A DNA stretch of 64,000 nt from Candidatus Uhrbacteria bacterium (GTDB lineage: Bacteria > Patescibacteriota > Patescibacteriia > UBA9934 > GWF2-40-263): positions 150,192-214,191 of the forward strand of contig JACPHT010000008.1 in the NCBI GenBank assembly GCA_016188475.1, written 5' to 3'. Shown here piece after piece: positions 1 to 64,000 of this stretch. Every line of letters starts with the position of its first letter. Within the stretch, counting starts at the first letter, position 1. The position numbers and the translations under genes are program-made. Below the pieces are notes generated by a model. That model saw only the letters and a list, made by a program, of their open reading frames with translations. It was not told where the DNA came from and made no database searches.

Positions 1-231
1 AGTTTGAGAAAAAACTGGAATTTTTTTTTTATCAATCAATAAAAAATCTTTGCCGGCTTTGACTGAAACATTCCACTCGCGAAATACAGAATCGTATTTG
101 AGCAAATGCGCGAGAATTTTTGGTTCGGTTAAATCATTGATCGCGACAAACTCGATACCTTTTCTTTTCCAACCGACTTTAAGTGTTGTGCGGCCAATTC
201 GGCCAAAACCATTGATTGCGATGCGGAGCAT
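1..231 (-). CDS. gap: glyceraldehyde-3-phosphate dehydrogenase, N-terminal part; the gene runs off the window start
   Basis: Reverse-strand translation from ATG at 231 gives MLRIAINGFGRIGRTTLKVGWKRKGIEFVAINDL...LAHLLKYDS, the GAPDH NAD-binding N-terminus. It is missing from the ORF track because there is no in-window stop. Confidence 0.8.
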   Translation of the reverse strand, partial: MLRIAINGFGRIGRTTLKVGWKRKGIEFVAINDLTEPKILAHLLKYDSVFREWNVSVKAGKDFLLIDKKKIPVFSQT

Positions 232-235
232 AAAG

Positions 236-290
236 AAAGAAGCTGAAGAAGTTAGAGAAGTTAAAGAAGCTGAAGAAGTTAAAGATATTT
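236..290. repeat. Copy of the acidic EAEEV/EAGEA 15-nt periodic DNA motif (GAAGCTGAAGAAGTT...), just upstream of the gap start
   Basis: Seen directly; the same nucleotide motif recurs at 10988-11050, 12065-12098, 32941-32995, 33172-33212, 33655-33690 and 63598-63655. Confidence 0.5.
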
Positions 291-302
291 TAACATAAGC
301 AA

Positions 303-326
303 TAAAAAAAGACCCGAGATTGGGTC
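303..326 (-). terminator. Intrinsic terminator for the minus-strand hypothetical gene
   Basis: Hairpin GACCC-gagatt-GGGTC at 311-326 with an A-run at 303-310, which is a U-run on the minus transcript. It lies immediately downstream of the stop at 335. Confidence 0.4.
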
Positions 327-334
327 CAAGTGCC

Positions 335-958
335 TTACTTGCGAATGAACAGGAACCTGCGGTCAGCGCGCCACCCGTAGCCGAACCAGTTGTTGTTGAA
401 GATCCGCCTGTTAGAGTCGCCGCACAGCTCCGCAACACACTGAGCGCCACCACTCGTCGCGAACGAACCTAGAGCTAAGATGGAGAACTTACGCTGAAGA
501 TCAGGATGTTCCTTCTGGAATGCGTATGCCTCGATGTGAGTTGCGGGACGATAGCCAAGATTGTCCATCTCTGCGATTGCTTCCTCGGATTCGACCTTCT
601 TGTTGAAGTGCTGTACAAGGAAAACTTTCCCACCAGAGACTTCAGCGATGTTGAGATACGATGGGTGCTTCCTAAACTCTATGTCGTCGAAGATTCTTGA
701 AACGTTCCCTTTTCCGAACTCATTCTCAAGCTCGGAGAAAGACGGAAGTGGAGCGTAGGAGACATGGACAAAATACTCATTTACGCCGAGTGACTTTTTC
801 TGAGCGACTTCTGGTTTCTCGTATCGCACAAGAAAAGCCTCAAGCTCTGTCAGAAATCCGTCTTTGTTTACAAGAACTCCTGCACGATTGAACAGAGCGA
901 AGTTTTGAACTATTCCAGGCATGCCTTCACCGCCTGTCGCGTTCACACGTTCCTGCAA
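335..958 (-). CDS. Hypothetical protein (GC-richer than its surroundings). Its original 5' end (RBS, ATG and first 4 codons) is separated from the body by the IS insertion.
   Basis: 207-aa ORF. If the IS is deleted, the reading frame continues to ATG at 1975-1977 (M-S-R-Y-S-Y-P-A-W-D-K-D-L-Q-E-R-V...), preceded by GGAGG. Confidence 0.45.
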   Translation of the reverse strand: MQERVNATGGEGMPGIVQNFALFNRAGVLVNKDGFLTELEAFLVRYEKPEVAQKKSLGVNEYFVHVSYAPLPSFSELENEFGKGNVSRIFDDIEFRKHPSYLNIAEVSGGKVFLVQHFNKKVESEEAIAEMDNLGYRPATHIEAYAFQKEHPDLQRKFSILALGSFATSGGAQCVAELCGDSNRRIFNNNWFGYGWRADRRFLFIRK

Positions 959-987
959 ATCCTTGTCCCATGCAGGATAACTGTACC

Positions 988-1965
988 TGTACAGTAACCC
1001 TTCAAGGGTGACAGTTTAGTGGGTTAGGGAGAGATATTTCTCATAAGGAGTAAGACCGTCCATGCCTTTTCCAAGGTGTGGTCTTTGGTTGTTATACCAA
1101 TTTGTATATTGAGAAATGGTTTTCCAAGGACGGTTGAAGTTTAGATAGAACTCATCATCAACGGAACGATTAGCACGTTCAACCTTTCCATTCCATGGAG
1201 CAGAACGTTTAGGAATATAACGATGAGGAATGTTTCGTTTTGTGAGGTAGTTATGGAAACATCCTCGAAACTCTCCTCCGTTATCTGTTTGAATCCATGT
1301 AATGGAGAAAGGTAGTGAACGCTCGGCTCTAAGTAGCGCCTGAATACTCATCTGTGCTGTCTTAAGTGGAAGTGTCACAGAATACTGCATGTTTGTAACA
1401 GTATCTACAAAACGGAACTGATAGTTCCACCATCCTTCACCATCTGGCACATATTTCACATCTAATTGCACGTTTTCTCCTGGATTTGTTGCTTTGTATG
1501 GTTTCTCCATTGGGTTATACCAAATCTGCTTCTTTTGAGGCTTACGGATGAGATGTTTCTTTTTCATGAACCTGTAAATGTTCTTGGCAGATATCTCGAC
1601 TCCTGTTTCACGCTTAAGGTACACACGCATCTTCTCTGGACCATAATTGTACTTCTCTTTAGCCTCAACAAGCAGAACACGAACTCTGTCTTTAATCTTT
1701 GTGTGTGGATGTTCTCTTCTGTTCTTATATCTGTTTCCAAGAAAACCGTGATCACGCTTGTACCATTTGTAATAGGTCTTTCTTGAGATCCCATAAATAT
1801 CGCATACTTCAGGAACATTCATTCCTTTTACTTCTACCTGACGGTACCAACGGAATCTAAACTCACGAGGAGCTGCTGGGGTATGATTTTTAGGCATATT
1901 TCAAGGGAGTTACCCTTTGTTACCCCTAACCTAGCAGATTGTCACCTCATAAGGGTAACTGTACA
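988..1965 (-). mobile_element. Complete IS481-family insertion sequence, 978 bp
   Basis: 15-bp terminal inverted repeats TGTACAGT(A/T)ACCCTT at 988-1002 and 1951-1965; 5-bp direct duplication GTACC at 983-987 and 1966-1970; single DDE transposase ORF inside. Confidence 0.8.
1016..1897 (-). CDS. IS481-family DDE transposase (HTH plus rve integrase core)
   Basis: 293 aa with an N-terminal HTH region and the motifs WQTDNGGEF and NGKVERANRSV typical of the rve core. Confidence 0.85.
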   Translation of the reverse strand: MPKNHTPAAPREFRFRWYRQVEVKGMNVPEVCDIYGISRKTYYKWYKRDHGFLGNRYKNRREHPHTKIKDRVRVLLVEAKEKYNYGPEKMRVYLKRETGVEISAKNIYRFMKKKHLIRKPQKKQIWYNPMEKPYKATNPGENVQLDVKYVPDGEGWWNYQFRFVDTVTNMQYSVTLPLKTAQMSIQALLRAERSLPFSITWIQTDNGGEFRGCFHNYLTKRNIPHRYIPKRSAPWNGKVERANRSVDDEFYLNFNRPWKTISQYTNWYNNQRPHLGKGMDGLTPYEKYLSLTH

Positions 1966-2171
1966 GTACCTTGACATTTTCGATCCTCCGTATTGCCGGT
2001 TATCTTTGGATTAACAACTGCAAATCAGCCGTCTCTCCTATCCCGACAAACAAAGCACACGTCGCGCGCTGTGGCACAATACCCCAGCCAAACGACAATT
2101 AAAAATAACAAAAACCGACTGTTTTGTCAACAGCCGATCATCCAAATTTTATACCCTGAGCTGGTCTCCCG

Positions 2172-2215
2172 TGAGCTTGTCCAGTTAGAAGCGTCGCTTC
2201 TAACTGGACTTGTCG
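2172..2215 (-). terminator. 14-bp perfect hairpin downstream of tsf; probable terminator of the rpsB-tsf unit
   Basis: gtccagttagaagc-gtc-gcttctaactggac seen directly; only a weak U-run follows. Confidence 0.3.
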
Positions 2216-2286
2216 AACGGTCGAAGGGATAAAATTTGGTTTATCCGTTTACAGCCTTCGACTGGCTCAGGCAATAATTACCGAAG

Positions 2287-2874
2287 TCAAATACTCAACC
2301 TGCAAAACCTCTTAATCTGCATGTTCTCTCCAAGAGATGCGATTTTTTCTTTCAAATATTCTTCAATGGTTTTTTCCTCATCTTTGATAAACGGCTGTTC
2401 CAAAAGCGCGATCTCTGAAAACCATTTGTTCAATTTTCCTTCAATTATTTTTTCCATCACGTCTTTCGGCTTTGACTGGCCTGCCATTTCTTCAAGATAA
2501 ATTTGTTTTTCTTTTTCAACCATATCAACTGGAACATCGGCGCGCGAAACATACAACGGATCGCTCGCGCTCACATGCATTGCTATATCATTGCAAAAAT
2601 CAACGAACACTTCATTGCGCGCGACAAAATCCGTTTCACACAAAACCTCAACAAGCGCGCCGAGTTTTCCATTTGAATGAATGTAAGCATGCACTCGCCC
2701 TTCGTGAGTTTCGCGTTCAGATTTTTTCGCGGCTTTCACAACACCTTTTTTACGCAATATCTCTGCGGCTTTTTCTAAATCCCCGCCAGACTCTTCAAGA
2801 GAAGTTTTGGCATCCATCATTCCAGCGCCTGTTTGCGCGCGAAGTTGAGCTACAAGTTTGGCATCGATTGACAT
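2287..2874 (-). CDS. tsf: elongation factor Ts (short form)
   Basis: N-terminal UBA-like MSIDAKLVAQLRAQTGAGMMDAKTSLEESGGDLEKAAEILRKKG; sits downstream of rpsB as usual. Confidence 0.9.
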   Translation of the reverse strand: MSIDAKLVAQLRAQTGAGMMDAKTSLEESGGDLEKAAEILRKKGVVKAAKKSERETHEGRVHAYIHSNGKLGALVEVLCETDFVARNEVFVDFCNDIAMHVSASDPLYVSRADVPVDMVEKEKQIYLEEMAGQSKPKDVMEKIIEGKLNKWFSEIALLEQPFIKDEEKTIEEYLKEKIASLGENMQIKRFCRLSI

Positions 2875-2890
2875 ATAGAGAAATGTCTAA

Positions 2891-2914
2891 AAGGTCCGAA
2901 AGGACCGAGAGGTC
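2891..2914. repeat. 9-bp repeat-family copy (GGTCCGAAAGGACCGAGAGGTC) in the rpsB-tsf intergenic region; it forms GNRA mini-hairpins
   Basis: Seen directly. Confidence 0.5.
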
Positions 2915-2937
2915 AAAAAAACTAAGAAGACAAAAAA

Positions 2938-3660
2938 TTAAACTTCGATTGGTTTTGCTTTTGGAGCCATAACTGTTGCTGTTGCTTTTCCTTCTTTCAC
3001 AGCTTCGCACACAGCTTTACACAAAAGTTCGATTCCTTTTACCGAATCATCGTTTGCAGGAATAATGTAATCAACGCCTTCAGGATTTACATTTGTGTCG
3101 CAAACAGCAAAAACTTTAGTTCCTGTGTCGTTTGCTTCACGGATTGATGTCCGTTCAGTGCGAATATCAATCACGAACAAAGCCTCTGGAATTTTCGTAA
3201 GCGACTCGATTCCTCCGATTCGTTTTTCCATGTCAGCAATTTCCCACTGAATCATGAGTTGTTCTTTCTTTGTATATTTTCGAAGTTCACCTTTGTCGCG
3301 TTGATCTTTCAAAGACTTAAAACGCTTAAGCGTTTCTTTGATTTGCCTAAAGTTAGTGAGTGTTCCGCCAAGCCATCGTTCAGTTACAAACGGCATTCCA
3401 CAGCTTTCCGCGTATTTTCGAACGATCGGAGCGGCTTGAGTTTTTGTTCCGACAAATAAAACGATTCCACCGCGAGAAACAATTTGCTTCATCTGTTCCA
3501 AAGCTTGATCAAGAAGTTTTTGAGTTTCTTCAAGATTAATAATATGCACACCACTGCGTTCACCAAAAATGAACGGTTTCATTTTCGGATGCCAACGTGA
3601 AGTGCTATGACCAAAGTGCATGCCCGCTTTGAGCATGTCGATGAGTGAAGGTTTGTTCAT
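2938..3660 (-). CDS. rpsB: 30S ribosomal protein S2
   Basis: MNKPSLIDMLKAGMHFGHSTSRWHPKMKPFIFGERSGVHIINL... Confidence 0.95.
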   Translation of the reverse strand: MNKPSLIDMLKAGMHFGHSTSRWHPKMKPFIFGERSGVHIINLEETQKLLDQALEQMKQIVSRGGIVLFVGTKTQAAPIVRKYAESCGMPFVTERWLGGTLTNFRQIKETLKRFKSLKDQRDKGELRKYTKKEQLMIQWEIADMEKRIGGIESLTKIPEALFVIDIRTERTSIREANDTGTKVFAVCDTNVNPEGVDYIIPANDDSVKGIELLCKAVCEAVKEGKATATVMAPKAKPIEV

Positions 3661-4021
3661 AAAATTTCTCCTTTTAGCTTTGATGGATAGATACGCGCCC
3701 GTTATTTACGGGAGGAGGCATACCCATTTATTCCACCTGTTTATATAGACATCACATCCAAAATCGTACTTAATAACCCATTAAAATTGCGACTGGCTTG
3801 TGTTTCACTTAGAAAAATCCTCAATGTATCTACAGATACATTTGCGGTTTTTCTAAGTTGCAAAACCGCGCCATTCATCAATTTTTCTTGTGTTCTAAGT
3901 ATGATTTTGGAATGTGATGTCTATAGTTGATTAATGCCGGCAGTGTAGTGATTTTTGAAAAAAGTGTCAAGGGAAAAGCCAAAAGTCAGAAACTCAAAAA
4001 TTTGATATACTATTTTCATAT

Positions 4022-4787
4022 GATTACAAACTTAAACGAACACAAATTTCTTCGTGTATTAAGCGCGCTTGTTCTTGTCATGCTATCTTTGTTTCTTATT
4101 TTCAAAACTTGGCAAACACTACGCGAGGCAATACAGGTTGGCAAACCAACACCGAACGAGTTCACAATCAGCGTTGATGGTGTTGGTAGAGCAGAAATAA
4201 AACCTGATATTGCAAAGGTTACGTTTTCTGTTGAAACAAGAGAAAAAACCCTTGAAGTTGCGCAAAACAAAAATTCAGAAAATATGAATGCTCTGATTGA
4301 AAAAGTTAAATCACTCGATATTGACAAAAAAGATATTCAAACAAGCACCTACAACGCTTACGAAGAAAAAAAATACGATCCGCAAACTGGAACTTATGGG
4401 AACACAATCAATTGGGTCGTTAATCAAAGTATCGATTTGACAATCCGTGATCTTGAAAAAGTTTCGTCCGTTTTAGAAATAGTGGGACAAAACGGCGCAA
4501 CAAATATCTCTGGACCAAATTTTGCTGTTGAAAACGATCAGACTGCTCTTGATGAAGCGCGTCTTGCCGCAATCGCTGACGCAAAATCACGCGCACAAAC
4601 AATCGCCGAACAACTAGGTGTCAAACTGCGATCACCAATAAGTTACACTGAATGGAAAGATGGGGGCGGAATAATTTATTCCAACACTGCAAAAGCAGAA
4701 AGCGTGTCTGCCACACCACCTACAATTGAAGAAGGCCAAGAACAAGTCACGGTTCACGTTAGTATTAGTTACGCGATCAAACAATAA
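4022..4787 (+). CDS. SIMPL-domain (DUF541) protein with an N-terminal TM anchor
   Basis: Good overall resemblance to SIMPL/26 kDa periplasmic immunogenic proteins; the start was chosen at the internal M ahead of the hydrophobic segment (the track ORF starts at 3927). Confidence 0.55.
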
Positions 4788-5877
4788 ACATCGCGTCGCC
4801 AAAGGAAAAAAATCTGTATTTTTGAGCGACCGCTTCTTTGTACGCGCGCAAAACATTTTCTCTTCCAACAAAAGCTGAAACCAAAACCAACAATGTTGAT
4901 TTTGGTAAATGAAAATTCGTGATAAGTCCATCAATTATTTTGAAATCAAAACCTGGTTTGATAAATAAATTAACGTCACCTGTAAATGCGATAAAAGATC
5001 CTTCGCGGAGCTTACCCTGAGCAAAGTCGAAGGGCTCAGGATGACAACAAGAGGAAGCAACACCTTCAAGAGTCCGAACCGTTGTCGTTCCAACCGCGAT
5101 CACACGCCGTTTTTCTTTTTTTGCTTGATTGATTCGATCTGCAGTTTCTTTTGAAATCGAAACAAACTCGCTGTGCATTTCATGTTCTTCGATCGTTGCT
5201 GTTTTCATTGGACGAAAAGTTCCGATTCCAACATGAAGCGTTACAAATTCAAACTGAACGCCTTTTGATTTTAATTTTTCCATGAGATTTTCAGTGAAAT
5301 GAAACCCGGCTGTTGGCGCAGCAACAGAACCTGCCTCTTTTGCGTAAATGGTTTGATAATCTTCCAATCGCTCCGGCTTATTTTTGACGTAAGGAGGAAT
5401 CGGAATTTCGCCGTACTCATTTGCAAAAACGATAACGTCTTCTGGCGCGCGATCAAACTTCACTAAAACTATTCCGTCTGACTTTTTTTCAAAAACTTCA
5501 CAACAAAGTTTTTTAATCCCGTATTCGAGACAAATTGTCTGGCCGACTTGCACTTTTCTTCCTGGCCGCGCCATTGTTTCCCAAACATTATTTTCCCGAG
5601 CGCGCAACAAAAATATCTCAATCTCTGCTTTGACCTTTCCGACCTCTCGGTCATTTCCGACCTTTCCAATCATTCTTGCTCGAAAAACTTTCGTATCATT
5701 AAACACAAGTACGTCGCCTTCTTTAAGTTCATCAACAATCTCAAAAAATTTCTTGTGCTTCAACTTCCCTGTTTGCCTATCTAAAACCATTAGACGAGAA
5801 TGGTCGCGCGGCAAAATCGAATGTTGAGCAATCAATTCTTTTGGAAGATGATAATTGAATTCTTCAATTTGAGTCAT
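4777..5877 (-). CDS. queA: S-adenosylmethionine:tRNA ribosyltransferase-isomerase
   Basis: MTQIEEFNYHLPKELIAQHSILPRDHSRLMVLDR...VGTTTVRTLE; it carries an in-frame 9-bp repeat insertion at 5632-5667. Confidence 0.85.
   Translation of the reverse strand: MTQIEEFNYHLPKELIAQHSILPRDHSRLMVLDRQTGKLKHKKFFEIVDELKEGDVLVFNDTKVFRARMIGKVGNDREVGKVKAEIEIFLLRARENNVWETMARPGRKVQVGQTICLEYGIKKLCCEVFEKKSDGIVLVKFDRAPEDVIVFANEYGEIPIPPYVKNKPERLEDYQTIYAKEAGSVAAPTAGFHFTENLMEKLKSKGVQFEFVTLHVGIGTFRPMKTATIEEHEMHSEFVSISKETADRINQAKKEKRRVIAVGTTTVRTLEGVASSCCHPEPFDFAQGKLREGSFIAFTGDVNLFIKPGFDFKIIDGLITNFHLPKSTLLVLVSAFVGRENVLRAYKEAVAQKYRFFSFGDAMFIV
5632..5667. repeat. (GGTCGGAAA)n-family tandem repeat, in frame inside queA (encodes GKVGNDREVGKV)
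   Basis: Seen directly. Confidence 0.6.
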
Positions 5878-5938
5878 AATATGATGAATTTTCAAACTAT
5901 TGACAATCTTAGCCTGTATTGTTAATCTGCGCACGGAT

Positions 5939-6220
5939 ATGAAAAAAGCCATTCACCCAGAATTTTACGATGATGCGAAAATAACTTGCGCATGCGGAAC
6001 TGTCTACGAGGTCGGCTCAACAGAGCAAGAGATTGATGTTGAATTGTGCGCGGCATGTCATCCATTCTACACTGGAGAACAAAAGATCATTGACACAGCT
6101 CGACGTGTTGAGAAATACAAAGCACGTTCAGCGCTAAAAACAACAAAAACAACCGGAAAGAAAGTGAAGCGTGAAAAACGAGCAACTCAAAAAACAGCAA
6201 AACGAGCAAAAGAAGCTTAA
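5939..6220 (+). CDS. rpmE: 50S ribosomal protein L31 with a Lys-rich C-terminal tail
   Basis: MKKAIHPEFYDDAKITCACGTVYEVGSTEQEIDVELCAACHPFYTG. Confidence 0.9.
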   Translation: MKKAIHPEFYDDAKITCACGTVYEVGSTEQEIDVELCAACHPFYTGEQKIIDTARRVEKYKARSALKTTKTTGKKVKREKRATQKTAKRAKEA

Positions 6221-6330
6221 CAAAACCAAAAGCGTCTCTCACTTTGTGAAAGGCGCTTTTATGTTATTATTAAAATAATAAAATCCCTTACCACTCGCCC
6301 CTTTTCACTCGCCCACTGTCTTCAAAAACT

Positions 6331-7398
6331 ATGTCCCTACTCGATAAACTACAATCTACAAAAAACCGATTTCAAGAACTCGAATCGCAACTCTCTGCGC
6401 CCGAGATTCTTTCAAATCCAAAAAAACTGCGTGAGGTTAATGAAGAATACTCGGATCTAAAAGAAGTTATTGACATTGCAAAGCGGTATGAAAAAGTGCT
6501 GGCGGATTTAAACGGAGCAAAAGAAACTCTCAAAGAATCAACAGACGAACAAATGCGCGAATTAGCTCAAACTGAAATCGAAACCTTGGAGGCCAGACTT
6601 CCATCGCTTGAAAGAGAGCTCCTGTATTCTCTTATTTCACCTGATCCAATGGATAAAAAAAATACGATTGTTGAAATTCGAGCTGGCGCAGGAGGAGATG
6701 AGGCCTCGCTTTTTGCGGCAGAACTTATGCGTATGTATATGCTCTACGCAGAGCAACAAGGATGGAAAACAGAACTCATTTCCTCAAATAGAAACGAAAT
6801 CGGGGGATTTAAAGAAATCATTTTGACAATCAAAGGTCACAATGTTTATAGCCGGCTCAAATACGAAAGCGGAGTACATAGAGTTCAACGAGTGCCAGAA
6901 ACCGAAAAACAAGGTCGTGTGCATACTTCAACTGTAACAGTCGCAATCTTGCCTGAAGCGGAAGAAATAGATGTACAAATCAAACCTGAAGATTTAAACA
7001 TTGAAGCAACAACAGCAGGTGGCCATGGCGGACAAAGCGTTAACACAACCTACTCGGCAATACGCATCACTCACATTCCAACTGGAATAATGGCGTCTTG
7101 CCAAGAAGAACGTTCACAAAAACAAAACAAAGAACGCGCTCTTTCAATTATTCGCGCGCGTGTGTTTGCTTTTGAACAAGAAAAAGCTCACAAGGAACGC
7201 GTAGAAGCGAGAAAAGGACAAATCGGAACCGGAGACAGATCAGAAAAAATCCGAACATATAATTTTCCGCAAGATCGAATTACAGACCATCGAATAAATG
7301 AAAACTTTCACAATATCACCGCTTTTATGAACGGCGGACTTGATGAATTGTTCGCGGCGTTGAAAGAAGCCGAGGTTGCGGAACAATTAGATCAATAA
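6331..7398 (+). CDS. prfA: peptide chain release factor 1
   Basis: GGQ motif (GGHGGQSVNTT) and RVPETE (the RF1 PxT region). Confidence 0.9.
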   Translation: MSLLDKLQSTKNRFQELESQLSAPEILSNPKKLREVNEEYSDLKEVIDIAKRYEKVLADLNGAKETLKESTDEQMRELAQTEIETLEARLPSLERELLYSLISPDPMDKKNTIVEIRAGAGGDEASLFAAELMRMYMLYAEQQGWKTELISSNRNEIGGFKEIILTIKGHNVYSRLKYESGVHRVQRVPETEKQGRVHTSTVTVAILPEAEEIDVQIKPEDLNIEATTAGGHGGQSVNTTYSAIRITHIPTGIMASCQEERSQKQNKERALSIIRARVFAFEQEKAHKERVEARKGQIGTGDRSEKIRTYNFPQDRITDHRINENFHNITAFMNGGLDELFAALKEAEVAEQLDQ

Positions 7399-7436
7399 AG
7401 AGCGTGTTTTGAAGAAACAGACTGACGACTTCTACA

Positions 7437-7518
7437 AAAGAGCGGTTGTATCGTGTCGTAGGGAACAACGGCGACAGTCCGATGGCCCGGAGACACGATA
7501 CAACCGCTCTTTTTTAAC
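7437..7518 (+). repeat. Long-stem hairpin element, copy 1, with conserved core GTCGTAGGGAACAACGGCGACAGTCCGATGGCCCGGAGAC; followed by a T-run, so it is a likely prfA terminator
   Basis: A ~20-bp stem (aagagcggttgtatcgtgtc / gacacgatacaaccgctctt) encloses the conserved core, then ttttttaacc. Confidence 0.6.
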
Positions 7519-7519
7519 C

Positions 7520-7541
7520 TTATCCACTGAATTGTGGATAA
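7520..7541. promoter_or_regulatory. Inverted pair of DnaA-box-like 9-mers (TTATCCAC-tgaatt-GTGGATAA), immediately upstream of the ncRNA promoter
   Basis: The minus strand reads TTATCCACA, a perfect DnaA-box consensus; the plus-strand half matches 8/9. Confidence 0.35.
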
Positions 7542-7549
7542 CTCAACTC

Positions 7550-7578
7550 TTGACATGTATTTTAAGTGGTAGTAAATT
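7550..7578 (+). promoter_or_regulatory. Sigma70-like promoter (TTGACA, 17 bp spacer, TAAATT) driving the GC-rich noncoding region
   Basis: Seen directly. Confidence 0.45.
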
Positions 7579-7584
7579 AGACGT

Positions 7585-8736
7585 TACCGTCAGTCAAGGC
7601 AACGCAAGTTGCAATGGCAGACAAGGCCTTCTTCGGAAGGCTGAGCCCCCCTTCGGGGAGATCGCGAAAAGGGCTGTACCGGTGCAAACTGGTCAAACCC
7701 TTCAAGCAAACGGCTCAAAAGAGCCGGCCGGCCTAAAACCGGATCATCCAGCGGAAACTTCGTCGCAAACACGTCTTTAAAAGATCCCGAAAGGGATTGA
7801 GATTCCAAGTAAAGATCCAGACTCCGAAAGGGGAAAAGATCTCAAAAAGGATCAAATAAGAATGTGGATGCGAAAAGCAAACAAAGCTGGACAAGTTGCG
7901 AAGCCCAAATGCTGGACAGAGGTTGGTCTTTCATCAGCCAAACGGAGCAACGGGTAACTCAAGCTCAAATGGCTGTTGATAGCCGATCGAAAACACATAA
8001 AAGGCTTCAAAAACTTGCGACTCGGTATATAAACCGGCGAAGGTCAGTGGTCCTCTTATCAGAGGATATCACTCAGCGAAAACCAGTGGTTCTTCGGAAC
8101 TCTAACGGTCGTAGCGTCTCAACGGGAAACCAATGAGAAGGAATAAATAGAGATAAGTCCTGTAAAAAGGATAAACTCTCCACCTGAGTGAGAAAAGAGC
8201 TTCGGCTCAACACCAGTGATCAGTCCATCTGAGGTTGAATTCCGCGTGTCTACTACTACTTGAATGCGCAAGCAAACAAGGAGCAGTGACAAAGGCGGAC
8301 TCCAGAGTAATCTGGATGTAGTGTCGAGAAATCGACATATATCAACACAGAGCCAATTCGACAACCGTTACAAGGTCTGGAGTCAAGGTGAAAACCTGAA
8401 ACTCAAGCCTAACAACCAGTTTTTTGGAGAAGCTCTTCGGGGCATCACCTTTAAACCAGTTGTGAAAGCAACAGCACCCTAGACGGAGCAACAAACGAAA
8501 GCGCGTTGTATGTCGAAAAGGAGTGGCCCGGGAGTAGGAATTAACTTGAAGTGATATATTGCGAAGTGTTTGGTGAGCGCCTTAACGGAGTTCCTGAACG
8601 CTGAACAGTGTTTCATCAATGGTTGATCCCTTCTCCCTGCCACTGGGCAAACCACATCTTCATGTCACTCTGATGGTCTCTACCATCTCTCCACCTCTTA
8701 ACGGCGCTCGGCTCCTCCGACGCCGTTCTTTTTTTA
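7585..8736 (+). ncRNA. Candidate large (~1.15 kb) highly structured ncRNA of unknown family
   Basis: No ORF longer than ~120 aa in any frame and markedly higher GC than its neighbours. Many short perfect stems are capped by UUCG or GNRA tetraloops (ccttcTTCGgaagg, ccccCTTCGgggg, gagcTTCGgctc, gttcTTCGgaac, atcccGAAAgggat, tgtcgaGAAAtcgaca, ggctcAAAAgagcc). It has its own promoter and ends at a strong intrinsic terminator. Confidence 0.55.
8700..8736 (+). terminator. Intrinsic terminator (aacggcgc-tcgg-ctcct-ccga-cgccgtt followed by T8)
   Basis: Seen directly. Confidence 0.6.
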
Positions 8737-9086
8737 TAACAACACTTAACTGATTATGTTATTATCAAATATGTCTCTGTTCGCCGACATCCGCAGACTG
8801 CTTGCGTAACCGTTTGGTTTACAACGTCGCCTCACACAGTCGAGGAGTCGAAGAGCTGTGAGAAGCCAACTGCTTGGCTTCGAACCTCTGAGACGGGCTT
8901 TGTCCGATGTTCGACATAGTTGTCGAACAGGACAGCCCCTAAGCCGCCACCACTCACACTGGCTATCATTTTCGACACACGGCGGCGGTCAAGAACAGAG
9001 ATATATTTGATAATAACAATCTGTCCATTCTCGAAGCCCTTCAATGGGCGAACAACAAACTCAAAAAAGCTGGCATTGAGTCTCCA

Positions 9087-9932
9087 ATGCTTGATGCGGA
9101 AGTTATCCTTTCGTATATTTTGGATTTGTCACGCGCTAGATTATTTGCTCACGGAAATGACATTCTAAAACCGCATCAACAAGAACGACTGTTGTCACTC
9201 ATTGAGCGTCGGTGTTCTTTTGAACCTGTCGCATACATAATTGGAGAAAAAGAATTTTATAATAGAAAATTCTTTGTTAATTCGTTCGTTCTTATTCCTC
9301 GCCCAGCAACAGAAACGCTTGTTCAAGAAGCTTTGGATATATCTAAAAATATCAACGACATAGAACACACATTGTTTGCTGACATAGGAACTGGTTCAGG
9401 AGCAATCGCGATCACACTTACATCTGAAACAAAAATTCCAGTTGTTGCGATAGACATAAGCTCTCGCGCACTTTCTGTCGCAAGAACAAACGCAAGAAAT
9501 CATAATGTTGAAGAACTCATTGACTTTAGAGAAGGCGACCTAATGATGCCGGTTGTTGATTTATTTGAATCAATGCGAGCGTCTTCAACACAACAGGTCT
9601 CATCGGTTTTTCCGTTCAAACATCTAATAATCTGCGCAAACTTGCCTTATCTAACCAATAACCAGATGGAGATACTTCAAAAAGACGTACGTTACGAACC
9701 AAAAGACGCACTGCAAGCAGGTCCGGATGGACTTGAGGCATATTGGCGGTTGTTTAAACAAATAAAGAAAATACGTGATTTTTTACCAAGATACATTTAC
9801 ACGCTAATTGAAATTGATCCATCACAATCCACTCGCGCTGTTGAACTTATCTCACATCAATTTCCACATGCAAAAACACAAATCAAAAAAGACCTTCAAG
9901 GTCTTGATCGAATTATTATTAGCGAGATCTAA
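9087..9932 (+). CDS. prmC: release-factor glutamine N5-methyltransferase
   Basis: SAM-binding motif DIGTGSGAIAI and NLPYL (an NPPY variant); it is the conserved partner of prfA. Confidence 0.85.
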   Translation: MLDAEVILSYILDLSRARLFAHGNDILKPHQQERLLSLIERRCSFEPVAYIIGEKEFYNRKFFVNSFVLIPRPATETLVQEALDISKNINDIEHTLFADIGTGSGAIAITLTSETKIPVVAIDISSRALSVARTNARNHNVEELIDFREGDLMMPVVDLFESMRASSTQQVSSVFPFKHLIICANLPYLTNNQMEILQKDVRYEPKDALQAGPDGLEAYWRLFKQIKKIRDFLPRYIYTLIEIDPSQSTRAVELISHQFPHAKTQIKKDLQGLDRIIISEI

Positions 9933-10984
9933 TTTTCGATTTTCAAATCCGAATCATCAGCGATCACTTCTATCCATGTTACTCCGGCGTTCAATTCAAA
10001 TTCATTTCCGTCCGTACCATAGAACCTTAGCCTGTTGCTTTCCGATTCTTTTTTCCAAATTCCTTCAAACTGTTTTCCATCGCGAAACAAAAACGCCTTC
10101 CCTTCTCCTATTGTTCGAACACTTCGACGGCCTACTGAATCTAAAATTTCAACATCCGTTACAATTACGACTATGTTATCAGACGCGATTTGTGATCCAT
10201 CTTCCGTAAGATGAACCGACCCGCTTTGTGAACGCAAATACCGGAGTGTTTTTGAATCAAAAATCCATTGTGTCACATAAGAAGGCTTGTCGAACGTAAC
10301 AGATATTTTTTTTACTTCTGGATCACCAGACAAATCCGCGTCTTTGAACTTCCAAATATCGTACAATCTTTTAGGCACGACTCCTGCCTGTTCTTTTGTT
10401 CCAATATACCGCTTCAGCAACTTTGTTGACGTATAAACATTGTGTGGCGCGTAACGATTAAGCGCGCGCCAAAAATATAAATCAAACCAATACTGATTCA
10501 AATCAAAAGTCCCGCCAGAGGAAATTTGATCAAGAGCTGAATCAGAACCTCCAACATGAACATATAGCCCATCAAGTTCGTTGTTCCAATCCAAAAAATA
10601 CGGACGCGCTGAACGAACCGGACCGATCTTATCCACATCTTGATCGTCTGAATAAAACGCAAGAAAACGAGAAATTCCAGCTTCAACTGGCGCTTCAATC
10701 ACAAGAAACGCCTTATCAATACCAGCTTGCGGCCAAGCGTCAATGTGATTATCTATCATTACACCAAAAACTTGTGGCAACTCCATTTGTTCGTAGATAG
10801 GAAATCCAGTTAAAGGATGACGACCTACTGAAACTTTAGACGAGCTATTGCCAGACGGTGTTGATGATGAAACTTTTTCAACAAGCCCAGGCAAACGCGC
10901 CGCAAACAAAAACGCAATCGCGATGGCAATTGCCACGATTGCGTAATATGTTCTTGTATTCAAATTAAGCTTTAACTTTTTCAT
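9929..10984 (-). CDS. DUF3048 (YerB-like) secreted/anchored protein
   Basis: Signal/TM segment MKKLKLNLNTRTYYAIVAIAIAIAFLF followed by a DUF3048-like core; its start codon overlaps the last codons of rplY by 20 nt. Confidence 0.55.
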   Translation of the reverse strand: MKKLKLNLNTRTYYAIVAIAIAIAFLFAARLPGLVEKVSSSTPSGNSSSKVSVGRHPLTGFPIYEQMELPQVFGVMIDNHIDAWPQAGIDKAFLVIEAPVEAGISRFLAFYSDDQDVDKIGPVRSARPYFLDWNNELDGLYVHVGGSDSALDQISSGGTFDLNQYWFDLYFWRALNRYAPHNVYTSTKLLKRYIGTKEQAGVVPKRLYDIWKFKDADLSGDPEVKKISVTFDKPSYVTQWIFDSKTLRYLRSQSGSVHLTEDGSQIASDNIVVIVTDVEILDSVGRRSVRTIGEGKAFLFRDGKQFEGIWKKESESNRLRFYGTDGNEFELNAGVTWIEVIADDSDLKIEN

Positions 10985-11684
10985 TTGAAGGTTGAGCGGC
11001 CTTTCCTGCCTCTCCAACTTCTCCAGCCTCTCCAGCTTCTTCCTCTTCATCCTTCTTCTTGCCAGCCATTTCCACTGCACTGACATCGACATCAACAGCC
11101 TTGTCAAGTTCCGCCATCTCTTCCTCTGAACGAGGAGCCTCGACTCCAGCGATTGAAAGTGTTGGTTGGTCAAGGATCGTCATGCCTTCTGGAATAACTA
11201 AATCTTTAACGCGAATTGTATCTTCAAAAGTTGCCAAACCAGAAATATCAACAGCTAAACTTCGAACAAGTTTGGCAGGCAGACATCGAACAGTCACATA
11301 ATCTCGTGAAAGAACAAGTGTTCCGCCAAGAGCTTTGACAGCAGGAGATTCCCCAACAACTTCAAGATCAACATCGGCTTCAATTTCCTTGTTCATATCA
11401 ATCGATCGAAAGTCAACGTGAGTAACTTCGTTAAGAAGTGGATCGATTTGAGTGTCCTGAATCAAAACATGGAGAGGTTCGCTTTCTCCTATTGAAAGTT
11501 CAACAATCGAACTTTCTCCAGCTTGACCGTAGGTCTTCAAAAAAGCATTTCGATTGATCGTTATTGATGAAGGCTGAATGCCTGAACCGTACACGACCGC
11601 CGGAATCGCTCCAGAGGCTCGTAATTGTCGAGTCTTTCTTCCAACAAGATTTCTTTGTTGTGCTTGTAAAATATGTTCTGACAT
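10965..11684 (-). CDS. rplY: 50S ribosomal protein L25/Ctc with an acidic EAGEAGEVGEAG C-terminal tail
   Basis: MSEHILQAQQRNLVGRKTRQLRASGAIPAVVYG...; the tail is encoded by the EAGEA DNA motif. Confidence 0.8.
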   Translation of the reverse strand: MSEHILQAQQRNLVGRKTRQLRASGAIPAVVYGSGIQPSSITINRNAFLKTYGQAGESSIVELSIGESEPLHVLIQDTQIDPLLNEVTHVDFRSIDMNKEIEADVDLEVVGESPAVKALGGTLVLSRDYVTVRCLPAKLVRSLAVDISGLATFEDTIRVKDLVIPEGMTILDQPTLSIAGVEAPRSEEEMAELDKAVDVDVSAVEMAGKKKDEEEEAGEAGEVGEAGKAAQPSNEKVKA

Positions 11685-11689
11685 ATGTG

Positions 11690-12049
11690 TTATGCGCGCG
11701 CATTGTGCCTTGCCTTGCAAAAAAGGTCAAGTCCACTTATTCCGGCCTCGAGCGAGGTGTGTATTTCGATCACATCATTCACTGTCACACGACGATTTGC
11801 TCGAAATTTCAAAACATCATCAAAAACAAGATCGGTTAAAAGTCCGATTGAGCTTGCCCCAACTTTATTAATAAGAACAAGCGCAAGAACCGAGTGCTTG
11901 CATTTGCTACATTGAACATGGAGCAGACGTGTTTGATCATCTTCATTAAGAGTCTTCGTTTCAGATGGTTTGTATCGAGTTTCACAAACAGGACAAAAAG
12001 AAATGAGTCGAAGTCCTTCATTCCATTGTTCAGAAGATGTTGATGACAT
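11690..12049 (-). CDS. hypothetical zinc-ribbon protein (CPxC...CxxC)
   Basis: Cys pairs CPVC and CSKC; no further assignment. Confidence 0.35.
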   Translation of the reverse strand: MSSTSSEQWNEGLRLISFCPVCETRYKPSETKTLNEDDQTRLLHVQCSKCKHSVLALVLINKVGASSIGLLTDLVFDDVLKFRANRRVTVNDVIEIHTSLEAGISGLDLFCKARHNARA

Positions 12050-12093
12050 AGTTGTTTTACATTATCACACACGCTTCAGCTTCTTCAACCTCT

Positions 12094-13215
12094 TCAGCTT
12101 CTCTTTTCATGAATAACAATGCTCTGAACGATCCCAAGCAAGATCAAAAATAATGCCGCTGAACTTCCGCCATAACTCACAAGAGGCAAACCAATTCCAG
12201 TAACTGGAAAAAGACCAAGATTCATTCCAATGTTCACAAGTATTTGAAGAAAAAAAGTGCTTGCAATACCAATAACCAAAAAAGCGGAAAAATTATCTCT
12301 TGAAGTTCGAATAATAAAAGCAAATCTCAAAAAAAGCAAAGCAAACGCTCCTAAAACCAAAATAACTCCTAGTAAACCTAATTCTTCTGCTATAACAGCA
12401 AAAATAAAATCATTCTGACTTTCTGGAAGAAATTTCAACTGACTTTGCGATCCAAATCCAAGCCCGCGCCCGAACCAACCACCAGCTCCTATTGCAATTA
12501 TCGCTTGACTTACGTTGTATCCTTGACCAAGAGGATCAAAAGTTGGATTAAAAAAGGTTAGAATACGAGCTTTTTGATATGCGGCAAAAAGAAACTTCCA
12601 TGAAAATAGAAACAATACTGAAAAAATTCCCGTAAGCGATGCAATAAACCTAAAACGCATACCAGCAAACAATGTAAAACAAAACCATATACCTGCCAAA
12701 ATAAGCGCGGAACCAAAGTCTGGCTGGAGTAAAGTCAAAACAATTGGAACAAAAGAAATCAATGCGCTTTCCAGACATTCGCGCAAACCAAATAACGGCC
12801 GTGCCCTTTGACTAAAATAAGAAGCCAGAGAAAGAATTAAAACAAGTTTCATGTATTCGACCGGCTGAACGCTCACAAGATCAAACACAAACCAACCTCG
12901 CGCACCACGAACAGTTGTTCCAAAAAATAAAACAGCGACAAGAATCACTACTCCAAAAATATAAAGTATCAAACTGTAATTACGAAGAAGTTTGTAATTT
13001 GATGTTGCAACAAAAAATGCCAAAATTCCTGCCGCAACAATGGCAAAAAGTTGTTTCTTTATGTTAAAAAGTTCTGCGCCACGCGAAAGATCAACAGAAT
13101 AAATAGCGGCAAGGCCAAACAAAACAAAAACAAAACCCGCAAGTACAATCAACCAATCAGCGCCTCTCAATTTTCTAACTTTAAGACTTATTAGCCGAAA
13201 AATGGACGTTATCAT
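12094..13215 (-). CDS. SEDS-family cell-wall polymerase (FtsW/RodA)
   Basis: Ten-TM profile with family motifs. Confidence 0.8.
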   Translation of the reverse strand: MITSIFRLISLKVRKLRGADWLIVLAGFVFVLFGLAAIYSVDLSRGAELFNIKKQLFAIVAAGILAFFVATSNYKLLRNYSLILYIFGVVILVAVLFFGTTVRGARGWFVFDLVSVQPVEYMKLVLILSLASYFSQRARPLFGLRECLESALISFVPIVLTLLQPDFGSALILAGIWFCFTLFAGMRFRFIASLTGIFSVLFLFSWKFLFAAYQKARILTFFNPTFDPLGQGYNVSQAIIAIGAGGWFGRGLGFGSQSQLKFLPESQNDFIFAVIAEELGLLGVILVLGAFALLFLRFAFIIRTSRDNFSAFLVIGIASTFFLQILVNIGMNLGLFPVTGIGLPLVSYGGSSAALFLILLGIVQSIVIHEKRS

Positions 13216-13231
13216 AACCGGATAATCTTAC

Positions 13232-16227
<2,996 letters not shown>

Positions 16228-16231
16228 AAAG

Positions 16232-16266
16232 TTGACAATAAACAACGGCCAGTGTATTGTCTTTTC
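16232..16266 (+). promoter_or_regulatory. Putative promoter for secE-nusG-rplK (TTGACA, 17 bp spacer, TATTGT)
   Basis: Seen directly. Confidence 0.3.
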
Positions 16267-16302
16267 AGATGGCCGAACAGGCCATTTTAAAAAACCCAAA
16301 AT

Positions 16303-16503
16303 ATGAAGTCTCTAAGACTTTTCCAATATTTTAAAGAGTCAAAAGAAGAGCTCAAAAAGGTCACATGGCCTTCAAGGCAAGAAATCAACAAGTATTCATT
16401 GATTATAATTCTCCTAAGTCTTATAATAGCTGGTTTCTTCGGTGGGCTTGATTGGCTACTTAATCTTGGACTTGAAAAACTCATTGAGATTACAGCAAAA
16501 TAA
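16303..16503 (+). CDS. secE: preprotein translocase subunit SecE
   Basis: Single C-terminal TM segment; sits upstream of nusG. Confidence 0.75.
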   Translation: MKSLRLFQYFKESKEELKKVTWPSRQEINKYSLIIILLSLIIAGFFGGLDWLLNLGLEKLIEITAK

Positions 16504-16547
16504 CTCCATTGACTCCAAAACTTCATTGACTACATTGACTCTCCTCT

Positions 16548-17093
16548 ATGGCCAAACAAACCGCCAAACTAGGTCGACGTTGGTACGCTATTCATACTTA
16601 TTCCGGTTATGAAGAAAACGTCGCGGAAAATTTGAAACAGCGTATCGAAACAATGGATATGGAAGAAAAAATTTTCCATGTTCTTGTTCCAAAAGAAAAA
16701 AAAATTAAAATCAAAAACGGTAAACGCAGAACAATAGAGGAAAAGATCTTTCCAGGTTATGTTCTTGTGGAAATGGTAGTAACCGACGACTCGTGGTATG
16801 TCGTGCGTAATACTCCAAGCGTGACTGGATTTATAGGAACAGGAACAACTCCGACTCCGATCGCGCCAGAAGAAATGGAAGCTTTGCAAAAAAGAATGGG
16901 TATCGATGAACCAGAATATAAACTTGATGTTGAAAAAGGCTCGCCTGTTACAATTACAGATGGGCCGTTCAAAGGCCAGGAAGGAAAAGTCTCAGACTTG
17001 GACGAAGAACGAGGAAAAGTCAAAGTTTTGGTGTCATTGTTTGGACGTGAAACCCCTGTTGAGCTCGATTTCTTGCAAATAAAGAAGATTTAA
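16548..17093 (+). CDS. nusG: transcription antiterminator NusG
   Basis: NGN domain ([14 protein letters not shown]) plus KOW domain ([10 protein letters not shown]). Confidence 0.9.
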
Positions 17094-17118
17094 GTTAAGG
17101 TTACGCGCGCAAAAATAT

Positions 17119-17541
17119 ATGGCAAAAAAACTCAAAACCCAAATTAAACTCCAAATACCTGGTGGAGCAGCAACTCCTGCGCCACCAGTTGGTCCTGCGC
17201 TTGGTCAACACGGATTACCAATCGGCGAATTTGTCAAAAAATTCAATGACGCAAGCCAAGACCGACGCGGCGAGATCGTTCCGATCATCATCAATGTTTA
17301 TGACGATCGAACGTTTGACTTTATAATGAAAACCGCGCCAGCTTCTGACATGATCAAAAAAGCTGCAAAAATCCAAAAAGGTTCTGGCAAGCCTCTTACT
17401 GATAAAGTTGGTTCAATAACCAAAGCACAGCTCCGTGAGATCGCTGAAAAAAAACTTCCCGATCTCAACACAAAGGATGTTGAACAAGCAATGAAGATTG
17501 TTGCCGGAACAGCTCAACAAATGGGAGTGGAGATAAAGTAA
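17119..17541 (+). CDS. rplK: 50S ribosomal protein L11
   Basis: [19 protein letters not shown]. Confidence 0.95.
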
Positions 17542-17638
17542 AAAAGTTAATAATCACAACTCTTAAAGTCAGAAGTCAAAGTCTTGGAGTCACAAAATGT
17601 ATCACTCCACGACTCAATGACTATATGACTCAAAATAT

Positions 17639-18016
17639 ATGTCCACAAAAGGAGGCTCGGTCATTTTGCGAATTTATTTCGCGCTTGTATCGTTCGTGAC
17701 ACTTATGATGCTCGTTTTTTCAGTGTCAGATTTAATAAACGTTGCTCTTAAAACTTACGTGTTCAAATTTGCTGACGCGCCAGAATACCCGATGTACTGT
17801 GAACCGCAATTCATAAAAGAGAATGTCAAAGAAACGGCTGAAGAAACGGAAGCGCGTTGCGCCCGTAACAAAGAACAAGAGAAACAATCGGCGATCGTAC
17901 GCAAGCAACAGTCTCTTGTGCGTGATATCTCGATGCTGATTGTCAGCCTCCCGTTGTTCTTCATTCATTTCCGAATTGTGCTAAGAGACTGGAAAGAGAT
18001 GAAAAAAGAAGTGTAA
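17639..18016 (+). CDS. hypothetical small 2-TM membrane protein inserted between rplK and rplA
   Basis: ORF plus TM segments. Confidence 0.35.
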   Translation: MSTKGGSVILRIYFALVSFVTLMMLVFSVSDLINVALKTYVFKFADAPEYPMYCEPQFIKENVKETAEETEARCARNKEQEKQSAIVRKQQSLVRDISMLIVSLPLFFIHFRIVLRDWKEMKKEV

Positions 18017-18028
18017 AATATAGCATTG

Positions 18029-18118
18029 CCTGAGCCTGTCGAAGGCAGTAAAGATTATAGCCTGAGCCTGTCGAAGGCAGTAAAGATTATAGCCTGAGCC
18101 TGTCGAAGGCAGTAAAAA
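18029..18118. repeat. Three tandem copies of a 32-bp unit (CCTGAGCCTGTCGAAGGCAGTAAAGATTATAG); a related single copy lies at 58731-58751
   Basis: Seen directly; the copies are contiguous with no spacers. Confidence 0.7.
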
Positions 18119-18172
18119 ATACTTTAATTAAAAATAGTGGGAGTCTAAAAGACGCCAATACCACAAACTAAT

Positions 18173-18853
18173 ATGCCAAGCAAAAGATTACAGGAAGCCA
18201 GAAAGTTAGTTGATAAATCAAAAGTTTATCCTATTGACGAAGCAATTGCGCTCGTTAAAAAAACAGCGACAGCAAAATACGATGAGGCGGTTGAATTGCA
18301 CATTCATCTTGGAATTGATCCGAGCAAATCCGATCAACAAGTTCGCGGAACAATCGCGCTTCCACATGGGGTCGGTAAAACAAAACGTGTTGCCGCGTTT
18401 GTAGAACCTGCAAAAGAAGCAGAAGCAACAAAAGCTGGAGCAGATATAGTCGGCAACGAAGAGTTGATTGAAAAAATTCTGCAAAAAGGTCAAATCGATT
18501 TCGATGTCGCAGTCGCAACTCCAGCCATGATGCCTAAAATTGCAAAGCTCGCTCGTTTGCTCGGTCCGCGTGGACTAATGCCAAACCCGAAAACCGATAC
18601 TGTTGGACCAAACATCACAAAGATGATTCAAGAACAAAAAGCTGGAAAACAAAGTTTTAAAAACGACACAACCGGAAACATTCACCAAATCTTCGGACGC
18701 GCGTCATTCACCGAAGATCAACTTAAAGAAAATTTGAAAGTCTTGTTGGAAGCAATCAAACGTTTAAAACCAGTCTCCTCAAAAGGAATCTTTCTAAAAA
18801 GTTCAACCATTACATCAACAGTAGGTCCTGGAATCAAAATCGAAGTAAATTAA
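18173..18853 (+). CDS. rplA: 50S ribosomal protein L1
   Basis: Full-length L1 similarity. Confidence 0.95.
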
Positions 18854-18962
18854 GAAAACGGCCTGTTGGCCGCTTTTCTTTTTCTCTTCTTCCGTATACC
18901 CTATTTCTATCTTTCTTTATTTCCTTACCACTCACCCCCTATCTCCCTTCCATCCTTTCCAT

Positions 18963-19619
18963 ATGTCCGTTCTCACTCGACACGAAATCCTTAAAGCAAT
19001 TTCCTCTGGCGATATTCATTTCACGCCGGAGATTGATAAATTCCAACTGCAACCGCACGCGGTTGATTTGCGGCTTGGATACAAATTTTTAATTCCACGC
19101 AATTGGACAGTTGATGAAAAAGGACGTCGCGCAATCAAAGTCGCGATAGACGACGCGAGCACACATCAGGAACAGTTTGATGAGGTTCAACTTAAAGACG
19201 GACAATATTTTGATCTGCTTCCGAATGAATTTGTAATTGGAACATCACTTGAACGAATCGAAATCAACGCAATGAACCTCATGGCTGTTTTATTTCCTCG
19301 AACTTCAACAAACCGTCGTGGAATTGATCTGTCTCTTTCAGGAATAATTGATACTGGTTACAAAGGCAATCTTATTTTTCCAATGCAAAACGAGGCTGGA
19401 GATCAAGTCATTCGTATTTATCCTGGCGAACGTGTTTGCCAAGTTATTTTTCAAGAATTAAACATGTCTCTAACTCCTGAAGAAGCAAACATGCACGGGA
19501 TAACAGCTTCAAAATATACAGACTCAAATTCACAAAATTTCGTTTTGGATAAAGAAGAAGAACGTCAATTTTTAACATCAGGAAAATTGGAAGAATTGAA
19601 AAAGAAATTTGAGATATAA
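18963..19619 (+). CDS. dcd: dCTP deaminase (dUTPase superfamily), standard size
   Basis: HAVDLRLGYKF...GIIDTGYKGNLIF pattern. Confidence 0.7.
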   Translation: MSVLTRHEILKAISSGDIHFTPEIDKFQLQPHAVDLRLGYKFLIPRNWTVDEKGRRAIKVAIDDASTHQEQFDEVQLKDGQYFDLLPNEFVIGTSLERIEINAMNLMAVLFPRTSTNRRGIDLSLSGIIDTGYKGNLIFPMQNEAGDQVIRIYPGERVCQVIFQELNMSLTPEEANMHGITASKYTDSNSQNFVLDKEEERQFLTSGKLEELKKKFEI

Positions 19620-19642
19620 AAAAACGGAGCGATGAAGATTCA

Positions 19643-20098
19643 TCAAGCTCCGTAAGAACTGGTTTCAAGGTCGAGACATTCGAGTTTTTGTCTGCACAAG
19701 CCGCAAGTTTCGAGGTGCTCGAACGCGCGATCCAGAAATCCAAGATTTTCTGGATTTTCAGACATAGTGACTCTGCACTCACGTTTCTCGTCGTCAAAGA
19801 CGGCTTGAAACTGAAAGTATGGAACATACAAATGGTATGCAAGCGAACAATCCACACAAAGACGACCGTCCCAAACGATCCATTGTTTTCTGCCTTCTAT
19901 ATGATGCATATGACGTGGATCGATCGAAGCCATAATCGGCAAACGTCCTCGATCAGGAACCAACAAAGTGAAACGGATACTGTACAGTTGCGTTCGACAC
20001 TCGAAGTTGTGTATTAGGTCCAAATTCCTAGACTTGAGCCTTATCGGGCATGCCGGGACATTTTCCCAGAACCGAATGTGTTGAGTTGAAAAAGTCAT
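19643..20098 (-). CDS. hypothetical protein; third gene of a GC-rich 3-gene cassette
   Basis: ORF, co-oriented with and tightly spaced to its neighbours. Confidence 0.35.
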   Translation of the reverse strand: MTFSTQHIRFWENVPACPIRLKSRNLDLIHNFECRTQLYSIRFTLLVPDRGRLPIMASIDPRHMHHIEGRKQWIVWDGRLCVDCSLAYHLYVPYFQFQAVFDDEKRECRVTMSENPENLGFLDRAFEHLETCGLCRQKLECLDLETSSYGA

Positions 20099-20113
20099 CT
20101 ACCTTTCCTCACT

Positions 20114-20566
20114 TTACTCGTCTACTTCGACGAGCCAGCGCCAGTTGTTATTGAATCCGCCTTCTGACAAGTCAAAAAATGGAACGCAGGTCTGTCCACT
20201 GTCAGCCCGAATGCACGGAAACAGGAAATAGCTGTACTGATCCCTCCATGAATCATCAGCGATTCCGACTGTTCCACCGCCATCAGCACTCTGGAACTTT
20301 GTGATCAATACCTCACGCCATTGACCTTCTGGAATTTTGCCGTGTTCTTTTAGAATTGCTACGACCGTACTGAAATGATCGCAACATCCAATTGTAATGA
20401 GCTTGAAACGGCGCGTTTGAACGCCTTTCACGAGTTTGCCTCTGTGTCGCCATTTCTCAAACCCGACTTCCCCGCTCCTATGAACCATTTCTATCGGGTC
20501 GTTATCTGGAGCGCTTCCGTCAAGTGTAAGTTCAAAGACCTCACCAAGAGCTGGAAAACATGCCAT
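20114..20566 (-). CDS. hypothetical protein; second gene of the GC-rich cassette
   Basis: ORF. Confidence 0.35.
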   Translation of the reverse strand: MACFPALGEVFELTLDGSAPDNDPIEMVHRSGEVGFEKWRHRGKLVKGVQTRRFKLITIGCCDHFSTVVAILKEHGKIPEGQWREVLITKFQSADGGGTVGIADDSWRDQYSYFLFPCIRADSGQTCVPFFDLSEGGFNNNWRWLVEVDE

Positions 20567-20674
20567 GAGTCATTTCCCTTTAACTCACTGCTTGATTGCA
20601 GCTTTCAAAAGACGTTCTTGCCATCTTCTCAAAGCCACGATAAAACCAATAAAAGAAGCCAAAAGATTACTTGA

Positions 20675-21046
20675 TTATGACGAATCTGTCAATGTTGGCT
20701 TGACAAAAACAAGATCATCACTCGCACCAAACGTGAGGCCGGATCTGGAATCAATCCGATCAAAATTTCGAGCAACGAGTGGGCAGTAATGCTCAAATTC
20801 ACATTCGCCTTGTGGCTCGACTCCGCTGAAGGACAGAAGTACACGACGGTCGGAGATTCCAACCGACACCTCGACAATGGCCAGATCGGAACAATAAATG
20901 GCGTCCCGGTCATTGTCGTCCCAAATCTTGAGGATCGTCTGCCAACCCCACCATCTGGTGTTAGGTAGCCGTTCTTTCTCCACCCATGTCCGACTAGGGC
21001 GTGGGTGCTTTTTATTTTCGATAAAAAAACTTAATTCATATTTCAC
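20675..21046 (-). CDS. hypothetical protein; first gene of the GC-rich cassette
   Basis: ORF. Confidence 0.35.
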   Translation of the reverse strand: MKYELSFFIENKKHPRPSRTWVEKERLPNTRWWGWQTILKIWDDNDRDAIYCSDLAIVEVSVGISDRRVLLSFSGVEPQGECEFEHYCPLVARNFDRIDSRSGLTFGASDDLVFVKPTLTDSS

Positions 21047-21077
21047 TTAACTACCGATCGGGAGTTAAGTGTGATAA
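21044..21077. repeat. Palindromic element, copy A (CACTTAACT(A/C)CCGATCGGGAGTTAAGTGTGAT)
   Basis: 28-bp hairpin with one mismatch plus a TGTGAT extension. Confidence 0.7.
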
Positions 21078-21086
21078 AGTTTAATT

Positions 21087-21662
21087 ATGTCTAAAAACAT
21101 CTCTTCAAATTCTGTTCCATCTAGAATCTTCGATGTGCTCTTATCAGAAGCCGATGATCTTCTATTTTTATTTCATCATCCTCATGCAGTGTTACGAACA
21201 GTAGGAAATATTGAATCTGCACGTAACATGCTCGCACGAAAAGAACGAAATCTTCAACGAATTAAAAAAACAGAAATCAACCAGGCCTTGCAACGACTCA
21301 ATTCGCAAAAATTACTGCGGATAAGTAAAAAGGGTAATGAAATTTACTTCTTTTTGACTGAAAATGGCATAAAAGAGGGTTTGAAACGTACAATTCAAAA
21401 GAAGAAACAACGTCTTGCAGGCAAACGACGTTGTTACGTGAGTTTTGATATTCCTGAACAAGCAAGTTCTACACGGTGGGCATTAAGAAAACTTTTGAAA
21501 GATTCACACTTCAAAATGATTCATCTTAGTTTATGGAGTTCTGAATTCGACGTTGGAAAAGAAATGGCGGCGTTGATAAAAATAATGAGAGCCGAAACAT
21601 GGGTACACGTTTTCGAAGCAAGGGCTCTAACTTCCATTAACAAAAAAAGCAAAAACTCGTAA
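21087..21662 (+). CDS. hypothetical protein: an N-terminal winged-HTH-like region plus a C-terminal region with a Cas2/VapD-like sequence pattern
   Basis: C-terminal RRCYVSFDIPEQASSTRWALRKLLKDSHFKMIHLSLWSS resembles the Cas2 beta1-alpha1-beta2 core (YD[IV]...R.LRK.L...G.R.Q.SVFEC). It is flanked on both sides by the 38-bp palindrome. There is no cas1 or CRISPR array nearby. Confidence 0.45.
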   Translation: MSKNISSNSVPSRIFDVLLSEADDLLFLFHHPHAVLRTVGNIESARNMLARKERNLQRIKKTEINQALQRLNSQKLLRISKKGNEIYFFLTENGIKEGLKRTIQKKKQRLAGKRRCYVSFDIPEQASSTRWALRKLLKDSHFKMIHLSLWSSEFDVGKEMAALIKIMRAETWVHVFEARALTSINKKSKNS

Positions 21663-21693
21663 TCACACTTAACTCCCGATCGGGAGTTAAGTG
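21661..21693. repeat. Palindromic element, copy B (AATCACACTTAACTCCCGATCGGGAGTTAAGTG), between convergent gene ends
   Basis: Perfect palindrome seen directly. Confidence 0.7.
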
Positions 21694-21694
21694 T

Positions 21695-22609
21695 TTACAG
21701 TTGTCTCAAAACGTTCTTCAACATACGACATGCTTCTTCTGTGGTTTCGTATTTGATGTGATAAACAATTGCTGGATTTCCAAGCGCAAAATTTGAAATC
21801 ACTGAATCTTTTTTTGAAATAAGCACGATTGGTTTTTCAAACATGTAAGCGAGAACGAGTTCGCCACCAGCTCCCAAAGATGGATTTGAAACATCAGCTA
21901 TGAGCACATCACAATTTTTGATTTTATTTTCAGTCCAATCATAAACCGCGCGAACGTCACGCTCTTCGCGTGGTTTTTTATTTTCAGGATTATCACGAAA
22001 TGGAATTATTGGTTCACAACCTAATTCATCACACACACGACCAAGCGCTTCGTGAACAACTTTATCATCAGCCAAACCATTATTGTTTGTATACGATCCA
22101 GCTATGTAGGCTGATTTTACAGTTGGTTTAAGTGTTTTTGAATACACTCTATCGCGATTAAACTCAACATGTGCGTTTGCTAGTAAATACACATTGCGAA
22201 TTCCATTTTCAATCATCACGTTCCAACATTGCTCGCAACACCACCAATGGCCGTACAAATAAATATCCGATCCTGACGGATCAATTCCCGACTCATTTGC
22301 AACAGCAATTACCATTTGTTCTGCATGTCCTGGAGCGTCGTGTAAATGACACAAATCATATCCTGTTCCACTAGGACACTCCAACACAACTCGAGGACAA
22401 ACATGTCTCGTGCCAGAACCTTTATTAAACCCATTTCCGGCTCGAGTGAAAATTTTTCCGTCTCTAACTAACACTGCTCCAACTGGATACAACCTGTCGC
22501 CTGCACAATCCTCGCGTGCGCGCGCCGCTTCTTGCATGAATGGATCGTCCGCACTGACAAAATAAAAAACTTTTCCATCAGGCAAAAATGGATACTCTAT
22601 TTCTGGCAT
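21695..22609 (-). CDS. Fusion protein: dCMP (cytidine/deoxycytidylate) deaminase domain plus a nucleoside 2-deoxyribosyltransferase-like (Rcl/DNPH1-like) domain
   Basis: Zinc motifs HAEQMVI and PCxxC-type WWCCEQC in the N-terminal half. The C-terminal half has AYIAGSY...SLGAGGELVLAYMFEKPIVLI, matching the NDT-family Rossmann signature. Confidence 0.65.
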   Translation of the reverse strand: MPEIEYPFLPDGKVFYFVSADDPFMQEAARAREDCAGDRLYPVGAVLVRDGKIFTRAGNGFNKGSGTRHVCPRVVLECPSGTGYDLCHLHDAPGHAEQMVIAVANESGIDPSGSDIYLYGHWWCCEQCWNVMIENGIRNVYLLANAHVEFNRDRVYSKTLKPTVKSAYIAGSYTNNNGLADDKVVHEALGRVCDELGCEPIIPFRDNPENKKPREERDVRAVYDWTENKIKNCDVLIADVSNPSLGAGGELVLAYMFEKPIVLISKKDSVISNFALGNPAIVYHIKYETTEEACRMLKNVLRQL

Positions 22610-23117
22610 AAAAAATGTAGCAAAACTGCTTGATCACCAAGTTGAGTAACTTCATCCAATTTCAAATTTATTCTTCCAAATCCTGACGCAAGTGGCACGC
22701 CATCGCCAAACAAAACCGGCTCAACTGTAAGATAAATTTCGGTAACAAGCTTCTCTTTCAGAAACTGACTGTAAATTGACGACCCACCTGCGATCACAAC
22801 ATTTTCAACACCTTCTTTTTGCAAACGTTCAAGTAGTTTGCACGGTTGTTCGCTCGTAAATTCAACCTTCCCGCTTTCTTCCTTTGTCTCCAGCTGTCTT
22901 CCATTGTCCTCCCTTGTCATCACTATCGTCTTCCTCCCCTTCAACGGCTTTCCAATTGTCTCAAAAGTCTTTCGACCCATAATCAAAACTCCTATCTCTT
23001 TTGTTTTTTCAATAAAAAAACGCAAATCTTCTTTCGATGTCCAATCAAGTGACGTCTGACATTCATGCTCTGCTATTTTTCCGTTTGCAGAAATCGCGGC
23101 AAGTAAAATAATTTTCA
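22597..23117 (-). CDS. dihydrofolate reductase-like (RibD C-terminal/DHFR family)
   Basis: MKIILLAAISANGKI...IAGGSSIYSQFL...VTEIYLTVEPVLFGDG. Confidence 0.65.
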
Positions 23118-23161
23118 TAAAGATATTCTTCGTCGCTTCGCTCCTCAGAATGACGAAAAGA

Positions 23162-23996
23162 CTAATAAACATTCACCGTGATCTCCATTCCACTAATCGA
23201 CTCAAGTGGTTGATACTGTGATTTAAGCGAGGTAAAAATTTCGTTCACAAGTTCTAAATCTCCGTTCATGGCGCGCTCGTAACTTCCAACAGGAACTCTC
23301 AAAGAAACAGGTCCATGATCATTCGTGCGGGAAATAAGTTCGCGTGCCGCAGTGAAATGATTGTCGTAAATATGCGCGTTACTGATCGAATGCGTGTAAA
23401 TTCCTGGTTGAACTTCAAGCCTGTCCGCCAAAATACATTGCAAAAGCGCAAATCCAGCCGCGTCATGAGGACATCCAAGCATCATGTCATTGCTTCTGAT
23501 AATATTGTGCAAATGCAATTTTCCACCAGCGATGTTTACAGTAAATGTATATGGACATGGGAGATTTTTCTTTGAATCAACACCGAGTCCGTCATCAGCC
23601 GGATCCCATGTGATCACAACCGCATGTCGAGAATGCGGATTTTGTGTGAGATGATTTACAAGACAATCAATTTGATCGCGTCCGAAATGATGACGCCAAC
23701 GATGGCCATACGCGGCTTTTACTGTTCCGTCTTCTTCCAAAAAATCATCCCAAATTTTTGTAAACTGTTGAAGCCAAGTTGGATTGTTCTGTCCCATCAA
23801 ATACCAAATTTGTTCAGCAATAAAAATCTTAAGAGGAATCTTTCGCAAAGTGAGAAGCGGAAAACTTTCCTGAACATCAACGCGCAACGTGACTCCAGGC
23901 AACATTCTCGTTATGCGGCCAGACCATGGATTTGGAATTTCATATCCATTTTCCATGATGTCGGAAATTGCGCTTTTGTATTGAACATCAAATGGG
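23162..23996 (-). CDS. thyA: thymidylate synthase ThyA family
   Basis: Catalytic-Cys region LPCPYTFTVNIAGGKLHLHNIIRSNDMMLGCPHDAAGFALL. The track's N-terminal extension (FPHFRPFGPF) is encoded by a 9-bp repeat copy and is probably 5' UTR. Confidence 0.8.
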
Positions 23997-24006
23997 GTCA
24001 TATTGT

Positions 24007-24038
24007 GGAAAGGTCTGAAAGGACCAAAAGGTCGAAAA
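24007..24038. repeat. 9-bp repeat-family copy (GGAAAGGTCTGAAAGGACCAAAAGGTCGAAAA) in the thyA 5' region
   Basis: Seen directly. Confidence 0.5.
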
Positions 24039-24126
24039 TGTGGAAACAATTTAATTTGACCCCCATAATGTACCAGACATGAGACCAGTTTCCAACATCC
24101 TATCTTTCGGATAAAATGCCTACATT

Positions 24127-24561
24127 ATGATTTTACCTGTGGAAATCTTCAAATGCCATCCTGACGCTGTTATTCCGGTCTATTATTCAACTGGCGCTTG
24201 CGCTTTTGATTTGTCCACAATCGAAGACGTTATTATCCAACCTGGCGAAATAGTACGCTTACGCACAGGCCTTGTAATATGTGTCCCTGAAAATTATGTA
24301 ATGATTGTTGTCGCACGATCGTCATTGCCAAAAAAATACGGTCTGTGTTTTCCACAAGGCATAGGAATAGTTGACAATGACTATTGCGGACCAACGGATG
24401 AAGCTCAACTGCAGTTACTTAATTTTACAGATCAACCAGTGGAAATTAGAAAAGGTGATAGACTCGCGCAAGCAATGCTTGTCCCGTTTGCTAAAGCTGA
24501 ATTTAAGGAAGTTATAAAACTGACAAATCCAAACCGCGGAGGCTTTGGTTCAACAGGTTAA
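24127..24561 (+). CDS. dut: dUTP diphosphatase
   Basis: Motifs ARSSLPKKYG, GIVDNDYCG, GDRLAQAMLVP, RGGFGSTG. Confidence 0.85.
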   Translation: MILPVEIFKCHPDAVIPVYYSTGACAFDLSTIEDVIIQPGEIVRLRTGLVICVPENYVMIVVARSSLPKKYGLCFPQGIGIVDNDYCGPTDEAQLQLLNFTDQPVEIRKGDRLAQAMLVPFAKAEFKEVIKLTNPNRGGFGSTG

Positions 24562-24576
24562 TCTGCTATAATTATT

Positions 24577-25290
24577 ATGACATTAGGACGATTCATTATG
24601 ATTGACGGAATCGCCGGCAGTGGCAAATCCACTGTTTTGCGTGCTGTCCAAACTTGGGCAGAATCTTGTCATCACAAAATCTTTCGTCTTTCACAATGGG
24701 AAGATGTTGAACCACCAAAGTTTGAACAAATCTCAAACTACGATGTTTATTTCACATACGAGCCAACACGCACTTGGATTGGTCGCGCGATAAGATACGA
24801 ACTTTCAAGAGAAGATAAGCCATACGATGGCGAGACGCTGGCACACGCATTCGCGCTTGATCGACAAATAATGTACAGGCGTTTAATAATACCTGCGATA
24901 AAAGCTGGAAAAACAATCATTCAAGATCGCGGAGTTTCAACTTCGCTTGTGTATCAGCCAATCATGCAAAACAGTTTGCCTCTTGAAACTGTAAAAAATC
25001 TCCCAGGAAACAAACTTTCTTTGGAATACGCGCCTAACGCTCTGATTCTAACAAAACTTTCTGCTGAAACAGCGGCTGAACGAATTGCGAAGCGAGACGA
25101 CGATTCAAAAGGTGTTTTTGGACAATTAGAATTTCTCAAAATACTAGAACAAAGATTTGAAGAACGGTGGCTAAAAGAATTGTTTGAATCACATGGAACT
25201 CACATATATTCACTTGACATGTCGGGAACCATTGAAGAAACTTCAGATCGGGCACAAAAACTCATTACAATAATTCTCTCTACATGTTAA
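24577..25290 (+). CDS. tmk: thymidylate (dNMP) kinase-like P-loop kinase
   Basis: IDGIAGSGKST P-loop; FTYEPT and DRGVSTSLVYQ resemble the Tmk motifs. Confidence 0.65.
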   Translation: MTLGRFIMIDGIAGSGKSTVLRAVQTWAESCHHKIFRLSQWEDVEPPKFEQISNYDVYFTYEPTRTWIGRAIRYELSREDKPYDGETLAHAFALDRQIMYRRLIIPAIKAGKTIIQDRGVSTSLVYQPIMQNSLPLETVKNLPGNKLSLEYAPNALILTKLSAETAAERIAKRDDDSKGVFGQLEFLKILEQRFEERWLKELFESHGTHIYSLDMSGTIEETSDRAQKLITIILSTC

Positions 25291-25324
25291 TTAAAAGCTC
25301 TGCTACTTTTCTACTTCATTCTCT

Positions 25325-26206
25325 ATGCCAAAACTTATTTCGATCGGAAGAATTATTGATGAATCTTGGGAGTTATATCGCGCACGTTTCAGTGAATTCA
25401 TGAGCGTTGCAAGCTGGCTTCTTTTGCTTGCCATTCTTTATATTATTTCGCTTGCACTCTACCCTTCCGCAAGCACACTTTGGTTTTCAAACGATCTGTC
25501 AACTTCAGAAAACATCGGCATACTTCTTTTTGCATTTACAAATTACGTTGTTGCTCCTTTGCTCGGGCTTTGGGTTCTCATTGCTCTTTCAAGGCTTACA
25601 CAAGGATATTTGCAAGGAAAAAATGTGGGTATCAAACTGGCCCATGAAGAAACAAAACCTCTGTTCTTCCCCACTCTTGTTGTATCGTTAATGGTTGCTT
25701 TTCTTTTGGTAGTTGCAATGCTCATAGGTTTTGGTCCTCCGATAATTTTAGCCTCGCTTGGCGCATTGTTTAATAATGTCACTCTGATTGGAATTGGCGA
25801 CATGTTGCTCGTTATAGGAATTTTTGTCGCGCTCATTCTCTCTTTCAAATGGATGATCGAATACTATTTTTCTCCAATAGCAACAGTTTTAGATGGAATA
25901 CAAGGAAAAAAAGCTCTAATCCAAAGCCGCAAACTTATTCAGGGTCGTTTCTGGAGAACATTTCTACGATTGGTCGTTCCAAAACTTGTTTTCATTATAT
26001 TCGGAGTATTTATTATGTTTATTGTTGCGACTGTGACAGAAGTATTGCTTGGTGTCGCAAGCGGCCTTAGTCTTGATCTGCATCTACGAATTAAAACACT
26101 TGTGGAATCAATATTTCCTATTTTGATCGCTGTGCTTATAAACCCACTGATTATAAACGCGGATATTCTTCTTTATCGAGCGCTAAAAGGTGAAGATGTG
26201 TTATGA
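25325..26206 (+). CDS. polytopic membrane protein (DUF975 / GP-PDE-membrane-domain-like)
   Basis: Multi-TM; paralogous to the next ORF (GRFWRTFLRLV vs GKFWKVFLLVF); 4-nt overlap with the next gene. Confidence 0.45.
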   Translation: MPKLISIGRIIDESWELYRARFSEFMSVASWLLLLAILYIISLALYPSASTLWFSNDLSTSENIGILLFAFTNYVVAPLLGLWVLIALSRLTQGYLQGKNVGIKLAHEETKPLFFPTLVVSLMVAFLLVVAMLIGFGPPIILASLGALFNNVTLIGIGDMLLVIGIFVALILSFKWMIEYYFSPIATVLDGIQGKKALIQSRKLIQGRFWRTFLRLVVPKLVFIIFGVFIMFIVATVTEVLLGVASGLSLDLHLRIKTLVESIFPILIAVLINPLIINADILLYRALKGEDVL

Positions 26207-26952
26207 GTTCGCCGTTTGAAATAATCGCAAAAAGCGTCCGTTTATATAAAACGAACGCTTATACATTTCTAGGATATTCATCTTGGATGTTGTTAACTTT
26301 CGCGGCTTTTGTTTTACTTGGTTTTTTCCCACTTACTCCATTTGTAAAATTTTTAGCATTTGTCCTTTCCATTTTTGAAATTCTTGTTTCTCTTTGGGTT
26401 TTTATTTCGCTAGTGTTGTGTTCAAAGGCAATCCTATCAAACCAAACAAATGAAATAAAAAAAATCGGACAAACAGCAAAGTCACTGATACAACCAGTTT
26501 TAACTGTCGCGCTTTTACAAATACTTATGTTAATTGGTGGAGTGTTGTTGATTATAGTTCCTTCGTTTATCTTCATGGTGTGGTTTTGTTTCGCGCAATT
26601 AAATGTCATATTCGATGGAAAGCGAGGAATTGACGCTCTTCAAACAAGCAGAGAGCTTGTCAAAGGTAAATTCTGGAAAGTTTTTCTATTGGTTTTCGGA
26701 GGAACTTTCATTTTATTTTTTATTTATTCTGTAATCCTGTCTATATTAATGGGTGTGATAGCTGCTGCTCAAGGGGTCGACATTATAGATTTGCTAAATG
26801 GAACATTGCCGCTTTGGATTCAAGTGCTAGAAGCAATTGGAGAGGTTCTCCTACTGCCGTTGATTGTTATATATTTGACATCTGTGTATTTGGAGGTAAG
26901 AAATGAAAAAGTCATTGAGTCAAAATCACATAGTCGCGGAGAAAGCAATTAA
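26203..26952 (+). CDS. polytopic membrane protein, paralog of the preceding gene
   Basis: As above. Confidence 0.45.
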   Translation: MSSPFEIIAKSVRLYKTNAYTFLGYSSWMLLTFAAFVLLGFFPLTPFVKFLAFVLSIFEILVSLWVFISLVLCSKAILSNQTNEIKKIGQTAKSLIQPVLTVALLQILMLIGGVLLIIVPSFIFMVWFCFAQLNVIFDGKRGIDALQTSRELVKGKFWKVFLLVFGGTFILFFIYSVILSILMGVIAAAQGVDIIDLLNGTLPLWIQVLEAIGEVLLLPLIVIYLTSVYLEVRNEKVIESKSHSRGESN

Positions 26953-26993
26953 TAACTCAAAGACTTTAAATTTCGACTCCAAGACTTTCCACT

Positions 26994-28502
26994 ATGCCAA
27001 TCTACGAACCAATCATTGGTCTTGAAATTCACATCCAGCTCAAAACAAAAACAAAAATGTTTTGTGGATGTTCAGCACACGAAACAGACGTTCAACCAAA
27101 CACAAACGTCTGCCCAATTTGTCTTGGACAGCCAGGGGCGCTTCCTGTCCCAAACGAACAAGCGATTCGTTTTGGAATTCTCATGGGTCTTGCTTTGAAC
27201 TGCACGATTGCTGAGCGATCAAAATTTGATAGAAAAAATTATTTTTATCCTGATCTTCCAAAAGCATATCAGATTTCACAATTCGATTTTCCAATTGCTA
27301 AAAACGGATTTTTGGATATTGAAATTCCAAACAGTGAACGAAAACAAGCACACATCGGAATTACACGCGCTCACTTGGAAGAAGACGCCGCAAAGTCGTT
27401 TCATACAGAAAACGGAAAAACATGTGTTGACTTTAATCGCGGAGGAACGCCTTTGGTAGAAATTGTAACAGAGCCTGATTTTCGTTCACCACAAGAAGCA
27501 AAAATTTTTCTTCAAGAGCTTCGTTTAATAGCACGTTATCTTGGCGTGTCTGATGCTGATATGGAAAAGGGACATTTGCGCTGTGACGCGAACGTTTCGC
27601 TTCGCAAACTCAATAAAGACGGAACTGTAGATGGCGCAATGTTCAATCCAAAAACAGAAATCAAAAACATGAACTCGTTTCGCCATGTTGAACGTGCGCT
27701 TGAATATGAAATAGAACGCCAAACTCAATTATGGGAAGAAGAAAATCCGCCAAAAATTTCAACAACACGTGGGTGGAATGACGGAAAACAAATCACAGAA
27801 GAACAACGATCAAAAGAAGACGCGGCAGATTATCGATATTTTCCAGAACCTGACATTCCATCTCTTGAGCTTAAGGAAATCGCAGAAGAAATGCGAAAAG
27901 AGTTACCTGAACTTCCGTCCGCGCGACGCGTTCGCGTGCAAGAAGAATATGGTTTGAAATTGTCTGACGCTCGACAAATCTGCGATGATCCGGCTCTTGC
28001 AGACTTTACAGAACGGACGTTTTCAGAATTGCTTGAGTGGGTTGGAAACACTTCAGAAGTTGAAGGGTTGAAAGGTTTAGCGCGTCTTGTTTCTGGTTGG
28101 CTTTTGTCAAAACTCACAGGGCTTATGTCTGAACGAGGTATTGATATCAGGACGATAAAAATTACACCGGAAAATTTTGCGGAATTTATAACTTTGATCG
28201 CAACAAAAAAACTCAACAACACAACAGGACTAAAAGTCCTAAACTCAATGCTTGATGATGGAAATGATCCGACTCACATAATGGAGGATCAAAGGCTTGG
28301 TCAAATGGATGATGAAGGAGAATTAGCAGAAATTGTTGATCGGGTTCTATCCGCACATCCAGTTGAGGTTGTGAGATACCAAGCTGGCGAGGAACAACTG
28401 CTAACATTTTTGATTGGAATGGTTATGAAAGAAACGGAAGGGGCAGCCGAACCAGGACTCACTCGCAACATGTTGCTGGTTAAGCTAAAAAATCTGAAAT
28501 AA
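26994..28502 (+). CDS. gatB: Asp/Glu-tRNA amidotransferase subunit B
   Basis: MPIYEPIIGLEIHIQLKTKTKMFCGCS... Confidence 0.9.
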   Translation: MPIYEPIIGLEIHIQLKTKTKMFCGCSAHETDVQPNTNVCPICLGQPGALPVPNEQAIRFGILMGLALNCTIAERSKFDRKNYFYPDLPKAYQISQFDFPIAKNGFLDIEIPNSERKQAHIGITRAHLEEDAAKSFHTENGKTCVDFNRGGTPLVEIVTEPDFRSPQEAKIFLQELRLIARYLGVSDADMEKGHLRCDANVSLRKLNKDGTVDGAMFNPKTEIKNMNSFRHVERALEYEIERQTQLWEEENPPKISTTRGWNDGKQITEEQRSKEDAADYRYFPEPDIPSLELKEIAEEMRKELPELPSARRVRVQEEYGLKLSDARQICDDPALADFTERTFSELLEWVGNTSEVEGLKGLARLVSGWLLSKLTGLMSERGIDIRTIKITPENFAEFITLIATKKLNNTTGLKVLNSMLDDGNDPTHIMEDQRLGQMDDEGELAEIVDRVLSAHPVEVVRYQAGEEQLLTFLIGMVMKETEGAAEPGLTRNMLLVKLKNLK

Positions 28503-29418
28503 ATTGAAACGCTTCATCAGAACTCGAAATCCACTTAATTCTCGGGTCGCGTTTAAACCAAGTCATCTGGCGCTTCGCATAGTGTCTGGTGGCTTTTTTG
28601 GTTTCTTCGATCGCTTCATCAAGTGCAGTCTCGCCTTTGAGAAATGAACAAATCTGCCGATATCCAATTCCTGACATTGAATAAATTTCACATCCGTATT
28701 TGTCATTAAGTGAACGAACCTCATCCACAAGTCCGTTTTCGACCATTTCATCTACGCGCAAATCAATCCGCGCATTCAACTCTTGTCTGTCAACAAGAAG
28801 TCCGATTTGCAAAACATCATATCTTGGATTTCCTTTTGTTTGTTTTTCAAAAAACGTCTTGCCAGACAATTTCGTAACCTCAAGCGCGCGCACGATTCGA
28901 CGTTTGTTGTCTTTATCAATAACTTCAGCGCCTTTTGGATCGAGTTGCTTATACTCGGCGAACAAATCATCAAGCGAACGCGATTCCAATTCAACGCGAA
29001 GTTTGAAATCTGCCGGAATGTTTGTTAAATCAAAATTATCGATCAAAGATGAAACCCAAAGCCCTGTTCCACCAACAAGTATTGGAATACGTTTCCGTTG
29101 AATTATCTCGTCAATTTTCTGTTCAGAATATTTTTTGAAATCTGCAACTGAATAATCTTCATCAGGATCAACAAGATCAATCCCCCAATGTAGAATTCCA
29201 TCAACTGTCTTTTCCTCTCGGTCATATCCGACCTTTCCGACCTTTCGTTCCTTTCCGACCTTTGCCGTTCCAATATCCATTCCTCGATACACCTGCCGTG
29301 AATCTACACTTACCACTTCCCCGCTGAACTTTTTTGCAATTTCAATTCCAAGTCCGGTTTTTCCTGACGCTGTTTGCCCGACGATTGCGATAAGTTTAGG
29401 TAGCATACTTGTTGACAT
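28480..29418 (-). CDS. miaA: tRNA dimethylallyltransferase
   Basis: LIAIVGQTASGKT...VSVDSRQVYRGMDIGTAK; contains an in-frame 9-bp repeat insertion (KERKVGKVGYDRE). Confidence 0.9.
   Translation of the reverse strand: MSTSMLPKLIAIVGQTASGKTGLGIEIAKKFSGEVVSVDSRQVYRGMDIGTAKVGKERKVGKVGYDREEKTVDGILHWGIDLVDPDEDYSVADFKKYSEQKIDEIIQRKRIPILVGGTGLWVSSLIDNFDLTNIPADFKLRVELESRSLDDLFAEYKQLDPKGAEVIDKDNKRRIVRALEVTKLSGKTFFEKQTKGNPRYDVLQIGLLVDRQELNARIDLRVDEMVENGLVDEVRSLNDKYGCEIYSMSGIGYRQICSFLKGETALDEAIEETKKATRHYAKRQMTWFKRDPRIKWISSSDEAFQFISDFLA
29228..29266. repeat. (CCGACCTTT)n tandem 9-mer repeat, in frame inside miaA
   Basis: Seen directly. Confidence 0.6.
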
Positions 29419-29422
29419 TTTT

Positions 29423-30769
29423 TCACCCCTGTGAAATTTTATCAACATTCATATTCTCTCCCTCGAGTAGCCAAATGTCGGATTGAGTTACTGACACATC
29501 AACTATTCGTCCAACCAGTTCTTGATTTCCCAAAAATCGCACAAGTTTCATTTCTCTTGAATTTCCATAACAAAATCCTGATTCAAATCTATCAACCAAA
29601 ACAGAAACAATTTGACCAACAAACTTTTGATTTTTTTCAAACACAATTTTTTCCATGAGCGATTGCAAAACTTTCCAACGACGTTTCTTTTCTTCTGGTA
29701 AGACATCATCTTTGAACGCTCGAAAAGCGGCGGTCCCAGAGCGAACAGAATATTGCGCGATATACGCGATGTCAAAATTAACTTTTTTATAAAGCTCAAC
29801 TGTTTTTTCAAATGCTTCCTTACTCTCACCAGAAAAACCAACAATAATATCTGTGCCAATCGCGATATCTGGAATTCGTTTTTTGACTTTATCAATTACG
29901 TTCAAAAATTGTTCTGACGAGTAACGACGATTCATCTTTCTCAAAACTAAATCATCACCAGATTGAACTGGCAAATGCAAAAAATTTACATGAGCAGGAA
30001 GCGCCATTGCATCTATCACCTCATCTGTCATATGAACTGGATGTGGAGCCGTGAAATGCATTCGTTTAATTTCTGGAATCTGATTTATCTCCCAAAGCAA
30101 AGCGGCAAAATGATCGCCGTACGGATTATCATCAGAAAAAATTTGAGAATCTGGCGCGCGATAACTGTTTACTGTTTGTCCAAGAAGCGTAATTTCAACA
30201 CATCCTTTTGAAACAAGCTCTTTGATCTCTGACAAAATATCTTCAACAGAGCGATTTTTTTCAAGACCTCGCGCAAACGGCACAACACAATATGAACAAA
30301 ATTTATTGCATCCTGTTTGAATACTTACATACGCTTGTCGAGTCGTTTCTCTATGCGGCATGATTTTTGTGTAATCATCAACAATGTCAGCGCTATTAAC
30401 AAGGTCAGGTCGCAATTCCGCGATCCATCTCGGTAATTGCCCCATTTGAGATGTTGGAAAATATAAATCAACAACTGGCATTTTCTTTTTAAACTCAAAA
30501 TTCCGATCGCGTCCTGGCATACATCCTGTAATTCCAATAATTAGATTTGGACGTTTTTCTTTCATCTTTGAAAAATCACTCATGTGGCCATACACACGAT
30601 TTTCAGCGCTTTGTCTAACCGAACAAGTGTTGAGTAAAATGATATCAGCTTGCTCTTTTTCAGAAGTTGGTTCAAAACCCAAACCACGAAGCAAACCGGA
30701 AAGTCGCTCTGAATCATTTTTATTCATCTGACAGCCGTAAGTGATAAGGTGGTATTTGGGAGAAGGCAT
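29423..30769 (-). CDS. miaB: tRNA-i6A37 methylthiotransferase (radical SAM)
   Basis: YHLITYGCQMN...; CxxxCxxC radical-SAM cluster and TRAM domain. Confidence 0.9.
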   Translation of the reverse strand: MPSPKYHLITYGCQMNKNDSERLSGLLRGLGFEPTSEKEQADIILLNTCSVRQSAENRVYGHMSDFSKMKEKRPNLIIGITGCMPGRDRNFEFKKKMPVVDLYFPTSQMGQLPRWIAELRPDLVNSADIVDDYTKIMPHRETTRQAYVSIQTGCNKFCSYCVVPFARGLEKNRSVEDILSEIKELVSKGCVEITLLGQTVNSYRAPDSQIFSDDNPYGDHFAALLWEINQIPEIKRMHFTAPHPVHMTDEVIDAMALPAHVNFLHLPVQSGDDLVLRKMNRRYSSEQFLNVIDKVKKRIPDIAIGTDIIVGFSGESKEAFEKTVELYKKVNFDIAYIAQYSVRSGTAAFRAFKDDVLPEEKKRRWKVLQSLMEKIVFEKNQKFVGQIVSVLVDRFESGFCYGNSREMKLVRFLGNQELVGRIVDVSVTQSDIWLLEGENMNVDKISQG

Positions 30770-30893
30770 AGGAAAAGTCAGAAGCGCAAAGTGATGAAGT
30801 CGAAACACAAAGTGACGGAGTTATTGTTTATCTACTCCATCACTTTCAAATACTCTGACAGACAATAACAAAAAAGAGGCTGATCGACCAGAC

Positions 30894-31457
30894 CTAGCCC
30901 CCAGAAGACACTGCAACAGCCTGTTTCGGCTGACGCGGGTCAAGTTCAAGTCTTTTGCACATTGCAAAAGCGCAAAGGAAAATGCGAAGGTACATCTTAT
31001 GATCTTCTGAATCTTCACTCACAGCAGAACGGCGCGGTAGGTGATGTGTTTGTGTGTCTGTGTCAGACGAAACACCAACAGGATCATAGGACAGACTGTA
31101 TTCAAGGTCGCGCGAAAGAGCTATGTAGTTGGGCTCAACCGCCTTCAATGCAAGGCTCAAGCGTTCGACTACAGCCTCGCTTTGGTAATGAACCCCCAAA
31201 CGAGCCACGTCATTTCTTCCAATTGTCCAGCCCGCTGTATGCAAGTACGGGGTTAGAGCACCGACAATGAGCCGAGCAACCATCAGAGTCCCGCTGTTTT
31301 CTCGCAGAGCATCAGTCAAATACTCTGCCAACATTGGACTCTTAACGATTTCTCGAACCATTTGACCGATTCGGCTGTCGTATAAGCACAGTTCGACTAC
31401 TTCAGCTTCCCTTTCCATAACAAGGAACAACCTTTCCGCGGCATTGCCGCCATCCAC
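30894..31457 (-). CDS. hypothetical protein in a GC-richer islet
   Basis: ORF with distinct composition. Confidence 0.3.
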   Translation of the reverse strand: MDGGNAAERLFLVMEREAEVVELCLYDSRIGQMVREIVKSPMLAEYLTDALRENSGTLMVARLIVGALTPYLHTAGWTIGRNDVARLGVHYQSEAVVERLSLALKAVEPNYIALSRDLEYSLSYDPVGVSSDTDTQTHHLPRRSAVSEDSEDHKMYLRIFLCAFAMCKRLELDPRQPKQAVAVSSGG

Positions 31458-31521
31458 TTGTATAGTGGAGAAAAAAACAATATCATATAGACATCTTTTG
31501 TCAATAGATTAAATTCAAAAT

Positions 31522-33618
31522 ATGCCAAAAAAACAAGAAAACCCAGTTAAAGAGGCTCGTGAGGAATCATCAAAGAGCCCGATGTTCACAAACATTGAAA
31601 CCGCTGAAGTTGAGATGACAACGTATGAATTCGGATCGGAAGTCGAATCAACTCGTTCAGATGGAGAACTTGTTCAGGAGATTGTAATTGGAAATTCTGG
31701 ATCAAAAGAAAACGCAACTGTCGTTCTTGCGCGAAAAAGTGAAGCTGGACCACTTTTGCGTGTTGTAGGCAGCGATGAACTTGCATCAAGTGTAAGGACT
31801 GATCATCAACTTGAATTATATTCTGATGCTGTCATTTCAGCGGCTGAGTCTGCTGTGAAAGCGGCTGGTTTGAAAGGCAATGAAGCAAAAGAAGCATTGG
31901 CGCTTCTTGCTGAAGAAGCTCCAAAAGTTATTGCAAAAGCAATGGGAGAAAAAAATCCTGAGAAAGCTCTTTCTGACTTTGTCCTTGAAGAAGCGCGGGC
32001 CGTTGCTAGTGGTAAGAGTGAAAAATCTGTTTTGAGTCTTGAAGCTCTCACAGAACAATTGGCTCATGCTAGACAAAAAGCCGATACTGCAAAAAATGAT
32101 CGAGAATATAAAGCGGCGCTTGTTGAAATTCATGCTGTTGAAAAAGCCGTTTATGAAACGCGCGTCGCCTTAAATCCTGACGCTTCAAAAAAAGAAAAAA
32201 TCGAAATCGCAAATCAGGTTGATGGAGCTGTTGAATTAATTCCAGATCCACTTTACGAAGATGGTTATAAGGCTGTTAAAAATCGAATTGTTGAACTTGA
32301 AAAAATAATGAAAGATGCAGATAAAAACAAGGACGGAGTTGCGTGGACTGTTGCGCGAAACGAATACGATCGTCATCGCGCAATATTGCCAGTCCTAGAA
32401 AAAGTTGAAATGGTATTGGATGTGAAAGCTCAAATTGATGCAATGATCGCAGAAAAAATCTGGGAACAAAACGAGTACTCTTCCAAAAAACGAGAAAAAG
32501 GAACAATGCAAAAAAAGTTCTGGAAAGGAGTTATTGAAAGACAAGAAAAGCTTCAGAGAACAATTGAGGATGGAATCATGGTGTTAACTCAAAAACAAAA
32601 TGAAGATACTGGCAAAGACATAGAAAAACTTGAAGCAAAACGGCTTGAATCTCTTGAATTTCTTCAAACAGCACAAAAAAACATCCAAAAAGTTGAAAAA
32701 GAAATGGAAGAACTTGAAAACATGGGTGTGCTTATTGATTTTGATACTGAAGAAAAACCAAACGAAGCTCGATCAGCTCTTTATTTCCAACTGATGGATA
32801 CATACAAAGAAAATCCAAAAGAAGTGATGAATTACATTGACGGAATGATCAAGAGTAAAAAAGTTAACACGTCAACTCTCGGAATACTGAAGGCGGTCAA
32901 GGAAGTTATAAGAGTGATGGAATCACAGCCAAAAGTAGAACAGAAAAAAGAAGCTGAAGAGGCTAAAAAAGTTGGAGAGGCTGGAGAAGTTAAAGAAATT
33001 CCAAAAACAAAACAAGAAGCAAAAGTAATTCCAATAGAACCAAGATTGCGAAAAACAAGAAAAGAAACTTTGAAACCTGGTACTGTGATCGAATCAGTGT
33101 TTGAAACAAAACAAGCTGAAAAAACCGGCCTTAAACCAGGAGACATTGTTGAATCTGTGATGGAACCAGAAGAAGTTGAAGAAGTTAGAGAAGCTGAAGT
33201 GGTTGGAAAAGAGAACAGTCAGGAACGTAACACTGACGAGATTAAAATAATTGATTATTCAAATGAAAAAGTCCAAGATCTCATAAACGCAGGAATCGTA
33301 GAGAACGCTGGCGAATTGGAACTTTATGAGCGTTTATACATTGAACTATATATTGCGCTTGATTCACTTGGACTAAAACCACAAGACGAAGGTTTGCCTT
33401 CGAGTTTTGAAGAAATGGTAAACACAAAAGATTCACGAGGAATTTTTGGAAAAATGTTTGGCGCAAAAACAGAGCGAGTCAAGCTGTTCAACAAACTTAA
33501 AGAAGCTCACTACACATATATAGATTCTGGAAAAGTTGATATTGGAAGCGTTCTAAAAAGACAACACAGACGCTATGAAGATTACGAAAGTTCGATGAGA
33601 AGCGCTGGAAAATTCTAA
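31522..33618 (+). CDS. large hypothetical coiled-coil protein; its C-terminal third carries two copies of the EAEEV/EAGEA DNA motif
   Basis: 698-aa ORF, K/E-rich and helical. Confidence 0.5.
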   Translation: MPKKQENPVKEAREESSKSPMFTNIETAEVEMTTYEFGSEVESTRSDGELVQEIVIGNSGSKENATVVLARKSEAGPLLRVVGSDELASSVRTDHQLELYSDAVISAAESAVKAAGLKGNEAKEALALLAEEAPKVIAKAMGEKNPEKALSDFVLEEARAVASGKSEKSVLSLEALTEQLAHARQKADTAKNDREYKAALVEIHAVEKAVYETRVALNPDASKKEKIEIANQVDGAVELIPDPLYEDGYKAVKNRIVELEKIMKDADKNKDGVAWTVARNEYDRHRAILPVLEKVEMVLDVKAQIDAMIAEKIWEQNEYSSKKREKGTMQKKFWKGVIERQEKLQRTIEDGIMVLTQKQNEDTGKDIEKLEAKRLESLEFLQTAQKNIQKVEKEMEELENMGVLIDFDTEEKPNEARSALYFQLMDTYKENPKEVMNYIDGMIKSKKVNTSTLGILKAVKEVIRVMESQPKVEQKKEAEEAKKVGEAGEVKEIPKTKQEAKVIPIEPRLRKTRKETLKPGTVIESVFETKQAEKTGLKPGDIVESVMEPEEVEEVREAEVVGKENSQERNTDEIKIIDYSNEKVQDLINAGIVENAGELELYERLYIELYIALDSLGLKPQDEGLPSSFEEMVNTKDSRGIFGKMFGAKTERVKLFNKLKEAHYTYIDSGKVDIGSVLKRQHRRYEDYESSMRSAGKF

Positions 33619-33651
33619 ATAAAGAACGGGCAATTGCCCGTTCTTTTATGT

Positions 33652-35457
33652 TCAAGCTTCTTTAGCCTCTCCAGCTTTTTGAACTTCTTTAATAAGCTGA
33701 TCCTGCGCGATTGTCAAATGTTCTTCTTGTCCGAAAACATTCACATCAAACGCACTGCCTTGCGTTTCCTTTTCACCGATTACAATCGTCCATGGAATTT
33801 TCATCATTGCCGCATTTCTAATTTTCTTTCCGACTTTCACATCAGAAAAATCTGATTCTACTCGAACACCAGCATCAAAAAGTTCTGTTTTTAACTTTTG
33901 CGCAAATGCAACAAAATCTTCACTCACAGTCGCAAGACGAATCTGTACTGGCGCAAGCCACATTGGAAACGCTCCACCGTAATGTTCAATCAAAATTCCC
34001 ATAAACCGTTCTGTTGAACCAAGAATCGCTCGGTGAATAACAACTGGACGTTTTACTTTCCCATCACTATCCGCATATTCGAGTTCAAACCGTTCAGGCA
34101 AATTCATGTCAAGTTGAATTGTGGACAGTTGCCACTGTCTTCCAATTACGTCGCGTACCATAAAATCGAGCTTTGGACCATAAAACGCGGCTTCGCCAAC
34201 ACCAACTTCCTTTTTCCAACCTCGACCCTCAACAAGACGTGCAAGCGCGGCCTCTGACTCTTCCCAAATTTGTGGATCGCCAATATATTTTTCACGATTA
34301 TTTGGATCGCTTGTTGAAACGCGAACCCAAAAATCTTTGAAACCAAAAGCGCGATATGTTTCATCGATCATGTCCAACATCAAATTTATTTCTTGTTCAA
34401 TCTGATCCGATTTCAAAAATACATGACAATCATCTTGAGTTAGCGAACGAACGCGTGTGAGCCCTGACAATTCCCCGCTTTTTTCATAGCGATAACATGA
34501 AGTTGTGCAAGTCCAACGCATTGGCATATCGCGATATGAATGCGCAGTGGATTTATAAAGCATCATGAAGTGCGGACAATTCATTGGCTTGAGATAATAT
34601 TGTGCTTCAGCAGGCAAATCCATTGGAGGATACATTGCGTCATACTTTTGCAAATGCCCTGAAATTTCGTACAACTTTCCTTTTGTAATATGCGGAATCC
34701 AAATCGGGACATATCCTCTTTTCTCTTGCTGTTCCATAATAAAATTCTCGATTAGCCGGCGAAGAACAGCGCCTTTTGGATAAAAAAGTGGAAGACCTGG
34801 CCCGACTTCATCAATAATTGTAAATAGTTCCAGATCTGTTCCGAGTTTTCTGTGATCTCGTTTTTTAGCTTCTTCAAGCATTATGAGATACTCGTCGAGT
34901 TCTTTTTGTGTTTCAAAAGCAAGACCATACACGCGTTGCATTTGAGGATTTTTTTCATTACCTCGCCAATAGGCTCCTGCAATTTTCCAAAGTTTAAACA
35001 CACCAATGTCTTTCACGTTTTCGATGTGCGGACCGCGACAAAGATCTGTAAACGATCCTGTGTGATAAAGAGTCGCGACATCTGGTTTGGAAATATCAAG
35101 ATCTTGCGCTTCGTCTGTTTGAATTTTTGTCGTGCCTTTTTCTTTCAAATCCTTCAACAACTCAACTTTGAAATCCTGTCCGCGTTCTTTGAAAAACGAA
35201 ACGGCTTTGTCGAGCGAAATCTCCTCGCGAACCATCTCGTGTTTTTCCGAGATAATTTTTTTCATTTCTTTTTCAATCACGGCCAGCCCTTCGTCAGAAA
35301 TCGGTTCTGGAAACAAAATGTCATAATAAAACCCGTTTTCAACAACAGGTCCAACACCAAATTTTGCTCCTGGATAAAGCCGCTCAACAGCCGCGGCCAA
35401 AACGTGCGCGGCAGTATGTCGCATTGTGTGAAGATTGTCATTCATATTATTAAACAA
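33652..35457 (-). CDS. thrS: threonyl-tRNA synthetase with a short acidic C-terminal tail (QKAGEAKEA) from the repeat motif
   Basis: MRHTAAHVLAAAVERLYPG... and class-II synthetase motifs. Confidence 0.9.
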   Translation of the reverse strand: MFNNMNDNLHTMRHTAAHVLAAAVERLYPGAKFGVGPVVENGFYYDILFPEPISDEGLAVIEKEMKKIISEKHEMVREEISLDKAVSFFKERGQDFKVELLKDLKEKGTTKIQTDEAQDLDISKPDVATLYHTGSFTDLCRGPHIENVKDIGVFKLWKIAGAYWRGNEKNPQMQRVYGLAFETQKELDEYLIMLEEAKKRDHRKLGTDLELFTIIDEVGPGLPLFYPKGAVLRRLIENFIMEQQEKRGYVPIWIPHITKGKLYEISGHLQKYDAMYPPMDLPAEAQYYLKPMNCPHFMMLYKSTAHSYRDMPMRWTCTTSCYRYEKSGELSGLTRVRSLTQDDCHVFLKSDQIEQEINLMLDMIDETYRAFGFKDFWVRVSTSDPNNREKYIGDPQIWEESEAALARLVEGRGWKKEVGVGEAAFYGPKLDFMVRDVIGRQWQLSTIQLDMNLPERFELEYADSDGKVKRPVVIHRAILGSTERFMGILIEHYGGAFPMWLAPVQIRLATVSEDFVAFAQKLKTELFDAGVRVESDFSDVKVGKKIRNAAMMKIPWTIVIGEKETQGSAFDVNVFGQEEHLTIAQDQLIKEVQKAGEAKEA

Positions 35458-35540
35458 ACAAGGAGATAAGGGGTGAGTGGTAAGAAGATAAAGAGAAGTT
35501 TATCGTAAATAGCGTAATAAACGCAAGATGCAAAATATGT

Positions 35541-35623
35541 AAACAGAAGCGATAGCGTCATGTCGTAGGGAACAGCGGCGAGGAGTCCGCTGGCCCGTAG
35601 ACATGGCATGTCGCTTCTGTTTG
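35541..35623 (+). repeat. Long-stem hairpin element, copy 2 (core GTCGTAGGGAACAGCGGCGAGGAGTCCGCTGGCCCGTAGAC)
   Basis: Same core as copy 1 in a different, self-complementary stem. Confidence 0.6.
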
Positions 35624-35639
35624 AAACATTCAAACCATT

Positions 35640-36833
35640 CTATTGTATTTCAATATAAACATGATCCTTCAGACGCGGTATCGTGCGAACCCAAAATGGG
35701 AAAAATTGAACTTCAACTTTTGTTGCAATACCTTCTTTTGTGAGTAGCGAGTCAACATCTTTCTCTCTCATCCCAACAAATCTTCCAACGTCAAGCGCGT
35801 TATTAACGCGCGACGGGATCGCATTCCCAGTTTGCGTTATATGCAATCGCGCAACGCCTTGTTGTGAATTGACTTGCTCAACAACAATTTTCCGATTTGC
35901 TGTTCCAAGATCAATAAATTCCTGACCTTGTTCAATTCCTTCATACAGCTTCTTTTCCGTTATCTTTGAAAGAGCGGCATTGTCAAAAAATACTCCCGAC
36001 ACTTCAACATTAAGCGACACATCAAATGCCGCAACTTTGTCGCCGGCTTTTGCTCCAACTTTCTCGTCTTTAATATCGACAGAAAATTCCTCACCAGTGT
36101 ACTTGCTTGTTAGTTGACTTCTCAATGTTGATTTTGCTTCTTCAAAAAGTTCTGCCTTGAACGAAGCAACAGCTTGATCAATTTCTTCCTGAGACAAAAC
36201 GGATTCATATCGAATTCCATCAATAAACGCCTCATTTGATTTTGCGCTCACCAACTTCTGCTTTGCTGGAGTCAAACCAGGGATCGTAAAATTTGTTGGC
36301 GCGATATTTCCACTCACACCTTTTTGATCAGCATAAACTTCGGCTGTGACACTTCCATTTGCCGGAACAGTAACTCCTTTTTTCAAACGAAACAAAACTC
36401 CATCTTGTGAAAGCAAACGTGTTGTCGCGACAAGCGGTTGGGCTGAAGACATTGTATTTGTGATTGTGACGAGCCCTGTTGCTTGATCTTCAATTTCTGT
36501 TTTTGATGTTCCAGTTGGTGTAAATGATTCAGTCTTACCAACAGTTACATTTTTAACTTCACCCTGTACTTCTCCGTCAGATGTTGCGATGCGTGTTGTG
36601 CGAACAATAAAATCTGCAACAATTTCTTTTGGAACTGCAGTGACACGTATAACAGCTTGCATTGTTGAAAGATACAAAACAACAACAAGCGAAGCGGCAA
36701 CAAGAATAACAAATGTCAAAGCAATTCTACGATATAATAAAATCGGAATCGCGTTTGTGACCTGAGTTTTTTGAACAATCGGTGCTTTCTTCACTTCAAT
36801 TCGTCGAGAAGTGACAGTTTTTTTCGTGGGCAT
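35640..36833 (-). CDS. hypothetical N-terminally anchored surface protein
   Basis: ORF with a TM anchor. Confidence 0.4.
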   Translation of the reverse strand: MPTKKTVTSRRIEVKKAPIVQKTQVTNAIPILLYRRIALTFVILVAASLVVVLYLSTMQAVIRVTAVPKEIVADFIVRTTRIATSDGEVQGEVKNVTVGKTESFTPTGTSKTEIEDQATGLVTITNTMSSAQPLVATTRLLSQDGVLFRLKKGVTVPANGSVTAEVYADQKGVSGNIAPTNFTIPGLTPAKQKLVSAKSNEAFIDGIRYESVLSQEEIDQAVASFKAELFEEAKSTLRSQLTSKYTGEEFSVDIKDEKVGAKAGDKVAAFDVSLNVEVSGVFFDNAALSKITEKKLYEGIEQGQEFIDLGTANRKIVVEQVNSQQGVARLHITQTGNAIPSRVNNALDVGRFVGMREKDVDSLLTKEGIATKVEVQFFPFWVRTIPRLKDHVYIEIQ

Positions 36834-36925
36834 ACAAAGTTATTATACCACGCATTTACATCACTTTCGCATTGTAAAAAATTTAGCCATGTTTTGACGC
36901 CGGAAGCCGTGGTCACACAACATTC

Positions 36926-36955
36926 AGCAAGGAAAACATCCTTGCTGTTTTTTGT
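36926..36955 (+). terminator. Orphan terminator-like hairpin (cagcaagg-aaaacat-ccttgctg followed by T6) with no plus-strand gene upstream
   Basis: Seen directly. Confidence 0.3.
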
Positions 36956-37017
36956 GTCATTGCGAGGAGGAGTAAAGCGACGACGAAGCAATCTGACCCA
37001 TTGGGTCATTAGATTAA
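36956..37017. repeat. Partial copy of the GTCATTGCGAGG...GCGACGAAGCAATCT nested-palindrome family
   Basis: Matches the copies at 45530-45612 and 55811-55891. Confidence 0.5.
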
Positions 37018-37096
37018 AAAAGAGCAGTTTGTACTATGTCGAAGGGAACAACGGCGAAGAGTCCGTTGGCCCGGAGACATGGTACAAACTGCTCGA
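37015..37096 (+). repeat. Long-stem hairpin element, copy 3 (core GTCGAAGGGAACAACGGCGAAGAGTCCGTTGGCCCGGAGAC); acts as a terminator for the minus-strand gene 37204-37815
   Basis: 20-bp stem; the A-run on the plus side is a U-run on the minus transcript. Confidence 0.6.
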
Positions 37097-37203
37097 GAGA
37101 CCCCTCGGCTCAACGCTAAACTCGCTCGGGATGACAAAATAAAAAAAGAACTCTGCTAAATGACCCAATGAAGGATCAAAGACACAAAGTCCAAAGAGTG
37201 AAC

Positions 37204-37815
37204 TCATTTGGGAACAACGAACACGAACCGATGGTCGAAACCCCAGCGATCGCCAGGGAGATCCTCGAATGTGTCGAGCCAGAGACCATCCTTGTCGTGG
37301 TCGATGTCGAACACGTTGAGAGCACCGCGCGAATCGGAAATTGCTTCCATGGCAATCTGGAACCACTCTCCTTTGGTCTGATCCTTGTAAAACAAACGAA
37401 GAGCGGGACCAACTTCTGCAGGACAGAGCTGGCCACCTTGAGCCAGAATAGCAGAATAGACTTCCTTTGTAGTTCCACCGTTTGGAAGCCCAAGCTCCGC
37501 AATAGTTGCGGAAGTAAGGTTAACCTCGACCTCCTTTTTTGAACACGTAATCTTCTTCAGAAGGTTCCTTGCCCAATCACTGATCTTAAATCCAGCTGAC
37601 TCAAGCGCCTTTTCGTAAGCCTCTGGGGTTTCGTGAAGACCGAGAGTCACTGTCCGGATAACACGGAACTTCGACGACGCCCACGGATTCTCCTTGCGAA
37701 GAAACCGTTTGAAGGCTGTTAGCCACATTGTTCCATCAGAACCAGCGAGCTTTGTCCAGAAATCTTTCATGGGTCCGGCCACTTCGGCAAGAGTACCACC
37801 GAGCATTTCAGACAT
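37204..37815 (-). CDS. hypothetical protein in a GC-richer islet
   Basis: ORF. Confidence 0.35.
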   Translation of the reverse strand: MSEMLGGTLAEVAGPMKDFWTKLAGSDGTMWLTAFKRFLRKENPWASSKFRVIRTVTLGLHETPEAYEKALESAGFKISDWARNLLKKITCSKKEVEVNLTSATIAELGLPNGGTTKEVYSAILAQGGQLCPAEVGPALRLFYKDQTKGEWFQIAMEAISDSRGALNVFDIDHDKDGLWLDTFEDLPGDRWGFDHRFVFVVPK

Positions 37816-38022
37816 GGTCGGTCTCCTTTTGACGCGCGAGGCGTCTATTTTGCCAGCGGGCTTCTGAACATTTACTTGCCGATAGGCAGGCTTGTCAGAT
37901 TTACCATGGCAAGGAATCGCCCTTTTTAGAGCAACTTTTTGCCAGAGTCAATCTGATTTTGATAGTCAAGTCTAGCATAAAATAGCCAGTTTGTCAAGAA
38001 AAAAAGACCAAAATTACCACTT

Positions 38023-41000
38023 TTACGTCACTTTCACATTTTGCCGTCCAACAAGCGATGCGATCTCGTCCACAATCTCATCAGAAATAAAAACAGAATA
38101 ATCAGTTTCGATTTGTCTAACCCGTCCACCGGATTCAACAAGCAAACAAACTGAAGTTTGACCGGGCGATCTTTGTAATATCTCGCGCAATCGTGACACT
38201 AACTCCGGAGCCGGATTTCCTTGAAGCGCGATTGAAAGTGTTCCAGTTATTACAGGAACTTGAGCAACAACTGTTTTTGGATCAGCCCATTGACCTCGAG
38301 AAAGCATTTGGACAAGCTGTGGAAGTTGATCCTCCGTGTATCCAATAAGTCCATTTGCCAATAAACTCAATTCACCATTGCGTCTAGACACTTTCGCGGA
38401 AACAAGTGTTAGTTGATCGAGTTGTAATGAAAATTTTGATCGAGTAAAAACTTCAGGGAAAAGCACAAGTTCCACAACACCTGTTGCATCTTCAACACTT
38501 ACAAATGCCATTGGTTCTCCTTTTTTTGTAATTATTTCTTTTATTGCTGTTATAACTCCACCACAATGAATCAACTTACTGCTTGGGTGATCTTTAACTT
38601 TCGCACACGGAACAATTAGCGGCCCCAAAACACTAGCGCTTTGTTCAAATGGATGCGCGCTAAGATAAAGACCTAACAATTCTTTTTCCCATGCAAGAAG
38701 TTCTTGGATTCCTGCCGGTTCTGTTTCACGAAGTGTGATTGCAGAGTCCATCACGGTCGGCGATGATGAAAACAAACTTTGTTGGTTTGATGAAATCTCT
38801 TTTTGAATAGATTTATTGTGCATCAAAATTCTATCAACGTTTTCAAAAAGTTGGCGTCTCTCACCAAAACGATCAAGCGCTCCGGATTTTATAAGAGCCT
38901 CAAGAGATTTTTTATTAAACGCGTGATGGGAGATGCGTCCTGCAAAATCAGATAAATCTTTGAACGGCCCATTGTTTTTTCTTTCTGTAATAATTGACGC
39001 GACAACTTCTTCTCCTAAATTTTTTACAACAAGCAAACCAAAACGAATCTGTTTATCATTCATGAAAGTAAAATCCTTTCTTGATTCATTTATATCAGGA
39101 GACAAAACCTCAATTCCGAGGCGTTCGCATTCGTGAACTGCTTCAGCAATTTTTTCTAAATCACCAGCCTCTGCTGTCATAAGCGCTGTCATGTATTCGG
39201 CTGGAAAATTCGCTTTCATGTACGCGGTTTGATAAGCAACCATCCCGTAACTCGCGGCGTGACTTTTATTAAACCCATAAGCGGCAAACGGTTCAATAAG
39301 CTTCCAAAGTTGACGCGCTTTGTCGTCCGTAAGTCCGTGCGCGATAAATCCTTCAAGCAACTTGATTTTTTGCAATGCCATCTCTGCTGGAATTTTCTTT
39401 CCCATGGCTTTTCGAAGTTTGTCAGCTTCAAGCCACGAGTAACCGCCCAAATGAATGGCTGTCAACATAACGTCATCTTGATAAACAATAACTCCGTATG
39501 ACATTTTCAAAATCGGTTCCATGCGCGGATCAAGATATGAAATAAGCGACGTGTCGTGTTTACGTTTGATGTATTCAGGAATTGATTCAATCGGACCAGG
39601 ACGATAAAGAGCGACCATTGCCATAAGATCCTCAACGCGCTCTGGCTTCAAATCCATGAGATATTTTGTCATTCCTTCTCCGTTCAACTGAAACACGCCC
39701 ATTGTGTGGCCTTTTGCAAGAAGTGAAAAAGTTTTTTTGTCATTGATTGGAATGCGCTCAATATCAATCTCAATTCCTTTCAGTTTTTTCACAAGAGCAA
39801 CAGCGTCTCCCAAAATCGACAAATTGCGAATTCCAAGAAAATCCATTTTAACAAGACCTGCTGTTTCAACAGCGTGCATTTCATATTGAGTAATAACTTT
39901 TCCTTCACGAGTATCAATTTGAAGCGGAGTAAAATCCGTAAGATCAGTTGGCGCAATAACTGCTCCTGCCGCGTGAATTGAAACATGACGAGCGCATCCT
40001 TCAATTTGTTTTGCAAGATCAATAATGCGTCGCACGTTTGCGTCGGTATCAAATTTCTTTTTTAAATCCGGCGCTTCATTAAGAGCGCGAGTGAGTGTCA
40101 TTGGAAATCCTTGCGAACCCATTGGGACAAGTTTCGCGATCTCATCTACCATTGGATATGGAAACCCAAGCGCTCGTCCGACATCGCGAACAGAACCACG
40201 CGCAAGCATTGTTCCAAAAGTACAAATCTGTGAAACTTTTTCTTGTCCATATTTTCCTCGAACATAATCCAAAACTTCATCACGGCGGTTGTCGGCAAAA
40301 TCAGTATCAATATCAGGAGCTGACGGACGTTCTGGATTTAAAAAACGTTCAAACGGCAATTCATAAGTCAAAGGATTGATTGATGAAATTCCGATTCCGT
40401 AACTCACAAGCGATCCTGCGGCTGAACCGCGCGTTGTTGTGACAATCCCGTTTGATCTTGCCCAATTGATAAAATCAGAGACAATCAAAAAGTATGGACA
40501 AAAGCCTTTTTGATCGATAATTTCCAACTCATACGCGAGACGTTGTTCCATTACGTCTGTTAACGGGCCTTCTTTCTCAGCAAGTTGTTGTTCAGCGCGT
40601 TGTGTTAAAACCTGACGAAAAGTTTGCCCTTCTGGAATTTCAAATTTTGGAAAATTCCATTTTCCAAGTTCGAGCTCAAGCAAACAACGATCCGCAATGC
40701 GACGCGTGTTTTCAATCGCTTCCGGAACATCAGCAAAACGTTCTTCCATATACTGCGCGCTCACCATTGACGCGTCATAATCGTATGGATTGATTCTCTC
40801 AAAATGTTCAAGTGTTTTTCCGCCTTTAATGCAATTCAAAATTTTCCAAGCTTCTGCGTCTTGCGGCTTGAGATATAAAGTATTTTTCGTCGCAACAATC
40901 GGCACATTCATTTTTTTCCCAAGCTCAATCAGTTGCGCGTTTGTGCTTTCTTGTTCTGCGATTTCTGGACGATCAACAAGTTCTAAGAAAAAATTTCCAT

Positions 41001-41517
41001 CACCAAATATCTCTACATACTCGCGAACAATTTCTTCAACCCTTTCCGACTTTTCAGACCTTTCCGATCTTGCTCTTATTGCTTCATCAATCTCACCTTG
41101 ATATCCACCTGAAAGCGCGATCAATCCTTTTGAATACTGACGTAAAACTTCCAAATCAATTCTTGGCTTGTAATAAAATCCTTCGAGAAATCCGACTGAG
41201 GAAAGATGGATCAAGTTTCGATAACCTTCTTCATTTTGCGCAAGACAAACAAGATGAAATGGTTTTGTATCAATGTGCGCGCGTTTCAAATAACGTCCTT
41301 CGCGCGAAAGATAAAAATCAACTCCGATGATTGGTTTGATTCCTGCGTCTTTTGCTTTTTGATAAAATTCCATCGCACCATACATCGCGCCATTATCAGT
41401 AAGCGCCACAGAATCCATACCGCAATTTTTGACATGCGAAATAATCTCTTTGATTTTCGGAAGAGCCTCGAGAAGCGAATAGTGTGAATGGGTGTGAAGG
41501 TGGACGAAAGAGGACAT
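38023..41517 (-). CDS. dnaE: DNA polymerase III alpha subunit, with an in-frame 9-bp repeat insertion (RARSERSEKSERV)
   Basis: PHP domain MSSFVHLHTHSHYSLLEA...; length 1164 aa. Confidence 0.95.
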   Translation of the reverse strand: MSSFVHLHTHSHYSLLEALPKIKEIISHVKNCGMDSVALTDNGAMYGAMEFYQKAKDAGIKPIIGVDFYLSREGRYLKRAHIDTKPFHLVCLAQNEEGYRNLIHLSSVGFLEGFYYKPRIDLEVLRQYSKGLIALSGGYQGEIDEAIRARSERSEKSERVEEIVREYVEIFGDGNFFLELVDRPEIAEQESTNAQLIELGKKMNVPIVATKNTLYLKPQDAEAWKILNCIKGGKTLEHFERINPYDYDASMVSAQYMEERFADVPEAIENTRRIADRCLLELELGKWNFPKFEIPEGQTFRQVLTQRAEQQLAEKEGPLTDVMEQRLAYELEIIDQKGFCPYFLIVSDFINWARSNGIVTTTRGSAAGSLVSYGIGISSINPLTYELPFERFLNPERPSAPDIDTDFADNRRDEVLDYVRGKYGQEKVSQICTFGTMLARGSVRDVGRALGFPYPMVDEIAKLVPMGSQGFPMTLTRALNEAPDLKKKFDTDANVRRIIDLAKQIEGCARHVSIHAAGAVIAPTDLTDFTPLQIDTREGKVITQYEMHAVETAGLVKMDFLGIRNLSILGDAVALVKKLKGIEIDIERIPINDKKTFSLLAKGHTMGVFQLNGEGMTKYLMDLKPERVEDLMAMVALYRPGPIESIPEYIKRKHDTSLISYLDPRMEPILKMSYGVIVYQDDVMLTAIHLGGYSWLEADKLRKAMGKKIPAEMALQKIKLLEGFIAHGLTDDKARQLWKLIEPFAAYGFNKSHAASYGMVAYQTAYMKANFPAEYMTALMTAEAGDLEKIAEAVHECERLGIEVLSPDINESRKDFTFMNDKQIRFGLLVVKNLGEEVVASIITERKNNGPFKDLSDFAGRISHHAFNKKSLEALIKSGALDRFGERRQLFENVDRILMHNKSIQKEISSNQQSLFSSSPTVMDSAITLRETEPAGIQELLAWEKELLGLYLSAHPFEQSASVLGPLIVPCAKVKDHPSSKLIHCGGVITAIKEIITKKGEPMAFVSVEDATGVVELVLFPEVFTRSKFSLQLDQLTLVSAKVSRRNGELSLLANGLIGYTEDQLPQLVQMLSRGQWADPKTVVAQVPVITGTLSIALQGNPAPELVSRLREILQRSPGQTSVCLLVESGGRVRQIETDYSVFISDEIVDEIASLVGRQNVKVT
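41041..41069. repeat. 9-bp tandem repeat, in frame inside dnaE
   Basis: Seen directly. Confidence 0.6.
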
Positions 41518-41525
41518 ATGTGTAC

Positions 41526-41577
41526 TTCCGACTTCTGATTTCTGATTTCTGATCTCTGATCTCCGATCTCTGATTTA
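41526..41577. repeat. 7-bp tandem repeat (TCTGATT-like, about 7 units) in the dnaE 5' leader
   Basis: Seen directly. Confidence 0.6.
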
Positions 41578-41661
41578 AGAGATTACCATTTCCGAGTCCA
41601 TGAATCAAAAAAACGCAGGTCGAAGCCTGCGCCACCATACAACGCAGGCTAAAGCCTGCGG

Positions 41662-41961
41662 CTACTTACTTTTTTTCTTACTCTTTTTTGTCTTTTCCAA
41701 CCGTTTATCAACAATATACTCCATTCCTTTTGCCGCTAATTGAACCACAACTCCCAAAGACGAAGTGGCTGTTTCAAATTTAGATTGAATTCCTGAAAGC
41801 GCTGATTCAACTTTGTGCATCACTTCTTTTCCTTCATTCATCGTTTCATTCACGTTTCTCAACATTGATGCCATCTGCCACAAAAGCCAAAAAATTGCGG
41901 CCGTAAGCCAAAGCGCGCAGAAAGCAAGTACAATGTACAAAATATCAAGTGGGGAAAACAT
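41662..41961 (-). CDS. small hypothetical membrane/coiled-coil protein (DUF948-like)
   Basis: ORF. Confidence 0.35.
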   Translation of the reverse strand: MFSPLDILYIVLAFCALWLTAAIFWLLWQMASMLRNVNETMNEGKEVMHKVESALSGIQSKFETATSSLGVVVQLAAKGMEYIVDKRLEKTKKSKKKSK

Positions 41962-41967
41962 AGAAAA

Positions 41968-42006
41968 AAGGTCTGAGAGGACGGAAAGGACGGAAAGGAC
42001 GGAAAT
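41968..42006. repeat. (GGACGGAAA)n tandem 9-mer repeat, abutting the pheT stop codon
   Basis: Seen directly. Confidence 0.6.
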
Positions 42007-42007
42007 G

Positions 42008-44470
42008 TTACGATCTTAGTATAGCATGAAATTCTTCTTCCAGCACATGACGAATTTTTTCAACTTCTTGATCAACTTCTTTTGATTCTAACGTTCGTTC
42101 ATCAGATCTAAATGACAAATGAATCGCGAGAGATTTTTTTCCTTCTTCAACCCCTTTGCCGCGATAAACATCAAACAATTCAATTCGTTCAAGAAGTGTT
42201 GAAGTTTTTCCTAACTTCTCTTCGATTGTTTCGTATTCAGAACGTTCATCAAGAACAAACGCTAAATCGCGTTTCACTTCTGGAAATTGTGGAAGCTGTT
42301 TGAATGATTTAATCGATGTGCATTTCGAAAAAAATTCTGGCTCATGAATGTCAATCAAAACGCAAACAGGATCCAAACCAAAATTTTTCACGAACATGTC
42401 GCTCACTTGCCCAATTTCGCCAACATAATTTTTGCCAATATAAATTGCTGCGAGACGGCCGTCGTGATAATGCGCGATGTAGTCAGCCGGATCGCGTGAA
42501 CGTTCGAGTGACCAGTCGTTGATTCCTAGTTCTCGCATCAATCGCGCAAGCGCGCCTTTTGCACGCAAAAATAATTCACGTCCATCTTTTCCATAGCAAG
42601 CAATCACAAGATGTAATGGTTCATCAGGCAGATTGCCTTTTTTTGGAATGTAAACTGGAGCAATTTCAAACAAATCCGCTTCTGGAAAACGATGCTGATT
42701 CTGTTCGACTGTTGTGAGCATGCTCGGAACAAGAGACGGACGCATAAATTCAAATTCACTACTTAATGGATTGCGCAAAAAAACCGCATAATCTTTTTTC
42801 ATTCCGTACGCAGTGAGCTGTTTTTCGGAAATGAACGAATACGAATATATTTCTGTAAAACCAGCGCCTTTAAGAACTTCTTTTGTTCGACGCTGAAACT
42901 TTATCGCTTGATCTTCTTGAATCAACTGAATTTCGCCAGCCGGAAAAACCGACGGAAAATTCGCATACCCATACACGCGAGCGATCTCTTCAACAAAATC
43001 AACTGATGCTTCAATATCATGGTCGCGCCAGTATGGGACAGTAATCTGAAAATATTTATTCACTGAGCGAAGGCCTGTTACCCCTTCTACAAGCTCAGGG
43101 AGTAACTGGCCTGAGTCGAAGGGTCCTTTTACAACAAATCCGAGTCGCTCCAGAATTTCAACCATCTTTTTGTCTTCCATTTCAATTCCCATGAGTGCGC
43201 GTGCTTTTTGCGGATCAAAATCAAACACGCGTGATTCGTAAGACTTTGCTTGTTCTGTCATAACTGACGAAGCGGTTTTTCCACCAGTGAGTTCAGTAAT
43301 GAGTTCCACAGCTCGCGCAAGCGCCGGCTCGGTAGATTCTGTTGAAAGACCTTTCTCAAATAACAATTGCGAATCAGAATACAAATTCAGCGCGCGCGCT
43401 GTGCGTCGAACAGAAACAGGATCAAACGTCGCGCTCTCAATCAAAACACGCGTTGTATTTTCGGTTGTCGCTGTTGCTTCCCCTCCCATTACTCCTGCGA
43501 CCGCAACAACTTTTTTCGCATCAGCAATCACAAGCATATCATCTGAAAATTCATAATCCTTTCCATCAAGCGCTTTCATTTTTTCACCTTTTTTTGCTTT
43601 GCGAACAATAATTTTTTCACCATCAAGTTTGTCAGCGTCAAACGCATGAAGCGGCTGGCCGTATTCGTGTAAAACGTAATTTGTAATATCAACGACATTA
43701 TTTATCGGACGATGGCCAGCAAGCAGTAAACGTTTTTGCAACCACCACGGCGACGGCCCGACTTTTACGTTTTCAATCAAAATGGCGGAATATTTCGGAC
43801 AAAGTCTTGGTTCTTTAACTTCAATCGTAAACCTATCATCATCTTCTTTCAGACCTTTCAGACCTTTCAGTCCTTTCAGACCTTGTTCTGTAACAACCGC
43901 CCCTTCCCTCGCCTGCCCAACAATACTCATGCAATCAACACGATTACTCGTTACTTCAATATCAAAAATAGTGTCGTCAAGTTCAAGCGCTTTCGCAATT
44001 GACGTTCCGGGTTTTGCAGAAGTAAGTTCTGTTATATCCCAAATCTCATGATATCCATGTGGCAACTTTTCAAAACCGATTTCTTCAACAGCGCAAATCA
44101 TACCATGACTTTCTACTCCACGAATTTTTGTTTTTGCAAGTTCAACCAAATCCCCTTCTCCGTGCCATTTAACTTTTGCCCCAGGAAGTCCCACAACCAC
44201 TCGTTGTCCTTGCGACAAGTTCACACCTCCGCAAACAATTTCAACAGTCCCATGTCCAACATCAGTTAGAGCGATCTTTAGCTTGTCAGCGTTTGGATGC
44301 GGCTTCACTTCTTTTACAAAACCAACGACTATTTTTTCAAATCGCTCTGAAAGTTGATCCATCCGCTCAACAGAATTTCCGACAGCAGTTGTTTTCTTCG
44401 CAAATTCTTCCGGCGAAAGATCAGTGTCAAGATATTCTTTAATCCAATTGTAGGAAGTAAGAATGTTCAT
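42008..44470 (-). CDS. pheT: phenylalanyl-tRNA synthetase beta subunit, with an in-frame GLKGLKGLKGLK insertion
   Basis: tRNA-binding domain, B3/4, B5 and FDX-ACB architecture. Confidence 0.9.
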   Translation of the reverse strand: MNILTSYNWIKEYLDTDLSPEEFAKKTTAVGNSVERMDQLSERFEKIVVGFVKEVKPHPNADKLKIALTDVGHGTVEIVCGGVNLSQGQRVVVGLPGAKVKWHGEGDLVELAKTKIRGVESHGMICAVEEIGFEKLPHGYHEIWDITELTSAKPGTSIAKALELDDTIFDIEVTSNRVDCMSIVGQAREGAVVTEQGLKGLKGLKGLKEDDDRFTIEVKEPRLCPKYSAILIENVKVGPSPWWLQKRLLLAGHRPINNVVDITNYVLHEYGQPLHAFDADKLDGEKIIVRKAKKGEKMKALDGKDYEFSDDMLVIADAKKVVAVAGVMGGEATATTENTTRVLIESATFDPVSVRRTARALNLYSDSQLLFEKGLSTESTEPALARAVELITELTGGKTASSVMTEQAKSYESRVFDFDPQKARALMGIEMEDKKMVEILERLGFVVKGPFDSGQLLPELVEGVTGLRSVNKYFQITVPYWRDHDIEASVDFVEEIARVYGYANFPSVFPAGEIQLIQEDQAIKFQRRTKEVLKGAGFTEIYSYSFISEKQLTAYGMKKDYAVFLRNPLSSEFEFMRPSLVPSMLTTVEQNQHRFPEADLFEIAPVYIPKKGNLPDEPLHLVIACYGKDGRELFLRAKGALARLMRELGINDWSLERSRDPADYIAHYHDGRLAAIYIGKNYVGEIGQVSDMFVKNFGLDPVCVLIDIHEPEFFSKCTSIKSFKQLPQFPEVKRDLAFVLDERSEYETIEEKLGKTSTLLERIELFDVYRGKGVEEGKKSLAIHLSFRSDERTLESKEVDQEVEKIRHVLEEEFHAILRS
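43848..43884. repeat. (CAGACCTTT)n tandem 9-mer repeat, in frame inside pheT
   Basis: Seen directly. Confidence 0.6.
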
Positions 44471-44473
44471 AAT

Positions 44474-45520
44474 TTAAAACTGCTTCACAAATCTCAAATC
44501 ATTTTTATATAACACACGAATGTCATCGATTTTAATTCCTTCACGCATCATGAGTGTTCGCTCAACTCCCCAACCAAAAGCGAATCCGGAATAAACTTCA
44601 GGATCATGTCCGCCGGCTTTGATTACATTTGGATGAACCATTCCGGCGCCTCCAAGTTCAAGCCAACCACCTTTGCATAAACGGCAATTTCCATTTTCAT
44701 TTCCACCGCAGACTCCACATGTGATATCAACTTCGAAACTCGGTTCTGTGAATCTAAAGTGATGCGGGCGCAAACGCGTGCGTCTATTGGGTCCAAAAAA
44801 TGTCTTTGCAAAATAATCTAGAATTCCTTTCAAATGAACAACCGAGATATTTTTATCAATCATCAATCCTTCAAACTGATGAAACATCGGGATATGGCTT
44901 ATATCAATCTGACGACGATACGTCCGATTGATATTTATAATGCGAATCGGCGGCTTTGTAGTTTCCATCACACGCACTTGGGAATTTGAAGTGTGAGGTG
45001 TTAAAACTATTTTCCCTTTCTTTCCTTCAGGCAAATCAACAAAAAACGTTTCCCAATCATCGCGAGCTGGATGATCTTTCGGCATGTTAAGAGATTCGAA
45101 AACGTAATAATCCCAATCTATCTCTGGAGCGCGCACTGAAGTAAAACCTACACGCGCGAAAATGTCAGTGATCTCCGAGATGGCTTGTGTAACAGGATGA
45201 AGATGACCTTCGGATGGAAATTTTCCAGGCTCTGTTACGTCAATCCATTCTTGGTCAAGACGAGAACCAGGATGTCTCATATCAAGCTCCGATTCTTTTT
45301 GTCCGTAAGCGGTTTCTAGCGCGTCTTTTATTTCATTAGCCAACTTGCCGATTGCTTTTCGTTCTTCATCAGCAAGAGTAGCAACATCTTTGAGAAGCGT
45401 TTTGAGTTTTCCTTTGCGTCCCAAAAATTCATTTTTTACTTCTTCAAGCGCAACATGATCTTTCACATCGCGTAAAGTGTTTTCAAAATCTTTTTTTAAT
45501 TGCTCCAATTCAATTTTCAT
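44474..45520 (-). CDS. pheS: phenylalanyl-tRNA synthetase alpha subunit
   Basis: Class-II motifs. Confidence 0.9.
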   Translation of the reverse strand: MKIELEQLKKDFENTLRDVKDHVALEEVKNEFLGRKGKLKTLLKDVATLADEERKAIGKLANEIKDALETAYGQKESELDMRHPGSRLDQEWIDVTEPGKFPSEGHLHPVTQAISEITDIFARVGFTSVRAPEIDWDYYVFESLNMPKDHPARDDWETFFVDLPEGKKGKIVLTPHTSNSQVRVMETTKPPIRIININRTYRRQIDISHIPMFHQFEGLMIDKNISVVHLKGILDYFAKTFFGPNRRTRLRPHHFRFTEPSFEVDITCGVCGGNENGNCRLCKGGWLELGGAGMVHPNVIKAGGHDPEVYSGFAFGWGVERTLMMREGIKIDDIRVLYKNDLRFVKQF

Positions 45521-45529
45521 ATTATTTTT

Positions 45530-45612
45530 GTCATTGCGAGAGAGCGCCAGCGACCGAAGCAATCTCTTTGCTTAGATTGCTTCGTCGTCACTACGTTCCT
45601 CCTCGCAATGAC
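45530..45612. repeat. Nested palindromic element GTCATTGCGAG...cgaagcaatct-loop-agattgcttcg...CTCGCAATGAC, between pheS and rseP
   Basis: Seen directly. Confidence 0.65.
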
Positions 45613-45617
45613 GCGGA

Positions 45618-46727
45618 CTAAATGAGTGATTTAATCGCTCCTAATATCTCATCTCCAAAATTTACAAAATCTTTATAAGTCACAAGAACAACAAGAACCA
45701 TAAGCAACAGGAATCCTAAATTGTGAACTGCTGTTTCTATTTTCACATTGACGTTTCTTCCGCGCAACTTTTCGATAATCAAAAACATCAAGCGTCCGCC
45801 ATCAAGCGCCGGAAACGGCAGAACATTTATTACAGCAAGATTGATTGACAAAAGCGCTGTGAATTGTAAAAGATGAATAATTCCAAGCGCCGCAACTTGT
45901 CCTGTTAAAACAGCAATACCGACAGGACCTGAGAGATCGACTCCAACGCCTTTTCCAGCAATTAAACTTCCAATAATTCCAATAAACGCCGCGACAATCG
46001 CATATGTTAACTCCACGGTCGTTGTAACTCCTTGCCAGATTGCCTGAAAAAAAGGATACGACACAAAACCTGTTAGCTCAAATCCAAGTCCTACGCCAAC
46101 AAGATCTGTTCCTTCAAGCGGCTTGGAAGTCAAAACAAAAGTTTTACTAGGTTCGTCTTTTGCTTGAGTGGCAAGTTTTATTTCGCCCAATCCTTTTTCT
46201 AAAATATAATCTCGCGCGTCTTGAGCTGAATTGAAAACTTGTCCGTCAATAGAAACAATACGATCGCCTTCGTTCACACCGGCTTCAAAAGCCGGAGATT
46301 TTTCCAAAACTGTCATGATTGTAAGTTCTGGTTGATTAACTCGAGCAGACTTTGGCAAGTTGTTATCAACAACGCTCGGCAAACCAACCATAAATCCGAT
46401 TGAAAAAAGAACTGCCGCAAGAACTAAATTCATTGCAACACCAGCTATCAAAACAGAGAAACGTTGCCAGATTTTTTTTGACGAAAAACTGTCCGGATCT
46501 TCTTTGTGATCGCCAGACTCGCCTTTGATTCGCACAAACCCGCCAAGCGGAATCCAATTGATCGAATATATTGTTTCTCCGCGTTTTATTCCAAATAATT
46601 TTGGCGGAAATCCAAATCCAAATTCTTCAACTTTCATTCCAGTTTTTTTAGCAACCAAAAAATGTCCGAGTTCGTGGACAAAAACGAGCAAAGATAAAAC
46701 GATGATGAAAATCAATAATGTCAGCAT
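45618..46727 (-). CDS. rseP: RIP site-2 metalloprotease (RseP family) with PDZ domain
   Basis: HELGHFLVAKK HExxH motif. Confidence 0.85.
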   Translation of the reverse strand: MLTLLIFIIVLSLLVFVHELGHFLVAKKTGMKVEEFGFGFPPKLFGIKRGETIYSINWIPLGGFVRIKGESGDHKEDPDSFSSKKIWQRFSVLIAGVAMNLVLAAVLFSIGFMVGLPSVVDNNLPKSARVNQPELTIMTVLEKSPAFEAGVNEGDRIVSIDGQVFNSAQDARDYILEKGLGEIKLATQAKDEPSKTFVLTSKPLEGTDLVGVGLGFELTGFVSYPFFQAIWQGVTTTVELTYAIVAAFIGIIGSLIAGKGVGVDLSGPVGIAVLTGQVAALGIIHLLQFTALLSINLAVINVLPFPALDGGRLMFLIIEKLRGRNVNVKIETAVHNLGFLLLMVLVVLVTYKDFVNFGDEILGAIKSLI

Positions 46728-46733
46728 ATCATT

Positions 46734-47942
46734 TTACGAAATCACTCTAACAAAATGTCTTTTTCCTTTTTGGATTAGAACACCTTCTTTTGTTGGTTTA
46801 ATAATCTGTTCCAAATCTTCAACAATTTTTCCATCCAATTTAACTCCACCGCCTTCGATCAATCGCCGCGCGTCGGACTTTGATTTTGCAATTCCTGAAT
46901 CAACCAAAACATCAACCAAAGACATCGCCGATGTAATTTTGTGTTCTAGAATATTCTCTGGCGTTTCATGTTCCTTAAACATCTGGTCGAACCGATCGCT
47001 CGCCTCTTGAGCTTCTTTTTCTCCAAAGTATTGCGAAACAATTTCTCGAGCAAGTCGCGCTTTCAAATCGCGCGGATTTATTCCGTTTTTCATTTCTTTT
47101 TTAATCGGTTCAAGTTCAATGTCAGTTAAAATTTCAAACCCCGGTAAAATCATCCCGTCAGTCCAACTCATAATCTTTCCAAACATATCATCGCTCGAAT
47201 CAGACAGTCGGATTATGTTTCCTTCGCTCTTTCCCATTTTTTTGCCAGTTGGATCTTCAAGAAGTTTATTTGCGATCACAAACTTTTCTTTTCCTTTCAT
47301 CGCTTTCATGAGCGTGCGTCCAGCGAGCATGTTAAATGTTTGATCATTTCCACCGACTTCTCCGTCAACATCCATTGCAACACAATCATAACCTTGCATG
47401 AGAGGATAGAGAAACTCGTGCATGTAAATATCTTTACCGTCTTTTATCCTTTGTTTGAACATATCTCGCGCTAACATTTGTGGAACAGTAAAATGTGCCG
47501 CGAGTTCGATTACCTCAGCAAAACTCATTTTCCCAAGCCACTCACTATTGTATTTGAGTTCAACCGAATTTTTTCCACCAAAATCCAAAATTTTTCCGGC
47601 TTGTTCTTTATATTTTTCTGCATTTTTCAAAACCTGCTCGCGAGTTAGTCGAACACGCGTTGCTGATTTGTCAGTTGGATCGCCAATCATTCCTGTAAAA
47701 TCTCCGATGAGTAGAATAATTTTATGGCCAAGATCTTGAAACTGACGCAATTTTCGAAGTTGTATTGAATGACCGATATGTAAATCCGGTCCTGTTGGAT
47801 CAATTCCAAGATAAAGCGAAAGTTGCTTCCCTTCTTTCAAGCGCGTTTCCAAAAATTCGCGAGAAGGAAAAATATTTTCCACTCCACGCGTCAGAAGCGT
47901 TTCGATTTTTTTTGGATCTGTGTCAATAGTCATACGGTTCAA
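46734..47942 (-). CDS. tyrS: tyrosyl-tRNA synthetase
   Basis: HIGH and KMSKS motifs (HIGHSIQ, KMGKS). Confidence 0.9.
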   Translation of the reverse strand: MNRMTIDTDPKKIETLLTRGVENIFPSREFLETRLKEGKQLSLYLGIDPTGPDLHIGHSIQLRKLRQFQDLGHKIILLIGDFTGMIGDPTDKSATRVRLTREQVLKNAEKYKEQAGKILDFGGKNSVELKYNSEWLGKMSFAEVIELAAHFTVPQMLARDMFKQRIKDGKDIYMHEFLYPLMQGYDCVAMDVDGEVGGNDQTFNMLAGRTLMKAMKGKEKFVIANKLLEDPTGKKMGKSEGNIIRLSDSSDDMFGKIMSWTDGMILPGFEILTDIELEPIKKEMKNGINPRDLKARLAREIVSQYFGEKEAQEASDRFDQMFKEHETPENILEHKITSAMSLVDVLVDSGIAKSKSDARRLIEGGGVKLDGKIVEDLEQIIKPTKEGVLIQKGKRHFVRVIS

Positions 47943-47944
47943 TT

Positions 47945-49312
47945 CTATTCATTTTCTTTGATAAAAGCAATCAACTCGTCACGCTTTTCTTTCATCAACT
48001 CATCGCTGGTTGCTTCGACAATTAATCGCAAAAGCGGTTCTGTATTCGACGGACGAATAATAAACCACCAATCACGATCAAACTCACAGCGAATTCCATC
48101 GAGTTTATTCACAAAACTTGCGCGATTCACGTAATTTTTTTCGATCGCTGAAATCGCTTTTGCTTTATCACGAACTTCTAAATTCACTTCCCAGCTATTT
48201 GAATAATTGTGAAAATCTTTTGTCAGATCAGAAAATGTTTTTCCAGATCGTCTCCAAATTCCAAGAACATTTACAAAGGCAAAATCAACTGATTCAAGCC
48301 CGCCAAATTCTTTGAAAAAAAAGTGACCGGAAACTTCGCCGCTAAGCGATGCGCCAAAATCATGCATCGCGCCTATCACAAACGTTCGTCCAATTCGAAT
48401 CTCAATTATTTCTCCGCCATTCTCGCGAATTGTGTCGCTTGAAATCCAACTCTGATTTGGTGAAACAACAACTTTCGCTCCGGGTTCGCGTAAAAGTAAA
48501 TCTTTAGAGAGCAAAGCCAACATCTGATCACCGCGCAAAGTGTTCCCTTCGTTATCAACAAACCCAATGCGATCAGAATCACCGTCGAGTGCGATCCCAA
48601 AATCAGCACGCTCTGCAACAACAACTTTTCTCAACACTAACATATTCTCCTCAATCGCGGGATTCGGTTCGTGATTTGGAAAACTTGCATCTGGTTCTGG
48701 AAATAATTCAATCAAATTTATTCCAAGCCCAGCCGCAAGTGGCCTAATGCTCAAAGATCCCATTCCATTTCCATAATCAACAACAATCTTGACTCCTGAA
48801 ACATCTGGAATGCTTACGGTTGTTATGCATTTATCTAAATACAAAGGCAAAATATTTTGTTTTGAAACAGAACCAGAGGTTTCAGCATGCGAAATTCCGG
48901 ATTTTATCAACTGTAAAATCTCTTGGCCCGAAATTGGAACTCCAGTATTATAAGCCATCTTTATTCCATTATACTTCGAGGGATTGTGAGAGGCTGTTAC
49001 CATGAGGCCAGCATCTACATTTTCTTGAGATGAAACCGCGAAGTTATACATTGAAGTCGAACACAAACCAATATCAATTACATTTGCTCCCATTGACGCG
49101 ATTCCTTCAATCGCGGCGTGAGAAAGTTCCTGACTTGTGGATCGCATATCTCTTCCAACAATAACAGTTTTTGCTGAAGTTTTAACAACAAGTGCCATAC
49201 CGACTTGTCTTGCAATTTCTGGCGTAACCTCTTCAAGCAGACCTCGAATGTCATAAGCCTTAAAAATATGGTCTGGAAGTGTGTTCATAATTGACGATTT
49301 TGGCTTATTCAC
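47945..49312 (-). CDS. phosphoglucomutase/phosphomannomutase family protein
   Basis: TASHNPSKYNGIK active-site loop. Confidence 0.8.
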   Translation of the reverse strand: MNKPKSSIMNTLPDHIFKAYDIRGLLEEVTPEIARQVGMALVVKTSAKTVIVGRDMRSTSQELSHAAIEGIASMGANVIDIGLCSTSMYNFAVSSQENVDAGLMVTASHNPSKYNGIKMAYNTGVPISGQEILQLIKSGISHAETSGSVSKQNILPLYLDKCITTVSIPDVSGVKIVVDYGNGMGSLSIRPLAAGLGINLIELFPEPDASFPNHEPNPAIEENMLVLRKVVVAERADFGIALDGDSDRIGFVDNEGNTLRGDQMLALLSKDLLLREPGAKVVVSPNQSWISSDTIRENGGEIIEIRIGRTFVIGAMHDFGASLSGEVSGHFFFKEFGGLESVDFAFVNVLGIWRRSGKTFSDLTKDFHNYSNSWEVNLEVRDKAKAISAIEKNYVNRASFVNKLDGIRCEFDRDWWFIIRPSNTEPLLRLIVEATSDELMKEKRDELIAFIKENE

Positions 49313-49896
49313 GTAAGATTTACTTAGAATTAACCTACAAAAATATGGAACTTATTTGGGTCCTTGTAATTATAGTTGTCCTGCTCGCGCTTTGGCTTAT
49401 TCTAACATATAACGGCCTAATCAGCTCAAGAAATAGAGTGGATGAAGCCTGGTCGGATATTGAAGTTCAGCTCAAGCGCAGATACGACTTGATTCCAAAC
49501 ATCGTAAATACGGTGAAGGGATACGCAACACACGAAGAAAGCGTGTTTAGCAAAGTAACAGAAGCGCGCTCGGCCGCAATGGGAGCTCACACAATGAAAG
49601 ATCACGCGAAAGCGGAAAACATGTTGAGCGAAACGCTTAAGTCTCTTTTTGCTGTTGCTGAAAGCTATCCGCAATTGCAAGCTTCGCAAAACTTCCTTCA
49701 ACTTCAACACGAACTCACAGATGCGGAAGACAAAATCCAGGCCGCGCGACGTTTCTACAACGCAAATACTCGCGACTTCAATACAAAGCTCGAAGTCTTC
49801 CCAACAAATTTAATTGCTGGAACATTTGGATTTACGCGTCGAGAATTTTTTGACGCGCCTGATGTTGAACTTGAAAAACCGGTGGTTCAGTTCTAA
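49291..49896 (+). CDS. lemA: LemA family protein
   Basis: Good resemblance to the LemA family. Confidence 0.7.
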   Translation: MTILAYSRKIYLELTYKNMELIWVLVIIVVLLALWLILTYNGLISSRNRVDEAWSDIEVQLKRRYDLIPNIVNTVKGYATHEESVFSKVTEARSAAMGAHTMKDHAKAENMLSETLKSLFAVAESYPQLQASQNFLQLQHELTDAEDKIQAARRFYNANTRDFNTKLEVFPTNLIAGTFGFTRREFFDAPDVELEKPVVQF

Positions 49897-49898
49897 AT

Positions 49899-50777
49899 AT
49901 GTATTCGCAAATAACTGCGAACAAAAGAAAGACTTGGATTTTAATTTTTGCGTTCGTTGTAGTCATCGTATTGCTCGGATGGATTTTCGGAGCTTGGGCT
50001 GGTGATGGGCGATTTGGAATTATCGCGGCTGTCATTATTGCGACAATCATGACACTTGTTGGATATTACAAAGGTGATTCAGTTGCACTAGCGGTTTCTG
50101 GCGCAAAAGAAATTAAAAAACAAGATAGTCCTGAACTTTATCGGCTGGTTGAAAACTTAAGTATCGCTTCTGGCCTTCAAACACCAAAAGTTTTCATCAT
50201 TCAAGACAGATCAGCAAATGCGTTTGCAACTGGTCGCGATCCACAACATGCGTCAGTTGCGGTTACAACAGGACTTTTACAAATCATGGACAAACAAGAA
50301 CTCGAAGGTGTTCTCGCGCACGAACTTTCACACATTAAAAATTACGACATCCGTGTAATGACAATAGTCGTTGTGCTCGTTGGAGTGATAATGCTTTTGT
50401 CAGACTGGATGTTGCGCTCGATGTTTCATTCCGATCGCGACAACAAAGCCGCTGGAATTCTAGTAATTGTCGGAATTGTTTTAGCGATTTTGTCTCCACT
50501 GTTTGCAGAACTTATCAAACTGGCGGTTTCACGTTCGCGAGAATACTTGGCAGACGCGTCCGGTGCGCTTCTCACTCGTTATCCTGAAGGTCTTGCGCGA
50601 GCTTTGGAAAAAATCGCAATCCACGATAAACCAATGCGAAAAGCGAATCACGCGACAGCACATTTATTTCTCGCCAATCCATTTGATCCACATGTTACAA
50701 AAAAATTTGAACATTTGTTTTCAACTCACCCGCCGATTGAGGAAAGAATAGCGAAACTAAAAAAAATGGCTATTTGA
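49899..50777 (+). CDS. htpX: M48 protease HtpX
   Basis: HELSHIKNYD. Confidence 0.85.
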   Translation: MYSQITANKRKTWILIFAFVVVIVLLGWIFGAWAGDGRFGIIAAVIIATIMTLVGYYKGDSVALAVSGAKEIKKQDSPELYRLVENLSIASGLQTPKVFIIQDRSANAFATGRDPQHASVAVTTGLLQIMDKQELEGVLAHELSHIKNYDIRVMTIVVVLVGVIMLLSDWMLRSMFHSDRDNKAAGILVIVGIVLAILSPLFAELIKLAVSRSREYLADASGALLTRYPEGLARALEKIAIHDKPMRKANHATAHLFLANPFDPHVTKKFEHLFSTHPPIEERIAKLKKMAI

Positions 50778-50778
50778 T

Positions 50779-53223
50779 ATGCCCTTCGACATCATCGATA
50801 AATTTTCAACCCACCTCAAAAACGTGCTTACTCGCGCGCTTTGTTTTGCTGTTGAAATGAATGAAAAAACAATCGAACCTGAGCATTTGTTTTGGGCGCT
50901 CGGAACTCAAAAAGGAAGTATCGGCGCTGAACTTCTAAAAAAAGCAGGTATTAAACAACAGGAATTGCGTATGCTTGTTGGAGCAACACAACGCACAAAA
51001 ACAAAACCAACACTTATAGGCGATTCAACTCTCAATCTTTCAAGTGACTCAAAACGAATAGTTGAAAAAGCGGTGCTCACTGCGAATATCTACGGGCATA
51101 GATATGTTGGAACAGAACATTTACTTTCAGGAATTATTCAAATCGGATGTCCAGTAATCGATCAATTTTTTCTTTCACAACAAACAGATATTAAATCATT
51201 AAAACAACAACTGTCTGTTGTTTTGAAAAACACTTCAAAATTTCCAGACATCGCAGGTTCGCCAACTACAACAACCGAGGAAGAACTAAATAAAATCCCT
51301 GCTCTTGAATTTTTCGGACGTGAATTAACAAATCCAGAAATTCAAAAAACTATTGATCCTGTAATCGGTCGTGAGCAAGAAATCGAACGGCTCATGCAGA
51401 TTCTATGTCGTCGAACAAAAAACAACCCCCTTCTTCTTGGCGCGCCTGGAGTTGGTAAAACCGCAATCGTTGAAGGACTGGCAAAAAAAATTGTTGAAGG
51501 AAACGCGCCGTCAGAACTTCTTGATCGAAGAATTTTTTGCATTGACATGGCTCTTATGATCGCTGGCACAATGTATCGAGGGGAGTTTGAGGGTCGACTG
51601 CGACAAGTGATTGATGAAGTAAAAAAGAACAGCGACATTATTTTGTTCATTGATGAATTGCACACAATAATCGGAGCAGGAGCCACGTCAGGATCAATGG
51701 ACGCCGCAAATATATTAAAACCGGCACTTGCTCGCGGAGAAATTCGCTGTATTGGCGCGACAACTCAAGATGAATACAAAAAACATCTTGAATCAGACAG
51801 CGCGCTTGAACGCCGCTTCCAAACAATCTTCGTCGAAGAACCATCTATTGATGAAGCGCAAACTATTCTTCAAGGCTTGGCTCCATATTACGAAACGTTT
51901 CACAATGTGCGGATTAGTCCTGACGCGCTCATTCAAGCTGTCAAACTTTCCGCTCGATATCTACAAGATCGCCAGCTTCCAGATAAAGCAATCGATTTGG
52001 TTGATGAAGCCGCATCAGCATCGCGATTAAACAGTATTCCATCTGCTTTGTCGCAAACTCGCCGACGTTTGGAAAAAGAATTGAAAGCTATTCTCGAGAC
52101 AAAACGCCAGGCAGTGGTTGATGAACGATTTTTGGACGCGATCGAACTAAAAGAACGTGAAGACCACATAAAATTTATAATTGAAACAGCGGAAACCGAA
52201 AATAACAATAACCAGATTCCAATTATCACTGGAAAAGATGTAGCAAAAATTATAAGCCGCATGACAGGAATTCCGATTGGAGAATTAACGGATTCGACAT
52301 CGTCAAACGCAAAAGAAATTGAACTTCGACTTTCAGAACGAATACTTGGACAAAATCAGGTGGTTGCTTCCGTGGCTGGGGCTCTGGCTCGCGCCAAAAC
52401 CGGAATTGTGCATCCAAAACGCCCGCTTGGTTCTTTTCTGTTTTTAGGTCCGTCAGGAGTTGGAAAAACAGAACTCGCAAAAGCGATCGCACGTGAATTC
52501 TTTCATGATGAAAAAAATTTCGTGCGACTTGACATGTCGGAATACGCGGAAGGTTTCACAGTATCAAAGCTGATCGGCGCGCCAGCTGGTTATGTTGGAT
52601 ATAAAGACCAAGCCAATCTCACAGATCGTGTAAAACAACGACCGTATTCAGTTGTTCTTTTTGATGAAATGGAAAAAGCGCATCATGATGTTCAAAATTT
52701 GCTTCTCCAAATCCTTGAAGAAGGAGAATTGACTGACGCGACAGGAAGAAAAGTGAATTTCAAAAACACAATTATCGTAATGACATCAAACGTTGGAATG
52801 GAAAAATTTGCTAACGGCTCGATCGGATTTGAAGGATCGGGAGAAAACACAAAAATATCTCTGCACGAAGACATTAGAAAAGAATTGGATGACAGATTCC
52901 GTCCTGAACTTATTAATCGAATAGAAATGCTGTGTATTTTTGATTCACTTTCAAACTCTGTTTTAACACAAATTATTGAAAAGGAATTAAAAGAACTTGT
53001 TGCAAGAGTCAAAGAACAACAAGCGATAAGCCTGTCTTTTAACACAAGACTTGCGGAACATTTATCACAAAATTTGGACGCACGTCTTGGGGCAAGAAGT
53101 GTTCGACAAAAAATCCAAACAGAAGTGGAAACAAAGATAGCTGAACGACTAATCAAAAAAGATCGTCCAGAACGTTTGCACATTGATGTAAAAAATGAGA
53201 AAATTATTGTGAAAAAAGTTTAA
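50779..53223 (+). CDS. clpC: Clp ATPase, ClpC-like (two Clp_N repeats, two AAA+ modules)
   Basis: Walker motifs GAPGVGKTAIV and GPSGVGKTELAK. Confidence 0.85.
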   Translation: MPFDIIDKFSTHLKNVLTRALCFAVEMNEKTIEPEHLFWALGTQKGSIGAELLKKAGIKQQELRMLVGATQRTKTKPTLIGDSTLNLSSDSKRIVEKAVLTANIYGHRYVGTEHLLSGIIQIGCPVIDQFFLSQQTDIKSLKQQLSVVLKNTSKFPDIAGSPTTTTEEELNKIPALEFFGRELTNPEIQKTIDPVIGREQEIERLMQILCRRTKNNPLLLGAPGVGKTAIVEGLAKKIVEGNAPSELLDRRIFCIDMALMIAGTMYRGEFEGRLRQVIDEVKKNSDIILFIDELHTIIGAGATSGSMDAANILKPALARGEIRCIGATTQDEYKKHLESDSALERRFQTIFVEEPSIDEAQTILQGLAPYYETFHNVRISPDALIQAVKLSARYLQDRQLPDKAIDLVDEAASASRLNSIPSALSQTRRRLEKELKAILETKRQAVVDERFLDAIELKEREDHIKFIIETAETENNNNQIPIITGKDVAKIISRMTGIPIGELTDSTSSNAKEIELRLSERILGQNQVVASVAGALARAKTGIVHPKRPLGSFLFLGPSGVGKTELAKAIAREFFHDEKNFVRLDMSEYAEGFTVSKLIGAPAGYVGYKDQANLTDRVKQRPYSVVLFDEMEKAHHDVQNLLLQILEEGELTDATGRKVNFKNTIIVMTSNVGMEKFANGSIGFEGSGENTKISLHEDIRKELDDRFRPELINRIEMLCIFDSLSNSVLTQIIEKELKELVARVKEQQAISLSFNTRLAEHLSQNLDARLGARSVRQKIQTEVETKIAERLIKKDRPERLHIDVKNEKIIVKKV

Positions 53224-53234
53224 TCTCTGTTTAC

Positions 53235-53909
53235 ATGGTTCTACCTGCAATAGCCGCAACTGCCGAACGCTTTGCCGCCGGTGCCGGACGCGCGGTTGCT
53301 TCGGCTTCTTCAAAAGGTGCTAAGATTAGTTCTGTTGCTCAAATGAAAAGTCAATTTCAAAAAAACAAAAAACAACAAGAAAATGGCGAGCAACTAAATT
53401 CAGCACTTGAGCAAACAACAATGGCATCAAGCCCGACACAGCAATTCAAACAAACAATGGCAATGGCTCGAAGATTAAATTCATCAAAGACTGATGCTGA
53501 AGATACAGAACAGGAATCGGATCATGGAGATGAACAAGCGTTAAAACAAGCCGCGATAAAAAAAGTGATACCAAGAGGAGTCGCATTTCTGGCAAATCAA
53601 ATCGCAACGGCGCTTGAACTTAGCACAGCCGGAACTGCGTTTATATTTACTTGGTTTATACGACTGTTCTCACTTGGTTGGCTTAACGTTGAAATGGTTT
53701 ACGGGCGTTGGATCGCAAAAGGAAAAAGCAAAGCGGTCCCCCCGCTTGATTGGGCTCCAATTCCAATGCCGATTGATAAAGACGCAAAAATACTTCAAGC
53801 GATTGTTATTTTGGCGGATGTTTTCTGTATCGTACTTCTTCTTCTGGTATTTGCTTTGCCAATAATTTTATTAACAGCTCTTTTTGGAAGCATCTCATCT
53901 ATACTGTAA
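53235..53909 (+). CDS. hypothetical protein with C-terminal TM helices
   Basis: ORF. Confidence 0.35.
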   Translation: MVLPAIAATAERFAAGAGRAVASASSKGAKISSVAQMKSQFQKNKKQQENGEQLNSALEQTTMASSPTQQFKQTMAMARRLNSSKTDAEDTEQESDHGDEQALKQAAIKKVIPRGVAFLANQIATALELSTAGTAFIFTWFIRLFSLGWLNVEMVYGRWIAKGKSKAVPPLDWAPIPMPIDKDAKILQAIVILADVFCIVLLLLVFALPIILLTALFGSISSIL

Positions 53910-53915
53910 ATTAAT

Positions 53916-55139
53916 ATGTCAGAAAAAATTAAACGCGTTCTTCTAATAGTCGGCTTCGTCGCCTCGACCATAATAATTGTATATGGAATTTATTTTGCAT
54001 TCTTCAAAACAAAACCAATAGTTGAACAAGAAACAAAACCGACAATAACAGAAGAAGTAGGAGCGCTTCCAAGCGCGCAAGAAGGCGCGCCAAGTGTTGT
54101 TGAAGAAGGAGTAGGCGGAACCGAAGGTTTACAAACAGCTGACCAAATCGCGAAAGGCGGTGTAACAGTAGCAACAGAATTAACGCAAGCATCAGTTTTC
54201 AACACAACTATTTCATCAGAAGGCAGTGGAGTAAATTTTTACGATAATTCTGATGGAAAATTTTATAGCATAGACTCAACTGGAAAAGTTGTAGAACTTT
54301 CTGAACAGAAATTTCCATCTGTAAAAAAAGCGACTTGGAACAAAGACTCGAAAAAAGCTGTTTTGGAATTTCCAGATGGATCAAATATCGTTTACGACTT
54401 TGACGCTGAAACTCAAGTAACATTGCCAAAACATTGGGAAGACTTTGATTTCTCTCCGACAACAGATGAACTGGCAGCAAAAAGCCTCGGACTTGACCCA
54501 GATAACAGATGGCTCGTGCTTGCCAATTCGGACGGATCAAACGTGAAAAGCATTCAAGCGCTTGGTGACAACGAAAGCAAAGTTCAAGTGAACTGGTCAC
54601 CAAATGATCAAGTTGTCGCGTTTTCAGATACAGCAGAAGGACAAGGAAGTTTTGATCGAAAACTAATTGTTCCACTTGGAAAAAACCATGAAAATTTCAA
54701 AGGACTTGAAGTTGAAGGTCTTGGTTTTTCTTCAAAATGGTCTCCAAACGGAAAACAACTTCTATATTCAGTTTCAGGATCGTACAGTAATTACCGTCCG
54801 TTGTTATGGATTGTTGACGGAACAAGCGCGAGTATGGGAAAAAATCGCAAGAGCCTTTCTGTAAATACATGGGTGGAAAAATGCACATGGTCTACAACCG
54901 ATTCGATCTATTGCGCAGTACCTCGCGACCTTCCACCAAACGCAGGCTTTCAACCAGCCGCATTTAATGACCTTGCGGATTCACTCTATAAAATCGATCT
55001 CACAACAGGAACTTCATCGTTGATAGCAATTCCGGAAGGAGAAAAAACAATGACAAATTTGGTTGTGACAAGCGATCAGTCACTTCTTTATTACACAAAC
55101 GCGCTTAGTGGCCGTTTGGAATATATTAAATTGAAATAG
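53916..55139 (+). CDS. TM-anchored TolB-like beta-propeller protein
   Basis: PD40-like WSPN repeats (WSPNDQVVAFS, WSPNGKQLLYS). Confidence 0.45.
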   Translation: MSEKIKRVLLIVGFVASTIIIVYGIYFAFFKTKPIVEQETKPTITEEVGALPSAQEGAPSVVEEGVGGTEGLQTADQIAKGGVTVATELTQASVFNTTISSEGSGVNFYDNSDGKFYSIDSTGKVVELSEQKFPSVKKATWNKDSKKAVLEFPDGSNIVYDFDAETQVTLPKHWEDFDFSPTTDELAAKSLGLDPDNRWLVLANSDGSNVKSIQALGDNESKVQVNWSPNDQVVAFSDTAEGQGSFDRKLIVPLGKNHENFKGLEVEGLGFSSKWSPNGKQLLYSVSGSYSNYRPLLWIVDGTSASMGKNRKSLSVNTWVEKCTWSTTDSIYCAVPRDLPPNAGFQPAAFNDLADSLYKIDLTTGTSSLIAIPEGEKTMTNLVVTSDQSLLYYTNALSGRLEYIKLK

Positions 55140-55140
55140 T

Positions 55141-55785
55141 ATGAATCGCTGGCTCCCTTTTATCTTTATTGGTTTTTTTACTATCATAATTTTTCTTTTC
55201 TATTCTGTTTTCCTTAGCCCAGTTGATCTGGAAAGACTTCAAAAAGAACAACAACAAATATCCCTGACAGAACCGACAACAACATTTGTGAATCCTTCAC
55301 GTGGCGCAAACGATGCTAAAATCACAATCATTGAATTTGGCGATTTTGAATGCAGTGCGTGTCGCGATCTGATGCCGGCCTTGGAAACAGTTTTGAAAAC
55401 TTATCCAAACGACGTTCGACTTGTTTGGAAAGATTTACCAAATGATTCGGCTCATAAGCAAGCAATTCCGTCTGCCATTGCCGCGCATTGCGCTGATAGA
55501 CAGGGCGGATTTTGGCAATATCACGATGTGTTGTTCCAACGACAAGGATACCTGTCAGAAGATCAATACACACAAATTGCAAGCGAACTTAAACTCGACA
55601 CTGGACGATTTTCCACATGCATTCAAAATCAAGACACGCTTCCGATCGTACAAAAAGACAAAGAAGAAGGCCTCGCGCTTGGGCTTGTCGCAACTCCAAC
55701 AATTTTTGTGAATAAAGAAAAATTCGTCGGAGCAGTAAGTGTAGACGAATTACTACAAGTGATTCAACAAGAACTTTCAAAATAA
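55141..55785 (+). CDS. DsbA-like thiol:disulfide oxidoreductase
   Basis: CxxC motif (FGDFECSACRD). Confidence 0.65.
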   Translation: MNRWLPFIFIGFFTIIIFLFYSVFLSPVDLERLQKEQQQISLTEPTTTFVNPSRGANDAKITIIEFGDFECSACRDLMPALETVLKTYPNDVRLVWKDLPNDSAHKQAIPSAIAAHCADRQGGFWQYHDVLFQRQGYLSEDQYTQIASELKLDTGRFSTCIQNQDTLPIVQKDKEEGLALGLVATPTIFVNKEKFVGAVSVDELLQVIQQELSK

Positions 55786-55810
55786 TGATTATGAAACAGT
55801 CGCAAAATAT

Positions 55811-55891
55811 GTCATTGCGAGGAGCGAAGCGACGAAGCAATCTATGCGAATTAAGAGATTGCTTCGCTCCCTTTTGGTCGCTCGCAATGAC
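55811..55891. repeat. Nested palindromic element (GTCATTGCGAG family); it overlaps the 5' end of the track ORF for the pilin gene
   Basis: Seen directly. Confidence 0.65.
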
Positions 55892-57410
55892 AAATAGGAT
55901 TATTTTTTTATTTCTTTCTTTGTTCATAATTTTCGCACCGATTAGAACTTTCGCGGCTTCGACTTGCTATTGTTATTTCGGAGAAAAAAATGATTGCGCA
56001 CAAACATCTGTAGATGAAAATGCGATTATTGATGAATGTCAGCTCACATGCGAAACAAAATATCAAGACACTTTCAAAAGTGTAGATTTCACTGACGAAG
56101 CAGGTGGAGCAAACGATGTATTGGCACTAATGGATTGTTCATCAGCTCACGCAGACGCAAATGAAGCAGCAACAAAACCTTTCCAAGGAGGCGTTATTCC
56201 AAAATTGAACGTGGATATTCCAACAGTCACCTTTACTCCAGTTCTTCAAAAAGGCGGAAACTTATCAATCAATTTTTTAGCTGACTACATTCAGGGCGTT
56301 TATATTTATCTTTTATCAATAGCGGCAATCATCGCCGTAGTTTATATGATGATTGGAGGTTTGAGGTGGGTGCTTGCGGCTGGAGGCGCATCAAACATTG
56401 GCGAAGCAAAAACAATGATAAAAAATGCTGTGATCGGACTTGTTTTATTATTAAGCGTTGTTCTTATTTTAGAAACCGTAAACCCGCAACTCGCAACATT
56501 TAACCCATTTACAATTGAACGAATTCAAGAAGTAACAATTGATGAACAACAACATGCGCAAGATGCTGAAGAAGAATCTCAAGAACCTACAACACCTACT
56601 CAAGTACCAGCACCTTCAGGAACAGAAGGAACAAAAGTTTCTCTTGCATATTCAGATGGTGGAAGATTAAAAATGGAATATATCCAATTACCGCTTGATG
56701 CTGGCGATGAATATATCACTCCGCCACGCGTTTGCACTGTTCCTGTCCCTTCTGAACCAGCTTCATTGAGTGGTGTTGAAATAAATACAAAGTTTCTTGG
56801 TAATCTAGATTGTAATATCTCAAAACAAACGAAAAATAAAAAACGACCAGATAGTCAGATCAAGATGGTTATTCTACATCAAGGTTTTAAAAGCGATGGA
56901 GGACAAAATGGAAGTATGTGGTTCCAAAATTATGTTTATGGAACAACTGTGGTGTGCAAAAAAGAAAAATCTGGTGTGTTTAATTACAAAGCCTGCCAAC
57001 GAAACGGACAAAAATTGGTAAAACAGCCGACATTAAACCAAACGCCAATCGGAAGTCATTTTGCTGTAACTTTAGGTGGAACGATCTATCAATTAGCTGA
57101 TGTTGGACATATAATGAACCATTGCTGCGCGGAAAACAAAATTTCGGTTGGAATCGATTTGCAGTACGACATCGAAGGTGGAAAAAATGTATATTCAGAT
57201 TCTCAATATAAAAGTCTAGCAAAACTTATCAAAGGACTTAGTGAAAAATATAAATTTCCAATTGACGACAGCACGATAAAAGGCCATTGCGAACTTGGGA
57301 AGCATTCTGATCCTCCAAATTTCGATCTTAAAAAACTCGGAAACTTAATGGGCGTAACATTGGACCCAGGTCAGCATGGGAATGCAAAATGCAGCTGGGT
57401 CGCCTCATAA
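55887..57410 (+). CDS. TrbC/VirB2-like pilin domain protein fused to a C-terminal N-acetylmuramoyl-L-alanine amidase (amidase_2/PGRP-like) domain
   Basis: Signal peptide MTNRIIFLFLSLFIIFAPIRTFAAS; hydrophobic pilin-like segment (YIYLLSIAAIIAVVYMMIGGLRWVLAAGG); C-terminal ISVGIDLQYD and KGHCELGKHSDPPNFD amidase-like motifs. Confidence 0.55.
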   Translation: MTNRIIFLFLSLFIIFAPIRTFAASTCYCYFGEKNDCAQTSVDENAIIDECQLTCETKYQDTFKSVDFTDEAGGANDVLALMDCSSAHADANEAATKPFQGGVIPKLNVDIPTVTFTPVLQKGGNLSINFLADYIQGVYIYLLSIAAIIAVVYMMIGGLRWVLAAGGASNIGEAKTMIKNAVIGLVLLLSVVLILETVNPQLATFNPFTIERIQEVTIDEQQHAQDAEEESQEPTTPTQVPAPSGTEGTKVSLAYSDGGRLKMEYIQLPLDAGDEYITPPRVCTVPVPSEPASLSGVEINTKFLGNLDCNISKQTKNKKRPDSQIKMVILHQGFKSDGGQNGSMWFQNYVYGTTVVCKKEKSGVFNYKACQRNGQKLVKQPTLNQTPIGSHFAVTLGGTIYQLADVGHIMNHCCAENKISVGIDLQYDIEGGKNVYSDSQYKSLAKLIKGLSEKYKFPIDDSTIKGHCELGKHSDPPNFDLKKLGNLMGVTLDPGQHGNAKCSWVAS

Positions 57411-57413
57411 TCT

Positions 57414-58706
57414 ATGTTCATCTGCACTCACTGCGACGCGCAATCCCAAAAATGGGCCGGACGGTGTTTTGAATGTCAGAAATGGGGAACGCTTGTTGAG
57501 CAAGAAACATCAATTAAAAAAACATCATCAGTTTCAAACGCTCGCGCAAAAGAATCAAAAAAACTTTCGGAACTTTCCGGGCAAAACGAGCACGAACGAA
57601 TTCAAACACTCGAACCTGAAATAGATCGTGTGCTTGGAGGAGGGATTGTAAAAGGATCTCTTGTTCTTTTATCTGGAGAACCCGGAATCGGTAAGTCAAC
57701 GCTTGTGGCTGAAATTGCAAAACGTTTTGTTGAACAAGGAAATCCTGTTTTGTACATCTCTGGAGAAGAGTCAGCGCCACAGCTCAAAACAAGATTTGAT
57801 CGCTTGAACACAAAATTAGATCAACTTTTTTTTCTAGAAGCAGGTTCTGTCGAAGCAATCGTTCAAACTATTGAAAAAGAAAAACCAAAAGTTGTTGTGA
57901 TTGATTCAATTCAAACATTATTTTCAGATGGAATCGACAGCACTGCCGGAAGCCCGACAACAGTTCGCTACGCGACTTCCCTTTTGCTTGAACTTGCAAA
58001 ACGAACTCATGTTTCAATTTTTCTGATCGGCCAAGTTACAAAAGACGGCATGGTCGCAGGCCCAAAAACTCTTGAACATTTGGTTGATGTTGTTTTATCG
58101 CTTGACGGAGATTCATCGCATTCATATCGCTGGCTCTCATGTTCCAAAAATCGTTTTGGAGCAATAGAAGAAGTCGGAGTTTTTGAAATGACATCTCATG
58201 GCCTTGAGCCGGTCACAAATCCATCAGCAAAATTTTTAGAAGAACGAGTTGCGGTGCCTGGTTCTGTAATTGCCGCGACAGTTGAAGGTTCGCGAGTATT
58301 TTTGGTTGAAATTCAAGCGCTTGTTGAAAAAACCGCTTATGGAATTCCGGTTAGGCGCGCGTCTGGATTTGATCAAAACCGTCTGCAAATGTTAATTGCA
58401 ATACTTTCAAAACGAGCAGGGCTCAAACTCGGAGAACAAGATATTTATGTAAACGTGATAGGCGGAATGAAAGTTACAGAACCGGCTGTTGATCTTGCGG
58501 TTTGCGCGGCTATTGTGAGCGCGTCAAAAAATATCGCGTTCGCAGATCCAGTGGTTTTCTTCGGCGAAGTCGGACTCGGTGGAGAAGTTAGACGTGTGAC
58601 AGCATCTGAAAAACGAAATGCTGAATCAAAACGTCTTGGAATCAAAAAAATCTTTGGTCCAGAGATTGAAAATGTAAAGCACATCGTTTCATTGCTGTCA
58701 TCATAA
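57414..58706 (+). CDS. radA: DNA repair protein RadA/Sms
   Basis: Zn finger (CTHCDAQSQKWAGRCFEC), RecA-like GEPGIGKST, and Lon-like C-terminus. Confidence 0.9.
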   Translation: MFICTHCDAQSQKWAGRCFECQKWGTLVEQETSIKKTSSVSNARAKESKKLSELSGQNEHERIQTLEPEIDRVLGGGIVKGSLVLLSGEPGIGKSTLVAEIAKRFVEQGNPVLYISGEESAPQLKTRFDRLNTKLDQLFFLEAGSVEAIVQTIEKEKPKVVVIDSIQTLFSDGIDSTAGSPTTVRYATSLLLELAKRTHVSIFLIGQVTKDGMVAGPKTLEHLVDVVLSLDGDSSHSYRWLSCSKNRFGAIEEVGVFEMTSHGLEPVTNPSAKFLEERVAVPGSVIAATVEGSRVFLVEIQALVEKTAYGIPVRRASGFDQNRLQMLIAILSKRAGLKLGEQDIYVNVIGGMKVTEPAVDLAVCAAIVSASKNIAFADPVVFFGEVGLGGEVRRVTASEKRNAESKRLGIKKIFGPEIENVKHIVSLLSS

Positions 58707-58760
58707 GCCCTTCGACTTCGGTAAAGTTATTGCCTGAGCCTGTCGAAGGCCATAACTTTA
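58707..58760 (+). terminator. Hairpin containing the TTGCCTGAGCCTGTCGAAGGC repeat unit, downstream of radA
   Basis: agcccttcgac ... gtcgaaggcc inverted repeat. Confidence 0.35.
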
Positions 58761-58787
58761 ACTGCGCTCGAGATGACGCGATGTATA

Positions 58788-60839
58788 TCATTCCAAATGT
58801 GCTTCCTCAAAAGTTGCACGGATTTTTTCTAAAATGAGTGGATACTTTTCAAGTTCTGGATCCTCATTGAGCAATTTTGTTGTCCAATCAAAAGTCATTT
58901 TCATAATATCAACATCAGCCGGTGTCGCAAATTGAAAATCTGGAAAACCTGATTGAGCATTTCCAAATATATTCCCTGCTCCGCGAAGTTCCAGATCTTT
59001 TTCTGCGAGTTCGAATCCGTTTTGTGTTTGTTCAAGTGTTCGCAAACGCTCAAGTGCGATCTCGCTTGCATCATCCGACAGTAAATAACAATATGATCTT
59101 AGATCGCTTCTCCCAACACGACCACGAAGTTGATGGAGTTGCGCCAAACCAAATCGTTCTGCCCCAAAAATTACCATAACAGTTGCGTTAGGAACATCAA
59201 CTCCAACTTCCACAACAGTTGTTGAAACAAGAACATTTGTTTTTCCATCTTTGAATTTTTGTATAGCTTCTTGTTTTTCATCAGACTTTAATCTTCCATG
59301 CAAAATACCAATCTTGTAATCTTTAAGAGGACCTTTTTTAAGTTGTTCGCTAACATCGGTAACACTTTTCGCTCCTTGTTTATCAGATGGATCAATAAGC
59401 GGACACACTATATAAACCTGTTGCCCAAGCTTTATTTGACCCTTCACATGTTGCCACATTCCAGTACGGTGATTAGATGAAACAATCGCAGTTCCGATTG
59501 GTTTTCTGCCTTTTGGAAGCTGTGAGATAGCTGAAATATCTAAATCTCCATAAACAGTAAGGGCAAGCGAACGCGGAATTGGAGTGGCTGTCATTGATAG
59601 AAGATGTGCTGAAATTTGTCTCCCCTTCTCTAAGAGAGCATGACGTTGAGCCACACCAAAACGGTGTTGTTCGTCCACAATTACAAATGCAAGATTTGGA
59701 ATCTCGACCATCTCATCAAGCAAAGCGTGCGTGCCGACAACACAACGAACGTCACCGTTTTTTAATTTTTGCAAAAGTTCATCTTTTTTAACATCTTCAT
59801 CTCCAATCCGTTTTTGTGAACGAGTAAAAAGCGCTACTTTATACAATGGTAAAAATTTAGAAAAAACCGCTTGTTGTTGCGCCGCAAGAATTTCAGTTGG
59901 CGCAAGATATACAACCGCAAGATTATTTGAAAGAACGCTGTTTGCCGCGATTGCCGCAACAACAGTTTTTCCAGAGCCAACGTCCCCATGAAGCAAACGA
60001 TTCATAGGATTAGGTTTTGCAAGATCCTGAACAATCTCCCATGCGGCTTTTCGTTGGGCTGATGTAAGTTCAAACGGCAGTTGAGCAACAAATGTCTTCA
60101 AGACTTGTTCATTGATAGGAATTGTATGCGACTTACGTTTTTTGCGATCTTGTCTTGAACGCGCAAACATAAGTTGATGTAAAAATAATTCATCAAACTT
60201 TAAACGCTCGATCGCTTGGGTTAAATCTTTTTGATTTTCAGGAAAATGCACACTTTGGATTGCTTGCGACAAATCTGTATAAGCCGCTCTTTCTCTAATT
60301 GATTCTGGAATCCAATCAACTAGCTCATTTGAAGCTGAAAGAGCCGCGTTGATTGCTGTACGCAAGCGCTTCATTGTAAGCGAACCGGATAAACCATAAA
60401 CAGGAACGATCCTGCCTGTATGAACCCGCTTTCCCTCCGCCTCAAACACAGGATTTACGAGTGCTTTTCCAAAACGAAAATCTACTCGTCCAGAAAACGA
60501 AAGTCGTATGCCAGGACGTATGGTTTCGGTTAGATATTTTTGATTGAACCAAATGATCGGCAGTGTCCCGGTTTCATCTTCGATCACCGCGTCAACAATA
60601 GTCATTCTGCGACTTTTTGCTGGTCGTGAGTTAATAGAAACTATTACCCCACTCACTGTTACTGTTTCACCAGCTTTTACTTTTACGATTGGTTTGATAT
60701 TTGAAAAATCGTCATAGCGAAACGGAACATAAAACAAAAGATCATAAACAGAAAGAACCCCCATGTTTTTGAGGTCTTTAACTGCTTTTCCTCCAATTCC
60801 TGGGAGTTCAGAAACAGATGAGGATAAATGAAGCGCCAT
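58788..60839 (-). CDS. recG: ATP-dependent DNA helicase RecG
   Basis: Wedge domain plus helicase motifs (GDVGSGKTVVA). Confidence 0.9.
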   Translation of the reverse strand: MALHLSSSVSELPGIGGKAVKDLKNMGVLSVYDLLFYVPFRYDDFSNIKPIVKVKAGETVTVSGVIVSINSRPAKSRRMTIVDAVIEDETGTLPIIWFNQKYLTETIRPGIRLSFSGRVDFRFGKALVNPVFEAEGKRVHTGRIVPVYGLSGSLTMKRLRTAINAALSASNELVDWIPESIRERAAYTDLSQAIQSVHFPENQKDLTQAIERLKFDELFLHQLMFARSRQDRKKRKSHTIPINEQVLKTFVAQLPFELTSAQRKAAWEIVQDLAKPNPMNRLLHGDVGSGKTVVAAIAANSVLSNNLAVVYLAPTEILAAQQQAVFSKFLPLYKVALFTRSQKRIGDEDVKKDELLQKLKNGDVRCVVGTHALLDEMVEIPNLAFVIVDEQHRFGVAQRHALLEKGRQISAHLLSMTATPIPRSLALTVYGDLDISAISQLPKGRKPIGTAIVSSNHRTGMWQHVKGQIKLGQQVYIVCPLIDPSDKQGAKSVTDVSEQLKKGPLKDYKIGILHGRLKSDEKQEAIQKFKDGKTNVLVSTTVVEVGVDVPNATVMVIFGAERFGLAQLHQLRGRVGRSDLRSYCYLLSDDASEIALERLRTLEQTQNGFELAEKDLELRGAGNIFGNAQSGFPDFQFATPADVDIMKMTFDWTTKLLNEDPELEKYPLILEKIRATFEEAHLE

Positions 60840-60967
60840 AATTTTAATTATGGTAGTCGTTTGTTTCAGTCAATGCAAGGTTCATCAATCAAAAATTTTT
60901 AACTTTTTCCGTATTTGAATGAGTAGAATTATACTAAACAAAATAAGAATCCTTAAAAAAGTTCAAA

Positions 60968-61000
60968 CACTTAACTCCCGATCGGGAGTTAAGTGTGATT
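60968..61000. repeat. Palindromic element, copy C (CACTTAACTCCCGATCGGGAGTTAAGTGTGATT), upstream of recG and downstream of the tRNA cluster
   Basis: Seen directly. Confidence 0.7.
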
Positions 61001-61183
61001 TAATAATTTCAATTTTTAATGTGTTAAATTTTAAATTAGCTAATAAATTTTTCACGGATTTCGTCTACTAAGTTATCAGTTCAATTATTGTTAAATTTTA
61101 ACTGGGGTGAATAAATGTCAACAAACTCTCACATTATTCCATGCACAAAAAACAGCTCTCGCTGTTTTTCCTGTAATCAAATT

Positions 61184-61260
61184 CTGGTGCGCCCGACAGG
61201 GTTCGAACCTGTGGCCTACAGCTCCGCAAGCTGTCGCTCTATCCAGCTGAGCTACGGGCG
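61184..61260 (-). tRNA. tRNA-Arg, anticodon read as GCG
   Basis: Cloverleaf GCGCCCG-TAGCTCAGCTGGATAGAGC-ACAGC/TTGCGGA/GCTGT-AGGCC-ACAGGTTCGAACCCTGT-CGGGCGC-ACCA, with an encoded CCA end. Confidence 0.75.
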
Positions 61261-61322
61261 CAGATATTAGCCAAAGAATGGACATTTTATTTCCGAGCGA
61301 GGCGACGTGATTTGATTCCATC

Positions 61323-61344
61323 AGATCCAGCTGAGCTACGAGCG
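61323..61344 (-). other. 22-nt duplicate of the 5' end of the tRNA-Arg (one mismatch); a pseudo-tRNA or att-like remnant
   Basis: tccagctgagctacgagcgc vs tccagctgagctacgggcgc, 62 bp apart. Confidence 0.5.
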
Positions 61345-61384
61345 CAGACACAAGCCAACAGATCGCCAATTTTGGAGGTTTTGC

Positions 61385-61900
61385 CTAAAGTTTATACATG
61401 CGACGAGCTATATCTGTCAACCGCTCTTCCTTTCGATTCAAATTTTCTGCACAAAACGGCAGTAAAGATGTACGAACCTGGTTTGGATCCATTTCCTCAA
61501 GAGGAATTGAAAGCATGGGATGCCATCTGTTTTGAAAATCAACGTATAAAATCTTCGTAACTGGCGGATCGTAGATAATAGAAAAATCACGAATCGCATC
61601 AAAGTCATAGTATGTATCATCAATCAAAACACCTGTTGAAGTAATCATGACAGGCACTCGGTCTGGTTCTTTGAAACTTGAAATAAGCATTATCACTCCG
61701 ACCATCAGAATAATCACGGCAAATAAAAAGTTAGCTGTTGCAATCGCATATACAATAAGGGCCACCCCAACTAAAACAGCAACAATATACCAAGTCCTAG
61801 AGCGCTCATGTCGTGGATATTCATCAACTTCCCACTCAAGGATCGGTTCACCGATATCAAAGCTTTGTTCTGTTTGTGATGTTATATTTTGTTCTTCCAT
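61385..61900 (-). CDS. hypothetical 2-TM membrane protein
   Basis: ORF. Confidence 0.4.
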   Translation of the reverse strand: MEEQNITSQTEQSFDIGEPILEWEVDEYPRHERSRTWYIVAVLVGVALIVYAIATANFLFAVIILMVGVIMLISSFKEPDRVPVMITSTGVLIDDTYYDFDAIRDFSIIYDPPVTKILYVDFQNRWHPMLSIPLEEMDPNQVRTSLLPFCAENLNRKEERLTDIARRMYKL

Positions 61901-61984
61901 ACAAAAGATATTTTATCACAAATAAGAAAGAATGAAAAAACATCTTTATCAAAAAACCCGGAACTAATCCGAGTATATTTTATG

Positions 61985-62073
61985 TGGCGGAGAGGGCGAG
62001 ATTCGAACTCGCGAGGGCTATTAACCCTGACAGTTTTCAAGACTGTTGCCGTAAACCGCTTGGCTACCTCTCC
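61985..62073 (-). tRNA. tRNA-Ser (anticodon TGA), type II with a long variable arm
   Basis: GGAGAGG...ACAGT/CTTGAAA/ACTGT...GAGTTCGAATCTCGCCCTCTCCGCCA. Confidence 0.85.
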
Positions 62074-62149
62074 GTGTTTGATAAGTGTTCGAGTTAACTG
62101 ACGGATCTGTATCCAGTTCAATCAAGCCAAGCAGTTGGCTTCATTGAAC

Positions 62150-62244
62150 TGGCGGAGAGGGAGGGATTTGAACCCTCGCGCCGGTTTTAACACCGACCTA
62201 GGAGATTAGCAATCTCCCCCCTTCAGCCTCTTGGGTACCTCTCC
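62150..62244 (-). tRNA. tRNA-Ser (anticodon GCT), type II
   Basis: GGAGAGGTACCCAAGAGGC...GGAGA/TTGCTAA/TCTCC...GGGTTCAAATCCCTCCCTCTCCGCCA. Confidence 0.85.
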
Positions 62245-62289
62245 AAATGTGTGAGCAAGATACATTATTTAGAGAATAAAATCAAGGTT

Positions 62290-63036
62290 TTACATATTCC
62301 CTTTCGCGATCACGAGTCCCCACACGCTTTTCACACCATTCTCTTTCAAACATCGAGCCGCGGAATCCATTGTCGCACCGGATGTAAAAACATCATCGCA
62401 CAACACAACTTTTTCTGGTAACGAAGAGATCCTTCGGCCTTCGGCCTCAGGATGACAATCGGATGTATTTGTCACGTTAGGATTAATCGCAAACAATCCA
62501 TCAAGCTCGCCTAGTTTTCTTACTTCGTGAGATTTTTGCGCCTGTGAAGATGTCTGGCGAGTTCGAACCAATAAATCGTAAACGGGTTGATTATAAATCT
62601 GTCCGCACCAATCTGCCAAAACTCCTGCCTGATCAAAACCACGTGATCGTGTTTTGAAACGGTGAAGAGGAACCGGCGCAAAAACAAAATTTGAAAACGG
62701 TGGTTGAAGCGCTGGAGCTGCTCGAATAATCCATCGAAACAAAACATCGTTCACTGTTTTGTCGCAGATATATTTCCATTGATGAATCGCTTCGCGCACG
62801 ACCGGATTTCCGTAATGAGCAAAAACAGAAAGCCCATCTAAAAAACTTTCGCTTCGACAATCTGAACAAACAAACGACATCGAACCTTTTCCGCAAAACG
62901 GACAACCAAATCGAACTGGTGCCGGCCACCAAGTTGTCGAACATGTTAAACACCAAAGGGTGCCCTCAGTGTGGCACCCTAAACAAAAACGCGGAAATAG
63001 AGAATTTATTGCCAGTTGGCCGATGTGACTTTCCAT
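62290..63036 (-). CDS. comFC: ComF family phosphoribosyltransferase-like competence protein
   Basis: N-terminal Cys-rich zinc finger; C-terminal PRTase motif VVLCDDVFTSGAT. Confidence 0.75.
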   Translation of the reverse strand: MESHIGQLAINSLFPRFCLGCHTEGTLWCLTCSTTWWPAPVRFGCPFCGKGSMSFVCSDCRSESFLDGLSVFAHYGNPVVREAIHQWKYICDKTVNDVLFRWIIRAAPALQPPFSNFVFAPVPLHRFKTRSRGFDQAGVLADWCGQIYNQPVYDLLVRTRQTSSQAQKSHEVRKLGELDGLFAINPNVTNTSDCHPEAEGRRISSLPEKVVLCDDVFTSGATMDSAARCLKENGVKSVWGLVIAKGNM

Positions 63037-63584
63037 ACACCTTCAAGCCTAACAAGTTCAAGCAAGATTTCTTGATTTTCAACATTTGTGTTTTGTGGGG
63101 AATCTTTTGAAATTTGTCTCTGTGTGTTTAATCGAATCGTTGCAAAACCTTTTGTTTCATCAATATTTTCAACAGTGATAATCAGGACCTTCGTAGTCAC
63201 TCCATAATATGTTTCAGGAATAGTGGATTTTGAAATTATATTTTTCGTTTCTTCCGCAAAAGCAGGAGTCATAAGCGGAAGTACATCTATCAAATTCTGA
63301 AAATTAGCTTCGTTTGAATAACTCCCGTATCGCTCAACGAACATCTTTGCAACAGAAGTGACTCCGGCGGCCTGATTTCGAGTGTCTTGTTCTTGTTTGA
63401 GTTGCTGTTCTTTAAGAGTTGGTTGTGTTGTTGTTTCTTCATTCGTTTGAGAAGTTTCAACTGTTTTTTCAACTGTAACTGGTTTTTCAGGACGAGACAA
63501 AAACCACAAAAACCACAAAATCAACAATAAAAGAACGAGCACAATCAAACCGATAATTGTTAATCGCATTTTACGTGTTGTCAT
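63006..63584 (-). CDS. hypothetical TM-anchored, Thr/Gln-rich protein
   Basis: ORF. Confidence 0.35.
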   Translation of the reverse strand: MTTRKMRLTIIGLIVLVLLLLILWFLWFLSRPEKPVTVEKTVETSQTNEETTTQPTLKEQQLKQEQDTRNQAAGVTSVAKMFVERYGSYSNEANFQNLIDVLPLMTPAFAEETKNIISKSTIPETYYGVTTKVLIITVENIDETKGFATIRLNTQRQISKDSPQNTNVENQEILLELVRLEGVWKVTSANWQ

Positions 63585-64000
63585 AATGTTTCTTTAGCTT
63601 CTGCAACTTCTTTAGCTTCTCCAGCTTCTTGAGCTTCTTCGCTCTCCTCGAATTCTTTCTTCGCTCGTTCTATTTCGAGTAGTTGCTGTGGACTCGTTGT
63701 GACAAGCTGATCTTCTGTGTACGAAGCTACAACTTTAATTGCCGCGTGTTTTTGTCCTGCAAAGAAAATCCCTTCTCCAACACCGGATTCAAGCAATAAA
63801 TATTTTTCACCATCTGTAAGATTAAAAGTTTTTTGAATAAGATCAATCGATGATGGCGATTGTTTTAATAAGAGTTGCAAAGCGGAGTTAGTTACAATCG
63901 CCTGCCCATACGGCGAGCGCAAAAAGTCATTCACGTCTTGGGTGATAGTCGTAACTCCAAGCCAATACTTTCGCGCGCGTTTAACAAGCGCGAAAATAAA
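63581..64000 (-). CDS. Probable C-terminal part of a larger protein running off the window end; its tail is reminiscent of VirB4/TrbE-like transfer ATPase C-termini; acidic EAGEA tail
   Basis: TFNLTDGEKYLLLESGVGEGIFFAGQKHAAIKVVASYTEDQLVTTSPQQL; the frame may stay open to the window edge. Confidence 0.3.
   Translation of the reverse strand, partial: FIFALVKRARKYWLGVTTITQDVNDFLRSPYGQAIVTNSALQLLLKQSPSSIDLIQKTFNLTDGEKYLLLESGVGEGIFFAGQKHAAIKVVASYTEDQLVTTSPQQLLEIERAKKEFEESEEAQEAGEAKEVAEAKETL

Follow-up and report, generated by a model that had tools for sequence, protein, structure and literature searches.

Patescibacterial T4SSs have VirB2-like pilins encoded near virB4, and a detectable VirB1 is missing from most of the genomes that carry them, for which other hydrolases may substitute according to the authors; relaxases are rare in these bacteria (PMC12102498). 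In S. epibionticum the T4SS is essential, as is its pilin array (PMC10633639, PMC11665869, PMC12857230), whilst transformation, which needs type IV pili and ComEC, is dispensable (PMC10633639, PMC12857230). H. pylori ComB has served as the analogue for a tentatively suggested role of the patescibacterial T4SS in DNA uptake (PMC11665869). Fusions of a pilin hairpin to a peptidoglycan hydrolase were taken by the original prediction for this locus to be reported in CPR lineages; a full-text literature search found no paper describing them.

The 64-kb stretch of DNA analysed here (the window) comes from Candidatus Uhrbacteria (Patescibacteria/CPR), an ultra-small groundwater bacterium. Positions 53235-57410 contain four tightly packed plus-strand ORFs encoding a membrane protein (p224), a beta-propeller protein (p407), a DsbA/BdbD-like oxidoreductase and a pilin hairpin-amidase fusion (Table 1). 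These are real genes, all four having conserved homologues in the same order on at least 10 independent metagenome or genome contigs. Between lemA and radA, neighbouring genes are separated by 1-11 nt except at one repeat insertion, with radA starting 3 nt after the fusion gene, and the clpC-[block]-radA arrangement is kept in relatives down to ~40% identity. The surroundings are those of core housekeeping genes (DnaE, PheST, RseP, TyrS, GlmM, LemA, HtpX, ClpC, RadA and RecG). The pairing of clpC with radA is old and is seen also in the ctsR-mcsA-mcsB-clpC-radA-disA operon of B. subtilis, so that the module looks inserted between the two genes and not recruited to radA. The block is best explained as a conserved cell-envelope module of the Uhrbacteria chromosome, lying ~6 kb from a T4SS operon that converges on it.

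Table 1. Features of the envelope module and of the adjoining T4SS genes, in window coordinates; amino acid positions within the fusion are those of its 507-aa product.
Feature	Position	Strand	Basis
p224, 224-aa membrane protein	53235..53909	+	ORF list, hydropathy
p407, membrane-anchored beta-propeller, 407 aa	53916..55139	+	AF2 model, Foldseek, weak profile matches
DsbA/BdbD/MdbA-type thiol-disulfide oxidoreductase, membrane-anchored	55141..55785	+	Pfam, PDB relatives, Cys positions
Palindromic REP-like element, GTCATTGCGAG...CGAAGCAATCT / AGATTGCTTCG...CTCGCAATGAC	55811..55890	.	sequence, RNA fold
Pilin-hairpin / Amidase_2 fusion, 507 aa	55887..57410	+	Pfam, identical P0001, AF2 model
Signal peptide, aa 1-24, MTNRIIFLFLSLFIIFAPIRTFAA	55887..55958	+	hydrophobic segment; helix 2-15 in model
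Cys-rich N-terminal ectodomain, aa 25-100, C.CYFGEKNDC...	55959..56186	+	alignment, model
VirB2-like two-helix membrane hairpin, aa 129-200 (Pfam T4SS_pilin aa 135-195)	56271..56486	+	PF18895, NCBIfam, model
Disordered acidic/Pro-Thr-rich linker, aa 211-263	56517..56675	+	pLDDT below 50
Amidase_2 head (N-acetylmuramoyl-L-alanine amidase / PGRP fold), aa 324-476	56856..57314	+	Pfam 45 bits, Foldseek
ComF-family protein, last gene of T4SS-direction string	62290..63036	-	TIGR00201 comF 5.4e-20
p192, bitopic membrane protein, 192 aa	63006..63584	-	TM aa 8-26 + ~150-aa soluble domain
VirB4-type ATPase, C-terminal 139 codons of 650 aa, remainder past window	63581..64000	-	VirB4-family profiles

The fusion ORF is open from 55785 (55785-57410), giving the 541-aa reading that had been predicted. 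However, a palindromic REP-like element (RNA fold -38.2 kcal/mol, z -4.4) is located between dsbA and the fusion gene, with ATG 55887 in its 3' arm, and codons 1-34 of the 541-aa ORF are translated repeat. Other copies are found at 45530-45612 and, as a half copy, at ~36958-36995. The element is present in relative L010 and, as the protein sequence indicates, in the contig from which P0002 comes; it is absent from orthologues L009 and L005, in which the dsbA stop is 3 nt from the fusion ATG. The NCBI protein P0001, 100% identical and named 'N-acetylmuramoyl-L-alanine amidase [Candidatus Uhrbacteria bacterium]', is also 507 aa long. Because of the repeat, its absence from these orthologues and the length of the NCBI protein, translation most likely begins at ATG 55887 to give a 507-aa product.

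The AF2 model of the fusion protein shows, in order, a signal helix, a small domain, a hairpin, a disordered linker and the amidase. The position of the signal peptide, which is probably cleaved, is conserved in an alignment of 14 homologues, and the N-terminal ectodomain, modelled as a small alpha/beta fold (pLDDT ~70-83), has six conserved cysteines, each kept in 10-13 of the 14. In total 14 cysteines are conserved, six before the hairpin, eight after it (aa 283-502) and none within. The hairpin matched Pfam T4SS_pilin PF18895 (28.0 bits against a cut-off of 26.6; aa 169-229 of the 541-aa ORF) and, at 4.6e-4, the NCBIfam Mbov_0395 pilin-like model, a second and independent pilin-type profile. 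Its modelled helices (130-163 and 168-198) are joined by a short Lys-rich loop and have acidic outer flanks; in 145 relatives of 17-35% overall identity, the glycines G158 and G184 never vary, and P105, P112, Y134, Y139 and P200 hardly do. The Pfam scan gave no match to canonical TrbC/VirB2 (PF04956), and the E value of the hhalign comparison with A. tumefaciens VirB2 was 0.079, so that the TrbC/VirB2-type pilin-amidase fusion originally proposed stands as a PF18895 hairpin joined to Amidase_2. The linker is the least conserved part (17-68% identity) and varies in length among orthologues. Amidase_2 was matched at 45 bits (cut-off 26; aa 358-510 of the 541-aa ORF), with LysCS/LysC amidase endolysins, AmpD, T7 lysozyme and PGRPs as the best Foldseek matches of the head. 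All 14 homologues retain the Zn ligands H331, H467 and D475, whilst in alignments with AmpD and T7 lysozyme an invariant Asp stands opposite the catalytic Glu E116 of AmpD and a Ser opposite Tyr46 of T7 lysozyme; with these replacements, amidase activity is likely.

The gene directly upstream of the fusion gene in every locus examined encodes the DsbA-like protein, for which the predicted CxxC oxidoreductase assignment was borne out (Thioredoxin_4 1.2e-25, DSBA 5.4e-12; TM aa 7-25; CSAC motif at aa 71-74), its PDB relatives being ScsC/DsbA-like proteins, BdbD 3eu3 (3.4e-12) and 4pwo DsbA. The AF2 model of p407 (pLDDT 82) has an N-terminal TM helix (aa 3-30), a disordered linker (aa 36-80) and ~seven PD40-type blades, and Foldseek matched it to 7-bladed WD40 proteins, oligogalacturonate lyase, tricorn and DPP-IV. 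Of the TolB-like PD40 propeller that had been predicted, the propeller fold therefore holds; profile matches to PD40/TolB are weak, and orthology with TolB was rejected (24 bits against a cut-off of 343, no TolB N-domain, ~7 blades behind a TM anchor). In a different context near yidC/rnpA (L020), a p407 homologue again follows hairpin-SLT proteins. In the small TM protein, p224, two conserved regions, an N-terminal segment rich in Ala, Gly and Arg and a C-terminal membrane domain of ~110 aa, flank a low-complexity middle rich in Q and E. The membrane domain has the motif LGWLN.EM.YG.WI.KGK...W.PIPMP and recurs as the C-terminal end of a 712-aa PT-TG protein in L019. A check for VirB6/TrbL, as for any other Pfam family, gave no match in the 16 family members scanned. 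The 19 homologues of p224 are all Uhrbacteria-type, and in the loci compared the gene is always positioned between clpC and the propeller gene.

The expected VirB4-like ORF at the window's edge was confirmed using contig L001, which is 100% identical to window positions 62430-64000 and supplies the full-length protein: the edge fragment matched the C-terminal parts of VirB4-family models (CD1110 family at 1.6e-14), and the full-length protein reached 332 bits against the CD1110-family cut-off of 325, with P-loop_TraG at 3e-28 and intact Walker A (SSGAGKS) and Walker B (ILVIDE) motifs. What had been envisaged as a dispersed system is one compact operon, beginning just beyond position 64000 and similarly arranged in relatives, in the order M23 lipoprotein, 948-aa polytopic protein (7-8 TM), 431-aa protein, PrgI/VirB3, TrsD-like protein, VirB4, p192 and ComF, the last being the comFC-like neighbour already predicted. 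It is chromosomal and resembles monoderm-type MPF-FATA systems. p192, for which no PDB or Pfam relative was found, would occupy the place of a VirB8-like component; its gene overlaps the virB4 stop by 4 nt and is in turn overlapped by comF by 31 nt.

A DNA-transfer or uptake role had been suggested, and the cluster of the module with ComF, RadA, RecG and VirB4 could be read as a ComB-like machine in which the amidase opens the wall for DNA. We consider this unlikely. Such a machine would fit with the overlapping genes comF, p192 and virB4, a string retained by every close relative, with the weak resemblance of part of VirB4 to the archaeal DNA-import ATPase CedB (5.9e-12), with the nearness of radA and with the published ComB analogy; however, neither a relaxase nor a VirD4-type coupling protein was found among the gene products scanned (~73 kb examined), radA is accounted for by its old pairing with clpC, and both the rarity of relaxases in Patescibacteria and the transformation of S. 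epibionticum, which runs on type IV pili and ComEC and is dispensable where the T4SS is essential, point away from it.

The N-terminal carrier module of the fusion is matched by 44,076 representative proteins. When the best 102 of these and the window protein were scanned with Pfam, PF18895 was found in 100 of the 103 sequences, down to 1.8e-25, and most of these best carrier matches bore peptidoglycan-hydrolase heads (VanY 19, C39_2 11, NlpC/P60 9, M23 8, SLT 6, and others; Amidase_2 4, the window protein among them). Some relatives bear 2-6 tandem hairpins. The carrier-head proteins thus form a very large, modular family, apparently undescribed in the literature. That an error of assembly or gene calling produced the fusion is highly improbable, as is a chance pilin match of the kind any hydrophobic hairpin might give: the window protein exceeds the PF18895 cut-off by just 1.4 bits, and reading through tandem pilin genes could have produced some of the multi-hairpin relatives, but the identical single-ORF layout recurs in many independent assemblies (NCBI, ENA, JGI, Logan), and the near-universal PF18895 matches among the scanned relatives and the second pilin-type profile argue for a genuine pilin-type hairpin. 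A search with the hairpin profile matched the fusion only, both among the ORFs of the window and in the T4SS operon.

An ordinary housekeeping autolysin, its hairpin a mere anchor and its amidase trimming the wall of its own cell during growth or when daughter cells separate, is a possible though rather doubtful explanation, in which the propeller and DsbA-like protein would serve general envelope maintenance and proximity to the T4SS would reflect conserved neighbourhood only. The core housekeeping setting, the simple NCBI name of amidase and the 1136 patescibacterial homologues of the propeller against 18 matches for the amidase-fusion family, as expected of a general envelope protein, are consistent with it. 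So are the separate, convergent transcription units of the module and virB4, and the loci of L013 and L015, the syntenic relatives furthest from the window, where the core triad is kept but no VirB4 was found in the 10 kb retrieved to each side; both observations also count against a link with the T4SS. Yet at the clpC-radA site one carrier bears C39_2, VanY/M15, M23, SLT+GDSL or M15_4 heads in other relatives, and a precise morphogenetic hydrolase would not be expected to differ between close relatives, at orthologous positions, in the bond that it cuts (amidase, DD/LD-peptidase, M23, cysteine peptidase-like domain or lytic transglycosylase). Tandem hairpins are needless for anchoring, the residue-level conservation of the hairpin and its two independent pilin profiles exceed what an anchor would call for, and the fusion is 75% identical among relatives in which its neighbours are 85-92% identical, indicating faster evolution of the kind seen in surface-interaction proteins.

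We hold with roughly even confidence that the fusion is instead a disulfide-stabilised hydrolase tethered at the T4SS by its pilin hairpin and opening peptidoglycan. The protein would be exported by Sec and, after removal of its signal peptide, its small Cys-rich domain would end outside the cell, with the hairpin dipping into the membrane, its Lys-rich loop probably cytoplasmic, and a flexible linker of at least ~50 disordered residues holding the zinc amidase head outside. The adjoining oxidoreductase would most likely form the disulfides of this 14-cysteine ectoprotein, and the propeller, a conserved partner, may be a scaffold or regulator of the hydrolase. Conservation of the hairpin goes well beyond the needs of a passive anchor; we propose that this segment docks in the channel or filament of the T4SS, or co-assembles with it, as VirB2 does, although subunits of 507 aa, each bearing two ectodomains, would have little room in a homopolymeric filament of VirB2 type. 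The tethered amidase could then open peptidoglycan, the cell's own or that of a host, where the machine must pass. This is the job of VirB1, which the fusion would take in a lineage mostly without a canonical VirB1 homologue found; against it in that role counts the M23 lipoprotein of the T4SS operon, which could itself act as VirB1. The fusion offers a testable clue to the role of the essential but unexplained T4SS in these bacteria.

The four same-strand open reading frames of the module, of 224 (p224), 407 (p407), 214 and 541 amino acids, belong to a packed gene string running lemA, htpX (M48), clpC, the module genes and then radA, with spacings of 1–11 nt and a single exception of 101 nt. 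A scan for promoter and terminator consensus sequences over 48800–64000 returned sites no more numerous than in shuffled sequence, so that operon structure was based on gene spacing alone. Core housekeeping genes surround the module (those for DnaE, PheST, RseP, TyrS, GlmM, ClpC, RadA, RecG and tRNAs), and the region reads as chromosome with no obvious mobile element. Also amid well-annotated housekeeping genes lies a 698-aa ORF to which no Pfam family could be assigned at E ≤ 1e-5. NCBI proteins 100% identical to p224 and to a 507-aa form of the last module product are assigned to 'Candidatus Uhrbacteria bacterium', of the Patescibacteria/Parcubacteria group, on a 234-kb contig; searches for exact copies of the 541-aa and 507-aa proteins returned no contig, and sequence beyond the window was reached via the neighbouring 192-aa membrane protein, p192.

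The last module product (the fusion; residues are numbered on the 507-aa form) consists of an N-terminal module, here called the carrier, and a C-terminal enzyme domain, the head. PF18895 (T4SS_pilin) matched its hairpin with 28.0–28.1 bits against a cut-off of 26.6, Amidase_2 matched with 45 bits against 26, and the Mollicutes ICE 'Mbov_0395 pilin-like' NCBIfam model gave a weak match over the same hairpin. The original prediction of a VirB2/TrbC-type pilin fused to an amidase_2 enzyme was hence right about the hairpin and the amidase but not about the pilin family, as PF04956 (VirB2/TrbC) had no match at E ≤ 1. A profile of the N-terminal module searched against PDB sequences found no pilin and nothing else meaningful, and its hhalign comparison with Agrobacterium tumefaciens VirB2 (pTiC58) gave an E value of 0.079 and a probability of 0.7%, this being a single template that a deeper profile might still connect. 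No further pilin-hairpin genes were found in the window or the T4SS operon using two home-made HMMs.

Hydropathy and an AlphaFold model of the fusion (14 homologues as input, mean pLDDT 70) agree on a leader peptide followed by two hydrophobic helices with a short loop. The loop between them, GASNIGEAKTMIKN, has a basic character and the hairpin is flanked on its outside by acidic stretches, whilst the 14 conserved cysteines lie before (six) or after (eight) the hairpin and never within it. Cysteine positions, basic loop and acidic flanks together suggest an N-out, loop-in, C-out topology in which both ectodomains would be disulfide-bonded outside the cell. At 507 aa, with two extra ectodomains, the fusion is not a small stand-alone subunit. 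The best structural matches of the C-terminal domain (Foldseek, probability 1.00) were amidase endolysins including LysCS, AmpD, T7 lysozyme and PGRPs. The three residues that bind zinc, H331, H467 and D475, do not vary across 14 homologues, and H467 and D475 line up with AmpD H154 and D164. The position of the AmpD general base E116 is held by an invariant Asp (D424) and that of T7 Y46 by Ser, and a Lys, compared for T7 K128, stands just ahead of the HSDP motif. With Asp in place of E116, amidase activity of the head is likely rather than proven.

The first 34 codons of the 541-aa ORF lie on an 80-nt imperfect palindrome (fold −38.2 kcal/mol, z −4.4), a REP-like element dispersed in the window that translates as 'SLRGAKRRSNL...DCFAPF.SLAMT' or, on the opposite strand, as 'LLRRFAPRNDI'. 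At the fusion site the palindrome is present in one contig from a relative (L010) and, judged from protein sequence, in the contig of the database relative P0002, and is missing in L009 and L005, where the dsbA–fusion gap is 3 nt. The 541-aa start, favoured by a TAATG overlap with dsbA and by retention of the extension in L010 and P0002, was dropped because the extension is a dispersed palindromic element. Since this element is missing in L009 and L005, the true start is most likely, on sequence grounds, the ATG at 55887, inside the 3' arm of the palindrome hairpin. The stable REP-like stem in which the fusion ATG is buried could have an effect, at the junction of dsbA with the fusion gene, on translation or on mRNA processing.

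Positions of the features of the module, the T4SS operon and related loci (L numbers, contigs of relatives; P numbers, database protein relatives)
Feature	Position	Strand	Description
Four module genes	window 53235–57410	+	p224, p407, DsbA-like protein, fusion
Signal helix	fusion N-terminus		AlphaFold model
Small alpha/beta domain	fusion aa 26–98		AlphaFold model
Two long helices of hairpin	fusion aa 130–163, 168–198		AlphaFold model
Disordered stretch	fusion aa 211–263		AlphaFold model
Well-modelled C-terminal domain	fusion, after aa 211–263		AlphaFold model
REP-like palindrome	window 55811–55890; 45530–45612; half copy ~36958–36995		dispersed; GTCATTGCGAG...CGAAGCAATCT / AGATTGCTTCG...CTCGCAATGAC
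698-aa ORF	window 31522–33618	+
p171	window 61385–61900	−	between RecG and tRNA/ComF/T4SS string
comF and p192	window 62290–63584	−	comF overlaps p192 by 31 nt; p192 overlaps virB4 stop by 4 nt
T4SS operon	from past window end	−	M23 lipoprotein, 948 aa, 431 aa, PrgI, TrsD-like, VirB4, p192, ComF
VirB4	L001 8052–10004 and window 63581–64000	−	650 aa
PrgI	T4SS operon	−	VirB3-like
948-aa protein	T4SS operon	−	7–8 TM segments and large soluble part
M23 lipoprotein-type peptidase	L001 659–2650		first T4SS-operon gene; 663 aa, 17 Cys
712-aa protein	L019 7866–10004		p224 slot
Tandem-hairpin polypeptides	L020 1361–3217; P0258, P0156, P0181, P0193		2–6 T4SS_pilin hairpins each
Head Amidase_2	window, L005, L009–L015
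Head Peptidase_C39_2	L005 second gene, L017
Head VanY/M15	L007, L011, P0042 contig
Head M23	P0017, L019
Head M15_4	L019
Head SLT-like	P0015, P0016		by motif only
Head SLT + GDSL esterase	L015, L021

The 214-aa protein, which had been predicted to be a DsbA-like CxxC protein, bears this out with Pfam matches to Thioredoxin_4 (91 bits) and DSBA (46 bits), a C71-S-A-C74 motif and a transmembrane segment at aa 7–25, its closest solved relatives being ScsC/DsbA-like proteins and Bacillus subtilis BdbD (PDB, about 1e-12). By all these features it is a thiol-disulfide oxidoreductase of the DsbA type (thioredoxin fold with a DsbA-type insertion), anchored in the membrane and facing outside the cytoplasm, and fits with the CPR-enriched MdbA-like family fam000318, proposed to fold pilins (Meheust et al., 2019, PMC6744442). 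BdbD, MdbA of Actinomyces/Corynebacterium and fam000318 (PMC6744442) share its membrane-anchored DsbA fold with CxxC, and, as with pilin-dedicated oxidoreductases, its gene adjoins that of a secreted Cys-rich pilin-type client; clients of the BdbD/MdbA type are type IV or sortase pilins, whereas the client proposed here is a T4SS-type pilin-hydrolase. No VKOR/DsbB partner was found in the module.

For p407, expected to be a periplasmic TolB-like PD40 propeller, the propeller stood and the likeness to TolB went no further. Its model (pLDDT 82) has a TM helix joined through 45 disordered linker residues to a propeller of about seven blades, with 7-bladed propellers as best structural matches, and PD40 is precomputed on many of its more than 1100 homologues, which are from Patescibacteria wherever named. 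An extracytoplasmic PD40-type propeller is common to p407 and TolB, and the weak partial profile match (1.4e-5) covers only aa 197–288 and scores 24.3 bits, far under the family cut-off of 343. TolB has an N-terminal domain, a cleaved signal and six blades, whereas p407 starts with the TM anchor and disordered linker in place of a TolB N-terminal domain, and its identification as TolB was rejected; nor would an outer membrane and Pal be expected in a monoderm host.

The small membrane protein p224 has a conserved C-terminal membrane domain, a low-complexity middle, and one strong and one weaker hydrophobic stretch. The suggestion that it is VirB6/TrbL was abandoned, as none of 16 family members has a Pfam match and the protein is not polytopic (five or more TM helices). 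The family also showed no relationship to the hairpin profile or to the same-slot gene of L015. A better VirB6 candidate is the 948-aa protein of the T4SS operon, which gave no VirB6-type or other profile match. In L019 the p224 slot is filled by a 712-aa protein in which a PT-TG 'pre-toxin' domain scores 41.7 bits; over its C-terminal 117 aa this protein shows 45% identity to the membrane domain of p224, and a p224-type membrane domain there thus occupies the place of the toxin module in polymorphic toxins.

Logan contig L001 is identical to the window's last 1571 bases and extends the T4SS region. The ORF at the window edge is VirB4-like, as had been proposed: its full-length form scores 332 bits against a cut-off of 325 with NF045971 (CD1110 family), and its Walker A (SSGAGKS) and Walker B (ILVIDE) motifs lie outside the window. 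The T4SS had been thought to be dispersed; we found instead one compact operon, which converges on the module with RecG, p171 and three tRNAs between, and which matches the MPF-FATA-like 'Patescibacteria clade' T4SS of Quinonero-Coronel et al. (PMC12102498). The overlapping virB4-p192-comF string is maintained in all close relatives, and comF thus seems to share a transcript with the T4SS operon. A profile of p192, a bitopic membrane protein, against the PDB gave nothing, and from its position we would guess at a VirB8-like component. Besides the fusion, the 663-aa M23 lipoprotein is a wall hydrolase rich in Cys, and it too could rely on the DsbA-like protein. The 171-aa membrane protein p171 is conserved (most close relatives have 73–91% identity, L019 has 65% and L013 34%), with weak bacterial-PH and DUF3040 hints only. 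From the fusion to the virB4 stop is ~6.2 kb, containing five protein genes and three tRNA genes, which places it within the distance of about 20 CDS taken as 'near virB4' (PMC12102498), and this proximity is conserved in relatives.

The original prediction had further read these genes as a DNA-transfer or uptake system. The case for a DNA-uptake role of the module is weak: clpC–radA is an ancient pair, present in the B. subtilis clpC operon, and the roughly 73 kb examined showed neither a relaxase nor a coupling protein. Competence is, moreover, separable from the essential T4SS in Southlakia epibionticum (PMC10633639, PMC12857230).

Every Uhrbacteria-type contig examined has the order M48, ClpC, p224, p407, DsbA, carrier-head (one or two genes), RadA, and continues RecG(−), p171(−), ..., ComF(−), p192(−), VirB4(−), whilst the core of p407, DsbA, carrier-head and RadA is retained down to about 40% identity (L013–L015). 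The most conserved protein of the region is VirB4, with 87–96% identity across L005–L012 alongside 65–89% for ClpC, 64–92% for RadA and 59–89% for RecG (in L019, 84% for VirB4 vs 60% for ClpC), a constraint unusually strong for a T4SS ATPase. The fusion is among the least conserved (53–75%), the linker and N-domain varying most and the pre-hairpin, hairpin and pre-amidase segments least, and the orthologous site carries different enzyme heads in different genomes.

A profile of the carrier (signal peptide, Cys domain and hairpin) retrieved 44,076 representative proteins at E ≤ 1e-3 (781 of them at E ≤ 1e-30) from a search space of 1.84 billion; the best 150 are mostly 400–550 aa long. Amongst 103 scanned sequences (102 relatives from the best carrier matches plus the window protein) T4SS_pilin matched 100, at best with 1.8e-25, and the recognised heads were almost all peptidoglycan hydrolases: VanY in 19, M15 in 13, C39_2 in 11, NlpC/P60 in nine, M23 in eight, SLT and M15_4 in six each, Amidase_2 in four including the window protein, plus glucosaminidase and GDSL, these counts being per Pfam family and overlapping because related families match the same proteins. 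A few relatives of ~234–290 aa are head-less. Other polypeptides carry two to six tandem hairpins, some with a terminal SLT head, and may be 'pilin layers' joined covalently or the result of reading through tandem pilin arrays. In L020 the context is a quite different one beside yidC/rnpA, and there too a p407 homologue comes after a hairpin protein and an SLT protein with four hairpins, which supports a functional tie of the propeller with carrier-head genes.

The T4SS, its PF18895 pilins and the CPR DsbA-like family are already known. With the VirB2-like pilins of Patescibacteria T4SSs the fusion shares the Pfam family, signal peptide and two-helix hairpin, and its gene likewise lies a few genes from a Patescibacteria-clade VirB4 with PrgI and TrsD, paralogues sometimes standing in tandem at the locus. 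Those pilins are treated as small, whereas the fusion adds a Cys-rich N-domain of ~75 aa and a C-terminal extension of ~300 aa (linker and amidase head) and is encoded in a separate operon with propeller and DsbA-like genes. Enzymatic domains on PF18895 pilins are mentioned neither by Wang et al. (2023, PMC10633639), in whose work the pilin array of S. epibionticum is essential, nor by Quinonero-Coronel et al. (2025, PMC12102498). The original prediction described pilin-hydrolase fusions as reported in episymbiotic CPR lineages; in the literature searched we found no such paper, nor any on a large modular pilin-hairpin/peptidoglycan-hydrolase class with a conserved propeller-DsbA-carrier locus and head swapping, on which the key papers are silent too, and the domain combination is visible in databases under the simple annotation 'amidase'.

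Canonical VirB2/TrbC/TraA pilins are built alike, with a leader that is cleaved off, a pair of hydrophobic helices around a short basic loop, and termini that are both predicted to lie outside, but are of 7–12 kDa without added domains, have no significant sequence or profile match to the fusion, and here the host is monoderm; to our knowledge Gram-positive-type T4SSs normally lack a pilin. The VirB1 class (VirB1, PrgK of pCF10, TraG of pIP501, CwlT of ICEBs1, TcpG) similarly places a wall hydrolase near a T4SS, and in monoderms these enzymes are, like the fusion, membrane-tethered and multi-domain, with presumed local peptidoglycan opening. They differ in that a single N-terminal TM anchor carries SLT/lysozyme domains together with CHAP or NlpC/P60, none being known to be built on a pilin hairpin, and in that the T4SS operon here has a separate M23 lipoprotein beside the fusion; an Amidase_2 head is unusual in a VirB1-type role. 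The X-Tfe effectors of the Xanthomonas/Stenotrophomonas X-T4SS (PMC6536674) are also T4SS-associated and carry wall-degrading domains that can be interchanged and are directed against the wall of another bacterium, but they are soluble, with a C-terminal XVIPCD signal and immunity lipoproteins, whereas the fusion is predicted to be Sec-exported and membrane-tethered, with no evident immunity gene.

The most economical reading suggested by these data is that the VirB2-like hairpin tethers a disulfide-stabilised wall hydrolase and docks at, or co-assembles with, the T4SS, where the enzyme would cut peptidoglycan at the point at which the machine crosses the wall and the fusion would supply VirB1 function. 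Docking is favoured because the hairpin is too conserved for a passive anchor and its family marks Patescibacteria T4SS loci. The main rival, a T4SS-independent autolysin, we consider somewhat unlikely, and keep it at that strength because of the housekeeping context of the module, its transcription unit separate from virB4, and the lack of VirB4 in the 10 kb fetched to each side in the most remote relatives. That bond specificities are exchanged freely at a single locus is a better fit to hole-making than to precise morphogenesis, and the wall cut by a T4SS-docked hydrolase may belong either to the cell itself or to a host bacterium.

In F and T pili both pilin termini face the outer surface, and by analogy the heads would decorate a filament if the hairpin polymerises. 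On the boldest reading, which we hold improbable, the VirB2-like hairpin of Patescibacteria would be a general carrier mounting interchangeable peptidoglycan-cutting heads (amidase, M15/VanY, M23, NlpC/P60, C39-like, lytic transglycosylase, glucosaminidase and GDSL esterase) on a filament or conduit built by the T4SS, a 'lytic pilus' drilling the host wall. If true, clpC-(p224)-propeller-dsbA-[carrier-head]n-radA would be a hot spot swapping heads to suit host wall chemistry, which would account for T4SS and pilins being essential in epibiotic growth without DNA-transfer components.

The Patescibacteria T4SS is widespread, chromosomal and essential in the one species tested, and its role is 'completely unknown' according to reviews (PMC11665869, PMC12857230). 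The pilin-like hairpin very often bears a wall-cleaving enzyme, the type of which is swapped at one conserved locus, and automated 'VirB2-like pilin' counts include many large enzymes. In the 2025 survey canonical VirB1 went mostly undetected in Patescibacteria T4SSs (PMC12102498), and the fusion offers a possible answer to the question, raised in that survey, of how such systems cope when a VirB1 is not detected. A vague idea, of some T4SS activity at the host interface, is thereby turned into concrete questions: whether the hydrolase reaches the machine through the hairpin, whose wall it cuts, and whether head type tracks host wall chemistry.
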